Shown: positions 1 to 64,000 of the stretch, in pieces
Layout: each line of letters opens with the position of its first letter
Position numbering within the stretch: the stretch's first letter is position 1
Assembly: GCA_965112735.1 (NCBI GenBank)
Contig: OZ218963.1
Coordinates: 2,480,001-2,544,000 of the forward strand
Length of the DNA stretch: 64,000 bases
Origin: Phaeosaccion multiseriatum
Lineage: Eukaryota > Protista > Ochrophyta, other classes
Reading direction: 5' to 3'
The notes under the pieces: model-generated
What the model was told of the DNA's origin: nothing
What the model saw: only the letters and a program-made list of their open reading frames with translations
Databases searched by the model: none
Program-made: the position numbers and the translations under genes

Positions 1-729
1 GCCGGCCCCTGAAGGGAATAAGCGAGAAGCTGCGGTTGAATGGTGCAGCTATGAAAGGGATTGATGAGAATTTGCTTCTCCCAGCGGAGAAGGAAGAGAA
101 GCGAGAAAGAGGGCTGTGACTTGTCTTCGAGCGCAGACAGGGTAGATGGTGCAAGTGGTGACCACTTCGTAGGGTTTTCTTCGCCGCCCCTTGGTCGCAC
201 GTCTAAGCGGTACGTTCTCAATGATCTCCTCTTCCTTCTTGATGCCTGGCTGCTCTTGTCCACGCCCCCCGCCCACTCTGGGCCGCCCTTTCTGAACATA
301 CCTTAACACACTTATTACCCCTGTTGTTCTCGCCCCCTTTTTACATCTTTTTTTGTGCTAGCAGGGGTGAGAAAGACGAGGATGAGGACGAGGAGGATGG
401 AAATACGGGCGACAAGGGGGGGCGGTGGTGGTGGGGGAGGGTTTGGGAAGAATAGACCACCAGCGCAGACTGAGTTCACTCGAGGCGGCAAGGGATCCAA
501 AGGAAGGGTTGCCTACCTGGCAAACTCCCTACTACAGGGCCTCGACGCCAAGCCGCCAGTCTGAAGTGGGAGGGCATGCCCAACGTGACGTGTTTGTCTG
601 GCCCCCCCACCTCTTCCACAACCTTGGAGAGGACCACCAGCAGCCTCTTTGCGCATGGGATGTATCGTCAGAGTGTGTACAAGCTTATGGGTGGACGTCG
701 CCGCAGCGGGCTGTGTCTGTCACCAGCCT

Positions 730-1145
730 CGAGCAGGAGGAGGAGGAGGAGGAGGAGGAGGGGAGGGAGGGAAGAGGGGGAGGAGGAGGAGGAGGAGGAC
801 CATCATCATCAGCAGCAAGAGAATCACAAGGGGGAGGAGGGGGGGGGGGGGGAAGGAGGAGGAGAATCAGCTGTGGGAGGAGGAGGAGGAGGAGGAGGAG
901 GAGGAGGAGGAGGAGTAGGAGTAGGAGTAGCAGGTGGTGCTGGTGCTGGAGGAGACGGGGGGGGGGGGCGGGGGAGGAGGAGGAAGAGTTGCAGGTGCTG
1001 CTGAGGCTGGAGAAGGAGGGGGGGGAAGGAGGAGGACGAGGAGGGGGAGGAGCAGCAGCAGCAGCAGCCGCCACAGCACTGTGGCCGGCACGGAGGATCA
1101 GGGGCAGGAGCATCTGTAGCGCCTGCAGAGGCTGCTGCTGCAGAG
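730..1145. repeat. (GGA)n/(GCA)n/poly-G low-complexity tract in host-like DNA
   Basis: Direct runs of gga, gca and g; ORFs here are homopolymeric in all frames. Confidence 0.85.
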
Positions 1146-1609
1146 GGTGGTGTCGCTTTCGGGGGAGGTGAGAGTACCCACGAGAGGCAGCTATGGAAGA
1201 GGAGGGAGGCCGCGAAAAGGAGAAGAAGAGAGGCAGGCGAGGAGGGAAAGGAGAAGGCGAGGCTCCAGAAAAAGGCAGCGCGGGAAAGGGAAAGATTACA
1301 GCAGGATAAGGACCGGCCAGAGGGTGATTTACCCGTTTCCGTGTGCATAGTATTGTATATACAACACTTAGGTCTTCTACAGTTGCCTCTACTCTGGGGA
1401 GGAGAAGGAGAGAGAGGGGTGTCGCCGCAGGCGGGGAAAATTTCTAATTTCTTTTTTTTCTCCTTTTTTGGGCCGGCGGTCGACGGTATAAAAGTGCGCC
1501 ACTTTACGGTCGTGGGGAGGAAAAGCCATCTGGTGCCATTCTCCATTTTCTCTTCCCTCCCCCAAGTGCGGATTTTCGTGGTTCGCGGTGGCACGAGCAT
1601 GTCCTAAGC

Positions 1610-1703
1610 ACTTGATTAAAGTATACTTTTTTAAAACGTGAGTTAAAGGTCGATGTCCCAAAAAAGTGTAAGCGTTCGTATTAGTTCTATACTTTAATCA
1701 AGT
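1610..1703. repeat. 94-bp element with perfect 16-bp inverted ends
   Basis: acttgattaaagtata (1610-1625) and tatactttaatcaagt (1688-1703). Confidence 0.75.
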
Positions 1704-2088
1704 CAAACCGTCATCGTTCGTCAAAATTCGGTCTGAGACCCAAAGATGGCACCTCACAACCAAAGGGCCCCATCTGGTGTGAGAGAATAACACCCCTAAG
1801 TTTCCATCCCTACATAAGGGGTATTTTCAAGATGAGACTTTGACCCACGATAGACTCATTTCGTTACGTATTGGGCCACGTAACCATTACGTAAGGATGT
1901 TACGGTTACACTCTCTCATTTCTCTCTTGGTATATCCCCCTGCCTCTCACCCTTCTTACTTCTCACTTCCTTCTTGGCGAAGAGTGTAAGGTGCAGTTTC
2001 TTCTCAGCGGAAGGGACGACAGAGGTATCATTTCCCGTCTTCCACGTACTCGAGCCCACTTAGGGACTTCTGTGTTCGCGCATTTCTC

Positions 2089-3271
2089 ATGGGGCAGACA
2101 TTGGGCAAGAATCGAAACGTGGAGGAGACACGCTCGACTACTCCTTTCGAGAGAAGAGCAACTACATCAGAGATGGGTGAACTGGGCTCTAAATTATCTC
2201 ATCTCATACTAGAACCGGTGGAGAGGACATTTTCCCACATGGAGGACAACGCAAGACTTCTCATCGCATCAAGAGATCATCCATCTACCCCCTATTGCAT
2301 CAAGTTGAACGATGTTACCGTTATCGATTTGACACACAACCTTTTCATCGACCGCACCCTACGGGACTTGATGGAGCCTGTTCTCCGCCGAACCGACCCT
2401 CCCACCACTTATCCTAATGTCCAGAGGATCGACCTTGGCTGGAACCGCTTACGCCCGGATGCCCTGGAGACGGTTTTTCGGATGCATGAGGTGTTCAACA
2501 AGGCCATCATTGATGTACGACACAATTATATAGCACCACATGAAGTTGTGGCTAGACTCAAAGATAAAGAGGAGCAGCCCCTGGCAGAATGGATCAGATA
2601 CGATGATGAGATTTACAGTCTTGTGTGGGAGGGCAAGAGCATTGTGGAAAATATCAAAGGGAGGGTGCAGACTTTGGAAGGAACGTCAAAAAAACAAGCA
2701 AAAAGACCTCGAGATGCAAATGAGAAGAGACCTCGTCACACGCCTCAGGAGAGAAGGATTTCTCAACGTGGCTGAAGTCAACCTTCCGAAGAAGAGGAGC
2801 GACGAGGATGGAACGATTTATCTGTCGGACGATGATAAAATGCAATGGGATGGCGTCATACACGCACAAAAGGGAGGAAACTGGACCATCTTCTTCATGG
2901 AGTGCAAGAGTCATGTTGAATGGTATCACATCGACCCTACACGGAGGACATACAAGAAGGAAAAAGAGGTTGAAGTTTCCGTGGAACGAAAGGCGAGGGT
3001 GATGAGATGGATTAGTTCACTGCAGAGGGGTGGACATCTGCAAGGTACGGATCCCTCCAGTTGTGTTCGGCAACAGGGACGTGTAATCTGTGATCTCCTT
3101 CAGGCGTCTCAAGACAAGACCGACATTAACTTTGTGTTTGGAGGTAGCGTACTACTAGAAGAACAAACGGCCATGCTCAAAACCCAAGCCATAGTTCCCG
3201 CCACCATTGCCAATGGAGCGTTGCAACTCGATCTTTCATCAGTCTTGCTCGGGACGGGCGCACAATCGTAA
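2089..3271 (+). pseudogene. Frameshifted LRR-like + PD-(D/E)XK nuclease-like protein (Crinkler/CR-toxin-like architecture)
   Basis: ORF 2089-2775 has LRR-like IDLTHN, IDLGWNRL, IDVRHNYI. Overlapping ORF 2540-3271 has QWDGVI...FFMECKS. The frames join near 2675-2695. Confidence 0.55.
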
Positions 3272-3546
3272 TGAGGCCGTAGCCGAGGAGTGAGAGCAAC
3301 GGTTGTGACTCGGAGGAGGCGGGCTGATCTGTAGTGGAGATACAGTACCAGCGGGGAGTGGTTGTGTTGGTGCAAGGCTCGGTGGGGGTGCTTGGGCGAC
3401 GCAGTCTTCGCCTTGTCTGGTGGTGCATGTGTAGCCTGATCGCTCTCTTGAGTTTGTCCCTCCCTATTGCGAATCGGCAGGACTCGCGCCACGTCTCTGA
3501 ACATGGGCACGGAGGGCTGGGGCCGGAGATGGGGACGAGGGCTCAT

Positions 3547-4062
3547 TTAAGTGAGCCAAAGCATTATGTTCGCCACCGAAATCCTTGCATGGTTTCTCTG
3601 ATAGCTAAGTATAGCATTCTTTAGGCTATAGTTCGTGATGAAGTCTTCGTCCGTCAAAACGTCACCGGTCACTGGATCCCGCCGTGGCGCCTCCATGGGC
3701 GCACTGTCCAACCACTCTCGCAGAGCCTCCCTCGAGTACGATATACCACCCCTTGTGACCACTGGATCTTCCATCCAATCAAGTGTGATTGGGCACGTGA
3801 AGTAGTCAGGTATCCACAGAACATCCGAACGTCCTCTCACATGATTCAAAACGTTTATACATCTCTTGAAAAGACCATTGGTATGCACCACGGAAAACCC
3901 CTTCTGTTCGGACACTTCTGTGCATGCAGTGCGCAACACTTCGTTCGACTCACATGAGCTTTGGAACCTATAGAGGTCCCCAACTGTTATATATCCCGCT
4001 TTCTCAAAAGTCGACGATGTTACTTCGCCAACACCCTTGAGATGTGTGATGGGGGTGTCCAT
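3547..4062 (-). CDS. Helix-hairpin-helix + U-box E3 ubiquitin ligase protein
   Basis: N-terminal LKGVGEVTSSTFEKAGYITVGDL (HhH); U-box IPDYFTCPITLDWMEDPVVTRGGISYSREALREWL...DPVTG. Confidence 0.85.
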   Translation of the reverse strand: MDTPITHLKGVGEVTSSTFEKAGYITVGDLYRFQSSCESNEVLRTACTEVSEQKGFSVVHTNGLFKRCINVLNHVRGRSDVLWIPDYFTCPITLDWMEDPVVTRGGISYSREALREWLDSAPMEAPRRDPVTGDVLTDEDFITNYSLKNAILSYQRNHARISVANIMLWLT

Positions 4063-4197
4063 TTGGTCTGTGTTCCTAGTAACACAAAGAAAAAGCGAGA
4101 AGGGAAACGAGAGTTGTGTATGCGAACATAACTAGTGCGCATCATTGCTCATCCTCGGCGACTTCCGATACAGGGGGTCACCAGTCAAGTACACACG

Positions 4198-4446
4198 TGT
4201 GCTAAGCTGAGATAGTAAAGACGTTAGGGGGGTTTGGACCAAGTATATGCTGCGCTTATGATGGGGCGTCAGTGTCCGTATTGATAATATATCTCTACTA
4301 CTCGCTGATGCAAAGCTTGTGTCCACAAAGAGGAGGGTGAAACGCCAGAGCCGTTGAGCCCCCTCGGGACATGCCTAGGAAACCGACATTCTTATTATAC
4401 CCCAGAATGTAGGATCGGAAACCCTCAGGCAGGACAATCTACCACA
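4198..4446 (-). repeat. LTR1 (3' LTR)
   Basis: tgtgctaagctgag...caatctaccaca; left flank CACG. Confidence 0.95.
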
Positions 4447-4560
4447 CTACCCCCAAGCGACAGTTCGAGTCGATGCGGAGGCAAAGGTGTCTAGCTAGGT
4501 TATGTCCTCTTGCGCGTGCGCGCGGATCGCGGCGGCTTGGCAGCCGACCGCGTCGTAGTC

Positions 4561-7500
4561 TTACGCAGATAGGCTCGGACTGCGCTGATGGAGACAGTTC
4601 TGAACGAGGCGTCGCACGTCCTTGTCTAGCGTATACCAGGTGAACTTCTCCTTAATAGCACTCAAGGTGTTTGTCTCTCCCTGATGGCCCATCATACCCT
4701 GATGGCCAGTCACACACAGTCTAAGGTGCATATCCTCCGCCTTGGCTCCCAACGAGGGAATCCAAATGCGGGTGCTGTCAGCGGGGTTGCTCGTCGGATG
4801 GCACGCTCGAATCAACCCGTCGTCGCCAACTGATGAGAGGAGCAGGCGGCGCCCATTCTCCCCCACCTCCTTGCTAGTCTGCTGGAGCTCCTGAAGAGCG
4901 TCTGCCTGCAGACTGGCAATCTCAGTCTTGGAGGGCCAAGTGAAGTCGTCACACATGGTGTCAAACACTTGCATAGGCCCAAACTTGCCCAAGGCGAGCA
5001 CACTAGGGGTGAGGCTCACCGGGTGCGTGTACCGCCTGCAAATGGGGTCGGCCCAATCATGGAGGTGGCCAGGGAAATGGACAATGACATAGTCAAAGCT
5101 CTGAAGGCGTACGGCCTGACGCTGCAGCCTGTCCCTCATAGGCTTAGTCATGCCGGGGTACTTGCTGTCGTTGCTCATCAGGAACGCCAAATTGCGATGG
5201 TCGCAAAAGATGTGCACTTTCTGTGCACCGACCAAGGCGTACTCGCTTTGGATCAAGCCTCGGAGTGTTGCGTCTCCCTCCTTGTCTATAGTGGCCCGAT
5301 TCAGCTCTGCGTCTTCGAAAGGGCCGGAGCCGAAAGCCACTGGGATGTGGTTCATCTTATGTACCGGAAGGCACAGCTCTTTGGGGTCAATGTACGTGAT
5401 CATACATCCCCAGTAGAGGTCGCTAGCGTCTGGGAATACCAGTGCCAGTTTGGTTGGGTCTGGGTGCGACAGCACCGTGTTCTGTGCAAGTACGCGCTTA
5501 ATCTTGAAGAAAGCGTCGTCGTGCTCTGTGTTCCACCCCACAGAAGCCAACGGAATCGTCTTGGCCATTGCCTTGGAGCGCTTGTGCTGATGAGGCTTAG
5601 CGTTAGCCTGCCCAAGGGCTTTGTTCAACAGCGCGTTCAAAGGACCCACTAGCTTAGCGAAGTCCTTGATGTATCGATGAACCCATTGCAGACTGCAGAG
5701 GAAAGTCATCAGATCTCCAGCCGTCTCTGGGGCCGCGAGACTGGTCAGGCCCTGCACTCTGGCGGGGTCATGTCGTGTGCCGCGTCGGTCGTGTACGCGG
5801 CCAAGGAACTTAAGCTCGCTACTGAAGCGGAACGAGCTCAACCCTATCTTGATGTTGGCGCTGTGGAGGCGCTCCATCGTCAATCGAGTGAGGCGCACCA
5901 TGTCCTCTCCCACCTTTGCCCAGTACGCTACGTTGTCGATGTAGACGGCGTGGGTCTTGCACAACTCTTTGCGAAAGAGGTGGGTCATCTGGCCTTGGAC
6001 GTAAGCGCCCGAGTTCTTAGCCCCCTGGGGCACTCGAGTTGGCGTCACCTTGCCATTTGGGAATATATAGGTGTGAGCAACTTGGCTCTGCTTGCCTAGT
6101 GGGAATTGCCAGTACATGTCAACCCCATGTATCTCGATGAACCATAGGCAACCCAACATGGAAGCCACAGCGTCATCAATGTTCATCATCCCAAAATCGA
6201 CCTTCTGTACCTTTTCATTGACTTCTCGAAAGTCGCAGACGATACGGTACTTGCCTGGCTTGCCGGGTTTGCCCACTGCAAACGCCGGGCTGCCATGAGC
6301 GCTCTGCGGGTTACTGTAATCCAGGCCTTTGCCTATCAACTTGTTACAAAAGTCGTTCACAAAAGCACCCTTTGCGCCTTGTTGCCTTATGGGGAGACGG
6401 GAGCTCGGTACCTTATTGGTAAACGTCACCTCCATTGGCTCTACGTTAGCGGGGCCATCGCTATAAAGCAACTCATCCCGCCACACGTCAAACTCTAAAA
6501 GAGCTTCCATCATCTGCTCTCTCAGCTCCGCAGGGAAATCATGATCAGTGATTGCATTGTCCACGATGGGACCTAGCACCTCTCTACGGCGTGCCTCAGA
6601 GGGAGGGACTCCCTCTGATGGCCCTTGAATAGTATCTGGTACACCTTCATACTCTTCACGGTCTTTATTGTTAAGCGGTTGGCCGCCTATGGCGCTAACC
6701 TCTGGTGCCTCTGCACTGGCGACAGGAGGGGGGCTCTCGGCCGCGACCTCCTGCGCTCCTACCCCCAATACTTTCACGGGGAAGTTGCTTGCCTCAAAAT
6801 CAGCATAGTCTTGGATGGCTTCAACGCCCATAGAACACACGCTCTTCTCAACACTCTGCTGCTTAGTCGGGGCAGCTCCTGTCGCAGGAGGAGCGTCGTC
6901 ACGCTCCCTCTGCAGGGCCTCATCCGACCGCTTGCTGTGCACTCTGTGCAACTGCTCAGTCAAAGACTCCAAGCCCAACGCCTTATGTAAAGGCCGACCC
7001 AGAATCAGTCTGCTGCCCAAGCTCTCAAGAACCAGTATGGATCTGAACTGCTTGTCCAACTGCGCTGTACTCACACTTCCGTGACTCAGCTCTATCTCGA
7101 GGTGACTGCCGCACAACACTTCGTTGGCAGTCACAGGTCCGGCAGCAGTGACGCACTCCGAAGGCTCACAGGCCTCTAGTACACCACCACTCTTGCTGAC
7201 CCATGTGCGCGCTAGGTCACCACCTATGACCGCACCCACATCGCATCCGCTGTCCAACAAGGCTTGCGCCGACATCCGCACCTCCGGAGTCGTGTCATTC
7301 ACGAGGACCACGCTCACGCGATCTCCCGTGAGGTCCGTGGCGACTGGCCCTGGCTCCGAAACACCTCCGGCAGCTGAAGAAGAAGAAACGGACGTCACCC
7401 CCGGCTTCTTCCCCTCAGCCTTCCTCTGCTCCCACGCCTTCTGCTTCTCTGCCTTGATGCGTTTCTTGTCGTCGGCAGTGGCTGTGGGACAGTCGTCAAT

Positions 7501-8460
7501 GCGATGCAGCTTGTCACAGGCCCAGCACTTCGGCGTACGGGCCTTCTTCAATGGGTTGCTGGCTGTCTCTTTGCCCGCTGCTGTCTCCTTCGAGGAGTCC
7601 TCTGCACCCGTACGCTTAAGCTGCTGCTCCTGCTGCCACTTGCGCTTGCCGCCTGCACCTTTGCCTTGCCCACCACCGCCTCCCCCGCTGCCTCCAGATG
7701 CTCCTTGGTCACCCTTGAGCCCGGGAAGGAAATGTTCGGCTCTGCCGCCGATACGCCGTGCTGCCGCTCTCATGGTGGCCCACTGGCTCAAGTTCTTGAC
7801 GAATTTCTCCATCCACTCCCCGTGATGCTCTCCCCAGTCCTTCTGTCCATCTTTGAAAGCGTCCACCAGCATCTTCTCCATGCAGGGGTCCCAATTCTTA
7901 ACGATGGTTAGCAAGCCCCGCTGCATGCCTCTGGCGGCGTGCTTTCCGTTCGGACCAAGGAAGTTCGCATCGCTGGGGTTCCAAACAAGATATTCTTTCC
8001 TCGCCGCCGACTCGTGAATCGCGCGAAGGTATTGCTGGCACATATATTGCAGATTGTGCTGGAATTGAAGAGGGTCCGGATCATACACGATTGTCGTCCT
8101 CCGGATAATCTCGTTAAGGGTGGCGTTCCCGTTGACGTCCTCCCTGCGATTCTTCTTCAGCCACCTCTCCAAGTAATCCCGTACCATCTTGGACGTGAGC
8201 TGAGCCTCCGTTACCTTTTCGGCAATGGCTATTGCAAAACGATGGACTGGGCTGATGAGCTGCACCATGCATGCTGGGGATATCAAAAGGCTTATCCTTA
8301 TCCCTGAGCGCGGACTGATCGAACTGCAGTATGAACTCGCTGACGAGTTCCGCGGATAGAGCCGTCCGTAGCTCCGGATAATGGGAAGGGTCCTTCGTGA
8401 GAATGTCTTGAACCGCCATGATGCCGCTCCTCCAATCGGTCTGAGAAAATCCTTCTCCAA
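4561..8460 (-). CDS. Gag-Pol polyprotein (Zn knuckle, protease, RT, RNase H, integrase Zn finger only)
   Basis: CWACDKLHRIDDC; ALLDSG; YRIVCDFR..N, PQGAKNS, YIDN; PDAS...DHRNL; GHQG...NCLH followed by a stop, with no integrase core. Domain order PR-RT-RH-IN is gypsy-type. Confidence 0.92.
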   Translation of the reverse strand: MEKDFLRPIGGAASWRFKTFSRRTLPIIRSYGRLYPRNSSASSYCSSISPRSGIRISLLISPACMVQLISPVHRFAIAIAEKVTEAQLTSKMVRDYLERWLKKNRREDVNGNATLNEIIRRTTIVYDPDPLQFQHNLQYMCQQYLRAIHESAARKEYLVWNPSDANFLGPNGKHAARGMQRGLLTIVKNWDPCMEKMLVDAFKDGQKDWGEHHGEWMEKFVKNLSQWATMRAAARRIGGRAEHFLPGLKGDQGASGGSGGGGGGQGKGAGGKRKWQQEQQLKRTGAEDSSKETAAGKETASNPLKKARTPKCWACDKLHRIDDCPTATADDKKRIKAEKQKAWEQRKAEGKKPGVTSVSSSSAAGGVSEPGPVATDLTGDRVSVVLVNDTTPEVRMSAQALLDSGCDVGAVIGGDLARTWVSKSGGVLEACEPSECVTAAGPVTANEVLCGSHLEIELSHGSVSTAQLDKQFRSILVLESLGSRLILGRPLHKALGLESLTEQLHRVHSKRSDEALQRERDDAPPATGAAPTKQQSVEKSVCSMGVEAIQDYADFEASNFPVKVLGVGAQEVAAESPPPVASAEAPEVSAIGGQPLNNKDREEYEGVPDTIQGPSEGVPPSEARRREVLGPIVDNAITDHDFPAELREQMMEALLEFDVWRDELLYSDGPANVEPMEVTFTNKVPSSRLPIRQQGAKGAFVNDFCNKLIGKGLDYSNPQSAHGSPAFAVGKPGKPGKYRIVCDFREVNEKVQKVDFGMMNIDDAVASMLGCLWFIEIHGVDMYWQFPLGKQSQVAHTYIFPNGKVTPTRVPQGAKNSGAYVQGQMTHLFRKELCKTHAVYIDNVAYWAKVGEDMVRLTRLTMERLHSANIKIGLSSFRFSSELKFLGRVHDRRGTRHDPARVQGLTSLAAPETAGDLMTFLCSLQWVHRYIKDFAKLVGPLNALLNKALGQANAKPHQHKRSKAMAKTIPLASVGWNTEHDDAFFKIKRVLAQNTVLSHPDPTKLALVFPDASDLYWGCMITYIDPKELCLPVHKMNHIPVAFGSGPFEDAELNRATIDKEGDATLRGLIQSEYALVGAQKVHIFCDHRNLAFLMSNDSKYPGMTKPMRDRLQRQAVRLQSFDYVIVHFPGHLHDWADPICRRYTHPVSLTPSVLALGKFGPMQVFDTMCDDFTWPSKTEIASLQADALQELQQTSKEVGENGRRLLLSSVGDDGLIRACHPTSNPADSTRIWIPSLGAKAEDMHLRLCVTGHQGMMGHQGETNTLSAIKEKFTWYTLDKDVRRLVQNCLHQRSPSLSA

Positions 8461-8486
8461 AGCTTTTATAAAGCGAGAACTAGTTC

Positions 8487-8735
8487 TGTGCTAAGCTGAG
8501 ATAGTAAAGACGTTAGGGGGGTTTGGACCAAGTATATGCTGCGCTTATGATGGGGCGTCAGTGTCCGTATTGATAATATATCTCTACTACTCGCTGATGC
8601 AAAGCTTGTGTCCACAAAGAGGAGGGTGAAACGCCAGAGCCGTTGAGCCCCCTCGGGACATGCCTAGGAAACCGACATTCTTATTATACCCCAGAATGTA
8701 GGATCGGAAACCCTCAGGCAGGACAATCTACCACA
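8487..8735 (-). repeat. LTR2 (5' LTR)
   Basis: Same 249 bp as LTR1 by eye; right flank TTTC. Confidence 0.95.
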
Positions 8736-8815
8736 TTTCATGTTTTCATTTTACGAAATTACAATATAACTAGCACTCAAGTCGAACGTTCGTAGAAAGA
8801 GTCTCCAGCACTACC

Positions 8816-11263
8816 TCAGACATCGATCGTGTACACTTTCTCTCTCGTAGAAAGAGTCTCGTCCAGCACTACATCAGAGCCTTGGGTGAGGACCACGGTG
8901 GTGCCAACGATGGCCGCCCGTTTGGCCTTGTTCTTGATGCGAATGCTGCTGACCTCCATGCTCGAGTCGAGCGTCACCGTCAGCGAGCCCCCCTTCCCGC
9001 GCACTGCGCAGAAGGTGGAGTCCATCTCATCGTCGCACTTGTCAGCGGTTCTCTCGGCAAACCTGTTGGGTGGCCTCTTGCTGCCCTCGATGGAGGTGGG
9101 AGTGATCTTGGCGCCGTCTGCGTCATACAAAGTCACCTCCGCCAGCATTAGCGACTTGTTACTCGGGGCTGTGATCACCAGCTGTACCACTGTGTTGCAC
9201 GGGAGAGGGTGTAAGCCAGGCAGGCAGAGGCACAAGGAGTGGAGGTCAAGCGGAGTTGATTGGTTGGTTGGTTAGATGGTGCCATGATAGAGCAACGAAT
9301 GGGGCCTGTTTCTCCTCATTGTGTACCTCCCCCTCCCAAGACACAATTCCTCTGAGGCCACCACTACCGCACACACGGACTGAGCTGAAACCTACGAAAT
9401 GAGACCACGTCTCCCCCCCTCCCCTCCCTTGTGTGCCCCCACTTTCGCGCAGTCTGCTCAACGAAAAAGCTTACCTTCTTTCTGAGCCCAGTCCTGAATA
9501 TCCCAGAATATCTCAGGCGTGATTAGTCCCGCAAAATTAAGGGTGGGGCTCCCGGAATTAATCACTCCGTAAATGTATCCCTCTCCATTGTAGACCGAGC
9601 TCCCGGACATTCCCCCAGCCACGTCGCATGTCTGAGTGACAATCGCCCTGTGCTCGGCGTCTTCCCCATACACGTAATTGGTCAGCACCTGGAAGTTGCA
9701 GGGCGCGGGGCCGGAGTTCCACATCTGACTGCCCCCGGCGATGTCACCAGGATCTGTGAGTGTGATTGACAGCACAGCAGAAAGAAGGAGAACGTGCAGC
9801 AGGGGGACGGGGGAGAGACAGGCAGTCATAAGAGGGGAAGCCGGCCGGGAGGGGGGGGGCAAGGAAAGCGGTACGCGGATTGCACAAACCAGCCAGCCAG
9901 CCAGTCAGTCAGCAACAACAAGGGCGTGGAGAGTGCATCAAAGCGAGCCAAGCGACACAATGCAACCCTTCCGGCCGCAGAGAAGGAGCACACGCTACTT
10001 ACAGCCAGTGTAGCCGAGGTCTGCAGGAAGATCGGAAGTAAAACTGGTGCCTCTCATGCCCAGGTAGCCCGTGACATCGCCGATGTTTGCCCCGTCGCCC
10101 GGGCGCTCCTTCATAACGATGACGGCAATGTCAATCGTCCAAAAAGGGATGCCATTTTCTTCCTCAGTAAAGCCCCACTCGGGCATGATTGTGACATAAT
10201 CAGCATCCCACCTGCCGTAGGGTTCCTCAAAGGTGGCGGTCTTCCCCGGAGCGAAGGTCCAATCCGAAAACAAGTCCCCGGTGTCTCTGTCCTGAATGCA
10301 GTGGGCGGCGGTCAGGACGGCGTACTTCGACATGATGGCCCCAGAACAGATAAAACCCCCAGCCACTCCTTCAAACCCCACTCTACCAATAGTCCTAAAC
10401 GGAAACTGATTAGAGTCTGTGATGCGGACGCGGGTGTCTGCGCCAATGATGCCCAAGTTGCGAGCCCCGCCCTCCTCCTCCTCCTGCTCTGCATCTCCAT
10501 CACGCATTCCCAGCGGCACGTCAGGATTGTAGGGTCGAACGGCCTGGACGGAAGGTCCCTGAGCCCGCTTGTCCGCTTGAGAGTCCTCCTCGAGTAGCAC
10601 ATACATGGACCCGTCAGGAGTTGCTCGGAGGGCGTGGATGCGAGGACCACTGGTGCCCTTGCCCTTGGCCTTGGTGCCGTTGCCCCCCTTATCGCTGAGA
10701 TCCACCTCCTCCAAACTTTCCTCAGCTGGTCGCGGGACACGCTTGGTCTTGCCGACGTAGCGGAACTTCTCCTTGGCGAAGCGGTTGACAACTCCCGCCT
10801 CGATCTCCTCGTCCGCATCCTCCACGAAGCTGTCGTCCTTGATGAGAGGGTGCTCACCGGGGCAGGCGCCATCCGTCACTTGCACGCCTTGCATGGTCGC
10901 AATGCACTCGTTCTCGTACGTGACTCCATCCGATCCGCACACGAGCCGCTTCTGCACGCGGCAGCCCACAGCGCCGCCTACTGCTGGCGGGGATGATGCC
11001 GATGTTGCACTCGTGCCGAGGAGGAGGAGCGCCAGGACAGGAAGCACTGATAGACCAACGCTCCGCTTGTTGTTTTTGTTGTTGTTGGTGGTGGTGGTCT
11101 TGCTGCTGCGCGTGCCCCCCACAAGGAGTGCTGCTGGGGAAGCATCGGTGCCGAGGCTGGCACCAGCAGTTGCAGAGAAGCGGCGGGCGGACAGGAGGCG
11201 AGGCATGATACCAATGATGTGCATCAACCTTGGAAGTGTTTGTAATGGGGATTCGTTGTGCAA
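8816..11263 (-). CDS. Three-exon host-type secreted trypsin-like (V8-type) serine protease with Kazal domain and C-terminal beta-sandwich (discoidin-like) domain; exons ~11263-10003, 9753-9475, 9189-8816; start codon uncertain
   Basis: Kazal VCGSDGVTYENEC; catalytic triad LTAAHC / DIAV / GGMSGS. Introns GTAAGT...CAG (10002-9754) and GTAAGC...CAG (9474-9190) join in frame, giving GYPGD and KEVVQ. Confidence 0.88.
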
Positions 11264-11266
11264 TCA

Positions 11267-11550
11267 GAGCCGTGCCAAAGAAAACATTGTGAGAGGCAGA
11301 GCCGTGCCAAAGAAAACATTGTGAGAGGCAGAGCCGTGCCAAAGAAAACACTACTAGATCGAAGGTCACGCTAAGTTTGCTTTCTGCCGGGGTAGCGTGT
11401 GCCGTGCCAAAGAAAACACTAGATCACGCTGCAGCAGAAGTACCTACGGTACCATCGAAGGTCACGCTAAGTTTGCTTTCTGCCGGGGTAGCGTGTGCCG
11501 TGCCAAAGAAAACACTAGATCACGCTGCAGCAGAAGTACCTACGGTACCG
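11267..11550. repeat. Nested tandem repeats (32-bp x ~2.7, then 96-bp x 2) sharing gccgtgccaaagaaaacac/t
   Basis: Directly visible repeats. Confidence 0.85.
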
Positions 11551-12956
11551 TAGGTCAGCTTCGGATCTTCCCAGGAGAGGTGCGGTCCAACCTTCTTCAC
11601 GCCTGGTCTCAGATCGAGAAGTGTCGAATCCTTGTTCCCATGGGCCTCCTCCCAAGCCCCCAAACAGCTGCACTGCCACGGCACGGTCTCCACAGCCTCA
11701 GCATGCTCCATCGTGTGCTGCATCCCCTCCTATCCTCCCCCCCCTCCTCCTGCCCCCGCAAATCATGCCGCCCGCGGCTTTTTTCTAAAAGTAACACATG
11801 TCTGCACATCGCACAGGTGGCGATGTTCCCAGCGACCAGGCACAGCAGCGCTATGGCGAGGCGGCCACGAGGAAGCAGGGGTGCTAGCTCTCCTACTACT
11901 GGCCCTCGCGCTGCAGTGCTACTGCAGGGAGGCCCTCCCTCTCTCCTGTGAGAGAGCAGATGCCCTCTCTGCTGCTACAAGCCCAACTGTTTCACGCGGG
12001 CGTTGTCATGCTTTGCACTTCCCTTCAGAGAATGCACGGAACGCAGCAGTAGTGCGGAGCGCAGAGAAGAGGGCTCGTCACCGGCGGTCTCTGGCATTGG
12101 GCGCCACTGCTGCAGGCACGGGAAGGAGCAAGAAGGGAACAAAGGGGAGGAGGTGCAGCGTGACCATGAGAAGCGGCAGGGACGGCACGATTTGCTGCAG
12201 AGATAAGCTTGCTCTTGCAGGTCCGTGTGGACGAGCAGCAGATGGCATATGTGCCTTCCTTTACATAGGCGACCAGCAGGCAGAGGCGAGAAGCCATGTG
12301 CAGCTTGGCCGAAGCGAGGTGCGAATGGTGGCCTCCAGCGTGAAGCCAAATGGGGCCGACGAGGTGCTGCAGAGTGGCACTAACAGAAGCGAAGGGCCTT
12401 CTCTTGGGCCAGCGGGTGGAGTCCGCGATAAAGGACCGTGCTGCAGCGAGCGATGAAAATCAGCCGCTCGTGAATCCGCAGGAGGTGAGACCCCTTTGTA
12501 GTTTGAAGGCGGAGACAACTCTGATGTATCCGGTCTCTTTCATCCGCGACCTTCCAACACGCTCATTTCCCGCTCTTGTGTCTCCTATCTATCCTCTGGT
12601 GGCCCCTCGCTGTGCTGTGCTGTGCTGTGCTGCGCGTCCCACCTCCCCTCTTAGACGGAGGTGCAGGGGCAGACGGACATCAAGGTGGTGGAGTGGCGGG
12701 AGGAGGGCAAGGCCAGCATCTTACAGGGCATGCTCCTTCATCGATGAGGTGCGACATGCCTTCTTTCCTCAACTACGTACCGCCCCGCGGCATCCCCATG
12801 GACCTACTGCACCCGCTCATGATGGTGTCCACCACAGACAGACCTCACCATCCGCTGCGAGGAGGAGGGCGTAGAGATGCCTGGGGCCGCCAGGCCGCCC
12901 TGGACCTGCGGGCGCGCGTGTGACGTGAAAAAACTACAAAAAGCGCACATGTTTTC

Positions 12957-13205
12957 TGTGCCAAGCTGAGATAGTAAAGACGTTAGGGGGGTTTGGACCA
13001 AGTATATGCTGCGCTTATGATGGGGCGTCAGTGTCCGTATTGATAATATATCTCTACTACTCGCTGATGCAAAGCTTGTGTCCACAAAGAGGAGGGTGAA
13101 ACGCCAGAGCCGTTGAGCCCCCTCGGGACATGCCTAGGAAACCGACATTCTTATTATACCCCAGAATGTAGGATCGGAAACCCTCAGGCAGGACAATCTA
13201 CCACA
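12957..13205 (-). repeat. LTR3, same family and orientation
   Basis: 249 bp; one visible difference (tgtgcC vs tgtgcT); left flank TTTC, right flank CACG. Confidence 0.95.
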
Positions 13206-13246
13206 CACGTCATTTTCTTATTGTAAAGAGTCACGTTGCTCTCCAC

Positions 13247-13879
13247 CTAGGATAGGAGTAGCCGCATGGATAAGGTAATAGCAACCCCAAAGCCAGCCTG
13301 GCAGCCAGCCTTGTCTCTATTAGCTTTATCCGTGAGCCATCCTAAACGACCAACCTGCTGGGAGGTGAGTGAGAAACGGGCCACGCACCGTTTCTCACCG
13401 TATTTGCCTGGGCCTGGGCCATTGACATAATACTGACTTTCAACATTATAGTCAACTGAGAAAGATGAATCTACCAGCTCCATGAAGGTTGTTCCAAGGA
13501 CGTCAATGTCCCAGAAGTTTTGCTTTGGCGGCGAGAGATGTACTCTGAAAGGGGTCGCGCCATTGAGAGATACCTTGATACTGTTTCCAGGAACTTCGAC
13601 ACCCTTCGTGAGAACATCCCACGTAGGCCTTCCGAGGAACGTCTGGTATACTCCAGTCTCCACCAAAAAGGCTGATCTTATCCTCTTTCCCCTAAACAGT
13701 AAGTCCATGCCAACGAAGCAACGATGGTAAGATCCCAACACGGTGCCATTTAACCTCGTGGAGACAGGTTCTTTATTTCCAACCTCGGAGCGATTGATAA
13801 AGCCTAAGGCGGCAGCAACCTCTCCAAGAGTGACTACACCAATATCTCCATCTCTGCGCACGTTTTTAATATCACTCAA
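13247..13879 (-). pseudogene. Retropepsin-like (clan AA) aspartic protease domain, degenerate
   Basis: FLVETG (DTG changed to ETG) ... IDVLG motif; upstream ORFs are fragmented. Confidence 0.5.
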
Positions 13880-14189
13880 TAGGATATCGATCGCGGGTTC
13901 TTCGACAACGGGGGGGGTCTTCTATGTCGAACATCCTGGCGTCTTGTAGGGCTCGCGTTGACAGTGAGACACGCTCTTCTTCAACAATCTCACCTTTCCT
14001 GATCTCCGAGATGCCTTTGAAGCCGTCGAGAAACGGCTGTGATATCTCTGCCCCCCTGTCTAGACGATAAAGTACTTTGCTCCGGAACGAATTTTCCTTA
14101 TCTCCAGTTGTAATACCCCTCATGAGACCATGGCTGCGACGATACTGTCACAGAAAATAATCAACATCGATGCAATATTGATGAGGACG

Positions 14190-14758
14190 AGGCACATCTT
14201 GTCGGGATCACTAGATGTAACGTCCTCGATGCACCGGAACAAAACCTCACCGTCCTTCCTGTAGACGAACTGCTCCGGCGCACAGAAGAAGTTGACCCGA
14301 CTCTCCCCGTTGCTATCGATGTATTCCATGCCGCAGAGGCGCTGCACGTCCGCGTTGAGGTGAACGGGTTGCCCTCCAAGACACCCTGTTGTGGATCATG
14401 GGCACATGGTTTGTGTGGCGTGCAGGGGCAAACACATACCCGGATATCGAGACTGATATGGATCGGGCGTCAAACGCCCGTTTTCCTCCATATTCGGGCG
14501 TCAAACGCCCGTTTTCCCCCATATTCGGGCGTCAAATACGCCCGTTTTCCCCCATATTCGGGCGTTTTCCCCAATATTCACGCGTCTTCCACCTGACCCA
14601 CCTTGTTTTCACCTCCTAATCCTTCCGAGAAGCTTTTGTAACGGACAGTATGTTCTGAGGTTTTTGAGGCCAGGAATGGTTCATAGACTTCACAACAATA
14701 ACAGATCTACAGACGACGAATAACAACGCTAGCGTATCACTGAACGCGGGAAACCAGA
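14190..14758. repeat. Diverged direct duplicate of ~16681-17236
   Basis: Both encode QRLCGMEYIDSNGES..VN.FCAP.QFVYRKDGEVLFRCIEDV.SSDPDK on the minus strand, with shared flanks. Confidence 0.85.
14463..14580. repeat. 31-bp hairpin minisatellite (~3.5 units)
   Basis: tcgggcgtcaaacgcccgttttcccccatat; stem cgggcgt/acgcccg. Confidence 0.85.
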
Positions 14759-14980
14759 AATGATACCTCTGGGGACAAGGGAGCTTCTCTTCAGGTGATG
14801 CGTTGAAGGAAAGGGGTGAAACAATCGAATCTGTATGGTCTTTTTCCTCCGATGCACTCACATAAAGCTACCATCCTCCCTTTACCCCCGCTCTTCCTTC
14901 ACATCTGAGCAGGACTCTGTGGACGAGGGACCAGTGGTAGAATCGCTACCAGACCGCAATCGGAGAAAGAACTGTCTGAA

Positions 14981-15496
14981 TTGGAGTCGAAGGCACAGGA
15001 GGTTGTACAGGAGACAGTCGCCACGGCGGACGCAATCGACCACATCCTTACGCTCAAACAAGGCCGCGGCGGGAAGAAGAAACATATCGAGGATGAGCGG
15101 AAAGTTGCAGAAGAGAAGGCGAGGATCATGAGGGAGACAGCGCAAAAATTACAGGCTGCTTTTGAAGAATCTTCCGGGACACAGGACATTGAGAAGCTTG
15201 GGAAGTTGACTGCACTCGTCGCCGCACAGCTGGAGAGCTCAAAGGTATTTTTGAAAAGCTTAGAGTTGAGGCAGAAGGAGAAGGACCAGGCCAAAGGAAG
15301 TGGTATCTCCGGAGGAAGGGGTTCAAAGGTATCTTCTGACCCGGTCGATGACAGTGAAGAGGACGATGATAGAGACAGCAACGATGGAGACGAGGGACAT
15401 AGGGGAGAGGAAGAAGAAAAAGATGGGGACACACAACAGGATGACGATTACGAAGAGGAGGGGGGAGGGGGGGACCCAGGGGATTCCCCCAACTGA
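14981..15496 (+). CDS. Hypothetical coiled-coil/acidic protein
   Basis: 171-aa ORF with protein-like charged composition; start uncertain. Confidence 0.45.
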   Translation: MESKAQEVVQETVATADAIDHILTLKQGRGGKKKHIEDERKVAEEKARIMRETAQKLQAAFEESSGTQDIEKLGKLTALVAAQLESSKVFLKSLELRQKEKDQAKGSGISGGRGSKVSSDPVDDSEEDDDRDSNDGDEGHRGEEEEKDGDTQQDDDYEEEGGGGDPGDSPN

Positions 15497-15970
15497 TTTC
15501 ACGACAGAGGACCGGGGAAAGGGAGGAGGACAGCGGCAACGACGTTCCCGGGAGAGTGTACCCGAACTTGTCGGGTCTTTCCCCAGCTTCCCCAGGCAGT
15601 CAGTAATTGGAAGAAGCACTTGGGTCACCCTATCAGTCACAGAGTCCGTACTCCCTCTTCTTCGACCCTGAAACGTGGGATGCACTGGTCAAAATGGACC
15701 CTACCAGCGGTGGAGGGAGGGGTGGTAGACCATCTCCTACCCTTCGGGCAATTGCCAGGCAACAACTGGAGAAGGCTGCTCAACTCTCGAAGGGGAGCAT
15801 GTCAGTATAGGCGATAAGACTGTCGCAACCACGGCTCGATTGTAACTCCGGCATGTACCGTGTCGACAATAGATGGAGCACAGTGCGATGACAGGACGAA
15901 GCCCGGCACATTAATAGATAAAGCATCAAAGAGACGCGTACGGTCAAGACAGTAGTGAAAAGTAATCTTG

Positions 15971-17000
15971 TTAAGGTTGTTCTTCTACATAATCATCGTC
16001 TTCGTTGTCTTCATCTTCTACGCCTGACTCCCAGTCGTCCTCCCACTCTGACTCTTCCACATGTTGACCATGGTCACCTTCGTGGAAGAAGTAGTCATCG
16101 GAGATGTACTCGTCACTATCAGTGTCTGATAATACAACTTCTTCTACCGGGCAGAAGGGGAGGCCATAGCCTCCACACCCCCTCTTCATACACGGCACAT
16201 TCCTTCTCATCCACACTTGTTTCTCTTTTTCAAAGGGGCACCACGGGAAGGGGGATCTCTCTCCTGGGCCTCTGGGAGAGACCTCCCAACCCTCTGCATC
16301 TTCATCGCTCACATCCTTTCCCCTCCCTTCCCTCCTACGACGGACGAATCTGCGGCCACACACTACAACTCCCCCACCTTCCTCGTACTCGGACAAACTT
16401 GTGTCCCCACCTCCCAGAGTCCTGCTCCAGCGTCGCGAGGCGTAAGAAGAGGTTGAAGGGGGCCCATGGCTCCCCACCGATGACCCGATCATGTTTGGGG
16501 TCATCACAGAAGCTCTCTGCTCTCAATGTCGCCACCTTTTCCAGCGCTAAAAATGTCAAGCTCATCGGTCTCCGCATGCGAAGGCTCTCCGCCAGGTTGG
16601 TTAGAAGAGAGGGTGAGGGGTAGATGGACCAGAAATAGCGGTGCCCTGCACTGCTTCCGGTGTTGACGGGCTGGTAATCAAGGCGCAACTTGTCGGGATC
16701 ACTCGATGCAACGTCCTCGATGCATCGGAACAAAACCTCACCGTCCTTCCTGTAGACGAACTGTGCCGGCGCACAGAAGGAGTTGACCTGGCTCTCCCCG
16801 TTGCTATCGATGTATTCCATGCCACAGAGGCGCTGCACGTCGGCGTTGAGGTGAACGGGTTGCCCTCCAAGACACCCTGTTGTGGAGCATGAACACATGG
16901 TTTGTGTGGTGTACAGGGGCAAACACAGACCCAGGTCGGTAAAGTCGAGACTGATTTGGATGAATACACTGTTTACACGTGTATCGGGCGTCAATAACAC
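15971..17000 (-). pseudogene. Fragmented hypothetical gene (overlapping ORFs 16335-17000 and 15971-16507)
   Basis: Paralogous to the 14120-14347 fragment; acidic C-terminus. Confidence 0.4.
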
Positions 17001-17339
17001 CCGTTTTCCCCCATATTCGCGCGTATTCCTCGTGACTCACCTTGTTTTCACCTACCATTCCTTCCGAGGATGTTCTGTAACTGAGAGTATGTTCTGAGGT
17101 TTTTGAGGCCAGACCATGATCCATCGGTCAGACACCACAAACACCACAAAGAGGAAGCTCCAGTGTTCACAATAATAGCAGATCATGCAGACGACGAAGA
17201 ACAACGCTAGCGTATCATTGAAAGCGAGGAACCAGAGGAGGATGGATGGTCATGGAAATCAACGAGGGCTTTTCATCGACACGACAGGTGAGGACGAGAT
17301 GGATCATGGTAGGGAATAGGGACAGGGGTACCACATATG

Positions 17340-17650
17340 TGGAAACACACACCGTTCACAAACGTTTGTAGAAGGCGTCCTTGGTGCCATAGTCATTGCT
17401 TTATCCGGGAGGGGGTTGCGATAAGATCTGTGGGAAAAAGGGGGTGGTTGCAACATTCGGATATCCGGTTATCGGAGGGCTGTGACAAAGCAGGGGCCAC
17501 TTACATGGGAACACACTCTGTGTACAAACGTTTGTAGAAGGCGTCCTTGGCGCCTTAGTCATTGCTTTATCTGGGCGGGTGGTGACGATAGGATCATTGG
17601 GAAAAAGAGAGTGGGGAAAGCATTCGGACAACCGGTTATCGGAGGGTGAT
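17340..17650. repeat. Imperfect ~165-bp tandem duplication
   Basis: acaaacgtttgtagaaggcgtccttgg...ccggttatcggaggg occurs twice. Confidence 0.8.
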
Positions 17651-18607
17651 GACATAAGGGAGAGAGGAGGATAACAAGAACTATCACTGTGGCCCATAGT
17701 ATAGACCTTGGGTGTTCTTCTGTTGACAGAGTCGCCTTCTGTTGTCATTTGAAGGGATGTGTGCAGGGGGTGAGAGAAACATGGGAGACTGAGTTCATTA
17801 CCGGTTAAATGAGACACACGCGTCAGAAGGTACACAAAGCGGGACACATAGTACACATGGCTTGGTTGTGTGTACATACCCACCTTGGAATCACCTTATT
17901 GTCGACGGTACGGGCTGACCTGTTGGGGAAATCGTTCATTTATAGGATAAAGGGAAGAGAAAATGAAGGAGTTGACGGGGGCGTGTGTTACGATGCAAGA
18001 GATAGGGGGTAGGCATTGCAAGCATAGCAGAGGTCAATCGTGTACCTTAGGTTCTTGCCTTTGCACCCTTGTACGTCTACCCGCCCATTTGAACACCCTT
18101 TTCGTAGCAGGTTACATGAGATGGACGGGAAAAGGCAGGGAGGGTGGTCGATAGGAAGAGTAAGACGTACCGAGTAGTTGAGAGGATCAAATGCGCGATC
18201 CGTGTCGCATGGTGTAGATAGATGCACCTGGGATGACAAGGAAAGTAAGAAAGATATCATTACTGGTTGAAGTGACTGATTGAAGTGACTGGGACAGATG
18301 TGTGGATTGACAATGTAACTGTAGAGGGGTTAGTTGAGTTATGGTATTGCATGGTAGAGTGTACAGACCGTGTGATGAAGAGGGTGGGAGAGAATAGTTC
18401 TTGCATGTGTTGTGAGAAGCAGTAATGTGATCCGAAACAAGTGAGAAACCGATGTGAAACGTCACGTACGGGGGGGTTTGACATCCTGACCTTCCCATTT
18501 GCCTTCTAAATGCTTGACCCCTTCGTTTTGTACCCCTTTCCCATTGTACTCTCCAAGCAGGCATTTCTACAGTCTTTACAGGACAAAGAGAGGAGGCGCT
18601 GCTTCCC

Positions 18608-19249
18608 GTGTTTGACGATGTAGACATGGATCTATTGGAGAGCCTTGTGGTTTCGGAAGACACTATCGGAGAAAGGTTGTTGGGAGAAGCAGGGACAGGA
18701 GGGGCCAGGGGACATTCCCCAGAGAGCACAGGATTCGGCTTGTCTGGAGGGGTGGGAGGGGCCAGGGGACATTCCCCAGAGAGCACAGGATTCGGCTTGT
18801 CTGGAGGGGCAGGAGGGGCCGGGGGACATTCCCCAGAGAGCACAGGATTCGGCTTGTCTGGACCTACTTACGGGACAAAAAGGGGTGCAATAGCCAACCT
18901 TGAGTCTCCGGGTCATCACCTCACCCATCGGACAGAAGAAATGAGTTTGTCTTCGATGTTTCATCGGCAAATGCAGATGCAACAAGCACAGGCGGAGCGG
19001 CAGATGCAAATGCAGCAAGTACAGGCGGGGCGACAGATGCAAATGCAACAGATGCAGATGCAACAGAATACTTTGACTATGAGATTTTTCAAGGCATCGC
19101 ATGCCACGCAGGAGAAGATGATCGGGGTACTTTCCCAAAAGCAAGAGAAAACGGACCGAACCCTCATCTCCCTTTCTGACAAAGTGAATACTCTGACGAC
19201 CACATTGTCTTCTACGAGCCAGATCATCCGTGAAGAAAACAACAAGTGA
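18608..19249 (+). CDS. Hypothetical protein with 3 x 20-aa repeats and a Q/M-rich coiled coil
   Basis: 60-bp tandem repeat encoding GGARGHSPESTGFGLSG; QMQMQQ repeats. Confidence 0.65.
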   Translation: MFDDVDMDLLESLVVSEDTIGERLLGEAGTGGARGHSPESTGFGLSGGVGGARGHSPESTGFGLSGGAGGAGGHSPESTGFGLSGPTYGTKRGAIANLESPGHHLTHRTEEMSLSSMFHRQMQMQQAQAERQMQMQQVQAGRQMQMQQMQMQQNTLTMRFFKASHATQEKMIGVLSQKQEKTDRTLISLSDKVNTLTTTLSSTSQIIREENNK

Positions 19250-19347
19250 GTACATGGTCAGGTCATTGTTAGTCGTCTCGTGTCGCGATTAATACGGGTC
19301 TATACTTACTTCTTCTCCTTTGCACTCTTTGTATCCCCCTGTTTTCT

Positions 19348-20393
19348 ATGTCATGTATCTACAGACAAGGGGAGGCACTGGCCCGAGTGGAGACTAGAAC
19401 GGGGGAGATGGCGGACAATGCCGGTCGAAAGAGTCGCATGGAGAAACTCACCTTTCTCCAGAACATGTTTCTCAGTACACTCGTCCGCCTCTTCAACACC
19501 AAGACGGGTCTCTATTTGTACTTCCCGGTGCCCGTTAACGGAGAGGTGATGGTCGCGGTACATGTATGGGCAGTGGAAGGACTTCTACGAGTGTTATCCC
19601 CGTTCATTCCCCACGTCGACTGCACTTCCTTCAAGAAGAACTTTATCGATGATACCATCCGAAGCTTTGGAGGGGATGGTGTCACAGACATGTCGGACTT
19701 CACTGTTGTCGCGTGCAACGCCCTTTTGAAGCGAACCCCGTTCGCGTTCGGAGCTTCCACGGGAGACTTGCTTGTCGGGTATGTGGGGACTCGAATGCTA
19801 CTGGTTCCCATCGCGGACTGGAAGTACATGGCCAACACAATCGCACACGTCCCCATCCCCGACATTGACATTTCGGTCATCATGGACAAGATCAACTGTC
19901 GCCTCATCAGCCGCATCCACACTTTCGACTACGTGAACACGTTTTATCGTAAGGGGGGTGCCAAAGAAGGTGAGTGGGGCAATAGTGGTGTATATTGGGG
20001 AGAGTGTATACATACATAGAAGTTGCCAAACGTTCATTTCGCTTTCAATACCGAGTGTCGACGCTTGACGAATTGTCCTATCTCCTTCGACCAAACGCTT
20101 TCGATACAGATTACATCAAGGAAATGGTGTTCATGATGTCTCCTATTACGCGAGAGGGCATGGCGTTTGTGTACAATGAGGTCAACGCTCTCTTCGGCAA
20201 AGACGAGGAACCACTCGACCAGACCAAGCACGTCAAGGCATTTGCAACAAGGGGCTCATTGGGTACGATTTTTGAATTCGATGTAGTTGAGACCAGGTTC
20301 AACGCAGGGATGTATGGGAAAAGGGGCGGTGGGAACATTGTCAATGAGTCTCCTCGTCGCAAGAAGAGGCCTCGCAAGTCTCTCACTGTGTAA
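19348..20393 (+). CDS. Hypothetical protein, probably split or frameshifted (ORFs 19348-20019 and 19995-20393), basic C-terminal NLS-like tail
   Basis: Adjacent overlapping ORFs; PRRKKRPRK at the end. Confidence 0.45.
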
Positions 20394-20466
20394 AGACTAT
20401 TCAGTGTGTGTATGTGCCTGTGTGCAATATGTAGTGGTCATTAATTACACGTCTATGTACGTCTTA

Positions 20467-23073
20467 CTACACGAGTCGAACAAGTCTAACCATGCGTTTT
20501 TCTCCGCTCTTTGGCACAGTGGAACTAGATATCCAGTGCAGAGGACATGAGCCATCTCCCACCCACCGATGTCCCCATATGATACAGTCAATGTGGATAC
20601 TGGAGCATTCGCCAATGACCATCTCGTCCGCGGTGTACAACACGCGCGTCTCCTGTACCTTATTGTCCGAGAACCAGTCGATGGCCTCACGCACCCTCGC
20701 TAGTCTGCGAGGTCCCATGGCCGCGATGGATTGTGTCCGCGTAGAAGGAATGGACCTGGTCGTCGTCGTCGGGAGGAGATGTGCCGACATGTTGGATACG
20801 TCCTTTTCGGACAAATCTATGGCCACCAGCACTCGGTACGCCCGACCTCCGTAAGTGTAGTTCAAGGCGTTTATGCTACCCACGATTGTGTCTCGAAGAC
20901 TACACCTCTCTTGTACCATACTGCGCAGAAAAACATCTACCCCCGGACTGAATTCATCTCTCCCCCATACACGCAAGGGTTCGTCCTTCTCGCGCATTGC
21001 AGCGCTCTGCATGTGTTCGACCTTGGTGCTACACAGAGGACACTTGGTGCCTTTGCTCATGTCGAAGAGGGTCTGCATGCATTTCGTACACACCGTGTGG
21101 AAGCATGGGTAAAGAAACAATCTGTCCCCACAGTCTTTGTTCTCGTAACAGATGAAACACGGCTCGCGCAGACGCTCGACCTTGTTCAGGATGTCCTGTA
21201 GAGACTTTGTGAGCGCACTACAGTCTGTCAGTCGCCGGGCCAGCTTTTCATGGTTCTCGCGCATGTCAGAGTACTTCTCTCGACCTTCCGGGGTCCGTGC
21301 TTCTCGGCTAAATGCCTCCATTGACGACCTGCATTGCGAAGTCTCCCATGAAGGTAGTCCGCTTTGAACGGTCAAGTTTTCCACGAAGGATCCGTATGGA
21401 ACGCACCAATACTCCTTGAAGGGTTCGTCCTCTAGAAGCCTGACCCGCATAGCCACATAATCCTCTTCCTCTCTCGCCTCTGCCGCTTTCTCCTTGACTC
21501 GTGCAATGACTTCTGTCGACCCCTTACAATTCAGAATGTCTATGTTGTGGTCGGACAACATCACCTCGACGAAGTCCCTTTTCGACCAGTCCTTCTTCTT
21601 CCCGAACGTGCTCGGTCCTGCGGACTTGACGTATCCCACCATCCACGATTCGTAGTCGAAATTGTCAAACGAGTCCACCACAGTGTTCACCGCGGCCCTC
21701 CTCTCCGAGGAAGGCGTCGTCGTGACGGAGAGAAGGCGGAGAGGTATACTGTACAGGTTGTAGCCGTAGGCACCGTGGAACTCGCGAAAGAAGGCGTGGC
21801 GTGGAGTATCGTCCATATCCAAACGAGAAGAGAACGACGACTGCAGTATCAATCGGCCGCAAAGTGGGGGGACCGACAACTTGCTTGTGATCGGGTTGTG
21901 TACCCCTTTGGCGTGCGCCGAGTCCACTATCACTGCGTCCACGAATGAAGTGCTTTCTCTCCCTCCAAGTCTGTCCCTCATGGCCCCCGACTTGCACACA
22001 ATATTGACAGTGATCCCGGGCTCGGTCGACTCCATGTTGCCGTGTACGACATTCACCCTGAGTCCTGAGAGTAAAGACGCCCGCTCAAACACCCTCCTCC
22101 ACCTCCACGTTCTCCCTCGACGACAGTACACGACGATACCGGGCACGTGTGTGCCTTCCCCCTGTTCCATCGCATGGTCTGCGTCGATGTAAGTGTAACC
22201 TCGCTGCGAACGAAGAATGTAGTAGAGGCCATTGTCCTCCATGCACAGACCCTTGTCTGCTATGATCATCGCTGACAATGCCGACACTAGGGAAGGGTCC
22301 GCCAGGTCGTTCAGATCGTTCACCACCACATTCCCTGTTCCACTCACGCGAGGAGAATCGTGTCCGACTACCTCCGTCAAGTGTGTAACAGACACCGTCG
22401 ACGATCGCACGCTCTCCCTCTTACAAGAGGCAGAAACCCTAGGTGGGAACACTATGCGTCCAATCATCTTTCTCTGAAAGAGATAGAGTGATCCAGTGTG
22501 CGGCACTTCCTCCGAGGATACCGCAGAGTCCTCGTCAGCCTCCCCCCGTAGTCTTTTAACCTGGCCCTTCCTAAGGTCCGTCATGATCTCTGTGAACCTC
22601 GGGCTCTCGTCGAGGTTCACAGAATACCCCGTCTCCAGACTCATTGTGTCCGCCAGCGTTTTGTACGCACGCAGCATTACCCGCACCGCTTCACGCATGG
22701 ACCCTTCGTAGTGATGGAACTCAAGTGGATCCAACACCTCCTCTGGCGCCCCCTCCTCCTCGTCCCCAGTGTCCATGTCAAGGGGGTCGTCCTCCCTTCG
22801 AATCGGAGGACGGGGATACCCGGACGTATTCCCCGTAAGGTCCCATGCTGACTCACGTGTACGTCCCTCCATCGAGAAAAGATGACCATCGGGTCCATAT
22901 CCATAGTGGCCAAATTCAAGTGTCTGAATTGTCGGGTCTCCCCGGGGACCTGTTGGCCACATTGGGTTTCCGGGTCCGGGTAGGATATCCTTCTGGGGCA
23001 CGTTCAACCAATGGACGCCTACATGCCGAGACAGAGAGAGAGAGAGGAAAGTAAGGGCGGAGAAATATCCCAT
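20467..23073 (-). CDS. Large RING-finger (C3HC4) protein, possibly a degenerate SNF2-RING scaffold
   Basis: CFICYENKDCGDRLFLYPCFHTVCTKC...CPLC. Confidence 0.75.
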   Translation of the reverse strand: MGYFSALTFLSLSLSRHVGVHWLNVPQKDILPGPGNPMWPTGPRGDPTIQTLEFGHYGYGPDGHLFSMEGRTRESAWDLTGNTSGYPRPPIRREDDPLDMDTGDEEEGAPEEVLDPLEFHHYEGSMREAVRVMLRAYKTLADTMSLETGYSVNLDESPRFTEIMTDLRKGQVKRLRGEADEDSAVSSEEVPHTGSLYLFQRKMIGRIVFPPRVSASCKRESVRSSTVSVTHLTEVVGHDSPRVSGTGNVVVNDLNDLADPSLVSALSAMIIADKGLCMEDNGLYYILRSQRGYTYIDADHAMEQGEGTHVPGIVVYCRRGRTWRWRRVFERASLLSGLRVNVVHGNMESTEPGITVNIVCKSGAMRDRLGGRESTSFVDAVIVDSAHAKGVHNPITSKLSVPPLCGRLILQSSFSSRLDMDDTPRHAFFREFHGAYGYNLYSIPLRLLSVTTTPSSERRAAVNTVVDSFDNFDYESWMVGYVKSAGPSTFGKKKDWSKRDFVEVMLSDHNIDILNCKGSTEVIARVKEKAAEAREEEDYVAMRVRLLEDEPFKEYWCVPYGSFVENLTVQSGLPSWETSQCRSSMEAFSREARTPEGREKYSDMRENHEKLARRLTDCSALTKSLQDILNKVERLREPCFICYENKDCGDRLFLYPCFHTVCTKCMQTLFDMSKGTKCPLCSTKVEHMQSAAMREKDEPLRVWGRDEFSPGVDVFLRSMVQERCSLRDTIVGSINALNYTYGGRAYRVLVAIDLSEKDVSNMSAHLLPTTTTRSIPSTRTQSIAAMGPRRLARVREAIDWFSDNKVQETRVLYTADEMVIGECSSIHIDCIIWGHRWVGDGSCPLHWISSSTVPKSGEKRMVRLVRLV

Positions 23074-24024
23074 TCTCTTCTAACGATGGATGAAGAAGTG
23101 TACGCAAGGGAGGAAGGAGAGGAGCAGGAAAAAGAGCTGTCCTCACAGGAGGAAGAGGGGAGAGGAAAATCCGTCTCGGGAAAAGGTATGCGCGAAGAAG
23201 ATGCCCACGGCGAAGAAGCAGGAGTGGAAACGATCGGGGAAAACTCAGATGGTGCCAAGGGTGTGCCCGTCAACAAGAGGAGGCCGTGGCAGATCTGCAC
23301 TATCAAGGACTGCTTCAAGTACAAGCAGAGCGGATTTGGGGGAATGTGTAAAAAGCATTTCAACCACTTTGAGGCCCAGAAGAAGTCCCCGGGAAAGGGA
23401 ATCGACGAAGAGAATACACACGTGGATGATGATGCTTACGACAACTCGGAAGATACGGATGATACGACGGAGGACAGACCCCAGGAAGAGGTCATCCATC
23501 GTAAAAAGGTCATGAAAAGGGGACACGGGAGAGATCTGGGGAAGGGGGATCAGGACAGGAGAGGACACGGAGGAAAGACAAAGGTAGGCACCGGCAAGAG
23601 GCCGCGTTGGGGAAGCGATCGCCATCGCCGCGACACCCGACATGGACCTACTTCGCCTTTTTTCTCCGGAGATGAGGATCATGCCAATGGGGATTCTGAG
23701 GACATGTACGGTCACAAGGCCACTGCACAGTACGGCACTCCAAGGTCACACGGCGCACGTGGTCTACATGTCGATGGTACTTCTTCGGACATGGCCCAGG
23801 GTATGATGCGACCAAGCGGGGACCAGGGCGCATTCGCAGATAATGACATGTCTGGAATGGTGCGGGGAATGCCTCCCCTTCCCTCCCCTATGATGTCCTA
23901 CGCACACCAGGGGATGATGCCACATGCTTCACGTACAGATTCGACAAGTCTGTTCACCGGGGAGTACAGGTATGTCGATACTGCACGCGGGCCTAGGTGG
24001 GCATGGGTGCTGTATCGCCCGTAA
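23011..24024 (+). CDS. Acidic/disordered protein with one C-x4-C-x11-C-x2-H zinc finger (likely start 23086)
   Basis: CTIKDCFKYKQSGFGGMCKKH. Confidence 0.6.
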   Translation: MDAYMPRQREREESKGGEISHSLLTMDEEVYAREEGEEQEKELSSQEEEGRGKSVSGKGMREEDAHGEEAGVETIGENSDGAKGVPVNKRRPWQICTIKDCFKYKQSGFGGMCKKHFNHFEAQKKSPGKGIDEENTHVDDDAYDNSEDTDDTTEDRPQEEVIHRKKVMKRGHGRDLGKGDQDRRGHGGKTKVGTGKRPRWGSDRHRRDTRHGPTSPFFSGDEDHANGDSEDMYGHKATAQYGTPRSHGARGLHVDGTSSDMAQGMMRPSGDQGAFADNDMSGMVRGMPPLPSPMMSYAHQGMMPHASRTDSTSLFTGEYRYVDTARGPRWAWVLYRP

Positions 24025-24118
24025 TGTCTCCAGGGATCTCAAATTCAAATTAGGACCCGATTCTTTGTGGTCGGAAGTCGGGCGTGTAAGTTGGCAAATA
24101 AAATGTCTGTACCTTGAG

Positions 24119-24652
24119 ATGAAGCTCTCAGTAGCACTTGTGTTTGCCACATTGGCACCAATCGTACGCTCATGTCATTCCTACCTCCCAAACCAAGCAT
24201 TTGGCGTCTGGAGGATGAAAACGAACACACGTGTCATCACGGACACAGTCCTCGAGATCATGCCCCCTTCCTCACCCAGATCCATGGCGGATGTCACACT
24301 GAGACATACCCTGGGCAGAGCAATCGAGGTGGAGCGGGTTTACACAGGGGTAGTCGATCGACCTGGGCGAGTTGTTTGGACGGATGGCGCAGTAGACACC
24401 ATTTCGGTGTTCGGAGTAGGTTTCGGAGCACATGCATTCTCCGTCCCCATCTCCGGAGTGGAGCACCGCTTCGAATTGGTACAGAAGAACGACTTCATAC
24501 AGACCATCGCGTACGACGGGGTACTATACACTTTTAGTCGAGAATTTCAAAGCAAGCGCCGACCCCCCGTCATACTCACAACCTTCATTTTTGTACACCT
24601 CATTGAGAATACTGTCAGAGCAATTGAACACAATCTGGCCACAATTTGGTGA
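24119..24652 (+). CDS. Hypothetical secreted/membrane protein
   Basis: Signal-peptide-like MKLSVALVFATLAPIVRS within ORF 23924-24652. Confidence 0.55.
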   Translation: MKLSVALVFATLAPIVRSCHSYLPNQAFGVWRMKTNTRVITDTVLEIMPPSSPRSMADVTLRHTLGRAIEVERVYTGVVDRPGRVVWTDGAVDTISVFGVGFGAHAFSVPISGVEHRFELVQKNDFIQTIAYDGVLYTFSREFQSKRRPPVILTTFIFVHLIENTVRAIEHNLATIW

Positions 24653-24700
24653 GAGAGAGAGCAATTGAACACAATCTGGCCACAATTTGGTGAGGTACCT

Positions 24701-24878
24701 ATCTTTAATTCAAATTCGGACCCAGGTCCTCGACGAAATGGATTTTGAGAATTATATTTTTCTGTGAAAGTCTTCGGGCGGACTCTCAACTCAATCTCAA
24801 TGCCAATTGTTTTCCAAAAAATAATAATTCTCAGAATCCATTTCGTCGAGGACCTGGGTCCGAATTCGAATTAAAGAT
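24701..24878. repeat. 178-bp palindromic element, copy A
   Basis: ~55-bp inverted arms with core ttcgaattcggacccaggtcctcgacgaaatggatt. Confidence 0.92.
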
Positions 24879-25285
24879 TACCCGTTTTTGATCGACCTTG
24901 TCTCTACAACTTTAGCTCTTTATTATACAAGGTACACGCGTAATCCGAATGAAAGGGGGCATTATGTCGACTAATACTACAAAATCGTCAAGGAATACGT
25001 GAAAGGCTTTGACCACGAGTTCGATGAAGGATCCCGGCGGCATTATTTACTTTGCAAGTGATGATAGGGTACTTGCGAGCGATTTCTCGAAGATTCTTCT
25101 CCTCAAGCGTTTTTTTCGATTTACTTCCTACGAACGCGGACGGATACATGGATAATCCCGACTCAAATACTGGATGAAACTGGAAGAATGCAAAGATTGC
25201 GGGATTTGTGATAGATACATTATTTTCTTAAACGAAATTCGTGTCCTTCCCGAAAAAGTCTGAAAGTGGATGACACTTCACGCCT

Positions 25286-25741
25286 TTACACCCCCGTTGA
25301 CCCTAGCCCCCCTTCTCCCCGGAGCATGCCATGGTTCACGACATCCTCTTTCTGTCCGTCGAATGAAATCGGCGGGACGACGCAGACCTCAAGGATCAGT
25401 TGGGCGATTCTATCTCCTGGAGATACGGAAAAGACATTGCTTCCATGGTTGACCAGAATGACCTTGACCTCGTCTTGATACCCCTTGTCTATCACGCCTG
25501 CCAATACGTCGACTCCATGTCTATATGCGAGTCCGGACCTGGGGGCCACGCGAGCATACATGTGGAAGGGGGATTCCGTATCCGGCATGTCGAGGACGAT
25601 GCCTGTAGAGATACACGCTCTATTCCCGGGTGCAATCTTCGTTTCTTCGACAGAAAAGACGTCGTATCCAGCATCGTCTGCATGTGCACGCACGGGACAT
25701 CTGGCCAGGGGGTGAACGGATTGGACTTGGAGATCCTTCAT
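25286..25741 (-). CDS. dut: Trimeric dUTPase
   Basis: Motifs AGYDV, PRSGLA, AGVIDKGYQDEV, GDRIAQLI, RGEGGLGSTG. Confidence 0.97.
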   Translation of the reverse strand: MKDLQVQSVHPLARCPVRAHADDAGYDVFSVEETKIAPGNRACISTGIVLDMPDTESPFHMYARVAPRSGLAYRHGVDVLAGVIDKGYQDEVKVILVNHGSNVFSVSPGDRIAQLILEVCVVPPISFDGQKEDVVNHGMLRGEGGLGSTGV

Positions 25742-25844
25742 GTTTTATCGTTTATTTGATAAAACGCCTCTCACGTACGGGCTATTTTAAACACTTTCAA
25801 AATACAAGCTCATATCATACACATTAAATTTTCACTTATAAGAC

Positions 25845-27614
25845 TTGTATCACTATTACTCACAAGACAAAATGGCCATGACTCGGGCCGAGAAGATATC
25901 TCTTTTGCTGAAAACACTCGGACTACGTACCAAATTGTACACGTATCAGATCGAAGGGGTTCTCCGCATTTTAGACATGATTCACAGGGAGGGGGGGTTT
26001 ATGCTCTTTGACGAACAGGGACTAGGCAAGACACTTCAGTGTATATCCATTGCACTTTTGATGTGTAAGTCTCCCCGTGTCCGCAACCATCTACTCGGAG
26101 ACAACGCCCCGGACAGATCCGGTCAGATACTTGTAGTCTGCGAGGTCTCTGTCATCGGAGTGTGGAAACAACAGATCGAGATGCACACCGGAGACGCCCT
26201 CGCCACCGGAGTGTATCAGGGAAGACACCGAGCCATTGACCCAGACGTTGACGTCGTGGTCTCCTCATTCGAAACACTCCGCGCAGACCTCGTTCCTTCC
26301 AACAGGAAAACGAAGAAGGGGGTGATGCGCGGGGTCCAGAACACGGCGTTACTGGACAATCCGTGGGACATGGTCCTATTAGACGAGGTCCAGAAAGCAA
26401 AGAATTGTGGAACACAGGGTAGTCCTGCATCCAAGTTGTTCAAAGCACTGGACATGTTCCCCTCGAAAACAGTGATTGGGTCCATCACGGGGACGCCCAT
26501 GGGTCCCCGAGCGGACGACTTGCGGGCTATTACGTCCCTCACCTACGGGGGCCGCCCCGATCATGACCGGTTTCGGGATCCGGAATACTGGAAGGCAATG
26601 TGCGGGGGCATTCTCAGGGAGTTCAGGAACCGCTTCATGATCCGGAGGAAAATGGGAGACGTAAAGGCAGACTTCGTTCCTCCTCCATTGTTGGAGAAGT
26701 CGGTGGTGGTGGAGATGACTACATACGAGTGGACCGCCTACTTCCAATGGCTCCTAGACACGCAAGAAAAGTACACCCACTTCATACAAGTCACAGGAAA
26801 CCCTAGGGCACCACCTTTTGCAAAGAAGAAGGCGCGCGAAGTCTTCGTGGGGTCTCTCATGGGACTCCGGAGAGTCGTTGTGCACCCCGACTGCTGGGGG
26901 GACTGTAAGGACCTGCATCCGTCCACGTTTGAATTGTCGTCTACCATGACCAAAGTGGTGGAGATGGTGCGATCTGCGCGACTCGAGAACACGTCTGTCG
27001 TGGTTTTTTCGTCATGGGTCGTTCCTCTCCGCATTTTGTGTGAGCATCTCGGAGAAGACAGTCGTATGTTCGACGGTAGTATGGATCAAGCGGCCAGAGG
27101 AGAGACCACTCGGGCGTTTCAAGCTAAGGAGTTTGGAGTCATGTTGGCATCTGTCGGAGCGAGCAAGACAGGACTCACTTGGACGGCTGCGAGTACCGTT
27201 ATTATGCTGGACGCGGCATCGGATCCAAATCCTGCCAATTACTCACAGGCGAAAAGTCGTGCCTACAGAATCGGGTCAGAGTCACCTGTGACGGTGTATT
27301 CTTTGTACGCCAAGGGCACAATCGGGGAGGTCGTTCGGGAGAAGGTCACCCCCCAACGAAAACTGAACACAGATCGGATGGTCGACGGCAATTTTGGGTC
27401 TGCATCTACTGGTCCCGTACTAGAAGACAACATCCCTATTTTCAGGCATGTGTTGGAACAGGGTATGAAAAAGTGGGAGACTATGAAGCACCTTTTCGGA
27501 GGGAAATCCATGGCTGCGGCGATGAGGAGAGATAGTGGACAAAAGCGCGACCACCGGAGTACGGGGGAGAGTTTGGTAACAGAAGGGGGGACAAGTAAAC
27601 GTTTGAGGGTGTAA
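25845..27614 (+). CDS. SNF2-family helicase/ATPase (likely start 25872)
   Basis: LFDEQGLGKT (motif I), LLDEVQ (II), ITGTP (III), GLTWTAA (V), QAKSRAYRIG (VI). Confidence 0.92.
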   Translation: MYHYYSQDKMAMTRAEKISLLLKTLGLRTKLYTYQIEGVLRILDMIHREGGFMLFDEQGLGKTLQCISIALLMCKSPRVRNHLLGDNAPDRSGQILVVCEVSVIGVWKQQIEMHTGDALATGVYQGRHRAIDPDVDVVVSSFETLRADLVPSNRKTKKGVMRGVQNTALLDNPWDMVLLDEVQKAKNCGTQGSPASKLFKALDMFPSKTVIGSITGTPMGPRADDLRAITSLTYGGRPDHDRFRDPEYWKAMCGGILREFRNRFMIRRKMGDVKADFVPPPLLEKSVVVEMTTYEWTAYFQWLLDTQEKYTHFIQVTGNPRAPPFAKKKAREVFVGSLMGLRRVVVHPDCWGDCKDLHPSTFELSSTMTKVVEMVRSARLENTSVVVFSSWVVPLRILCEHLGEDSRMFDGSMDQAARGETTRAFQAKEFGVMLASVGASKTGLTWTAASTVIMLDAASDPNPANYSQAKSRAYRIGSESPVTVYSLYAKGTIGEVVREKVTPQRKLNTDRMVDGNFGSASTGPVLEDNIPIFRHVLEQGMKKWETMKHLFGGKSMAAAMRRDSGQKRDHRSTGESLVTEGGTSKRLRV

Positions 27615-27783
27615 AGCCTTTATTTTGTTAGTATGTTCATAGTATTGTAATACAGTGTCCAAGTGTGCGTTTTCCTTTACTTTCCTCGTTTTGTTACCCG
27701 TTTTCATAGCGATCTCGTCAAACGATGATATCCCTTTGATTTTCTCCTAGAATTACAACATATCCTCGAAGTACGTCGTTTCG

Positions 27784-27943
27784 TTATGTAAGGATATGTA
27801 CGCATATTGAACCACAATCTTAGATTCAAAGGGGTCCGAAATTTCCAATCACTTCTTTTGTTTAGTTATGTAAGGATATGTACACATATTGAACAACAAT
27901 CTTACATTCAAAGGGGTCCGAAATTTCCAATCACTTCTTTTGT
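27784..27943. repeat. Direct repeat pair (~80-bp period) upstream of ORF 27983
   Basis: gttatgtaaggatatgtac...aaaggggtccgaaatttccaatcacttcttttgt occurs twice. Confidence 0.8.
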
Positions 27944-27982
27944 CCCATAATTCTCAACCAACCATTTCACTCACTTCACACC

Positions 27983-30900
27983 ATGAGCATGAGGACTGCG
28001 CGCATGCGCATACAAGAGTCATTCGACATCCTAATGACCCTATTCCTCACCGACACCTCCATCAAGGGGAAGGTCATGCATTGTCGAAACGTTGTCCGCA
28101 ATGTACCTCGGGTTCCGAAGAAAAAGGATGGGTCCATGGTATCCAATCAAGGGGGCTCTCCGCCTCCTTCGAGCGACGCGAGTGAACCCATCAGTGACAC
28201 GAGTTCTTCGGACAGTCCTACCACAGGTGTCACAACGGACGAGTCTGCTTCTACTTCTTCATCGCCTACTTTGAGACAGGAGGTCCCGGTATCGGAGGAT
28301 GTTGCTACATGTGATTCCGCCTCAAACGAAGAACCTTCCCGTGATTTACGGATCGACACCACAGCTTCGAAGAAAGACTCCGGAGAAGACACACCCTTTT
28401 CGATCCACACTGCTTCACCTTCCGACCAGGAGTCCACCGTCGTCCTACCCGATACCGGATCGGATCTCCCTCCTGAAGGATTGGGTGGCCCCGCATTGCC
28501 CATCAATGCGGAAGGGGTGGAAGAGAGCAAGCAGCAAGATCCTGACCCTCCCATCGCCTCGCCTCGCCCCAGAAGGACCCCTCGGAAGACGGAGAGGATG
28601 CAAGGATACATGGACAACAAGCAAGGTGGGGCCAAGAAGGGGAAGGCGAAACAGACGCCTCCTCCGGAAGAGAAAGGAGGTGAGGAAGAAGATGAACCGA
28701 TAGGGGACGGGGTGCGAGAAGACGTAGACGAGGAGCTGGACGCTATCCAACAGGGAACAGGGAGATTCTCCTACAGTACATCCATGTGGGGGAAGTTCGC
28801 CATCGACGCAATGACTGAGCTTTACGCTCCAAGGGACCATTCATTGTCCGACACGCTTACTGTCGAATCACTGGACACGCCCGAGACCAAGAAACACCCG
28901 CTATGTAGCCTTGCGGCCCTACATTGGAACCACTACGTAGCCCGAGCATGGTTCATGCAGCTCTACACCGTGATCTACCTCTTCCGTTTCGACCTCGGAC
29001 AGGACCTCAAGGTGAAGCACACGGACTTTCGCAGCATGACCGCCAACGACACAGTAACTCCCGAAACGAAACGACTACGGCTTCTTCGAGACGAAGTGAT
29101 GGACACGAACGGACTGAAGAGAGATCAACTTGCCGTTTGGGGAGGACTCGGAGAAATGGCCAAGGGATGGGACACGGGAAACGAGGAGTGGATCCTACTA
29201 CGCCACTGGAGAGCCCGCATCGGGACGGAGAAACTGCCCAACCTGGACCAAGTCATTGTCAACCAGGCCAACCAGCTTAAGAACATCGCGCATCGGGTCA
29301 TCCACTTCCTGCGGTTTCTCGCGGTCTTGGAACGCCCCCCCTTTCTATCCTACACCATCCCCGACCTCTCAAAGGAGGAAAAGGATCGACTCTGGTCACT
29401 ACCTTTCATGCGGGGGATTGAGCCCATCGGCATCCGAGAAAACTCCTTCATCGAGAATTTCATCTGCTGGAGGGACGTCTCGGTCGGCAATGGGCCCTCT
29501 AGCAAGGACACGTCCGTATCAACATACCGCAACATCTTCCAGGTGGTGTCTCATCTGCGCATACTCGACGGAACCAAAGGGCCCATGCAGCAAGCGTCGC
29601 GGGATATTCGCCTCTTCTCCGGTAAGTATTACCATACCAAGGGGTCCCAGTTCACACACAAGAAGAAAGTACAGGACTTCATGTTCCACGAGTACCCGTT
29701 CATCCTCACCGCGGCCATGTTGTGCACTCGGCATCTTGCGGTCGACTTCTTCTGCTCCCGCGCCCTTCAAACTGAGGTCACTTGGCGAGAGGGGGAGGCC
29801 AAAGGCACCCTTTCCTTGGTCATGCTCAACCAACTCCTCATGGGCGCCAAACGCAAGGGGAACATCGTCGGGCTGCGGACGGGCCTTTTTCAGCACAACG
29901 GAGGGGCCATCGGGGGACTTGTAAATGACCAGTCGTCCCAAGTGGGTGCCGTGGGAGAACACCTCAAGGTCACCGTCGAGTCCATGGCCAAGAACAACAG
30001 TGCCTACCTCATGAAGTACATCGTCCACCCAAGCATCGAGTGGTTCTGGTGGACTATCTATAGCAAGCGATTGCAGATTGCGGACAAACCAAACTCCAAG
30101 CGCCCCGACGGTTTCATTCTCAACAAGCATCAAACCGCCGTCAGCGAGAAGGACATCGACTTGTTCAACCGCTTCTTCCAGAGTCCCTTCTTCCTCGGCA
30201 CCATGAACTTCCACTCCCAGCGCCACGCAGAGTGCATCTGGATGAACGTCATCGAGATGAAGGAAAGCACCAAGATCGACGTCGCGGCCTACTTTGAGCA
30301 CTCCATCCAGGTCGCCGTCGAGAGCTACAACCCCGAGAGCGGGGGACAGTGCGCCAATCGATTCCTCCGCAACACCAAGTGTGCAAATGTCACTTATGGA
30401 AAGGCACTCGACACGCTCACCAGAAAATTGCGCGCCATTCTCGCAAACAACGGTGGCCTCATCGAGCTGAATGGAGACATCGACACTTCGGAACAAATCG
30501 TCTATGTCAACCTACTTCTCTCTGTGTTCTTCTTCTACACGATGAACCTCGTCCACGCCGCACACACCGCCCAGTCTGGAGAGGAAGTCGACATACCTGC
30601 CCTCCTCGAAATTCGCGATGGAGAGACCTTCCGCAAGCAGAGCCAGTTCGACATTTTCAGTATCCCCTTCACGACGCACTTTCAATTCCCGGGTGGACAT
30701 GAACCGTCTGCCGCATCCTGCACGGCCTGGCTTGAGAAGACACTCGACGATGAGATGGCGGAAACGTCGATCTCCACGGGTGCCCGTCTGCAGAAGACCC
30801 TGGAGGTGCTCCGGTTAGTATCCAAAGCCTACGGGAGAGGTACCGCGTGCACTGGGAAGAAGGAACTACGCAACATGATCCCCGAGGGACTCGTGCCGGA

Positions 30901-30994
30901 GTGGTTGTTCGACGAAGTCTCTACAAGCTTCATCGCCGGCAAGAATGCGGCGAATGTCGCCCAGAAGCGCGAGCAAAAGAAACGTAAGATGTAG
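27983..30994 (+). CDS. Large hypothetical protein (1003 aa) with disordered N-terminus and C-terminal NLS-like tail
   Basis: Long uninterrupted ORF ending KREQKKRKM; no recognised domain. Confidence 0.8.
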   Translation: MSMRTARMRIQESFDILMTLFLTDTSIKGKVMHCRNVVRNVPRVPKKKDGSMVSNQGGSPPPSSDASEPISDTSSSDSPTTGVTTDESASTSSSPTLRQEVPVSEDVATCDSASNEEPSRDLRIDTTASKKDSGEDTPFSIHTASPSDQESTVVLPDTGSDLPPEGLGGPALPINAEGVEESKQQDPDPPIASPRPRRTPRKTERMQGYMDNKQGGAKKGKAKQTPPPEEKGGEEEDEPIGDGVREDVDEELDAIQQGTGRFSYSTSMWGKFAIDAMTELYAPRDHSLSDTLTVESLDTPETKKHPLCSLAALHWNHYVARAWFMQLYTVIYLFRFDLGQDLKVKHTDFRSMTANDTVTPETKRLRLLRDEVMDTNGLKRDQLAVWGGLGEMAKGWDTGNEEWILLRHWRARIGTEKLPNLDQVIVNQANQLKNIAHRVIHFLRFLAVLERPPFLSYTIPDLSKEEKDRLWSLPFMRGIEPIGIRENSFIENFICWRDVSVGNGPSSKDTSVSTYRNIFQVVSHLRILDGTKGPMQQASRDIRLFSGKYYHTKGSQFTHKKKVQDFMFHEYPFILTAAMLCTRHLAVDFFCSRALQTEVTWREGEAKGTLSLVMLNQLLMGAKRKGNIVGLRTGLFQHNGGAIGGLVNDQSSQVGAVGEHLKVTVESMAKNNSAYLMKYIVHPSIEWFWWTIYSKRLQIADKPNSKRPDGFILNKHQTAVSEKDIDLFNRFFQSPFFLGTMNFHSQRHAECIWMNVIEMKESTKIDVAAYFEHSIQVAVESYNPESGGQCANRFLRNTKCANVTYGKALDTLTRKLRAILANNGGLIELNGDIDTSEQIVYVNLLLSVFFFYTMNLVHAAHTAQSGEEVDIPALLEIRDGETFRKQSQFDIFSIPFTTHFQFPGGHEPSAASCTAWLEKTLDDEMAETSISTGARLQKTLEVLRLVSKAYGRGTACTGKKELRNMIPEGLVPEWLFDEVSTSFIAGKNAANVAQKREQKKRKM

Positions 30995-31023
30995 GAAGTA
31001 GTAGTATTATATTAAGACAGAAA

Positions 31024-31606
31024 TCAAACGGCCATCGGTGCGCGAATCCTTTCATGAGGAAAGTAACCTATAAGTGAAAAGTCCTTTGAAGTCATCTCCT
31101 TCCAATCCTTGTCCTTGACGCCCTTGTCCAACCCAAGTCTGGGGAGACACAGTGAATCGCGTCGCAGCTGCTCTTTTACCGCGTCGACGTGCGTTTTGTA
31201 GATATGCGCATCCCCGAAGGAAATGATCAACTTTGCAGGTACCATACCAACCTTTTCTGCGACCAAGTGCAACAGTATACTGTAGGAAGCGATATTGTAC
31301 GGGACTCCTAAAAACAAGTCCGCACTTCGCTGGAACATGTGACACGACAGTTCAAAGTTGTCCCCAACCTTCTCCGATTGGAACTGTACAACGATACCGT
31401 GACAGGGGTGGAGTACACACTCTTCGAGTTGAAGGGGGTTATACGTCGTCATCATGATTCTCCGACTGAAGGGGTCCGTTTTTAGCAATCGGACTACCTC
31501 TTCGAGTTGATCCACGTAGCGTTCCCTTGCACTCGGATCTGTACTCGGGTTTTCCACATCTCGCTTGAAAGGTAGTCCAAAATGCCTCCAGTTATAGCCA
31601 TACATT
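31024..31606 (-). pseudogene. DHFR-thymidylate synthase, 3' part (TS catalytic half)
   Basis: YGYNWRHFG, SRRI, LHPCH (catalytic Cys), QRSADLFLGVPYNIASY, GDAHIY. Confidence 0.96.
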
Positions 31607-31655
31607 CAATAACGGAAACTTAAGCAAGTAACACGTTCGAAAATTGTCTAAATGC

Positions 31656-34451
31656 CTAATCGACATTTTCTTCCTCCTCCGATGAACTCGGACGACAGAG
31701 ATACGATGGTCTTTCTAAACCCAGGAGCTGGTGAATGCCACACATCCCGATGTTTACACTAGCCATGATGTCTCTGTCGATGAAGTTCACCGGGCAAGAA
31801 GAACCGTCGTCTGTTTGAGTTTTGCACTGAAACACCCGAGAGCTCTGTCCCTCACCACTTTTATCCACCTTTTCACCACACCCGCAACACTTTTGACTTG
31901 TAAAATACTCGTCGATGAGTACCACGGGGCATCTGCATGCCAGAACTCGAAGAAGCGCCTTCTTAGGTAGACTCCCTCTACTTCCAGCTCCAAACTGCGC
32001 TCCGCCGAAGAAGACGACACGGATCGAAATTCTACCGTGTAAGCGCTCCCGAAGAAAGTCTCTTCTATCCCTTGAGGCCTGAGACAACATGTTTTCTTTG
32101 CTCATTACCCGTCCTCTTGAATCTCTCCCGCAAAGATCTCGTGCCATACGAGCGAGTTCTCGGTATTTGGCCCGATACCTGGCAAACCGTCTCTTCTTCC
32201 TGTCAATGCTGTGATACTCCTTGTAGTTTGTCTTCAAGTATTTGTAAGTACACTTGACAAACTCTTCCGCGTCCTGAAGGATACCACTCCTAAGCGAGAC
32301 ATTCATCTTCGCCTCGGACATGTCTTTCACGGCAGGAATTTCCCGTCTGCTCGCTTCGAATTTCGCCGCGTGGTTTCTTAACGAGTAGAACTTGTACTCA
32401 GAGGTTTTCTTCAAACGACCAGTTTTCTTGCAGTCCTGGGGTTTCACTCCAGAATGCACTTTTGCTCGTGTATGTGCAATGGTATTGACTCCGCCCGGGT
32501 CAACATGCACTGATTCGATGAAAGAAGCTGCGTCGTGGTGTTCGGGGGCCACTGCGGCCAATATATCATCTGGAACCTTGGCTGCCGATCGGACGAGGCC
32601 TCGGTGATGGACAGGATTCGTGATGTCAAATACTCCTGTGACACTGTCATACCCAGATTTTTCAAGCTCCGCCACTCCCGATGCGAGAGAGCCTATCGTC
32701 AATAAGAGGACATTGACTTGTTCCCCGTCCGTGGTGATGCTATTCACCAGGGACGGTATAGGCATGGTCGGATCTGCTTTTGCTCGAGCATAGTCCTGTT
32801 CGCTCGCCATCCATGGAGGTATAATTCTCAGCCCCTTCAGAATCTTCCTCTTCCTTCGAAGTACCTTTCGTCTCCCACTGGTACTATGACCACGCTTAGG
32901 TCTTGTGTCGTCTTTCACGCCCCCGACAAGGTCGAAACCTCGATTGTACCAAAAAGGGTCGCCTCTTGATGACTTCAACGATGACGACTCGATATGGTCA
33001 ATTTCATCCTCGGGAATTCCCATGTCTTTCCCAGCGGTGGTCTCCATCTTATGCACCTTGGCCGAGATCAAAGACATCGTCTCCCCGTCAATCTGTACGA
33101 AAGTGGGACTGTTCGTAAACACAGGGAGTATCGTCCATGCCTTCGGCACATTGTTCATGCCAGGCTTCTGCTTCTCCTCGTACAGGGCAGTCCGCCCATC
33201 TCGGGCCTTCTTCATGACACTCCTGAACTCCTTAGCCTGTGCCTTCGTCAATTCCTCCTTCCACGAGGGGTGGTTTTCGTCAAGTGTCTCAGGGACCCAA
33301 GAAGGGCATTCGACGATTCCTAACGCAAGGCTGTCTCGTTGTTTAAAAACACCGCCCAATGTGTAAGATGACTTCACACTCTTCTGAATGTCGTTGATTT
33401 CCTTCCACATATCGTCCCTTTGTTTTCGGACAGGTTGTTGTTGTCTCATGAACTCGCGTAGAATTGGAATCACCTTCTGAGAATATGTCGACCAGTACAG
33501 AAATCTCCCATGCGGATGTTCCTCTTTGTCCTTCTTCGGTGTCTTTGCTTTTTTCTCGGGAGGAGCACTCTTCCCTTCCTTTGAGGGTATGTCGTTGTAG
33601 AACTCCCTGAAAACATCGCCCCGGTAGAAGTGATATAGTATGAAGACGCGCCCCTTCCAATCGTCGTCCAGGCGCCCGCCCTTACGATCTGAATTAAGAC
33701 ATCGGGAGAGAACCTGTATCGCATCATCTTCTGACGTTGTCTTCAATGCCTTCACCATCGCAATCGATATCTGACCCAGAATCTTGTTGAAGAACTTCCT
33801 CGTGTCGCGAATGTCCCACATGGCTTTTTCGAGTTCGAAAGTGAGATGTGACTGGAGTCTGCCTTGAAAGTCTCCTTTGATAGATTGCCGCATTGCAGTA
33901 ACCATCACACCACTTTGAGCGTATTGTGCTCTTGAGAGGTACCCGTCTTGCAGTTCCTTTAACAACTCGGGATCGATCTGGTGGTTTGCTAGATATCCAT
34001 CGATGTCGGGATCCTTAATGAGTTTTGTCGATCTTGACGTTATTCCAAGGAATCTGGGCCAAAGTTGTTGGATATACGTCCGATTCGTGTAATGCTCAAA
34101 CTCCTTTCCATCCACGGACCCTTTCCAAGCTTTGTAGTTCAGGTAGACTGATATCAGGTGAGATATCGTACCCATCGTAGATGATGCGGCATGAATGACG
34201 TCTCGAAAGTACGTCGTAGGTAGATCCCGGACTACTCTCGTGAAAGACACAGGGATTGTGCGGTGCCTCGTATTCTTCTTTTCCTCTGGGGGTAAGTGCT
34301 CAACACATGCGAAGGAAAGAAGATCCTTTTTCGTGTTCCCGATCTTCTCTGGAGTATCCGGTTGACCGGTACCAACACTGCACCCCGGAGTATCAGATTG
34401 ACCGGTACCATCACTACTCCCCCCTCCATCGTCCTCGAGAGGTCTCTTCAT
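31656..34451 (-). CDS. Fanzor1-type RNA-guided RuvC nuclease (TnpB homologue), 931 aa
   Basis: RuvC-I HVDPG, RuvC-II IDEYFTSQKC, Zn ribbon CCGC...C...C, RuvC-III DRDIMASVNI; also TDG and FFGGAQF motifs. Confidence 0.9.
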   Translation of the reverse strand: MKRPLEDDGGGSSDGTGQSDTPGCSVGTGQPDTPEKIGNTKKDLLSFACVEHLPPEEKKNTRHRTIPVSFTRVVRDLPTTYFRDVIHAASSTMGTISHLISVYLNYKAWKGSVDGKEFEHYTNRTYIQQLWPRFLGITSRSTKLIKDPDIDGYLANHQIDPELLKELQDGYLSRAQYAQSGVMVTAMRQSIKGDFQGRLQSHLTFELEKAMWDIRDTRKFFNKILGQISIAMVKALKTTSEDDAIQVLSRCLNSDRKGGRLDDDWKGRVFILYHFYRGDVFREFYNDIPSKEGKSAPPEKKAKTPKKDKEEHPHGRFLYWSTYSQKVIPILREFMRQQQPVRKQRDDMWKEINDIQKSVKSSYTLGGVFKQRDSLALGIVECPSWVPETLDENHPSWKEELTKAQAKEFRSVMKKARDGRTALYEEKQKPGMNNVPKAWTILPVFTNSPTFVQIDGETMSLISAKVHKMETTAGKDMGIPEDEIDHIESSSLKSSRGDPFWYNRGFDLVGGVKDDTRPKRGHSTSGRRKVLRRKRKILKGLRIIPPWMASEQDYARAKADPTMPIPSLVNSITTDGEQVNVLLLTIGSLASGVAELEKSGYDSVTGVFDITNPVHHRGLVRSAAKVPDDILAAVAPEHHDAASFIESVHVDPGGVNTIAHTRAKVHSGVKPQDCKKTGRLKKTSEYKFYSLRNHAAKFEASRREIPAVKDMSEAKMNVSLRSGILQDAEEFVKCTYKYLKTNYKEYHSIDRKKRRFARYRAKYRELARMARDLCGRDSRGRVMSKENMLSQASRDRRDFLRERLHGRISIRVVFFGGAQFGAGSRGSLPKKALLRVLACRCPVVLIDEYFTSQKCCGCGEKVDKSGEGQSSRVFQCKTQTDDGSSCPVNFIDRDIMASVNIGMCGIHQLLGLERPSYLCRPSSSEEEENVD

Positions 34452-34603
34452 TCACCCCGGAGGGTGGACGTCTACCATACGGATAGAAAATAATTGTTGG
34501 CTCCTGACCTCATTCCAATGTTTTTTTCTAATCGGGGAAGACGTGTTCAGTGTCTGTGGTACATACCCTTGAAATCATGTGGGAAAAAACGAACTGTTTG
34601 AAA

Positions 34604-35704
34604 TCAACCATTTGGGAATTCTCTCGTTGCGTCCAGAATCTTGCTTTCCCCAAGTCTAGCATGTTTCATCTCGATACACTTAAACAACCTCATGATATGC
34701 AGGCAATTGTCGAGGAAATCATAATATGACTTGTATCTGACCTTTGTCTTCTTGCCTTTCGAATTGTTCATATCCCTCTCCGATGAAAGCATTATGACAG
34801 TGTCAAGGAGTATGCGCGCTTCGAGTTCCTGGATAAAAAGAGAGGGGCTCATCGAGTGAGACTTTTCGAGATTAAGATTTGTCTTGAGCCTTCTGAAACT
34901 GGTTTCAACTGTCCACCTCTTCTTGTAGAGAGCCTGTATTCTCTTGACAGACGTATCGATGTCGGACATGCACACGTACTTCTTTCCATCAATAAAGTAT
35001 TTGTAGAGATAACAGGATTTCACTTGGCCGCCTACACTCAGGAGTAGTACATGTTGTTTGGTGCGATGATTGTGATAGAACGAGTGAGCTTCCCGGAAGG
35101 CAGTCCTCTTTAGACGAAATACGACGTGGACTTTTGCCTTCGTACACTCGAAGTATAGTGCTTTCGAGTAGTACCCTCTGTCAAATACGTGAATGTCCCC
35201 ATGTCTCGTGTGTTTAAGGTGGTCCAGAACGGAAAGTCGTTCGTTAAAATGCTTGGATACAACAGAGTCGACACATGTTCTCGTGTCCGTGTCAAACATA
35301 CTTGACAGCATGGCTAATGGTCTCTTTGCAGGACGACTTACATCACAATCATTTGTCCTCGTCTTGTATCCTTCTTTGGCGAAGGAAGGGTGAAAATGTA
35401 TTTTGGACCCATCGATGGCGAGGACTCGACACGTACGGGAACTTCTCTGAAATGATGAGTTTATTTCTTTAAAAATGTGCTCAGGTAGGCGCTTCCTGGC
35501 CCTCCCTAAAGCCTGTGGACTGAAGTTGGTCTCATTCGAACGCTTTAGAGTAAAGTCAAACCCCCGATTGTAAACGGACGCATTTGCAATACAGGAGAAA
35601 AGTGATAATGTATCGACTCCTTCCTTTCGTGCGCGCTGTCTCCACCTTTTGTCGGATGCATTTAGCTTTTGGACAAGCTTTTCTTGAAAAGTGCGTTGAG
35701 CCAT
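34604..35704 (-). CDS. IS4-family DDE transposase
   Basis: AIDGS, FDRGYYS and YKKRWTVETSFRRLK (Y-2-R-3-E-6-K signature). Confidence 0.93.
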   Translation of the reverse strand: MAQRTFQEKLVQKLNASDKRWRQRARKEGVDTLSLFSCIANASVYNRGFDFTLKRSNETNFSPQALGRARKRLPEHIFKEINSSFQRSSRTCRVLAIDGSKIHFHPSFAKEGYKTRTNDCDVSRPAKRPLAMLSSMFDTDTRTCVDSVVSKHFNERLSVLDHLKHTRHGDIHVFDRGYYSKALYFECTKAKVHVVFRLKRTAFREAHSFYHNHRTKQHVLLLSVGGQVKSCYLYKYFIDGKKYVCMSDIDTSVKRIQALYKKRWTVETSFRRLKTNLNLEKSHSMSPSLFIQELEARILLDTVIMLSSERDMNNSKGKKTKVRYKSYYDFLDNCLHIMRLFKCIEMKHARLGESKILDATREFPNG

Positions 35705-35744
35705 AATTTCAAAGATACATTATTGACATATAAAAAAAGCGACG

Positions 35745-35922
35745 ATCTCATATTCGAATTCGGACCCAGGTCCTCGACGAAATGGATTTCTAAAATTAAA
35801 TTTTTTTGTGAATGACTTCAAGCTGATTTGCAACTCTACCATATCTCAAATCTTTTTCTACAAAAAGATAATTTCAGAAATCCATTTCGTCGAGGACCTG
35901 GGTCCAAATTCGAATTGAAGAT
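35745..35922. repeat. 178-bp palindromic element, copy B (inside the IS4 element)
   Basis: Same arms as copy A. Confidence 0.92.
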
Positions 35923-35972
35923 GGCCGGTTTTTTATAGCTTAAGTTTCTATATCCTTAAGTTTCCGTCACTG

Positions 35973-36822
35973 CATACATTGGGCCCATTTCTCCTTCTTT
36001 GTAGTGCACTAGACCTCTGCTGTCAAGGAATTCCCGACTAGTATTTCCCTTCCAGATGTTGACCCCCTTGTCTTCGGATTGGCGCGTCTGAGTGTCTCCC
36101 CGGAGAAAGAAAAGGAGCTCTTCAACAATGGCTTTGAAGGACATGCGTTTCGTGGTCATCAGAGGAAATCCATCTTTCATGTCGAAAGTCATCTGCTTTC
36201 CAAATGATCCCAGCGTCCCAGTTTTCGTGCGATCTTCTCTCTCGTGTCCATTTTCAAGGACATCTTTCATCACATCTAGGTATACCTGTTCATTTCCACC
36301 CGATTCTTCGACTAAACGCTTCTTTTCATAGGTTAGCACCCTGTAAGAAAGCCTTTCACGCTCATCGTAAATGAGCGGCGATGTCTCCGCGATAGAGAAT
36401 GAAGAGGGTACGAGGGGGAAAAATCGGTCACACTTGTACTGCTTTGTCTCTTCCGAGAGACTCGTCAGCACAATCCGGTCCGCCTGGTTCATAAAGTGGC
36501 GATATATCTCCTCCCCGCCGATCACGTATGTACTCTGATCAACCCTGTGTTCATCGACCCAGTTGTCTGCAGTTTGCATGTTCATGAAGGTACATCCCGA
36601 GACTGGTTCCGTTGCACTGCCCGTGACAACTATGTTCGACCTTCCCGGGAGGGGACGGTGGTTTTCCGGCAAAGAGTCGAACGTTCGACGACCCATGATC
36701 ACGGTCGTACCAGTGGTCGTCAAGCGAAAATGAGCCATGTCCCCCAGAATCTTCCAGGGAAGTTTCCCATCTTTGCCGATTCCTCGGCGAGAATCGCAAC
36801 ATGCGATCATCGAAAGAGTCAT
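35973..36822 (-). pseudogene. DHFR-thymidylate synthase, 5' part (DHFR + TS N-terminus)
   Basis: GIGKDGKLPW, VIMGRRT, RPLPGRSNIV, VIGGEEIY; TS DRTKTGT, FPLMTTK, EELLFFL, GEMGPMY. Confidence 0.96.
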
Positions 36823-36926
36823 TCTGAGGTGGTAATGCGCCTATTCTATTCAGGTCATAATGCCCATTTTATACAATGCATTTTAACCTCAAAAAAAAAT
36901 ATCGATTAAGTTGCAACATCGTTTCC

Positions 36927-38552
36927 ATGGGCCTCACCGTCGAAAATGCCACTATTACAGGATCTCTCAATGCTAATCTAGGCCAATTGGCGGACGTTGA
37001 TACAAGCGTTGCAGCGACACACAATCAGGTCCTTGCGTACAACGACAACTCGGTAGACCCTACTTACTCTACGGCATATGTCACCAAGAATATCGCTCTC
37101 GACGACCTTGGGAACGTGGAGGTCGCCGCTGCCCCGACTCATCAGTCAGTACTGGTGTGGAACGATACAACGGAGGACGCTACGTACCCAACAACGTGGA
37201 TAGACAAAGGACTAAGCACGGACATGTTCGGATCGAATTTCTTTTCGACTTTGAGCACACTCGTCGAGGGAATTGTCACCACCGCAAGGTCGAAGGTACT
37301 TGGCGCACAGGGAGAGCCTCTTCTCGCCACGATGGGAATGTTCACCGGAGACGCAGGGAGCGGGGGCTTCACTTCCACCCTTGTATCAGCCGGGGACAAG
37401 AACCCCCTTTTCAAGAAGGAACCCACCGACTCCGACTTTGTATTCGTGCAGTCCCTGGACGCAGGGGAGATTCTAAACACCACCTATGCGGCGGGAACCG
37501 TTTTCCAGAGCGAGAAGGGGATCGGGGGGTTCTCGGGGCCCTCGCCATTCCCCCTAGGGTCGGACGCCTTCGCGGCAACGTCCTTCGTACTATATGCCCA
37601 ACAGGGAACCGTGGAGGTGCGCGTGATGGCCTCCTCCCTCGAAGCGGTCGTTACTCTATACCAATCCGACGGAGTCACTGTGGAAGACGGACCTATCACA
37701 CTCGACGCCTACGGCTTGGGTACACTCACCTGTAGTACCAACGACCAGTTCATACTATCATCCTCCTCGGCCGTGTTCTGTGCGTCCTCTTCGACTACAG
37801 GACAGGACAAAATGCTCATTCTGCCACCCGCCACGGAAATCATCGGGTACAACCGCAACTCCTATGTGATGACATCGGCGACCGTCAATACGAACGTTAC
37901 CTACTATCGCCGCAACGGGAACACCGGGACCGTGGTCGTCACACCCGGAACGCCCTTCTCATTAACCGCCGCCGCAGGGAACAACGCAGACTTTAACAAT
38001 AACGGGGCACTCATTCTCCGAGCAGACGCACCTATCGCCGCCTTCACGTCCAACGACTCCGTGGGAGACGAGGCCGTCGGGTTCCTGCCCCTCACTGCGC
38101 TCGCGCAACGATTCCCCAACCCATGTACCCTCGACGACGACGCGGACTATGGTGTATCGTGTGTCGCCGTGACTTCGCCCTATGAGGGTACGGCGACGAT
38201 CTACGACGACTCCGGGACCGTTGTCGATACCTTCAACTACAACCGTCCGGGCGCATTGGACCCTATCACAATCGAGAATCAGCTTCTGCCGGCGGCCGGT
38301 CGGTGGAATCCACTCGAAGTCGGTGTAGGCACTACGTATGGACCCGGAGGATACATCGAAACCAGTACGCCCGCCATGTGCATCGTCAACGCCACGTCCT
38401 CCACGGACTGGTCCGCGACTCTAGGCGACGAACTCGTTCTTCCCGGCACGATTCCAGACGAAATAAAGGCCGAGATACGCGTAGACGCCGGAGGTTTCTT
38501 GCGCCGGAGAGACGTAGACGCGAGTGGTGCCGTAACGTGGAACGTTTGCTGA
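36927..38552 (+). CDS. Putative virion surface/fibre protein
   Basis: Two fibre-like repeats (LGQLADVD...NQVLAYND; LDDLGNVE...QSVLVWND); T/S/G/A-rich beta composition. Confidence 0.6.
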   Translation: MGLTVENATITGSLNANLGQLADVDTSVAATHNQVLAYNDNSVDPTYSTAYVTKNIALDDLGNVEVAAAPTHQSVLVWNDTTEDATYPTTWIDKGLSTDMFGSNFFSTLSTLVEGIVTTARSKVLGAQGEPLLATMGMFTGDAGSGGFTSTLVSAGDKNPLFKKEPTDSDFVFVQSLDAGEILNTTYAAGTVFQSEKGIGGFSGPSPFPLGSDAFAATSFVLYAQQGTVEVRVMASSLEAVVTLYQSDGVTVEDGPITLDAYGLGTLTCSTNDQFILSSSSAVFCASSSTTGQDKMLILPPATEIIGYNRNSYVMTSATVNTNVTYYRRNGNTGTVVVTPGTPFSLTAAAGNNADFNNNGALILRADAPIAAFTSNDSVGDEAVGFLPLTALAQRFPNPCTLDDDADYGVSCVAVTSPYEGTATIYDDSGTVVDTFNYNRPGALDPITIENQLLPAAGRWNPLEVGVGTTYGPGGYIETSTPAMCIVNATSSTDWSATLGDELVLPGTIPDEIKAEIRVDAGGFLRRRDVDASGAVTWNVC

Positions 38553-38603
38553 TAGTATGAATGTTCAATAAAATTATGTCATCTCTTCGTAAACGTAGCT
38601 TTC

Positions 38604-38946
38604 ATGAAGGGGTTATTTCGATTCACTAACATAGCCTTCAATAAGATCAAGGATCTTTCAGGAGGAGCAGGTGGAAAAGTAAAACTACAGATTGGAGAGT
38701 GCTCAACGAGGCATGTTCGATATAAATGTGTAGAAAAGAAATACGACTCTTCCGCAAAAGGGGAACAACATTTCTCCCGAGCGGTGGAGTCTGTATGTAT
38801 TACAAGAAACATCCCAGAAATCAAAGTGTTCGGTCCCGATGTGCACCACATAGACTTCAGGAATATGAGCATGAAGATGGCGTATATTGAGAGTAACACG
38901 CTTGAGAAAGTAATTAGAGATAATGATCTACTTGACAATTCCGTAG
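38604..38946 (+). CDS. Protein kinase, 5' part/exon 1 (N-lobe)
   Basis: Gly loop LSGGAGGKV, CVEKK, hinge MAYIESNTL; joins in frame to 41538. Confidence 0.8.
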
Positions 38947-39190
38947 GTATGGATTTCCAATTTACAAGATAATGTGATAAAAGAGTGAATTCTTGGTACT
39001 TAAATTGAGTCGTGACTAGGAAAATTCACAGTGTTCGTTTTGGGCCATACGTGTGGACGACAACACAAACATCAAAACAAGCAGATTTCACATTTTTCTT
39101 CATCATTTGAGAAAAATAGTGTGATATTATCAGTGGTAGTGCGTTTAAGAGCTGGGGAATAAAATGTTGTGGTGTACCATATAACATCCA

Positions 39191-41299
39191 GTGATCATTA
39201 TACCTGATCACCCCTCAACACATGAAAGCATTCTCGAATGTTTGTCTCCGCAACCACAATTAAAAAGAGGTTTGAAGTGTCCAGATCAACCCTCGTGCAG
39301 TGGGCCACGAGTGGAAATGTCCGATTCCGAAGGATGGGAGGAGACAAAGGAAAACGATTATACCATATCGACGACGTCGCAAACAAGTTCGGAGACAGTC
39401 GAAGCAGCCTCGCAGAACGAGAAAAGGTCATCTACGCCAGAGTCAGCTCGCCCAAACAAAAGGAAGACCTCGGAAGACAGATCTCCAGTCTACAGAGAGA
39501 CTATCCACAGCATCGACTTCTCTCAGACATTGGGTCGGGGCTCAACTACCATCGGCCCAGGTTTACAGCCCTTCTGGAACGAGTCATGCATGGCCGTATC
39601 TCAGAGATTGTCGTTTCCTACCGAGACAGACTCTGTCGCTACGGATTTGAACTCTTCGAGGCCGTCTGTAAACATCAAGGGACGAAGATCGTGGTTCAAA
39701 ATGAAAAGAACGTCTCCGACGACAACCATACAGAACTTGCCGAGGATCTCTTGGCCGTCTGTAATTTCTTCGTCGCTAGAAACAACGGGCGACGAGCCGC
39801 AGCAGCAAGAAAGAGACGGAGGACCCAAGAAGAGGAGGAGATTGACCAGCAAAAAGCAGCTGAAGAAGAAAAAGAAGAAGAAGGAAGAAGAAAGCGAAGA
39901 CGGGGTCCGTGGGGTGAAGATGAAGTTGAATCCGTCCGCGGCATGGAAAGCGAGACTTGAGAAGTGGTTCGGGACAGCTCGATGGACGTACAACAGATGT
40001 CTCTCTCTATACAACGACAACAAGTGTAAAATGAGCAGGAAGGACTTTCGTGCGAAAGTGATCGGTGCACATGTACACGGGAGGGTCAAGAAGAGATCTG
40101 GTTCGAGGAAGAAGCGGGCGGGGAAGAGACGAGGGTGTTGGAGGAAGAAGCCTCCTGCTTCTTCTTGTGAACGAAAGACTGCGTGGGTCTTGGATACACC
40201 AATGGAGATCCGTGACCAGGCAATGATTGACCTGGTCAAAGCGTTTGAGAGCAATATTGCAAAGTGCCAGAAGAACCCAGGTGAACATCATTTCAAACTC
40301 GACTTCCGGAAAAAGAAGGCTGTGCAGACTATCAAGATCCCGGGAAAGTTCCTACATGGGAGGAAAGAAGGAAAGAAGGGAGGTATAATCTTCCCCAACT
40401 TCACGGAGAAGGAACCTCTTCATGGATTCGAGGAATACTCTGCCTTCGACGGAGAAGCAATACTGCAGAGAGATAGGTGCGGGACCTTCTGGGTGTTGAT
40501 GACACGTAAAAAGCCCCTCGCGTCAAAAATTGTGGGGGATGAGGAAGACCTACGTGCATGCGGGCTAGACCCTGGCATTCGCTGTTTCAATACAGTCATC
40601 GACACAAAGGGGGTCGTCACGGAAGTCGGCAAAGGAGACATTGGACGTATCTACAGGCTATGTGCACACTTGGACCGCTTGCAGTCTAGATCGGAAGATA
40701 AGAGTGTCAAGGCCAAAGTGAGGTACAGAAGGCGTCGGGCGTGGCATCGTGCCATCCGGAGGATCAAGAGTCTCATACAGGATGTCCACCGCAAAACCTG
40801 CAAATTCCTGTGTGAAAGCTACGACGTCATCTTCATCCCCGAGTTCAACACGCAGACAATGGTGAAAAAGAAACCACCCCCCGCGTATAGGGCAGTTAGC
40901 AAGAAGGTCGCCCGGGCAATGATGACCTGGTCCCACTACAAATTTCGCGAGATGCTAAAATCCAAGGCACTCGAGACAGGGACCAAGGTTGTTATGGTAA
41001 CGGAGGAGTACACTACCAAAACGTGTTCACAGTGTGGACACGTCAACCACGACATCCGGGATAAGAAGGTATTTCGTTGCCAGAGGAATGGATGCAATTT
41101 CGTCGGTGGAAGAGACATCAATGGCGCATTGAATGTCCTGATCAAGAGCATCGTCGAACAAGGACTGAAGATTACTTGGTCCGTTTACGAACAAGTCCTG
41201 GAGCAATCCCGGGCGAACGCGTCCTCGGCGGGGACTTTGGGGCCTACGGTCCCAGAGTTTCCAATGGGGACTTTGGGGCCTATCCCCCCTTCTACGTAA
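39191..41299 (+). CDS. tnpB: Fanzor2/TnpB RNA-guided RuvC nuclease (start uncertain; N-terminus overlaps tnpA in another frame)
   Basis: WFGTARWTYN; GLDPG; IPEF; WSHYKFREML; EEYTTKTCSQCG...CQRNGC; RDINGALN. Confidence 0.93.
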   Translation: MIIIPDHPSTHESILECLSPQPQLKRGLKCPDQPSCSGPRVEMSDSEGWEETKENDYTISTTSQTSSETVEAASQNEKRSSTPESARPNKRKTSEDRSPVYRETIHSIDFSQTLGRGSTTIGPGLQPFWNESCMAVSQRLSFPTETDSVATDLNSSRPSVNIKGRRSWFKMKRTSPTTTIQNLPRISWPSVISSSLETTGDEPQQQERDGGPKKRRRLTSKKQLKKKKKKKEEESEDGVRGVKMKLNPSAAWKARLEKWFGTARWTYNRCLSLYNDNKCKMSRKDFRAKVIGAHVHGRVKKRSGSRKKRAGKRRGCWRKKPPASSCERKTAWVLDTPMEIRDQAMIDLVKAFESNIAKCQKNPGEHHFKLDFRKKKAVQTIKIPGKFLHGRKEGKKGGIIFPNFTEKEPLHGFEEYSAFDGEAILQRDRCGTFWVLMTRKKPLASKIVGDEEDLRACGLDPGIRCFNTVIDTKGVVTEVGKGDIGRIYRLCAHLDRLQSRSEDKSVKAKVRYRRRRAWHRAIRRIKSLIQDVHRKTCKFLCESYDVIFIPEFNTQTMVKKKPPPAYRAVSKKVARAMMTWSHYKFREMLKSKALETGTKVVMVTEEYTTKTCSQCGHVNHDIRDKKVFRCQRNGCNFVGGRDINGALNVLIKSIVEQGLKITWSVYEQVLEQSRANASSAGTLGPTVPEFPMGTLGPIPPST
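39238..39960 (+). CDS. tnpA: IS607 TnpA: MerR-like HTH + serine recombinase
   Basis: VSRSTLVQW...KRLY HTH; IYARVSSPKQKEDLGRQ (catalytic Ser); DIGSGLN; DRLCRYGF; ELAEDLLAV. Confidence 0.95.
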   Translation: MFVSATTIKKRFEVSRSTLVQWATSGNVRFRRMGGDKGKRLYHIDDVANKFGDSRSSLAEREKVIYARVSSPKQKEDLGRQISSLQRDYPQHRLLSDIGSGLNYHRPRFTALLERVMHGRISEIVVSYRDRLCRYGFELFEAVCKHQGTKIVVQNEKNVSDDNHTELAEDLLAVCNFFVARNNGRRAAAARKRRRTQEEEEIDQQKAAEEEKEEEGRRKRRRGPWGEDEVESVRGMESET

Positions 41300-41558
41300 G
41301 GAGAAGGTGTATTGGAACTGGCTAATGAGGAGTCTCAAGGAATGAAGGGGGGTGACAACTACTGGCAGGACGAAAGCTGGTCCGGATTTTTATCGGGAAA
41401 GGCGATTCCAGTGTTTAAACGTTGCATCATGTTTTGGTTATGAGCTGGGGATAATTCCCCAGACCCTCCTAGATTTACCCTATGTATACTCGTAGTCAGT
41501 TCTGAGATTTCTGTGAGGAAACTCACTTAATTAATAGGCGATGCATCAAAAACCTTAA
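41200..41558 (+). ncRNA. Predicted Fanzor2 omegaRNA (scaffold up to the right end, guide from the flank)
   Basis: Position expected for TnpB/Fanzor omegaRNA; hairpin ctgggga-taat-tccccag at 41445-41462; boundaries inferred. Confidence 0.55.
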
Positions 41559-41959
41559 TCGTACATATATTCACCCTCTTAGAAGAGTTAATACAAACTC
41601 TTTCATACCACATGATATATCATGGAGATCTACACCCTGGAAACTTGATGATTCAAAAACTACCTAAAATACCAGAAGTGGCAAATTCGGAAGAGTTTCG
41701 AATAGATAGACTTAAGTTCGTAGACCTAGATGGAGTGAGAAAGTACCAACTGGAAGATCCCGACTTCTCTGAATGGTCTCGGGTTAAACAGTCGGAGGAA
41801 TTGGGGAACATGCTTCGCCCCCTTCTCACCATGGTCAGAAAGAAAAGACCTTACGTGTACACTGTGGAATCCCTCCTTAAATTAGCAAAAGAGTCGAGAT
41901 CTAGTACGATTGCGACGTGGTTCGAGAAAGATCTGGAATTCTCAAAGCAATATACATGA
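41538..41959 (+). CDS. Protein kinase, 3' part/exon 2 (C-lobe)
   Basis: YHGDLHPGNLMI catalytic loop, KFVDLDG; frame open back to the junction. Confidence 0.85.
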
Positions 41960-42083
41960 CTCAAGAAATACATTCCTCATCGCCTATCGCTCAAGTGTGA
42001 CCAATTTGGTTAAAGTTTCTACAAATTCTTAGTGTTATAATAAGGAATAAGTGCGAGACACTACAATCATCTCAACTAGGGTC

Positions 42084-43127
42084 TTATGACCTGTGTCGGA
42101 GATTATAACGATCTTCTTCAAGCCTTTGTTTCTTACGACTGTTTTCATCTTTGATATTCTCGTCGAAAATGTACACGTAAAAAGTCGTCAAGTCCAATAT
42201 AGCCAACGCTTCCGATATTGCTGTCTTGTAGAAGTGACATGTGGCTCCGTCGTCTAAACCTTCTCCTGAGAAACACAGGAACAAGTTTTTGAATGTGTCA
42301 TCTTTCGAAAAATTCACAAACAACTCTCTGTTTAAGGATACGAGTCCTATCAATTGTTCAAAACGCTTGGCATTCTTCAAGTACGACCCAAAAACCCAAG
42401 GGAGAGTTAGAGAATTATAGTTGCTTTCCCTGGAATCTGAGAACTCCGTAAGGCCAGTACGTTCATCAAATCTCACCCCGGCATCATTTTTAAAGATTGA
42501 ATCGAGAACGGACGTATCCTTCATCTTCCCACCCGTAAAGGTGTGGGATGGATGATCCAACCATCGTAGAATCGAGTCGAAGCCGTCTTTCCACTGCGAA
42601 TGAGTGTGGGTTTGTGCAGTTGCAGCAGCTGCGCCTATGACTACCTGGTTCGCCTTTTCACTCGTTTCCCTATTGACTGGTTTCTCCTCTTCGGGATAGG
42701 GGAAGAATCCGTATCTCTGGTACCAAGTTGCCCCCTTCGTTATAAGCATGGCAACGCGGAGATCGATTAGACAATTATTTATGTCTTTATAGGAGGCGTC
42801 TTGGAGGGTAATCCATTTGGCCCCAATTTCCCTAGAAAAATCGATGGATATCTTCAATAAATCTTTACCATTTACTCGTTGACAACTTCCCGTGTTCGTA
42901 TACTTCAGATCGTCTAGATGGACAGTATTTTCATCTATATCGTATTTTAATCGTAAACACATAGGTGATCCTACTTGAAAAACCCTGTACGTCAATTCAC
43001 CCATTTCCCAGTATATGTCTACGCTTTTGTTCCTAAAATAGGTTGAAACCAACGTTTTGAACCTGTTTTCAACTTCACTTGTATTCATTGTGCTACACCA
43101 GGTTAATATTTTTTTCGACAAAATCAA
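42084..43127 (-). CDS. GNAT-like hypothetical protein
   Basis: GKDLLK...GAKWITLQDAS...WYQRYGF resembles GNAT motifs A/B. Confidence 0.5.
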   Translation of the reverse strand: MILSKKILTWCSTMNTSEVENRFKTLVSTYFRNKSVDIYWEMGELTYRVFQVGSPMCLRLKYDIDENTVHLDDLKYTNTGSCQRVNGKDLLKISIDFSREIGAKWITLQDASYKDINNCLIDLRVAMLITKGATWYQRYGFFPYPEEEKPVNRETSEKANQVVIGAAAATAQTHTHSQWKDGFDSILRWLDHPSHTFTGGKMKDTSVLDSIFKNDAGVRFDERTGLTEFSDSRESNYNSLTLPWVFGSYLKNAKRFEQLIGLVSLNRELFVNFSKDDTFKNLFLCFSGEGLDDGATCHFYKTAISEALAILDLTTFYVYIFDENIKDENSRKKQRLEEDRYNLRHRS

Positions 43128-43136
43128 AGAAGTCGG

Positions 43137-43565
43137 CTAAGTCGAAACATCATCGACCTCGGAAAGCTGACGATCGTTTCTACCAAGTCGGACCATCGAA
43201 GGTATCCTCAAAATGGGCCTCGCGTTCTCGTCTAGGTGCGCTACCAGGACAGACCGGAGGTCCTTGGCGTACTCGTCTTCACTCGACAAAAAGTTCCAAG
43301 TGTACTCCTTCAAAGTCTTCTTCACCACGTGTACAAAAGCCTCAGTGAATGCGATCGATGACCGATAGAGGAGGTGGAAGTCCATGTTCTCGTCCATAAG
43401 TAGCATGTCATCGTGAAGGTGTGTAAGGATTGCGTACTCCGCACTCGGTACTCTTTCATGTGGAGAGCATTGTATGCTTTCATTGCTCACAAGCATTGAC
43501 ATGGTAACGCCGGGTACAGTGATGAATGTAGCCTTAATGTACAAAATAAACCCTTTCAAAAACAA
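43137..43565 (-). CDS. Hypothetical protein (likely start 43502)
   Basis: ORF filling the space between neighbouring genes. Confidence 0.5.
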   Translation of the reverse strand: MFLKGFILYIKATFITVPGVTMSMLVSNESIQCSPHERVPSAEYAILTHLHDDMLLMDENMDFHLLYRSSIAFTEAFVHVVKKTLKEYTWNFLSSEDEYAKDLRSVLVAHLDENARPILRIPSMVRLGRNDRQLSEVDDVST

Positions 43566-43622
43566 CGTATTAGCACGTGAAATAAAATAAATAATGTATG
43601 CTTATATTACCAAAATGCAATC

Positions 43623-46600
43623 ATGTCATCCTTCGACTCCCCTATTGTTCAACTCGAACTCGAAAGCGACATTCTAAACACTGGGTCGACGTCATTCGCC
43701 TTCACGCAGGCATCTGGTTCCACGAGCTACGTCTATGACGCGACACAGGATAAAGACGTGTCGTTGCTGAATGGTGGTCGCATATCGTCGGTCAATGACT
43801 TCTCCACACTTGGAACCAGTGGAGACTTTACTGTTTCGATGGACATTATGAACCCCGCGTGGTCGCAATACGAACTCATATTCTTTATAAATAGCGGCTC
43901 ATCCAGTAGTACAAACCCTTTGGGCGCACAAGCGAATAGCGGGGCCTTTCATATTCACGATGGTCCAGGTGCAAGCACCAATACGGGGTTTACCTTCCAG
44001 AACAATGTGTGGTACAGAGTGGTACTGTGTAACAACTCCGCGGTCGACGGACTAGAAGTGTATGTCGACGGGGCACTGGTTGCCACGACTCGTTACTGGG
44101 AGGACACTCTTATATCGAATGTAAAGCTGCACATTGGTGGATCGGGCAACGGCTACTTCCAATATACCGGGTACATGAGCACTCTCCGCATGCTTGATTC
44201 CGTGGTTACTGCGACGGAAGTGTACAATGACTACATACTCGCGAACTACGCGTTGGATTTGTCGGGAGCATCGGGTTACGACGGATCCGCAGTCCTCACA
44301 TGGACCAACTCCCTGAGTGCCACTGCATACAAGGTGACGTATACCCACCCGACGACGTCCGTGGAGACAACCTTCGCAACGGCTATAACAAGTGGTACCT
44401 CAACGGTCACTGGTCTAGACACCGGTGTTCTCTACCTCTTTACCATTTACGAGACAACCGCTACGGACACTTCGGACGACGGGGCGTACGTGTCGGTCGG
44501 GACCTTGTCCATGGAAACTCGGTCCATGCTGGAACCCATCGTCCAACTCAATCTCGAAAGCGACCTCGTAAACACGGGGTCCTCCACATTCGACTTTACT
44601 CAGGCATCCGGATCCACGAGTTACACCTATGATGCGACACTGGAGAAGAACGTTGCGCTACTGAATGGGCTGATATCCTCGACTACGGACTTTTCGACTC
44701 TCGGCATCGCCGATTTCACAGTGAGTGTGTACATCAGTGACAGCTCATGGGGAGGCTACCAGACCCCCTGGGCCGTGCACAACGGTGCAAACACTACAAA
44801 CCGGCTCGGACTACAGGGCTATGCGTCCTCCGGGGCCATCCGTGTCGCCAGTAGCGCATGGACCAACTTGAACACGACCATGGTGGACGACACGTGGTAC
44901 AATTTCATAGTCACCAATTCGTCGACGGACGGGCTGAGCGTGTACATTGACGGGGTGCTTGATGTGAACACCACGCTCTGGACAGACACTCTGGTCACCG
45001 ACGTGAAGATGCACATTGGAAACTGGGGCAGTGGAACCGGGTCGACGTTTTCAGGGTACATGAGCGACCTGCAAGTGTTCAATTTCGCTGCAACGGCGGA
45101 GGAGGTGGCGAACTATTACGCCTTCACCAGCTACATATTGGGTCTGACGGCCTCCCCCAATGACGACAGCTCCGTCGTCCTCGCATGGAACAACTCCTCG
45201 AGCGCCACGGCGTACAAAGTGACGTACACCGACCCCGGGACGTCCGTGGAGACAACCTTCTCGACGGCCGTAACAAGCGGTACTTCCACTATAACCGGTC
45301 TTGAGGCGGGTATTTTCTACGTCTTTACCCTCTACGAGACTACATCTGCGGACACGTCGGACGACGGGGCATATGTGTCTGTAGGCACGGTGGTTAAGGC
45401 CACCCGGTCTGTATCGGCACCCATCATCGATTTGCAGCTACGGGGGGACCTTTCAAACTCAGGCAGTGTTCCCGCAATCGAAGTAGATCAATCCAGTGGG
45501 ACTACGACGTTCGAGACGGACGATACCAAGAAGAAAACAGTGGCGGTACTAAACGGCCTCGTGTCGTCCACGACGGACTTTTCCACCTTTGGCATAACGG
45601 GAGACTTTGCCGTGTCTATGCACATCTCGAACCCTTCATGGAGCCAATACGAGCACTTCTTATTTATAAATAGCGCTGCATCCAGTACAACGAATCGCTT
45701 CGGTGCGGTGGTAAACAGCGGGGTCTTCAAAATACACGATGGGGGTAACAGTTCCAATGTGGGATTCACGTTCCAGACGGATGTATGGTACCATATAGTT
45801 TTTAACAACAGTTCGGCCAACGGGTTGGAGATATATGTAGACGGGGTGCTGATTACCACGAAGAACTACTGGCAGGACACGCTTGTGTCGGGGGTGAAAT
45901 TGCACGTGGGCGGACAGGCGAGCGCATCGAATCCTTTCACTGGGTCGATGAGTACCGTAAACGTATTCGACTTTGCGCTCACTTCCGCGGAAGTATCGGA
46001 TCTCTACACTACACAGACCAAAATCGTGGGGTTCCTTCCCGGCGAAACCGAGCAGACTTCAGTGTCTCTTTCGTGGGAAAACGACGCGAGTGTAACGGCG
46101 TACAAGGTCACGTACACCGATCCGGCCACTTCCGTCGAAACGGTAGCGGCCACCGAGATCATCACGGAAGCCGCCACCGTGTCGGGACTGACCGCGGGAA
46201 CGACCTATACCTTCAAACTCTACGTCACGTCGGCTGCAGATATCACGGACGACAGTCAGTACACCTACCTCGACTATGTTGACGGAACCACGGATCCTCT
46301 GCCCGTAAAAGTTGTGCAATTGTCCTACCTCAGCACTGACCCTCTCGAGAACACCGGGACATCTGGACTAGACTTTACGAGTGTATATAGCGGGTCCCCC
46401 GCTCTCGTTTACGACGCAGACCTCAAGACGAATGTGCGTTCACACACTACTGCACAAGCGAACGTCTACCAGTCGGCGGAGGGATTGGCCGCAATGGGCG
46501 CGACTGATTTCACCATGTCTGTGTGGATCAAGGGTAATTCTTGGGGAGCAGGGGACAGAGATCGGGTCTTCGCAGCATCCATAGACGCTGCGACTCCCCT

Positions 46601-47669
46601 TGGTGCCCGTATCGAGACTACGGGAAAAGCGGCCATGTACGGGAGATATGAAACGGGCAGTGTTACCGTCGTCACGGACAATAACATCGTACTCAGTCTG
46701 GACACGTGGTACCTCTTGACCATGACGTACACCACGGACCTTGACGTCCGCGTGTACGTCAACGACGCACTGGCCATGGAGGGAACCACCACGTGGTCGG
46801 ACCCCAACTCGAGGGCTGTCGCAGTGGTCGGGAGTGGGGTTGCCGGATTCTCTTCGGCAACACTGTCTGATTCGTACCTGAGCGACTTTAGGGTATACGA
46901 TCAGGCCCTCACCCCCGCGGAGGTTACCACCCTGTACAACTCCTATCCCAACGACATTGCACCCAGTTCCACTACCATTTCCGACCTCACTCCGTTTTCC
47001 ATGGTGGTCACCTGGGAGGAAGTGACCGGTGCCACGGGATATCGCGTGACGTATGCCCCCACCACGGGGGACAATGCAGGGGTGGAGACTGTATATGCTT
47101 CTGGTGTGACCGGGCTCACTAGCATGGTCAGTGGTCTGTCGTCGGTTATGGAATACACTGTGTCGATCTATTCCACGACGGATACGTCCCCTTCGTCCTC
47201 TTCCGCTGCATATACAATCGTTACCGGAGGAAATGCCGTGGCAACGACTTTGGACCCCGTGGCGGATGCAGCGAGCTTTCTCGGGGTATTTACGGACGAA
47301 AGTGGAGTGAGGGACTTTTCGTCGCTTCAGGGGAGCGACATCGCGGAGCTGGACACCGCTATTACCACCACACTCGCCACGGGAGAATCTCTGAAACTTC
47401 CGGCGGACTTGGTCGGAGGGACGGACGTGAGCGTGAAACTGGTCCAGGTCGGCGAGACATTGACCTTAGGGGATACAGATGGATTGTATCTACCTTTTAG
47501 TGAAACAGGCGGATCCTCTCAGCAGGTCACTGTACAACTAGACGATGGTTCCACGGAGGACATTGCATTTGACGATACTTCCAACTCTGTCACGGTCGGG
47601 GGAACGACATATGCAGTCGGGGAGTCTTTTGTTTTGAACGGAAAGAAAGTCACTGTATATGACTCGTGA
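43623..47669 (+). CDS. Large surface/adhesin protein, 4 x (LamG/ConA-like + fibronectin type III)
   Basis: Repeated DFTVS...WY...VYVDG modules alternate with W...ATAYKVTY...GL....Y.F modules. Confidence 0.88.
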   Translation: MSSFDSPIVQLELESDILNTGSTSFAFTQASGSTSYVYDATQDKDVSLLNGGRISSVNDFSTLGTSGDFTVSMDIMNPAWSQYELIFFINSGSSSSTNPLGAQANSGAFHIHDGPGASTNTGFTFQNNVWYRVVLCNNSAVDGLEVYVDGALVATTRYWEDTLISNVKLHIGGSGNGYFQYTGYMSTLRMLDSVVTATEVYNDYILANYALDLSGASGYDGSAVLTWTNSLSATAYKVTYTHPTTSVETTFATAITSGTSTVTGLDTGVLYLFTIYETTATDTSDDGAYVSVGTLSMETRSMLEPIVQLNLESDLVNTGSSTFDFTQASGSTSYTYDATLEKNVALLNGLISSTTDFSTLGIADFTVSVYISDSSWGGYQTPWAVHNGANTTNRLGLQGYASSGAIRVASSAWTNLNTTMVDDTWYNFIVTNSSTDGLSVYIDGVLDVNTTLWTDTLVTDVKMHIGNWGSGTGSTFSGYMSDLQVFNFAATAEEVANYYAFTSYILGLTASPNDDSSVVLAWNNSSSATAYKVTYTDPGTSVETTFSTAVTSGTSTITGLEAGIFYVFTLYETTSADTSDDGAYVSVGTVVKATRSVSAPIIDLQLRGDLSNSGSVPAIEVDQSSGTTTFETDDTKKKTVAVLNGLVSSTTDFSTFGITGDFAVSMHISNPSWSQYEHFLFINSAASSTTNRFGAVVNSGVFKIHDGGNSSNVGFTFQTDVWYHIVFNNSSANGLEIYVDGVLITTKNYWQDTLVSGVKLHVGGQASASNPFTGSMSTVNVFDFALTSAEVSDLYTTQTKIVGFLPGETEQTSVSLSWENDASVTAYKVTYTDPATSVETVAATEIITEAATVSGLTAGTTYTFKLYVTSAADITDDSQYTYLDYVDGTTDPLPVKVVQLSYLSTDPLENTGTSGLDFTSVYSGSPALVYDADLKTNVRSHTTAQANVYQSAEGLAAMGATDFTMSVWIKGNSWGAGDRDRVFAASIDAATPLGARIETTGKAAMYGRYETGSVTVVTDNNIVLSLDTWYLLTMTYTTDLDVRVYVNDALAMEGTTTWSDPNSRAVAVVGSGVAGFSSATLSDSYLSDFRVYDQALTPAEVTTLYNSYPNDIAPSSTTISDLTPFSMVVTWEEVTGATGYRVTYAPTTGDNAGVETVYASGVTGLTSMVSGLSSVMEYTVSIYSTTDTSPSSSSAAYTIVTGGNAVATTLDPVADAASFLGVFTDESGVRDFSSLQGSDIAELDTAITTTLATGESLKLPADLVGGTDVSVKLVQVGETLTLGDTDGLYLPFSETGGSSQQVTVQLDDGSTEDIAFDDTSNSVTVGGTTYAVGESFVLNGKKVTVYDS

Positions 47670-47700
47670 AAAGTGCATGAATGTAAAAATAGAAGTGACG

Positions 47701-47878
47701 ATCTCTTATTCGAATTCGGACCCGGGTCCTAGACGAAATGGATTTTGAGAATTATGTTTTTCTGTAAAAGTTTTGAAGTGGACTCACAACTCGTTTCCAT
47801 CTCGATTTCAATATCAAAAAATAATAATTTCAGAAATCCATCTCGTCGAGGACCTGGGTCTGAATTTGAGTTAAAGGT
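47701..47878. repeat. 178-bp palindromic element, copy C
   Basis: Same arms with a few substitutions. Confidence 0.9.
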
Positions 47879-48099
47879 GTTCCACTTCTTCATTTTCAAG
47901 ACTTTAATTTGGCCATTAACATTTCAAGCGTACTACGTATAGAGTGTGAATCCTTTGGTGATACTATCACACTGTGTTCTTAGAAAACCAGAATAGTACG
48001 TGTCCCCCCTGGGTATCCCCCCGGTGTGCTTTTTTTCCCCTAATTAGTCGATAATCACAATCACTTTTACACTACGAGAACACATCTGAACACGCATCT

Positions 48100-49668
48100 A
48101 TGGCCACCATCGCGTTCACCTCCAACATGTCTCCGTTATGCGAGTCCCTCAAGTCCATCGGGCAGGTGAACCTCGTGGGAAAGAATCGCATGAAGCAGAA
48201 GAGAAACAAGGGAAAGCTCAACAAGATCGTGGCGGACATCATCGGAGACAGAGACGCCGTTCACATCATTCAGAGCAGGGAAGTCATCCACAAGCTATGT
48301 GGCAGCTTCTTCCCCTGGTTCCTCCCCCAAGTCTCTTGGAATAACCCCATCGTCCTCCACGACCGACTCTTCGTGCCCGCCAACTCCGCAGTGGAGGACA
48401 GAGTTGTCAAAGCTCTTCAGAAATACAATTCCCCGGACAGCGGAAGGGGGTGTGCACTTGAGTGCGAAAACAAGGACCCTTACATGTTCGCGTGTACACA
48501 GTGTCAGAAGACGGTGTGTTCCCCGTGCATCAAAGCATGTCTCGAAGTGCGTGGAGAAAGGAAAGGGGACTGTCTCGCACTCCCCTGTCCCTTTTGCACA
48601 ATGCTTTTCTTCGCGGAAAAGCGTGTAGAGGAGAAGAAAGTGGACACATTCCAACCTACAGTTGGCGAGAGCTGCCCCGAAATTCAGCGAAAAATCATGG
48701 ATGCTTCGACCAAAATGGTCTCTATTATGCGTCTTTTCGACCCCGCCGGCCTGAAATATGTTTGTGCGCACCCTAGCATCAATGACTTCATCAAGTCCGC
48801 CTTCGCAAACCGAGACAGAATCGGGAAATCGACTTTCGGAGTTCTGACCTGGAGCAGACTCTCCAAGGGGTTCGAAGTGAGTCGTGGCAACGTCGACGTT
48901 TCCATGACCAGGTCCGGAGATGTATCTTTCGATTCAATGTCCAGAAGTGCATTCGGGCAGAGAGTGGGCAGTATGAAGAAAGGCAGGAGCAGTGACCCCG
49001 TCGTGTTCCTCTTCACAGTCCACGGATCGATCGATGGAGCAGAAGCGGGCCCATGTCTGATGCACACATACATGCTGCTTTGGAACGGGGACATGCTCTT
49101 TGAGCCAGGCATGAAGGACGTGCTCATGGGCCTGAGGAGTTCTCAGTTGCGCCCAACGCGCTTTCATTCGGTTGCGGGGTTCGAATTGGACGAGTCGGAG
49201 TACTGCATCGCGTGTCAGTATTTCACCGACGGCATCGTTGACAACCTGAAGGAGCATGTCCTCCTCGCACACAACGTCTCCGTAAAGGACTTCCTTTCGT
49301 CGAAAATGGTCCTTACATTCCATCTATTTGAGGGTTTCTCCGTGAAACGCGATGCACGAATGATGGAAAATGGAAGCCTCACGTTTTTCCCCGGGATCAA
49401 GGACGTTATGTCTTGGATCCTGTCTGACGATATTGACGACTACGAAGGAACCACGCACCTCATCGGGGATGAGGACTACAACTCAAAACTTGCTGCGTCT
49501 CTTCTCGTGAGGATCGCCTTCCCAGGAAACAAGATCTTCCTCATGAGTCTTCTGATCATGTCGAACATGATTTGCAAGAAGGTCCCGAGGGAGGATCTTG
49601 TCAAATCGCACTGCACATTGCCAACAGGGGAGCAGTTGGAGCCCGAAGAAGGCGTGATTTATGTGTGA
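48100..49668 (+). CDS. RING-like zinc-finger protein
   Basis: CALEC...CTQCQKTVCSPC...CPFC; second CIAC...H...H motif. Confidence 0.7.
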   Translation: MATIAFTSNMSPLCESLKSIGQVNLVGKNRMKQKRNKGKLNKIVADIIGDRDAVHIIQSREVIHKLCGSFFPWFLPQVSWNNPIVLHDRLFVPANSAVEDRVVKALQKYNSPDSGRGCALECENKDPYMFACTQCQKTVCSPCIKACLEVRGERKGDCLALPCPFCTMLFFAEKRVEEKKVDTFQPTVGESCPEIQRKIMDASTKMVSIMRLFDPAGLKYVCAHPSINDFIKSAFANRDRIGKSTFGVLTWSRLSKGFEVSRGNVDVSMTRSGDVSFDSMSRSAFGQRVGSMKKGRSSDPVVFLFTVHGSIDGAEAGPCLMHTYMLLWNGDMLFEPGMKDVLMGLRSSQLRPTRFHSVAGFELDESEYCIACQYFTDGIVDNLKEHVLLAHNVSVKDFLSSKMVLTFHLFEGFSVKRDARMMENGSLTFFPGIKDVMSWILSDDIDDYEGTTHLIGDEDYNSKLAASLLVRIAFPGNKIFLMSLLIMSNMICKKVPREDLVKSHCTLPTGEQLEPEEGVIYV

Positions 49669-49792
49669 AAACGGCATTTGAAGTGTCCTATTCGTAAAAT
49701 AAATGATATAGTTCGACGTCTGAACTTTTTGCCACTGTATTTTTCAAGACTTACATTTGGACACTAGTCTTTCAAGCGTATGATGTAAAAAA

Positions 49793-51037
49793 ATGGCTCA
49801 TCCTTTGGCAGGACGCTTCATTCAAGAGGATGAAGATGACGAAACTGACATGGAGTTGCAGAGACAACTCGTCGCCTCTATGAAGAGAAAGTTCTCACAG
49901 CCGCCTCAGAAGGCGCGCTTTTCTGAAGGAAACGTATTGGGGGAGTCTAGAAGCGATGGAAAGAGGCGGTTTTCTGAAGTAAACGTGCTGGGAGGGGCTA
50001 GACACGATAACAAGCAGCGGTTTTCTGAAAGAAACGTATTGGGCGGAGCCAGAAGCGATGCACCCACCGTCCCGGTCGTTGCCACATCAAGCGTCGAGGC
50101 GCGCGAAATCAAACCCGTTTCACCCAAAATCCGTGCAGAATCGGCGAAAAAGGCCAAGGTGGCGCCCGCCCAAAGCATGTCTTTCCCCAAGCTAAAGAGT
50201 ACCGAACCGGTTGATTACATCGCTCGCGTCGAGAAGAAGATGGAGGAAATAACCGAGAAGATGCCACTCGACATCGAACTCCTCTTTGATCTAGTGAAGA
50301 AGGCGACGGTCACCCCGGAGAAAATGACCTACCACGAGGACAAGGTCGGGCACTGGAAGGACTCCTGTGCGTACGTCAAGCACATCCGGGACATCGAGCC
50401 GCGCGAATTCAATCGGGCCTTTTCTCTGAAGGACGAATTGGCACACAACGTCCAGACATACCTCTCGAACGGGATCAACATCTCCAAGAAGTACCGCCGC
50501 AAATGGCGATCCGACGGGGAGGCCATGACGTCCGAAGACGAGATCGAGATCCACATGTATTATCTCATGACGGACGCGGGAAAAGTCCCCATCACCTCCC
50601 CCAACTTGATCAACACGGAAGCCTTGCTCTTCTTTCTCTACGACACGTGCTACATGGCTTACAGGCTCCTCAAAAGCGTGGAGGATGGAGAGGATCACAC
50701 GGGCCTCCTTCAGATCGCGGAGAAATGCGCGAGCGAGAAAATCCCCCCCTTGAAGAAAGAAGAAGACCCCGTCACCGTGACGATGGGGGTCCTGGGCAAA
50801 ATCTTTCCCATGGGCATGGATGAGGCGCAGTTTAAGAGTACATACGCTCAGCTTCTGGACATCTTTAAGGCCAAGAGTCATGACAGAAATGGAAAGGTGT
50901 TGATCCGTATGATAAAGGCATTGCGTGAAGAAAACAAGGGGGTAGAGCGAGGAGAAGGGCAAGTTCGTGTATCGAAACTCTTCGTTCAGAATGAAACTAG
51001 GGAGCGAATTCAGAGTGTGTTTGATGTAAGCTACTAA
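49793..51037 (+). CDS. Hypothetical protein, paralogue of 55078-55959; N-terminal 3 x 17-aa repeats
   Basis: RFSE.NVLG repeats; shared blocks YV.HIR, L.TDA, TEA..F, GK.L.RM. Confidence 0.8.
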   Translation: MAHPLAGRFIQEDEDDETDMELQRQLVASMKRKFSQPPQKARFSEGNVLGESRSDGKRRFSEVNVLGGARHDNKQRFSERNVLGGARSDAPTVPVVATSSVEAREIKPVSPKIRAESAKKAKVAPAQSMSFPKLKSTEPVDYIARVEKKMEEITEKMPLDIELLFDLVKKATVTPEKMTYHEDKVGHWKDSCAYVKHIRDIEPREFNRAFSLKDELAHNVQTYLSNGINISKKYRRKWRSDGEAMTSEDEIEIHMYYLMTDAGKVPITSPNLINTEALLFFLYDTCYMAYRLLKSVEDGEDHTGLLQIAEKCASEKIPPLKKEEDPVTVTMGVLGKIFPMGMDEAQFKSTYAQLLDIFKAKSHDRNGKVLIRMIKALREENKGVERGEGQVRVSKLFVQNETRERIQSVFDVSY

Positions 51038-51113
51038 TATTCCGCAAATGTACATCTCTCGATTTATAAGTCTGACAAAAGCCTCCCCCCCCCCCCTCAA
51101 AGGAAGGATTTAT

Positions 51114-54100
51114 ATGAAAAGCGCCAAACCCCCGAACTATCCGTACATATTGGTGAGAACAGGTCGCACTTCCGTCGGACTATGGGAGGTATTGTACGCT
51201 TCCGTCGGACTATGGGAGGTATTGTATGAAAAGCGCCAAACCCCCGAACTATCCGTACATATTGGTGAGAACAGGTCGCACTTCCGTCGGACTATGGGAG
51301 GTATTATATGAAAAGCGCCAAACCCCTGAACTATCCGTAGATATTGGTGAGAATAGGTCGCACTTCCATCGGACTATGGGAGGTATTGTATGAAAAGCGC
51401 CAAACCCCTGAACTATCCGTAGATATTGGTGAGAATAGGTCGCACTTCCGTTGGACTATGGGAGGTATTGTATGAAAAGCGCCAAACCCCCGAACTATCC
51501 GTAGATATTGGTGAGAATAGGTCGCACTTCCATCGGACTATGGGAGGTATTGTATGAAAAGCGCCACACCCCTGAACTATCCGTAGATATTGGTGAGAAT
51601 AGGTCGCACTTCCGTCGGACTATGGGAGGTATTGTATGAAAAGCGCCACCCCCCTATCTATCCGTAGATATTGGTGAGAATAGGTCGCACTTCCATCGGA
51701 CTACGGGAGGTATTGTATGAAAAGTGCCAAACCCCCGAACTATCCGTACATATTGGTGAGAACAGGTCGCACTTCCGTCGGACTATGGGAGGTATTGTAT
51801 GAAAAGCGCCGATTCTCGGTCTACTCATCTATCCTACCGAGAACGGAACACACTTCCATTGGACTCTGAATGGGGTGATATGAAAAAAGGGTCAATCCCA
51901 AATCCATCAATAGATTCTGATGAAGAATCAAGACTGACTCTTTTCGTTTCTTCAAAAAAAGTAATAGTTGGCTCCCCCCGATTCTGGTCCGGTGGAAGGG
52001 CGATTTGAATAAAAATGGATATACGTGCATTTGTGTGTTTAAATACCTGTATGTACGTGGCATGTGTGTGTAATTGGAAGCGTGTTTTCATAAGGTTACG
52101 TAATGTTATGAAAACACACTCCTACTGGACAATGTGTGAAAATGACCACATCTCATTATACTTATCTATCCGGATGAGAATATGCCACACTTCCGTCGGA
52201 CTACGGGAGGTATTGTATGAAAAGCGCCAAACCCTCGAACTATCCGTAGATATTGGTGAGAATAGGTCGCACTTCCATCGGACTACGGGAGGTATTGTAT
52301 GAAAAGCGCCAAACCCCCGAACTATCCGTAGATATTGGTGAGAATAGGTCGCACTTCCATCGGACTACGGGAGGTATTGTATGAAAAGCGCCAAACCCCC
52401 GAACTATCCGTAGATATTGGTGAGAATAGGTCGCACTTCCATCGGACTACGGGAGGTATTGTATGAAAAGCGCCAAACCCCCGAACTATCCGTACATATT
52501 GGTGAGAATAGGTCGCACTTCCATCGGACTACGGGAGGTATTGTATGAAAAGCGCCAAACCCCCGAACTATCCGTAGATATTGGTGAGAATAGGTCGCAC
52601 TTCCATCGGACTACGGGAGGTATTGTATGAAAAGCGCCAAACCCCCGAACTATCCGTACATATTGGTGAGAACAGGTCGCACTTCCGTCGGACTATGGGA
52701 GGTATTGTATGAAAAGCGCCAACCCCCCTATCTATCCGTAGATATTGGTGAGAATAGGTCGCACTTCCATCGGACTACGGGAGGTATTGTATGAAAAGCG
52801 CCAAACCCCCGAACTATCCGTAGATATTGGTGAGAATAGGTCGCACTTCCATCGGACTACGGGAGGTATTGTATGAAAAGCGCCAAACCCCCGAACTATC
52901 CGTAGATATTGGTGAGAATAGGTCGCACTTCCATCGGACTACGGGAGGTATTGTATGAAAAGCGCCAAACCCCCGAACTATCCGTAGATATTGGTGAGAA
53001 TAGGTCGCACTTCCATCGGACTACGGGAGGTATTGTATGAAAAGCGCCAAACCCCCGAACTATCCGTACATATTGGTGAGAATAGGTCGCACTTCCATCG
53101 GACTACGGGAGGTATTGTATGAAAAGCGCCAAACCCCCGAACTATCCGTAGATATTGGTGAGAATAGGTCGCACTTCCGTCGGACTACGGGAGGTATTGT
53201 ATGAAAAGCGCCAAACCCCTGAACTATCCGTACATATTGGTGAGAACAGGTCGCACTTCCGTCGGACTATGGGAGGTATTGTATGAAAAGCGCCGATTCT
53301 CGGTCTACTCATCTATCCTACCGAGAACGGAACACACTTCCATTGGACTCTGAATGGGGTGATATGAAAAAAGGGTCAATCCCAAATCCATCAATAGATT
53401 CTGATGAAGAATCAAGACTGACTCTTTTCGTTTCTTCAAAAAAAGTAATAGTTGGCTCCCCCCGATTCTGGTCCGGTGGAAGGGCGATTTGAATAAAAAT
53501 GGATATACGTGCATTTGTGTGTTTAAATACCTGTATGTACGTGGCATGTGTGTGTAATTGGAAGCGTGTTTTCATAAGGCTACGTAATGTTATGAAAACA
53601 CACTCCCACTGGACAATGTGTGAAAATGACCACATCTCATTATACTTATCTATCCGGATGAGAATATGCCACACTTCCGTCGGACTACGGGAGGTATTGT
53701 ATGAAAAGCGCCAAACCCCCGAACTATCCGTAGATATTGGTGAGAATAGGTCGCACTTCCATCGGACTACGGGAGGTATTGTATGAAAAGCGCCAAACCC
53801 CCGAACTATCCGTAGATATTGGTGAGAATAGGTCGCACTTCCATGGGACTACGGGAGGTATTGTATGAAAAGCGCCAAACCCCCTATCTATCCGTAGATA
53901 TTGGTGAGAATAGGTCACACTTCCATCGGACTATGGGAGGTATTGTATGAAAAGCGCCGATTCTCGGTCTACTCATCTATCCTACCGAGAACGGAACACA
54001 CTTCCATTGGACTCTGAATGGGGTGATATGAAAAAAGGGTCAATCCCAAATCCATCAATAGATTCTGATGAAGAATCAAGACTGACTCTTTTCGTTTCTT

Positions 54101-55020
54101 CAAAAAAAGTAATAGTTGGCTCCCCCCGATTCTGGTCCGGTGGAAGGGCGATTTGAATAAAAATGGATATACGTGCATTTGTGTGTTTAAATACCTGTAT
54201 GTACGTGGCATGTGTGTGTAATTGGAAGCGTGTTTACATAAGGTTACGTAATGTTATGAAAACACACGCCCACTGGACAATGCGTGAAAATGACCACATC
54301 TCATTATACTTATCTATCCGGATGAGAATAGGTCGCACTTCCATCGGACTACGGGAGGTATTGTATGAAAAGCGCCAAACCCCCGAACTATCCGTAGATA
54401 TTGGTGAGAATAGGTCGCACTTCCATCGGACTACGGGAGGTATTGTATGAAAAGCGCCAAACCCCCGAACTATCCGTAGATATTGGTGAGAATAGGTCGC
54501 ACTTCCATCGGACTACGGGAGGTATTGTCTGAAAAGCGCCAAACCCCCGAACTATCCGTAGATATTGGTGAGAATAGGTCGCACTTCCATCGGACTATGG
54601 GAGGTATTGTCTGAAAAGCGCCAACCCCCTATCTATCCGTAGATATTGGTGAGAATAGGTCGCACTTCCGTCGGACTACGGGAGGTATTGTCTGAGAAGC
54701 GCCGATTCTCAGTCTACTCATCTATCCTACCGAGAACGGAACACACTTCCATTGGACTCTGAATGGGGTGATATGAAAAAAGGGTCAATCCTAAATCCAT
54801 CAATCGATTCTGATGAAGAATCAAGACTGACTCTTTTCGTTTCTTCAAAAAAGTAATAGTTGGCTCCCCCCGAGTTTCGTCCGATGGGAGGGCGATTTGA
54901 ATAAGAATGGATATACGTGCATTTGTGTGTTTAAATACCTGTATTTACGTGGCATGTGTGTGTAATTGGAAGCGTGTTTACATAAGGTTACGTAATGTTA
55001 TGAAAACACACGCCCACTGG
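51114..55020. repeat. Higher-order satellite: 82-bp units (~8, 13, 3, 4 per run) separated by four ~320-380-bp repeated blocks
   Basis: Unit atgaaaagcgccaaacccccgaactatccgtagatattggtgagaataggtcgcacttccatcggactacgggaggtattgt; period 82 (e.g. 52299, 52381, 52463). Confidence 0.97.
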
Positions 55021-55077
55021 AACCAGTGATTGATGATCAAGATAAATTGCGTCATTTTTTATAAATCCTAACTTTAT

Positions 55078-55959
55078 TTACATGCAATACTTTGTGTCGA
55101 ACATATATTCGATGTCTTCCTTTACTGAAGGGGTTAGGAAGAGTTCACACAGACGATTCTGTGCAGGTGATATCGTGTGCTCAAATGGCTCATAAAACCT
55201 GAACGTCGTCATGCGCTCCAACGTCTTCCCGTCCTTGTGCCTTTGATTTGGAATGCCCAGCGCGGCGGACAGCTTCTTGCGCCTCCTGAAGAACTCCTTT
55301 TGATCAATGTCTTTCGGCATGATGCGGCACAGATACTCAGTGGTGGCGGATAAGAGTCTGTACCCGGCCAGGGTCGAGGTCCTGGTCATGCACGACCGGG
55401 TGTGTTCCAGGAGGCCGCTGACGGCGACGTCGTCGAGGTTTTCCAGGACGGTGTTTGCGAATGCGCATGTCTCGAAAATGCAGAACATGACGGCCTCGGT
55501 GCACATTGTCTCGCGCGTTTTGGCGTCGGCGTGACTGTAATTCGCGGCGTCCGTCCACAGATTGTTCATGTTGATCTTGACCGGGGTGTCATCTTCGAAA
55601 ATGCAGTGTCTCCCACGGAGCTTAGTGTACCTCTTTGTGTACTTTCGTATGTTTTCCCCGACCCGGTCGCCGACCCCGAAGGCCTTCTTGAACTTGTCGG
55701 GCCCGTCGGTTCGGATGTGTCCGACGTAGTCCCTCAGCATCCTCCACACGTCGAAGCTGTTCTGGGAGTACTTGAACATGACGGGCTTCGTCTCGCCGCA
55801 TCGGACAATCTCGAATATGAGGGAGAGGTTGTAGCCCAGGACCTTCTCGCGTTCAGAGAGAACGAGTACCGCGATCTCGGTCGGGGATTTACCTCGCACA
55901 TCAATCATGATGCGGTGCAAACAAAATGGAATCTCAAGTATGTTTTGTTCTAAACACAA
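55078..55959 (-). CDS. Hypothetical protein, paralogue of 49793-51037
   Basis: By-eye alignment over ~250 aa. Confidence 0.8.
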   Translation of the reverse strand: MCLEQNILEIPFCLHRIMIDVRGKSPTEIAVLVLSEREKVLGYNLSLIFEIVRCGETKPVMFKYSQNSFDVWRMLRDYVGHIRTDGPDKFKKAFGVGDRVGENIRKYTKRYTKLRGRHCIFEDDTPVKINMNNLWTDAANYSHADAKTRETMCTEAVMFCIFETCAFANTVLENLDDVAVSGLLEHTRSCMTRTSTLAGYRLLSATTEYLCRIMPKDIDQKEFFRRRKKLSAALGIPNQRHKDGKTLERMTTFRFYEPFEHTISPAQNRLCELFLTPSVKEDIEYMFDTKYCM

Positions 55960-56044
55960 GCACTGAGCTTGCAGCCTATATTACACACTTTAAGTTTGCG
56001 TTTCCTGACATCTAAACAGAATTCCCATGGTCATCGGCCGTTTT

Positions 56045-56584
56045 CTAATACTCACTGTCCACGAACGATTTCATCATTGATTTCGACGCGTAGTCCACTT
56101 CGTCGAGGTCGTTTTTACACAGATGTTGGCGTTTCCTTGTAGGAATTTCCGTGTCATGACGTTCGAAGAATAGATCATTGAATGTCCATCGTGAACTAGA
56201 GGGAAGGAGCCATGCATCTCCCCACACGGCGACGTTCACTTGGTTACTGTCGGCCGATTCCACCGGGTCGATTGTCGTCACCATGACGTAAGCAGAAGGT
56301 GAATTCTCCGAGAATATCGTGTGTTGTTCACCGGGTCGAATCTGTATACGCGAGAAAATCGTGTGCCTCGAAGGACTATGAAGTGGCGGCTTTGGTCTCA
56401 CACAGATCGAAATGGTCCTATTCGAGAGGTTTTGAAAGTGAAAATATCCACTCCCTTGGAGAGTCTTTGTCATCTCTTCACCTCTTGTCAATAGAGAAGG
56501 TTCGAGTTTCTCATCATGAGGGTCGCGGGGTGTGCTACACTCCGTCATTTTCTGTTTGACAAGGGGATACATATACAGGCACAT
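56045..56584 (-). CDS. Hypothetical protein
   Basis: 179-aa ORF; start uncertain. Confidence 0.55.
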   Translation of the reverse strand: MCLYMYPLVKQKMTECSTPRDPHDEKLEPSLLTRGEEMTKTLQGSGYFHFQNLSNRTISICVRPKPPLHSPSRHTIFSRIQIRPGEQHTIFSENSPSAYVMVTTIDPVESADSNQVNVAVWGDAWLLPSSSRWTFNDLFFERHDTEIPTRKRQHLCKNDLDEVDYASKSMMKSFVDSEY

Positions 56585-56755
56585 ATATTGAGGCCCAAAA
56601 TATACACTTTAAATTCTCCTGGTCACAGTTTAATCATAACGTTTTCTCCAAGGTCTCTTGTGATGATAGCGTATAACGATCGACTTCCGTCGGGTTTGTA
56701 GGGAGGGTGTGGTACATTGTCAACTAGACTTTCGTATTCTTCGCCTATTAATTAA

Positions 56756-58288
56756 GTGAGTTTTCTCACAGAAATCTCAGAACTGACTAGGAGTATGTAT
56801 GATGAGGATAAAAAAATTGGGAATATACAAATAGGAGTTGCTCGTTTGAACATTTTTTTATGTGTTCATCACGTAAATGCGCACGGAATGTCCCTCGGTG
56901 CGACAATCCGTTTCCCCTTTCGAGGGCCCATACCATTGCCTGTAGACGGGGGGATGGTGTACAACTTCTTCGAGCGCATCTCTGACACTCCGCAGACCGG
57001 GGAGATCGACCGCCATATTCAAAATCAGTGGACGTATTTCCCCGAGTATGTGGAGGACGAGGTATACGGCAAGGTTCTTCTCTGCGGGGAGAGGTCGATG
57101 TTCGCGGATGAAAACGGGGTCACGAAAAATGACTTAGACTCTTCGATATCTATTTGGATCCACATTGGAGAGGAGGACCAGCGAGGTGCGATACTGTCAT
57201 CAAGTGTAGGAAATGATCGCCATTCTGTGCTTTTGGAAATGTCAAAAACGGGAGAAGAAGTTTGGTTCGCGGTCAGATCGACTGACAAAACCTCTGCGGG
57301 AAGGGTTGCGGACAAGGCAAAGAAAACCGTATCCTATAACTTGTCGGGTTGGACGCACATTTCGTTACAGCGGGGTGCATCGGCGTCAAGTTTTGCGATG
57401 TACGTGAACGGGAAGGCCGTAAACATGGTGTTAGACCAAGCATTAGTCGGTTTCTCGGGACGCAAAATGGATCGACTTGGCTCGGCGGGATTTGGGAGGG
57501 CCCACTTCAAGGGCAAGGTTACAGACTACAGGATATACGACTTTATTCTGGCCGAACAAGACGTGGTCAATCTGTACGCTGAGGGTCCCAATCCGGACTC
57601 GCGACCCGATGCGGCGTCGGACACGGTCCCGGGCCTCATCTCCATCGCCGACCATGACAAGGGCTCCGCCGGGATTAGCGTGAATGTGGCTACAAACGGG
57701 GATGGGGAAATATACATGGTGCAATGTCGAACGGAGGAGGACCCCGTGCAGATAGATAACGAGTTCGTGTTCTCGGACAACACCACGCAGAACGTCGTGT
57801 TTTCCGGGCTACGTCCAGACACGACCTACACGGTTTCCATCTCCCCCAGTCCCCCGCTGGTGAAGACAGTCATTGTTTTCTCGAACGGTAAATCCAACCT
57901 TCACTTCGCAGAAATACAGGCCCTGGGCTCGGACAACCACAACTATTCTCTGGACGATGGCGTGGAGGTGTACCAGACCACGGTGGGATCCGAGGGCGTT
58001 GCTTCGAGAGCTATCGACGGGAATACCAGCGGAACTTACACGCAAGGATCTGTCACACATACCTCCGGGGGACGCATGACTACTGACGGAAAGCCCCTAA
58101 ACTACTTTCGCCTCGATTTCCCCGACCCCGTGCCCGTGGACCGTTTCGTTATATACAACAGGACTGACAATCAAACTTCATTGAACAAACTTTCAGGCGC
58201 ATTTGTCAAAGTGTTTGGTACTCAAAGAGAAGAAATTGCTTCTGAAAAACTGACAAATGCCAGAACACAGACGGTCTCTCTGGCTTGA
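56756..58288 (+). CDS. LamG + FN3 + F-type lectin/discoidin-like protein (likely start 56888)
   Basis: SISIWI...GWTHI...MYVNG...DYRIYD; GLRPDTTYTVSI; ASRAIDGNT...THT...IYNRTD. Confidence 0.8.
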   Translation: MSFLTEISELTRSMYDEDKKIGNIQIGVARLNIFLCVHHVNAHGMSLGATIRFPFRGPIPLPVDGGMVYNFFERISDTPQTGEIDRHIQNQWTYFPEYVEDEVYGKVLLCGERSMFADENGVTKNDLDSSISIWIHIGEEDQRGAILSSSVGNDRHSVLLEMSKTGEEVWFAVRSTDKTSAGRVADKAKKTVSYNLSGWTHISLQRGASASSFAMYVNGKAVNMVLDQALVGFSGRKMDRLGSAGFGRAHFKGKVTDYRIYDFILAEQDVVNLYAEGPNPDSRPDAASDTVPGLISIADHDKGSAGISVNVATNGDGEIYMVQCRTEEDPVQIDNEFVFSDNTTQNVVFSGLRPDTTYTVSISPSPPLVKTVIVFSNGKSNLHFAEIQALGSDNHNYSLDDGVEVYQTTVGSEGVASRAIDGNTSGTYTQGSVTHTSGGRMTTDGKPLNYFRLDFPDPVPVDRFVIYNRTDNQTSLNKLSGAFVKVFGTQREEIASEKLTNARTQTVSLA

Positions 58289-58360
58289 TCAACGCGTTTA
58301 ATTACTTTGCTTTTCGAATGCGTAAAATAAGGATAAAAATGTTTAATAAAGTATTAAAGT

Positions 58361-58618
58361 ATGGAGACCGTCGCGTTGAAGGCGGCCGAAACAGTTGCGA
58401 CGACCGCTGCTGGGGACATAACGACGAGCATCGCTGACGACGGGATAAAGGCGGCCGAGGAAGACAGTCAACAGAAGACGACCAGTCTCCTCAAGCAAAT
58501 TGCCGCGAAGTCGCTTGTTCTACTTTGCCTCTTCGCACTCTCCTTGTTCGCAAGGTTTCTCTATAATAAACGGCCCTTCTCGAAGAAAATTGGTGCGCAG
58601 GGGTCGCCAGATTTATAA
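58361..58618 (+). CDS. Small membrane protein
   Basis: One hydrophobic segment SLVLLCLFALSLFARFLY. Confidence 0.55.
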   Translation: METVALKAAETVATTAAGDITTSIADDGIKAAEEDSQQKTTSLLKQIAAKSLVLLCLFALSLFARFLYNKRPFSKKIGAQGSPDL

Positions 58619-58634
58619 TGTCATTTCATAGCAA

Positions 58635-58997
58635 ATGAGCATTGATTGGAACTCGCACTTACTCAAGGAGTTCTGCTATCGAGCGTTCGTGACCTCCGTG
58701 TACGACGGGGACACGATTACATGCGACATAGACCTCGGATTCGGGATCTTTGCGACAAAGCAGAAAATTCGGATGTTTGGCATCAACACAGAGGAGATTC
58801 GCGGGGAAAACAGGGAAGATGGATTGGTAGCGAGAGATTTTCTCAGAGAAAAAATACTCGACAAGGAGATTATCATATATACACTCAAGGACAAAAAGGG
58901 AAAATATGGACGAATGTTAGGAGTTGTTTTTCTTCGAGGAGAAAATATCAACAATCTGATCGTCGATGAGGGATTGTCGCAAATTGTTTTATATTGA
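58635..58997 (+). CDS. Staphylococcal nuclease (thermonuclease)-like protein
   Basis: VYDGDTI, IRMFGINTEE, GKYGRMLG, NINNLIVDEGL. Confidence 0.9.
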   Translation: MSIDWNSHLLKEFCYRAFVTSVYDGDTITCDIDLGFGIFATKQKIRMFGINTEEIRGENREDGLVARDFLREKILDKEIIIYTLKDKKGKYGRMLGVVFLRGENINNLIVDEGLSQIVLY

Positions 58998-59060
58998 GTC
59001 GACAAACTCTAACTATAATCAAAATCGACTCTATAACTATCACAGATTAAATCAATCTCT

Positions 59061-59663
59061 TCACGGGGTAGCGATGTCATCACTTCCTTCTAGTAAATGA
59101 AGTAACTTCCAGGAAAGAGTTCGAAGAAACTCGGTTGCGCCTTCATGGTTGGTGCTGATCTGAGCCATTTTTCGGACTAGTTCCTGGTGTGCTTTTTCGA
59201 CCTTACTCTTATCAATATCGAAGTTTGTTCTCGCTCTCTCATTTGTGTTTTGCGCCACAATGTATTTCACCATGCTATCTGCAGACGAGAAGGGCATTTT
59301 GTCGCATCGGGCGTGGTGGGAAATATATGAAATTTGGAAATAAAGCCAGACAAGGTCGACGGCTGTAGATTTGTCGATGTTGAATATGGTCGACAGTTTT
59401 TCAGATAGATGTAACAGTGTTCTTGATACAAGAGGTGATTCCTCGTAGATATTGATGACAGGTGTTAAATCTTTTGAGACGATTATGAACTGTATCAGAA
59501 CGTCTTTGTAGAACCCCGCCGCGCTCGGATTTGAACACGACTTTAAATACTGTACCGTGTCCTCTTCAGACTTCGGAAGAGAGGGGAGGTCTTCTTCGGA
59601 CGTACTTAGATGAATACTCCCCCTATTCTTTTTCATCGTGAACACAGACCCGGAGTTTCCCAT
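59061..59663 (-). CDS. Hypothetical protein with N-myristoylation motif
   Basis: MGNSGS start (MGxxxS). Confidence 0.6.
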   Translation of the reverse strand: MGNSGSVFTMKKNRGSIHLSTSEEDLPSLPKSEEDTVQYLKSCSNPSAAGFYKDVLIQFIIVSKDLTPVINIYEESPLVSRTLLHLSEKLSTIFNIDKSTAVDLVWLYFQISYISHHARCDKMPFSSADSMVKYIVAQNTNERARTNFDIDKSKVEKAHQELVRKMAQISTNHEGATEFLRTLSWKLLHLLEGSDDIATP

Positions 59664-59720
59664 TTTTCAGTTCATATCAAAGAAAAACAAAACAATTATA
59701 CAAAACAACATGAACCACCA

Positions 59721-59894
59721 ACCTGAAATTCGAATTCGGACCCAGGTCCTCGACGAAATGGATTTCTGAAAATATTATTTTTCGAAAACGAAATCGAAAA
59801 GCAATCGAGTTGCGATGCCACTCGAAAACTTTCACAGAAAAATATAATTCTCAAAATCCATTTCGTCGAGGACCTGGGTCCGAATTCGAATAAG
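59721..59894. repeat. Palindromic element, copy D (inverted; last ~4 bp lost at the duplication junction)
   Basis: Same arms; spacer-proximal sequence is the reverse complement of copy A. Confidence 0.9.
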
Positions 59895-59989
59895 GCTACG
59901 TAATGTTATGAAAACACACTCCCACTGGACAATGTGTGAAAATGACCACATCTCATTATACTTATCTATCCGGATGAGAATATGCCACA

Positions 59990-61336
59990 CTTCCGTCGGA
60001 CTACGGGAGGTATTGTATGAAAAGCGCCAAACCCCCGAACTATCCGTAGATATTGGTGAGAATAGGTCGCACTTCCATCGGACTACGGGAGGTATTGTAT
60101 GAAAAGCGCCAAACCCCCGAACTATCCGTAGATATTGGTGAGAATAGGTCGCACTTCCATCGGACTACGGGAGGTATTGTATGAAAAGCGCCAAACCCCC
60201 TATCTATCCGTAGATATTGGTGAGAATAGGTCACACTTCCATCGGACTATGGGAGGTATTGTATGAAAAGCGCCGATTCTCGGTCTACTCATCTATCCTA
60301 CCGAGAACGGAACACACTTCCATTGGACTCTGAATGGGGTGATATGAAAAAAGGGTCAATCCCAAATCCATCAATAGATTCTGATGAAGAATCAAGACTG
60401 ACTCTTTTCGTTTCTTCAAAAAAAGTAATAGTTGGCTCCCCCCGATTCTGGTCCGGTGGAAGGGCGATTTGAATAAAAATGGATATACGTGCATTTGTGT
60501 GTTTAAATACCTGTATGTACGTGGCATGTGTGTGTAATTGGAAGCGTGTTTACATAAGGTTACGTAATGTTATGAAAACACACGCCCACTGGACAATGCG
60601 TGAAAATGACCACATCTCATTATACTTATCTATCCGGATGAGAATAGGTCGCACTTCCATCGGACTACGGGAGGTATTGTATGAAAAGCGCCAAACCCCC
60701 GAACTATCCGTAGATATTGGTGAGAATAGGTCGCACTTCCATCGGACTACGGGAGGTATTGTATGAAAAGCGCCAAACCCCCGAACTATCCGTAGATATT
60801 GGTGAGAATAGGTCGCACTTCCATCGGACTACGGGAGGTATTGTCTGAAAAGCGCCAAACCCCCGAACTATCCGTAGATATTGGTGAGAATAGGTCGCAC
60901 TTCCATCGGACTATGGGAGGTATTGTCTGAAAAGCGCCAACCCCCTATCTATCCGTAGATATTGGTGAGAATAGGTCGCACTTCCGTCGGACTACGGGAG
61001 GTATTGTCTGAGAAGCGCCGATTCTCAGTCTACTCATCTATCCTACCGAGAACGGAACACACTTCCATTGGACTCTGAATGGGGTGATATGAAAAAAGGG
61101 TCAATCCTAAATCCATCAATCGATTCTGATGAAGAATCAAGACTGACTCTTTTCGTTTCTTCAAAAAAGTAATAGTTGGCTCCCCCCGAGTTTCGTCCGA
61201 TGGGAGGGCGATTTGAATAAGAATGGATATACGTGCATTTGTGTGTTTAAATACCTGTATTTACGTGGCATGTGTGTGTAATTGGAAGCGTGTTTACATA
61301 AGGTTACGTAATGTTATGAAAACACACGCCCACTGG
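59990..61336. repeat. Duplicated part of the 82-bp satellite
   Basis: Copy of ~53674-55020. Confidence 0.92.
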
Positions 61337-61393
61337 AACCAGTGATTGATGATCAAGATAAATTGCGTCATTTTTTATAAATCCTAACTTTAT

Positions 61394-62275
61394 TTACATG
61401 CAATACTTTGTGTCGAACATATATTCGATGTCTTCCTTTACTGAAGGGGTTAGGAAGAGTTCACACAGACGATTCTGTGCAGGTGATATCGTGTGCTCAA
61501 ATGGCTCATAAAACCTGAACGTCGTCATGCGCTCCAACGTCTTCCCGTCCTTGTGCCTTTGATTTGGAATGCCCAGCGCGGCGGACAGCTTCTTGCGCCT
61601 CCTGAAGAACTCCTTTTGATCAATGTCTTTCGGCATGATGCGGCACAGATACTCAGTGGTGGCGGATAAGAGTCTGTACCCGGCCAGGGTCGAGGTCCTG
61701 GTCATGCACGACCGGGTGTGTTCCAGGAGGCCGCTGACGGCGACGTCGTCGAGGTTTTCCAGGACGGTGTTTGCGAATGCGCATGTCTCGAAAATGCAGA
61801 ACATGACGGCCTCGGTGCACATTGTCTCGCGCGTTTTGGCGTCGGCGTGACTGTAATTCGCGGCGTCCGTCCACAGATTGTTCATGTTGATCTTGACCGG
61901 GGTGTCATCTTCGAAAATGCAGTGTCTCCCACGGAGCTTAGTGTACCTCTTTGTGTACTTTCGTATGTTTTCCCCGACCCGGTCGCCGACCCCGAAGGCC
62001 TTCTTGAACTTGTCGGGCCCGTCGGTTCGGATGTGTCCGACGTAGTCCCTCAGCATCCTCCACACGTCGAAGCTGTTCTGGGAGTACTTGAACATGACGG
62101 GCTTCGTCTCGCCGCATCGGACAATCTCGAATATGAGGGAGAGGTTGTAGCCCAGGACCTTCTCGCGTTCAGAGAGAACGAGTACCGCGATCTCGGTCGG
62201 GGATTTACCTCGCACATCAATCATGATGCGGTGCAAACAAAATGGAATCTCAAGTATGTTTTGTTCTAAACACAA
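61394..62275 (-). CDS. Duplicate of 55078-55959
   Basis: Identical translation. Confidence 0.8.
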   Translation of the reverse strand: MCLEQNILEIPFCLHRIMIDVRGKSPTEIAVLVLSEREKVLGYNLSLIFEIVRCGETKPVMFKYSQNSFDVWRMLRDYVGHIRTDGPDKFKKAFGVGDRVGENIRKYTKRYTKLRGRHCIFEDDTPVKINMNNLWTDAANYSHADAKTRETMCTEAVMFCIFETCAFANTVLENLDDVAVSGLLEHTRSCMTRTSTLAGYRLLSATTEYLCRIMPKDIDQKEFFRRRKKLSAALGIPNQRHKDGKTLERMTTFRFYEPFEHTISPAQNRLCELFLTPSVKEDIEYMFDTKYCM

Positions 62276-62360
62276 GCACTGAGCTTGCAGCCTATATTAC
62301 ACACTTTAAGTTTGCGTTTCCTGACATCTAAACAGAATTCCCATGGTCATCGGCCGTTTT

Positions 62361-62900
62361 CTAATACTCACTGTCCACGAACGATTTCATCATTGATTTC
62401 GACGCGTAGTCCACTTCGTCGAGGTCGTTTTTACACAGATGTTGGCGTTTCCTTGTAGGAATTTCCGTGTCATGACGTTCGAAGAATAGATCATTGAATG
62501 TCCATCGTGAACTAGAGGGAAGGAGCCATGCATCTCCCCACACGGCGACGTTCACTTGGTTACTGTCGGCCGATTCCACCGGGTCGATTGTCGTCACCAT
62601 GACGTAAGCAGAAGGTGAATTCTCCGAGAATATCGTGTGTTGTTCACCGGGTCGAATCTGTATACGCGAGAAAATCGTGTGCCTCGAAGGACTATGAAGT
62701 GGCGGCTTTGGTCTCACACAGATCGAAATGGTCCTATTCGAGAGGTTTTGAAAGTGAAAATATCCACTCCCTTGGAGAGTCTTTGTCATCTCTTCACCTC
62801 TTGTCAATAGAGAAGGTTCGAGTTTCTCATCATGAGGGTCGCGGGGTGTGCTACACTCCGTCATTTTCTGTTTGACAAGGGGATACATATACAGGCACAT
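62361..62900 (-). CDS. Duplicate of 56045-56584
   Basis: Identical translation. Confidence 0.55.
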   Translation of the reverse strand: MCLYMYPLVKQKMTECSTPRDPHDEKLEPSLLTRGEEMTKTLQGSGYFHFQNLSNRTISICVRPKPPLHSPSRHTIFSRIQIRPGEQHTIFSENSPSAYVMVTTIDPVESADSNQVNVAVWGDAWLLPSSSRWTFNDLFFERHDTEIPTRKRQHLCKNDLDEVDYASKSMMKSFVDSEY

Positions 62901-63071
62901 ATATTGAGGCCCAAAATATACACTTTAAATTCTCCTGGTCACAGTTTAATCATAACGTTTTCTCCAAGGTCTCTTGTGATGATAGCGTATAACGATCGAC
63001 TTCCGTCGGGTTTGTAGGGAGGGTGTGGTACATTGTCAACTAGACTTTCGTATTCTTCGCCTATTAATTAA

Positions 63072-64000
63072 GTGAGTTTTCTCACAGAAATCTCAGAACT
63101 GACTAGGAGTATGTATGATGAGGATAAAAAAATTGGGAATATACAAATAGGAGTTGCTCGTTTGAACATTTTTTTATGTGTTCATCACGTAAATGCGCAC
63201 GGAATGTCCCTCGGTGCGACAATCCGTTTCCCCTTTCGAGGGCCCATACCATTGCCTGTAGACGGGGGGATGGTGTACAACTTCTTCGAGCGCATCTCTG
63301 ACACTCCGCAGACCGGGGAGATCGACCGCCATATTCAAAATCAGTGGACGTATTTCCCCGAGTATGTGGAGGACGAGGTATACGGCAAGGTTCTTCTCTG
63401 CGGGGAGAGGTCGATGTTCGCGGATGAAAACGGGGTCACGAAAAATGACTTAGACTCTTCGATATCTATTTGGATCCACATTGGAGAGGAGGACCAGCGA
63501 GGTGCGATACTGTCATCAAGTGTAGGAAATGATCGCCATTCTGTGCTTTTGGAAATGTCAAAAACGGGAGAAGAAGTTTGGTTCGCGGTCAGATCGACTG
63601 ACAAAACCTCTGCGGGAAGGGTTGCGGACAAGGCAAAGAAAACCGTATCCTATAACTTGTCGGGTTGGACGCACATTTCGTTACAGCGGGGTGCATCGGC
63701 GTCAAGTTTTGCGATGTACGTGAACGGGAAGGCCGTAAACATGGTGTTAGACCAAGCATTAGTCGGTTTCTCGGGACGCAAAATGGATCGACTTGGCTCG
63801 GCGGGATTTGGGAGGGCCCACTTCAAGGGCAAGGTTACAGACTACAGGATATACGACTTTATTCTGGCCGAACAAGACGTGGTCAATCTGTACGCTGAGG
63901 GTCCCAATCCGGACTCGCGACCCGATGCGGCGTCGGACACGGTCCCGGGCCTCATCTCCATCGCCGACCATGACAAGGGCTCCGCCGGGATTAGCGTGAA
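63072..64000 (+). CDS. Duplicate of the LamG/FN3/lectin gene, truncated by the window end
   Basis: Sequence matches 56756-57684. Confidence 0.75.
   Translation, partial: MSFLTEISELTRSMYDEDKKIGNIQIGVARLNIFLCVHHVNAHGMSLGATIRFPFRGPIPLPVDGGMVYNFFERISDTPQTGEIDRHIQNQWTYFPEYVEDEVYGKVLLCGERSMFADENGVTKNDLDSSISIWIHIGEEDQRGAILSSSVGNDRHSVLLEMSKTGEEVWFAVRSTDKTSAGRVADKAKKTVSYNLSGWTHISLQRGASASSFAMYVNGKAVNMVLDQALVGFSGRKMDRLGSAGFGRAHFKGKVTDYRIYDFILAEQDVVNLYAEGPNPDSRPDAASDTVPGLISIADHDKGSAGISV

Follow-up and report, generated by a model that had tools for sequence, protein, structure and literature searches.

A three-LTR locus with swapped target-site scars was found in Phaeosaccion multiseriatum, where a Ty3/gypsy retrotransposon copy is joined to 4.2 kb of host-like DNA (the cargo) that carries an intron-containing protease gene. 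The outer ends of the structure share one 4-bp duplication and the ends of the cargo share another, in the order CACG-LTR1-gag/pol-LTR2-TTTC-cargo-TTTC-LTR3-CACG. We see an even chance that this order records circular or end-joined host DNA, already bearing an LTR insertion, which entered the resident element by LTR-LTR recombination. The locus lies in the window, that is, the whole stretch of 64,000 nucleotides that was analysed. The repeat search detected three direct copies of one repeat, which are 249-bp LTRs of the TG...CA type with termini TGTG...CACA. The features of the locus were as follows.

4194-4197, no strand, left copy of the outer 4-bp duplication CACG, matching 13206-13209
4198-4446, minus strand, LTR1, the 3' LTR of the minus-strand element, 249 bp (repeat search, end reading)
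4447-8486, minus strand, internal region of the element (PPT complement at 4447-4458, gag-pol ORF, deletion junction, primer-site palindrome)
8487-8735, minus strand, LTR2, the 5' LTR of the element, 249 bp, identical to LTR1
8736-8739, no strand, left copy of the inner 4-bp duplication TTTC (end reading)
8740-12952, no strand, cargo, 4.2 kb of single-copy, host-like DNA with a GC of 0.58
12953-12956, no strand, right copy of the inner 4-bp duplication TTTC (end reading)
12957-13205, minus strand, LTR3, a solo copy, 249 bp, one difference from LTR1 and LTR2
13206-13209, no strand, right copy of the outer 4-bp duplication CACG (end reading)

The LTR alignment and the reading of the flanks bore out the three LTRs and swapped 4-bp scars that had been proposed from the sequence-only reading. 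LTR1 and LTR2 showed 0 differences over 249 positions, and LTR3 departed from both by a single change (position 6, T>C), a base private to LTR3. All other genomic copies of the LTR were at most 95% identical to these three. When the flanks were paired in the conventional way they mismatched, with CACG against TTTC for the LTR1/LTR2 element and TTTC against CACG around LTR3, while the swapped pairs (CACG/CACG and TTTC/TTTC) matched for 4 bp and stopped there, with no extension to 5 bp. The scars are thus exchanged reciprocally between two insertions, and the chance that both swapped pairs match is about (1/256)^2, or 1.5e-5. A 4-bp duplication had been assumed, and the rest of the family upheld it: the TSD was 4 bp in 11 of the 12 other copies and never 5 bp. 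Ten of these were paired LTRs (TGCC, TCGG, AAGT, CAAA, GTGG, GTTG, CAGA, CTGA, AGGC and CGTC) and one was a solo LTR (CCCC), and the remaining pair agreed at 3 of 4 bases (GGGA/GGGG). The reconstructed TTTC site falls within a short CATGTTTT repeat, in sequence of low complexity.

Because two integrase-type scar pairs stand in swapped order, base 12952 must once have run on into base 8740. Such once-joined cargo ends would mean a circle, a fragment that was end-joined afterwards, or cargo units in tandem. We infer the circular permutation of the cargo from just 4+4 bases, and the swapped-scar arrangement is a single instance.

The resident element is a minus-strand Ty3/gypsy (Metaviridae) LTR retrotransposon copy of chromovirus type, and it is very young. 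Its gag-pol ORF of 1299 codons (4561-8460, minus strand) carries reverse transcriptase, RNase H and the integrase zinc domain in that order, with RVT_1 at aa 731-887, RT_RNaseH at 976-1122 and Integrase_H2C2 at 1253-1290. A deletion of 1.26 kb after the zinc domain (junction near 4589) took out the chromodomain and the stretch expected to hold the integrase core. This copy lacks the 3' part of the integrase gene and so cannot integrate on its own. The family looks chromoviral, judging from a full-length relative with a weak Chromo match (E=3.6e-4) that lies under the Pfam cut-off. The PPT complement of the family adjoins LTR1, as in other copies. A tRNA-complementary primer-binding site was not found next to the 5' LTR, where the 12-nt palindrome AGAACTAGTTCT stands instead (8476-8487), likewise in all other copies. 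Searches for tRNA genes in positions 1-20000 and for tRNA or Rfam families in 3-15 kb returned none.

The intron-containing Kazal/serine-protease gene that had been claimed for the cargo was upheld, and the features within the cargo were as follows.

8816-11224, minus strand, gene with Kazal, S1 serine-protease and C-terminal beta-rich domains (domain matches, splice sites, homologue alignment)
11224-10003, minus strand, exon 1, 1222 nt, with the first ATG at 11224
10002-9754, minus strand, intron 1, GTAAGT...CACAG
9753-9475, minus strand, exon 2, 279 nt
9474-9190, minus strand, intron 2, GTAAGC...ACACAG
9189-8816, minus strand, exon 3, 374 nt, ending in the stop TGA
11265-11549, no strand, perfect tandem repeats (32 bp x 2.7; 96 bp x 2) immediately upstream of the protease gene
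12647-12880, plus strand, degraded intron-less fragment of a RuvB-like helicase gene, as compared with the parent gene on contig C9

The three exons join in frame to 1875 nt from the first ATG, both introns are canonical GT-AG, and the first splice restores a GYPGD motif. Homology searches were run exon by exon, with the three exons taken separately. The Pfam cut-offs were passed by Kazal_1 (25.2 bits, cut-off 21) and Trypsin (24.0 bits, cut-off 20.6), and the product matched PDB 3cp7 and Kazal inhibitors. The catalytic motifs TAAHC (His) and GMSGS (Ser) lie in exon 1 and exon 2, respectively, and no catalytic Asp was located; these two exons are collinear with one remote homologue (P0001, residues 38-267 and 343-399). 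About 1.7 kb of upstream DNA, including the promoter region, has been kept with the gene; the tandem repeats terminate in an 18-bp palindrome (11538-11555).

The GC of the cargo (0.58) was compared with 0.52-0.53 in the flanks, 0.51 in the window and 0.57-0.61 in the host loci sampled. Only bulk and non-coding GC sets the cargo apart, and GC3 fails to distinguish it from the neighbouring ORFs. The parent of the RuvB-like fragment, on C9, has a 580-bp intron at the corresponding point, and a second degraded copy on contig C10 has a 27-nt deletion in common with the cargo fragment. By its GC and this host pseudogene fragment, the cargo is host-like DNA.

The donor locus that the sequence-only reading had looked to does not exist in the 67-Mb, 22-contig assembly, in which the cargo is single-copy. 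As DNA, the cargo matched only its own locus and the RuvB-like pieces on C9 and C10; as protein, exons 1 and 3 matched only their own locus and a distant exon-3 paralogue on contig C16 (63% aa). With no donor copy left, the event looks like gene relocation, the donor having been excised or lost, rather than duplication. No circle junction was visible within the cargo, either at 11267-11550, where the sequence-only reading had tentatively placed one, or elsewhere. The empty site fared similarly, with no paralogous copy in the assembly, where the left flank occurs once and the right flank is repetitive, and its 30-mers were absent from IMG/VR. A 27-mer of the cargo end was absent from the JGI metagenomes, no protein relatives were found among viral or metagenome contigs, and no long ORF broken at the CACG site, which would show that the flanks were once contiguous, was present.

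A history that would yield the observed order begins with the resident element, lacking the 3' integrase part, at the CACG site, and with a separate 4.2-kb piece of host DNA bearing the protease gene in full, introns and promoter region included. The host piece would have been a closed circle (eccDNA) or a fragment that was end-joined afterwards. At TTTC it would have received an element of the same lineage, which either arrived complete and shrank later to a solo LTR or consisted of nothing but an LTR. The identical resident copy could then have recombined homologously with the LTR (or element) borne by the circle, threading the circle into the chromosome and giving CACG-LTR-gag/pol-LTR-TTTC-cargo-TTTC-LTR-CACG as the product. 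Since the other genomic copies are at most 95% identical, the resident copy is the only perfectly homologous recombination partner, and it is plausibly also the source of the second insertion. Two integrations by a lineage with no other genomic copies make this a demanding history. Of the circle and LTR-LTR recombination proposed earlier, the once-contiguous cargo ends stood on the scar order, and recombination was not distinguished from other joining routes, from which it leaves no mark that separates it. We infer that there was a circle, in what order the steps took place, and that the joining was by recombination and not by other means. The fuller account, in which the intron-bearing gene left its native locus as a circle, was hit by integrase and was rescued into an identical LTR in an endogenous giant-virus region, is tentative and in our judgement somewhat short of an even chance. 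If true, cellular genes would be relocated in cut-and-paste fashion, with LTRs serving as portable homology.

Several simpler rearrangements were rejected. The cargo with its TTTC copies (8736-12956) had no similarity to the element interior (4447-8486), nor the cargo to either flank, which excluded a tandem element (LTR-int-LTR-int-LTR) as well as segmental duplication of flanking DNA at the locus. Unequal sister-chromatid exchange, tandem duplication, nested insertion followed by pop-out and re-entry, and reciprocal exchange between two linked insertions were worked by hand, and each predicts a different scar arrangement. The routes that could give the observed scars differ in how the cargo was joined. 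Integrase itself might have done so if the ends of two cDNAs, or of a cDNA and an extra LTR, were inserted at CACG in the chromosome and at TTTC in a circular or extrachromosomal cargo, that is, by two concerted 4-bp-staggered insertions, after which one copy shrank to a solo LTR. All four junctions do lie exactly at LTR tips with the stagger of the family, and if the two integrations were coupled, it would be clear why they are found side by side in a lineage that has no further copies. We nevertheless consider this unlikely, given that integrase would have to be supplied in trans to a resident copy without its 3' integrase part and that the collapse is an extra step. To our knowledge, trans-paired ends bridging two targets have no documented case in vivo. 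Gene conversion or gap repair is quite unlikely. There, the donor, since lost, would have been a series of tandem cargo units separated by spacers that each contained an LTR. Copying of one unit into a broken resident LTR would give the same swapped scars and needs no free circle. Unequal exchange can enlarge an array that has one insertion, and the perfect tandem repeats within the cargo speak of local duplication activity, but the assembly holds no trace of an array and more steps are needed than with a circle.

Three near-identical LTRs are also the classic setting for a mis-join, in which an ordinary element at CACG would have been mis-threaded, through the shared LTR, with a separate molecule or locus made of the cargo and one LTR. 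Such an artefact is very unlikely. The 249-bp LTR is far below the long-read length inferred from a 22-contig assembly, LTRs bound the cargo on both sides, the cargo is nowhere else in the assembly and LTR3 has its private base; even then, the explanation would still call for a circle bearing an LTR at TTTC. Least credible, and highly unlikely, is capture at the RNA level, by which a chimeric or read-through transcript (LTR3-cargo-LTR2-gag/pol-LTR1) would have undergone reverse transcription and entered CACG as a single unit. This would leave the outer CACG pair, and multimeric cDNA arrays are known for Ty1, but the TTTC match would then be a 1/256 coincidence. The gene and the element lie on the same strand and the two sense-strand introns have been kept, which argues for capture at the DNA rather than the RNA level. 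Beside the cargo there is neither a palindromic primer site nor a PPT resembling that of the family, a progenitor or other copy is absent from the assembly, and by standard strand-transfer logic the cargo would be duplicated at both ends.

The preferred history, a circle recombining with the resident LTR, has counterparts in yeast, where LTR-associated eccDNA such as the GAP1 circle and Ty circles reintegrates (PMC5173269, PMC4751563), and where plasmids with Ty delta LTRs routinely integrate at chromosomal LTRs, known as delta integration (bioRxiv 10.1101/2025.09.26.678811). In both the yeast systems and the history proposed here, a circle with an LTR and a whole gene recombines with a resident LTR, and the gene finishes bracketed by direct LTRs. 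That the locus is a natural analogue of delta integration is an analogy on which we are evenly divided. Unlike here, the GAP1 circle forms by recombination of two flanking LTRs, and its LTR has two different half-scars; the LTR of the algal circle would have TTTC on both sides, which implies integrase insertion into already closed DNA. Also unlike the yeast systems, the event in the alga would be natural and apparently fixed, its landing site being a retrotransposon inside giant-virus-like DNA. In plant LTR elements, mismatched scars around single LTRs are an accepted sign of inter-element exchange (e.g. PMC4079214). Recombinant or complex plant elements resemble this locus in their three direct LTRs and one common outer TSD. 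They differ in that the second "internal" region here contains no retrotransposon sequence and in that a single locus shows the mismatched scars in reciprocal order, an outcome beyond the reach of linear unequal exchange. In RNA-route capture (maize Bs1-type transduction, retrogenes), a host gene is likewise associated with LTRs; the gene here differs in keeping both introns and its upstream DNA, and in lying outside the PBS-PPT interval, beyond the 5' LTR of the element.

Reintegration of eccDNA is much discussed, and it seldom leaves a footprint legible in the sequence alone. The swapped integrase scars around three LTRs give one, which would trace the transfer at the DNA level of an entire gene, promoter region and introns included, with retrotransposon LTRs as the homology. 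If confirmed, an LTR-X-LTR arrangement with swapped TSDs would provide a genome-wide search rule for circle-borne gene relocation.

The event would also be one way, if confirmed, in which cellular intron-containing genes come to lie in giant-virus-derived DNA. The window contains long uninterrupted ORFs (589 to 1348 aa), and those neighbouring the cargo are plausibly intronless. These ORFs, together with the lower GC and an Atlas lead, give the flanks the look of a giant-virus insert that has decayed. The only viral pointer is this lead, to an EsV-1-like protein cluster; no hallmark virus gene came to light in the window, and among the relatives searched for the SNF2 ORF none was virus-named. 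Had the event occurred while the virus genome was still active, it would represent a DNA-level route for intron-bearing host genes into giant viruses. The capture may well postdate endogenisation, the region being by then plain host chromosome.

Three direct copies of one repeat were located in the window by repeat search and their ends were then read:

4198-4446, LTR1, 249 bp, TGTG...CACA
8487-8735, LTR2, 249 bp, TGTG...CACA
12957-13205, LTR3, 249 bp, TGTG...CACA
4561-8460, minus strand, gag/pol ORF of 1299 codons

LTR1 and LTR2 were identical in sequence, and LTR3 carried one mismatch (position 6, T>C). CACG directly preceded LTR1 and directly followed LTR3, and TTTC stood after LTR2 and before LTR3, which confirmed the swapped-scar structure proposed from the sequence alone, with an outer CACG pair and an inner TTTC pair around three LTRs. 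The whole-genome search gave 42 matches to the LTR family, and the length of the target-site duplication (TSD) was measured on the flanks of 30 of them. Ten LTR pairs of the family had perfect 4-bp TSDs (TGCC, TCGG, AAGT, CAAA, GTGG, GTTG, CAGA, CTGA, AGGC and CGTC), none of which reached 5 bp; one further pair agreed at 3 of 4 bases, and one solo LTR had the TSD CCCC. The assumed 4-bp TSD was thus upheld, and the alternative of 5-bp TSDs for the family was not found on the other copies. Since no target preference was evident among the measured TSDs, both swapped pairs would arise by chance at about (1/256)^2. Separately, the solo LTRs at C12:461514-461761 and C9:143409-143656 had the same 12-bp flanks on both sides and the TSD CCCC, which implies that this segment was duplicated between contigs 12 and 9 once the LTR was in place.

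The domain order of the ORF was reverse transcriptase, RNase H and integrase zinc-binding domain. The complement of the family's polypurine tract (PPT) lay directly after LTR1, and the sequence ahead of LTR2 was the one that all other family copies have where the primer site is expected. Based on the ORF and these two features, LTR2-internal-LTR1 was assigned as a single element on the minus strand, with LTR3 as a solo copy beyond the 4.2-kb insert. A 12-nt palindrome, AGAACTAGTTCT, occupied 8476-8487, where the tRNA primer-binding site is expected, overlapping the last LTR base, and its position was matched in all other family copies. LTR spacing was 4289 bp in this element, compared with about 5.5 kb in full-length relatives. 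In the alignment to other copies, 1261 bp were skipped at internal position 143 (window about 4589); this deletion was unique to the composite's element, and the ORF stopped 9 codons past the junction. Over the deleted stretch, the ORF of one full-length relative encoded the last part of the integrase zinc domain and matched the chromodomain weakly, and no match to the integrase catalytic core (rve) was obtained in that ORF. The element therefore lacks the chromodomain and the stretch expected to hold the integrase core, so that integrase is needed in trans. In the genome-wide comparison, the LTRs of the nearest other copies were at most 95% identical and their interior about 93%, and the lineage is present nowhere in the genome but in the composite.

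The insert between LTR2 and LTR3 (the cargo, 8740-12952) contained one minus-strand gene combining Kazal and S1 protease domains:

11224 (first ATG) to 10003, minus strand, exon 1, Kazal domain and first half of the S1 protease, TAAHC
10002-9754, minus strand, intron 1, GTAAGT...CACAG
9753-9475, minus strand, exon 2, GMSGS
9474-9190, minus strand, intron 2, GTAAGC...ACACAG
9189-8816, minus strand, exon 3, stop TGA

The exons together measured 1875 nt, giving a closed reading frame, and the GYPGD motif was restored across the first splice. With the exons searched one by one rather than as a joined protein, exons 1 and 2 aligned collinearly to one remote homologue, and a paralogue of exon 3 (63% identical) was found on contig 16. 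An intron-containing host gene in the cargo was thereby borne out, with three exons in frame and both introns GT...AG. The last coding bases were duplicated into the 3' UTR as a 31-34-bp direct repeat (88%; 8790-8820 and 8845-8878). The stretch 11265-11549, directly upstream of the gene, carried perfect tandem repeats with a common CCGTGCCAAAGAAAACA core (a 32-bp unit repeated 2.7 times and a 96-bp unit repeated twice, 100% identical), and an 18-bp perfect palindrome at 11538-11555 closed the tract. It could serve as a promoter array or be a fragile site. No sign of a circle junction was found in the repeats at 11265-11555.

A frame-broken, degraded RuvB-like helicase fragment lay on the plus strand at 12647-12880, without the 580-bp intron of its parent gene (C9:2278629-2279452). 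A second degraded fragment (C10:3064476-3064542) was 93% identical and had the same 27-nt deletion, which indicated a common origin of both pseudogene pieces. The GC content of the cargo (0.58; flanks 0.52-0.53, window 0.51) was within that of the host loci sampled for comparison (0.57-0.61), hence the cargo resembles ordinary host nuclear DNA. No likeness of the cargo to either flank or to the element interior was found, and the genome-wide search gave no second copy of 8740-12952, as a donor locus, in the 67-Mb, 22-contig assembly.

Since the 4 bp duplicated at an integrase event come from target that is contiguous at that time, the CACG pair implied that 4193 once adjoined 13210, and the TTTC pair that 12952 once continued into 8740. 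As 8740 now runs forward to 12952, the cargo ends were joined to each other from both sides. The joined form would be a circle, a linear fragment end-joined later, or a tandem array whose spacers each contained an LTR. Scar arrangements were also derived by hand for unequal exchange between sister chromatids (either gene order), tandem duplication of the element plus flanks, a nested insertion that popped out and re-entered, and reciprocal exchange between two linked insertions. None reproduced the observed one: each would put TTTC on the outside, flank the intervening DNA with an A/B pair, or leave a fourth LTR. Overall, capture as closed DNA is the probable history. An RNA-level route is unlikely, as both introns were kept on the element's strand, the cargo had no counterpart of the primer site or PPT, and the TTTC match would need chance. 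Assembly error is likewise unlikely, because the repeat is just 249 bp in an assembly so contiguous and presumably long-read based, the cargo is unique, and LTR3 has a private base.

The simplest history is that of the sequence-only reading, in which a resident copy would sit at the CACG site, a closed 4.2-kb host DNA would gain an insertion of the same lineage at TTTC, and the two would recombine LTR to LTR. This reading is partly supported: the swapped scars need cargo ends once joined, and the specific LTR-LTR recombination route is an even bet. Coupled double integration or gene conversion from a lost array would leave the same sequence. The resident copy, as the genome's only sequence identical to the incoming LTR, would be the favoured recombination partner, and the second insertion could plausibly derive from it. 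With no donor in the assembly, the gene seems to have been relocated, its donor copy having been excised or lost, or else the event arose in another genetic background. Yeast forms LTR-bearing circles, which may reinsert at different LTR loci (PMC5173269, PMC4751563), and Ty-LTR plasmids have been deliberately integrated at chromosomal LTRs (bioRxiv 10.1101/2025.09.26.678811); re-entry of this kind is a standard reaction there. However, a GAP1-type circle, formed by recombination of two flanking LTRs, should carry two different half-scars, whereas TTTC stood on both sides here, which points to integrase insertion into DNA already closed. The swapped-scar footprint is worth seeking elsewhere.

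The rest of the window held long uninterrupted ORFs, encoding an SNF2 helicase, Laminin_G_3/fn3 proteins and unknowns of 500-1350 aa. A 1003-aa ORF resembled an 'EsV-1-213-like' cluster from Nucleocytoviricota in Atlas, and no virus-named relatives of the SNF2 ORF were obtained; a giant-virus nature of the flanks is plausible. A solo 224-bp LTR (TG...CA) of another family was situated 12 bp right of the composite (13222-13445), with the TSD TTAT at 13218-13221 and 13446-13449. This family had more than 40 copies genome-wide at 99-100% identity, many paired about 1484 bp apart, and has the look of a TRIM-like element with very recent activity and TSDs of 4 bp. The minus-strand frame at 13450-13879 was open for 157 codons to the edge of this LTR and ran on into it, and a 210-aa ORF was listed at 13247-13879. 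This may be a gene struck at its 3' end by the 224-bp LTR and, 12 bp beyond it, by the composite.

Follow-up and report, generated by a model that had tools for sequence, protein, structure and literature searches.

A probable omegaRNA scaffold at the right end of an IS607-type Fanzor2 transposon in a kinase-like gene of a giant-virus-like region

Introduction

In known IS607-type TnpB and Fanzor2 systems, represented by the ISXfa1 reRNA, the ApmFNuc fRNA, and the NlovFz2 omegaRNA, the RNA runs from at or after the nuclease stop codon to the right end of the element and takes its guide, 15-21 nt in known cases, from the flank. The partner of the nuclease is a serine recombinase. The ApmFNuc fRNA extends ~200 nt past the ORF, and the 3′ end of the Fanzor2 omegaRNA pairs back into the scaffold. 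The TAM of ISXfa1 is GGG while its right end reads CGG, and the TAM measured for NlovFz2 is CCG (PMC10432273). Group B IStrons, in which IS607 is combined with a group I intron, for example in Clostridium botulinum (PMC10690162, PMC13565253), are co-oriented with the protein-coding genes they interrupt. Introners are DNA transposons that, according to Huff et al. 2016 and Gozashti et al. 2022 (both as cited in PMC10690162), give rise to spliceosomal introns.

A guide-RNA scaffold is an expected part of IS607/Fanzor2 elements. I analyzed such an element in the window, that is, a whole 64-kb stretch of DNA from Phaeosaccion multiseriatum. An initial annotation had placed its predicted omegaRNA across a proposed 3′ splice site. 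All features below are on the plus strand unless noted otherwise.

Results

The IS607-type element occupies positions 38944-41538 (limits from the CG junction model described below) and consists of a left end, tnpA, a Fanzor2 gene, and a right end, the genes being identified by Pfam. The tnpA gene (39238-39960) encodes a serine recombinase (Pfam Resolvase, E 8e-19, residues 64-198) whose N-terminus carries an HTH-like match (residues 5-30) and whose tail is basic and NLS-like, and the gene overlaps the start of the downstream Fanzor2 gene at 39920. The latter (39920-41299, stop codon TAA at 41297-41299) is an intact ORF for a TnpB-like nuclease of 459 residues with the Pfam domains Cas12f1-like_TNB (E 3e-19), OrfB_IS605, and HTH_OrfB_IS605. 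Its translation shows GLDPG (the RuvC DPG motif), CSQC...CQRNGC (a zinc ribbon), and GRDING, and basic NLS-like stretches are present in both proteins. A serine recombinase with an N-terminal HTH, encoded upstream of and overlapping tnpB, is the arrangement of IS607. The same dinucleotide also occurs at both junctions with no longer target-site duplication, but it appears to be CG instead of the canonical GG. The TnpA is 50-58% identical to those of the relatives described below. The Fanzor2 has 349 relatives, the best being ~52% identical, on giant-virus contigs and in viral inserts of Ectocarpus and Pylaiella; a scan of viral contigs with the single Fanzor2 protein found no relatives. The closest solved structure is that of the mimivirus L79 Fanzor2 (9b0l). 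The left-end 25-mer has no second copy within the 64-kb window.

The surrounding DNA is a giant-virus-like region. The adjacent DHFR-TS gene is also split, by a different transposon, and the remaining viral ORFs seen in the window are all intronless. The element lies in a kinase-like gene of the same orientation, both halves of which remain open reading frames. The upstream half (38604-38943) ends with the left CG junction copy. Its residues 1-113 align with residues 1-121 of an uninterrupted homologue of 249 residues, P0121 (59% identity, E 9e-46), and the homology ends at Ser113 (TCC, 38940-38942). The downstream half (41541-41959) carries the HGDLHPGN catalytic loop; residues 3-139 of the translation of 41540-41956 align with P0121 residues 124-248 (E 5e-38). 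The gap between the two halves on P0121 is exactly two residues, as a CG empty site predicts, with no alignment gap. The reference for this empty site is a single homologue, 44-59% identical, and since CCG is absent from the equivalent site of its DNA, it is uninformative on target choice. Most likely, the viral kinase gene was simply interrupted by the element, which inserted at a CG dinucleotide. Another possible left end resembling those of the relatives, CG|CTTGAG (38899-38906), was rejected since it is out of frame and the kinase homology runs to residue 113.

It was found that 11 IS607/Fanzor2 elements on giant-virus contigs, ~50% identical in protein, carry a nucleotide-conserved block homologous to that of the window between the Fanzor stop codon and the right end (12 sequences with the window element). 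Many further relatives are present in Logan and ENA beyond the 11 compared here. The conserved 5′ motif of the block lies within the ORF of some relatives but downstream of the stop codon in others. Thus, coding is not the reason for its conservation. At the opposite end, the terminus AGG(C/T)G is present in 12/12 right ends and in both solo copies described below. A profile built from the relatives only has collinear matches in the window at 41264-41334 (E 3.4e-5) and 41450-41541 (E 0.06, a marginal value for the 3′ half). The window element is the most diverged member, with a central domain unalignable with those of the relatives. Model R1, also built from the relatives only, has a single match in the 64 kb (41259-41344, 26 bits, E 1.5e-4); it represents the 5′ module only and is close to a sequence model, since it captured only four base pairs owing to the misalignment of stem-loop 1 by MAFFT.

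A scan of IMG/VR with a 15-nt motif gave 17 matches, essentially all of them chance matches in phage DNA, and the two that were checked (L018 and L020) lack a TnpB-sized ORF. A metagenome scan with an 18-nt motif gave three new loci with the motif in context; the right end is complete in L034 only, L037 and L042 are incomplete, and L043 duplicates L006/L007. In the window itself, two solo copies of the right end (the last ~56 nt), missed by the initial annotation, were found on the minus strand, one in intergenic DNA (56741-56796) and the other inside a duplicated segment (63057-63112). They match 41486-41541 at 93% identity, and the identity continues through GGCGA, reaching 4 nt beyond the boundary first proposed for the right end.

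The predicted scaffold of the window element is ~274 nt long (41267-41540), as indicated by the profile, model R1, and covariation. The non-coding sequence after the Fanzor2 stop codon amounts to ~238-241 nt before the flank resumes; the ~240 nt given by the initial annotation agrees with this, and the direct repeat and the perfect hairpin that it reported were also found. The 16-nt repeat gggactttggggccta (41231-41246, 41267-41282) consists of two identical copies 36 nt apart, far more than chance would produce, while the 7-bp hairpin alone is only mildly unusual. The repeat duplicates the best-conserved motif of the family, which is predicted to pair with the last bases of the element. The extra first copy of this 5′ motif (GGGACTTTGGGGCCTA, 41231-41246) is a weak profile match (E 0.35), is unmatched by model R1, and lacks the following CCCC.

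In both the MFE and centroid structures, GCCUAU in the second repeat copy (41278-41283) pairs with AUAGGC (41534-41539) to form a closing helix, predicted as GCCUA/UAGGC in the relatives. The sixth pair is U-A in the window and L048 and A-U in L047. With this one covarying position, the helix is nearly invariant and therefore receives little support from covariation. Inside it, stem-loop 1 (CCUUCU/AGAAGG, 41288-41307) encloses the Fanzor2 stop codon, and a hairpin with differing stem sequences is found at this position in 12/12 sequences. A long-range helix, P2, is formed by 41312-41324 and 41493-41505 (13 bp including G-U pairs); its equivalent covaries in the relatives (alignment columns 68-77 and 239-248), and the solo right-end copies also begin at its 3′ strand. 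The perfect hairpin ctgggga-taat-tccccag (7-bp stem, 41445-41462), present in the MFE and centroid structures as an arm of a central multi-branch domain, lies in a stretch that, compared with the family alignment, is inserted in the window element only. A terminal hairpin, GUGAG-GAAA-CUCAC (41513-41526), overlaps the TTCTGTGAG motif common to the right ends of the relatives; the hairpin of the relatives is longer, and its 3′ strand is their T-rich tract. The conserved right terminus ATAGGCG (41534-41540) contains the 3′ strand of the closing helix, the AG at 41536-41537, and the right CG at 41539-41540.

RNAalifold predicted 25 pairs on the alignment, 15 of which show compensatory changes. Covariation was judged from the RNAalifold table and helices of individual sequences, whose folds give the same architecture. 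The MFE of the window scaffold (-91.2 kcal/mol, z -2.05) is only modestly better than that of shuffled sequences, 5/200 of which fold as well. Homology and covariation with the 11 relatives bear out the proposal of an omegaRNA-type scaffold that ends at the right end and takes its guide from the downstream half of the kinase gene. In summary, the stretch after Fanzor2 is very probably an omegaRNA (reRNA, fRNA) scaffold. It belongs to an IS607-type transposon that is intact, interrupts a viral kinase gene, and appears to have a CG junction.

The dinucleotide shared by the two junctions appears to be CG, at 38942-38943 and 41539-41540, and the same seems to hold for the relatives. For a serine recombinase, crossover at the palindromic CG would be unusual. 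Taken alone, the window fits both a GG and a CG junction model, and the choice of CG is based on the relatives and the one homologue P0121. In nine loci, CCG directly precedes the left end; for two of these nine, the boundary was set by comparing two elements whose flanks are unrelated (L003/L049 and L005/L046), and in these pairs homology begins at ACCG. The left junction reads CCG and the occupied right junction reads GCG; both are conserved. The TAM is predicted to be the last three bases of the left flank, CCG (38941-38943), in agreement with the TAM measured for NlovFz2. TAGG, which had been put forward as the TAM, corresponds to the first four bases of the element itself, whereas CCG is the conserved motif of the left junction. 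At the right end, conservation ends at 41541; from there on, the flanks of the window element, of the solo copies, and of all relatives differ. This position is the most likely start of the guide, which is predicted to be ATGCATCAAAAACCTTAATC (41541-41560, the length being assumed from known systems). The initial annotation had also taken the guide from the flank, its exon 2, but the predicted scaffold extends through GGCG, which moves the scaffold/guide boundary from 41538|41539 to 41540|41541.

Discussion

The RNA is predicted to start at the conserved GGGRCUUUGGGGCCUA motif, in the terminal part of the Fanzor2 reading frame. There, the covarying stem-loop that encloses the stop codon would be followed by the covarying long-range helix, which encloses a variable central domain with the hairpin at 41445-41462, and then by the short terminal hairpin. 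The RNA would be closed by pairing of GCCUAU with AUAGGC. If it works like the RNAs of ISXfa1 TnpB, NlovFz2, and mimivirus ApmFNuc, the transcript would extend 15-20 nt into the flank from 41541, this part being the guide. Excision by TnpA would leave the empty site ...AATTC-CG-ATGCATC... (TTCCGATGCATC under the CG model). Since the predicted TAM CCG adjoins the guide match there, Fanzor2 would cut the empty site, and the element would be restored by copying during repair. With GCG at the same place, the occupied site would escape cleavage.

Is the junction a classical GG, as in other IS607 elements? The element would then span 38948-41538 with (G)TAGG as the TAM, a guide beginning with CGATGC, and the empty site ...CCGTAGG|CGATG... 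(CCGTAGGCGATG). TAGG does occur at both junctions of the window, canonical IS607 elements and group B IStrons have GG both before their insertion point and at their own end, and the known TAMs of viral and bacterial IS607 elements are G-rich (NGGG, GGG). I nevertheless regard this junction as unlikely. In the two element pairs with unrelated flanks, no GG is found in or before the ACCG at which homology starts, and L001, whose left end is the most window-like, reads CCG|TAAGT without GG. GG is followed by CG(A) in the solo copies and in 10/12 right ends, a CG(A) that this model would have to assign to the target, and the empty site would require a 2-residue insertion relative to P0121. TAGG stands at the occupied right end as well; were it the TAM, the element would be cut by its own nuclease. 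It is even conceivable, albeit quite improbable, that the block is conserved only as a DNA signal, namely the recombinase sites of the right end, with no functional guide RNA or, in a variant, with a dead relic of one. The last ~56 nt do survive as solo copies, these contain TTCTGTGAG, the left ends have inverted TTCTCACA and TTCACA motifs, and no RNA run contains the locus. However, conservation and compensatory changes span 230-270 nt, far beyond a recombinase site, the 5′ motif is predicted to pair with the 3′ terminus, and the Fanzor2 ORF is intact. The mapped guide RNAs of ISXfa1 and mimivirus Fanzor2 occupy exactly this position.

In the full model derived from the initial annotation, the element would in addition be removed from the kinase pre-mRNA by the spliceosome (GT 38947-38948, AG 41536-41537), in competition with omegaRNA production from that transcript, as in group I IStrons. 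In such a spliceosomal IStron, the TAGG...TAGG termini would let the host spliceosome remove the element, and an in-frame 6-nt Val-Gly footprint, always the same, would stay. The GT...AG ends are present, and G38946 joined to GC at 41538-41539 is in frame with the HGDLHPGN half of the kinase. G|GTATGG and TTAATTAATAG|G look like splice sites, with branch-like CTCAC and TTAAT motifs 10-15 nt upstream. The shared orientation, the two open kinase halves, and the NLS-like stretches of TnpA and Fanzor2 would also suit splicing, and spliceosomal introns are known in nuclear giant-virus genes (14/372 genes in an Ectocarpus viral insert; PMC13236599). On the other hand, the AG|G belongs to the AGG(C/T)G terminus of all 12 right ends, including those of the intergenic copies L001, L003, and L006, and is part of the predicted closing helix, while the T-rich tract of the relatives is the 3′ strand of a hairpin. 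A GT near the left end is not a feature of the whole family; the majority of relatives begin with CG|CTTG. With two nearby GTs, the chance that one is in frame is about one half, and another 5′ splice site, CC|GTAGGT (38942|38943), was rejected as out of frame. The product would keep six extra nucleotides, giving four residues where P0121 and the CG empty site have two, so that GT-AG removal does not restore the uninterrupted coding sequence. The neighboring DHFR-TS gene is split by another transposon, and introns are absent from the other viral ORFs seen in the window. A search of sequencing runs found the locus in four DNA contig sets only, from one sample (possibly the assembly's own source), and in no RNA run; these contigs contain neither an exon-exon joint nor an empty allele. 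Removal by the spliceosome is thus very doubtful, and the full model with competition deserves equally little credence: competition between splicing and the nuclease is unsupported, as splicing at 41537/41538 is unsupported. If it were true, splicing would cost the omegaRNA its closing helix and its guide; thus, splicing and guide production for Fanzor2 would be mutually exclusive fates of one transcript, and the IStron principle would extend from self-splicing bacterial introns to the eukaryotic spliceosome.

Like group B IStrons, the present locus has an IS607-type element co-oriented inside a protein-coding gene and a predicted guide RNA spanning the 3′ junction, so that splicing there would separate the scaffold from the guide in both. 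Unlike in group B IStrons, a group I ribozyme is absent (both strands of 38000-42500 gave no match in an Rfam cmscan at E up to 1), and splicing would depend on the spliceosome and leave a sequence other than the original one. The element also resembles introners, as far as these are described in the citing article, in being a DNA transposon with termini that might act as splice sites and would leave an in-frame message. Introners are, in that description, short, non-autonomous, numerous, and shown to be spliced, while this is a single autonomous element of 2.6 kb seen in DNA contigs.

The closest likeness is to the IS607 TnpB and Fanzor2 systems, in the position of the predicted RNA, its putative flank-derived guide, the predicted pairing of the 3′ terminus into the scaffold, and the serine recombinase partner. 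As in ISXfa1 (GGG/CGG), the left TAM and the right end would differ at position -3 (CCG/GCG predicted here). In contrast to the known systems, the element appears to have CG in place of GG at its junctions, its 5′ motif is present twice, and the predicted scaffold is ~270 nt long (215-240 nt in the relatives), compared with 144 nt in ISXfa1. The Fanzor2 is no more than a distant relative of the mimivirus Fanzor2 of solved structure (E 4e-19), and its RNA is predicted from sequence. These results provide a testable guide-RNA model for an uncharacterized clade of giant-virus Fanzor2 elements, with defined scaffold limits, a guide of 20 nt, CCG as the predicted TAM, and a GCG by which the occupied site would be spared. 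Recombination at CG, not at the canonical GG of IS607, appears to be a property of this clade.

IS607-type element and its boundaries

From about 24 kb onward, the window has the look of giant-virus DNA within an algal genome, with long intronless ORFs, a DHFR-TS gene and LamG/FN3 giant proteins. It was found that a kinase-like gene (38604-41959) in this region is broken up by an IS607-type element. Two intact ORFs lie in the element on the plus strand: tnpA (39238-39960; Pfam Resolvase, E 8e-19) and a 459-aa Fanzor2/TnpB (39920-41299; Pfam Cas12f1-like_TNB, OrfB_IS605 and HTH), whose nearest solved structure is mimivirus Fanzor2 L79 (9b0l, E 4e-19). NLS-like basic stretches are present in both proteins. 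KKRR-type basic runs, which look like nuclear localisation signals, are abundant in the TnpA tail (39790-39960) and a Fanzor2 insertion (40080-40170), and such sequences would fit an element working in the nucleus. A word search gave 349 relatives of this Fanzor2, the best about 52% identical; the best ones come from metagenomic giant-virus contigs and from Ectocarpus and Pylaiella viral inserts, and PolB, D5 and VLTF3 are neighbours on the relatives' giant-virus contigs.

The initial annotation had placed the boundary after TAGG, as in a classical IS607 GG junction, while the relatives' junctions point to CG. The left boundary was set by two pairs of relatives' loci with unrelated flanks, L003/L049 (92% identical) and L005/L046 (77%). 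In both pairs, the homology starts at (T)ACCG/CTTG (the slash marking the element end), with GG nowhere near. In nine loci CCG stands directly before the left end; one of them is L001, whose left end (CCG/TAAGT) is the most similar to that of the window (CCG/TAGGT). The left junction (CCG) and the right terminus (GGCG) share a single dinucleotide, CG. Thus, on the plus strand, the left CG is at 38942-43, the element at 38944-41538 and the right CG at 41539-40. A protein search with the downstream kinase half only gave one uninterrupted homologue, P0121 (249 aa), to which the halves were aligned separately. The upstream half aligns to residues 1-121 and the downstream half from residue 124, so exactly two residues (ER in P0121) lie between them. 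The CG empty site, ...TCC GAT GCA TCA... (Ser-Asp-Ala-Ser), fits P0121 gap-free. A GG empty site needs a 2-residue insertion relative to P0121 and is less probable.

In the relative L002, about 70 nt immediately inside the presumed left end (3765-3830) resemble the DNA immediately outside the right end (6050-6135), where the adjacent gene has its 3′ end. Repair or homing may have left this likeness as a scar; alternatively, the true left boundary in L002 is possibly more internal.

Predicted omegaRNA scaffold

The Fanzor2 stop codon (41297-99), the approximately 240 non-coding nucleotides after it, a 7-bp hairpin (41445-62) and an exact 16-mer at 41231 and 41267, which accompanied the initial proposal of an omegaRNA (scaffold plus guide from the flank), are all present. 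Eleven independent right ends from relatives were compared, giving 12 sequences with the window. Although their proteins are about 50% identical, the relatives have nucleotide blocks in common in the stretch from the Fanzor stop codon to the right end. The first of these is the motif GGGGCTTTGGGGCCTACCCC, present twice in the window as the 16-nt repeat. Since the motif lies within the ORF in some relatives (translated as ...GALGPTP) and 3′ of the stop in others, coding cannot account for its conservation. All 12 right ends terminate in AGG(C/T)G.

RNAalifold predicts 25 pairs for the 12 sequences, and compensatory double changes occur in 15 of these. The individual folds share one plan in every member: a small GGGG/CCCC hairpin, a stem-loop 1 directly 3′ of the motif whose stem sequence is wholly different per element, a long-range helix (P2), and a 5′ motif that pairs with the 3′ terminus. 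The predicted fold of the window (plus strand; MFE -91.2 kcal/mol, z -2.05) has a closing helix of GCCUAU (41278-83) with AUAGGC (41534-39), stem-loop 1 enclosing the stop codon (41288-93 with 41302-07), P2 (41312-24 with 41493-505), a central multi-branch domain between the P2 strands that includes the 7-bp hairpin, and a terminal hairpin (41513-17 with 41522-26). A profile built from relatives only matches the window at 41264-41334 (E 3.4e-5), with a second collinear match at 41450-41541 (E 0.06). A covariance model of the 5′ module, also from relatives only, has a single match in 64 kb (41259-41344, 26 bits, E 1.5e-4). An Rfam search returned no family for the conserved block and no group I intron. 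Guide RNAs have been mapped at the equivalent position in ISXfa1 (144-nt scaffold and 17-nt guide) and, extending about 200 nt beyond the ORF, in mimivirus ApmFNuc, and the 3′ end of Fanzor2 guide RNAs is described as pairing back into the scaffold. The omegaRNA reading was accepted because of this comparative evidence and these mapped guide RNAs; the block after Fanzor2 is supported as a predicted omegaRNA scaffold.

Overlooked initially, the terminal ~56 nt at the element's right end occur twice more in the window, on the minus strand (56741-56796 and 63057-63112), at 93% identity that extends through ...TAGGCGA, up to 41541. The relatives-only profile also picks up both. Both solo copies are intergenic, with a duplicated 510-aa gene downstream. 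Each contains the P2 3′ strand, the terminal hairpin and TAGGCGA without the remaining scaffold, which makes them relics or sites for the recombinase rather than guide RNAs.

Predicted guide and TAM

The guide had been placed after 41538 and the TAM at about (G)TAGG. It still holds that the guide would lie in the downstream kinase half and that the upstream half would end in the TAM, because any insertion into a gene gives that arrangement; the exact coordinates move to 41541 and CCG. The predicted scaffold takes in GGCG, and 41541 is the most likely first base of the guide (ATGCATCAAAAACC...). The conserved left junction gives CCG (38941-43) as the predicted TAM; CCG is also the measured TAM of NlovFz2 (PMC10432273). 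TAGG is the element's first four bases and also ends the right end, so with TAGG as TAM the element would cut itself. The occupied right junction is GCG, which differs from the predicted TAM at position -3; likewise, -3 is where the GGG TAM of ISXfa1 differs from that element's own CGG end.

Several relatives (L001 5548-5570, L003 6001-6033, L006 5437-5448) lie 10-30 nt before the start codon of the following gene or directly past a stop codon, so that their guides would correspond to gene boundaries. Such elements may prefer intergenic CCG sites.

Splicing or plain insertion

It had been proposed that a 3′ splice site at 41537/41538 lets the spliceosome remove the element from the kinase transcript, in competition with the omegaRNA. 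The element is nuclear, it runs in the same direction as the kinase gene, each of the two kinase halves is intact, and genes of nuclear giant viruses do have spliceosomal introns (PMC13236599). However, the AG/G belongs to a terminus kept in every relative, including the intergenic L001, L003 and L006; in intergenic relatives it is part of the closing helix, and the T-rich tract that precedes AG in relatives supplies the 3′ strand of a hairpin. The family does not share a GT near the left end, and with two candidate GTs, one in frame is expected about half the time. The GT-AG product (Ser-Val-Gly-Asp-Ala-Ser) would retain 6 nt absent from P0121, a 2-residue insertion relative to it. None of the other viral ORFs seen in the window has an intron, and DHFR-TS, 2 kb away, is likewise split in two by a different transposon. 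Among sequencing data sets, the locus was matched by no RNA run and by four sets of DNA contigs, all from a single sample that is probably the source of the assembly; these contain neither the joint nor the empty allele, and I found no description in the literature of a spliceosomal counterpart of IStrons. Removal by the spliceosome is thus quite improbable, and competition between splicing and the guide RNA is unlikely.

The DHFR-TS halves (35956-36822 and 31024-31605, minus strand) are both still open, with the break at thymidylate-synthase profile position ~93-96. The insert of about 4.35 kb carries, on the minus strand, an IS4-type DDE transposase (34604-35704) and a 931-aa Fanzor1-like protein (31656-34451); an IS4 plus Fanzor transposon was described in EsV-1 and Ectocarpus viral inserts (PMC13236599). 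The splitting of both DHFR-TS and the kinase suggests that the region gathers plain insertions. A family of ~214-nt repeats, each with inverted arms inside it, appears at intervals of 11-12 kb (24701-24914, 35745-35958, 47701-47914 and 59721-59934). One copy adjoins the IS4 transposase beside a DHFR half; the repeats may be ends or miniature derivatives of the IS4-type transposon. An 82-bp tandem repeat forms large arrays (51100-55020 and 59890-61340) with higher-order periods of 418, 500 and 582, and a block flanking the arrays (56.7-57.7 kb) is duplicated at 63.0-64.0 kb.

The window element is a well-delimited new example of the already known IS607/Fanzor2 guide-RNA systems, and its CG junction with a predicted CCG TAM is a modest novelty in this giant-virus clade.
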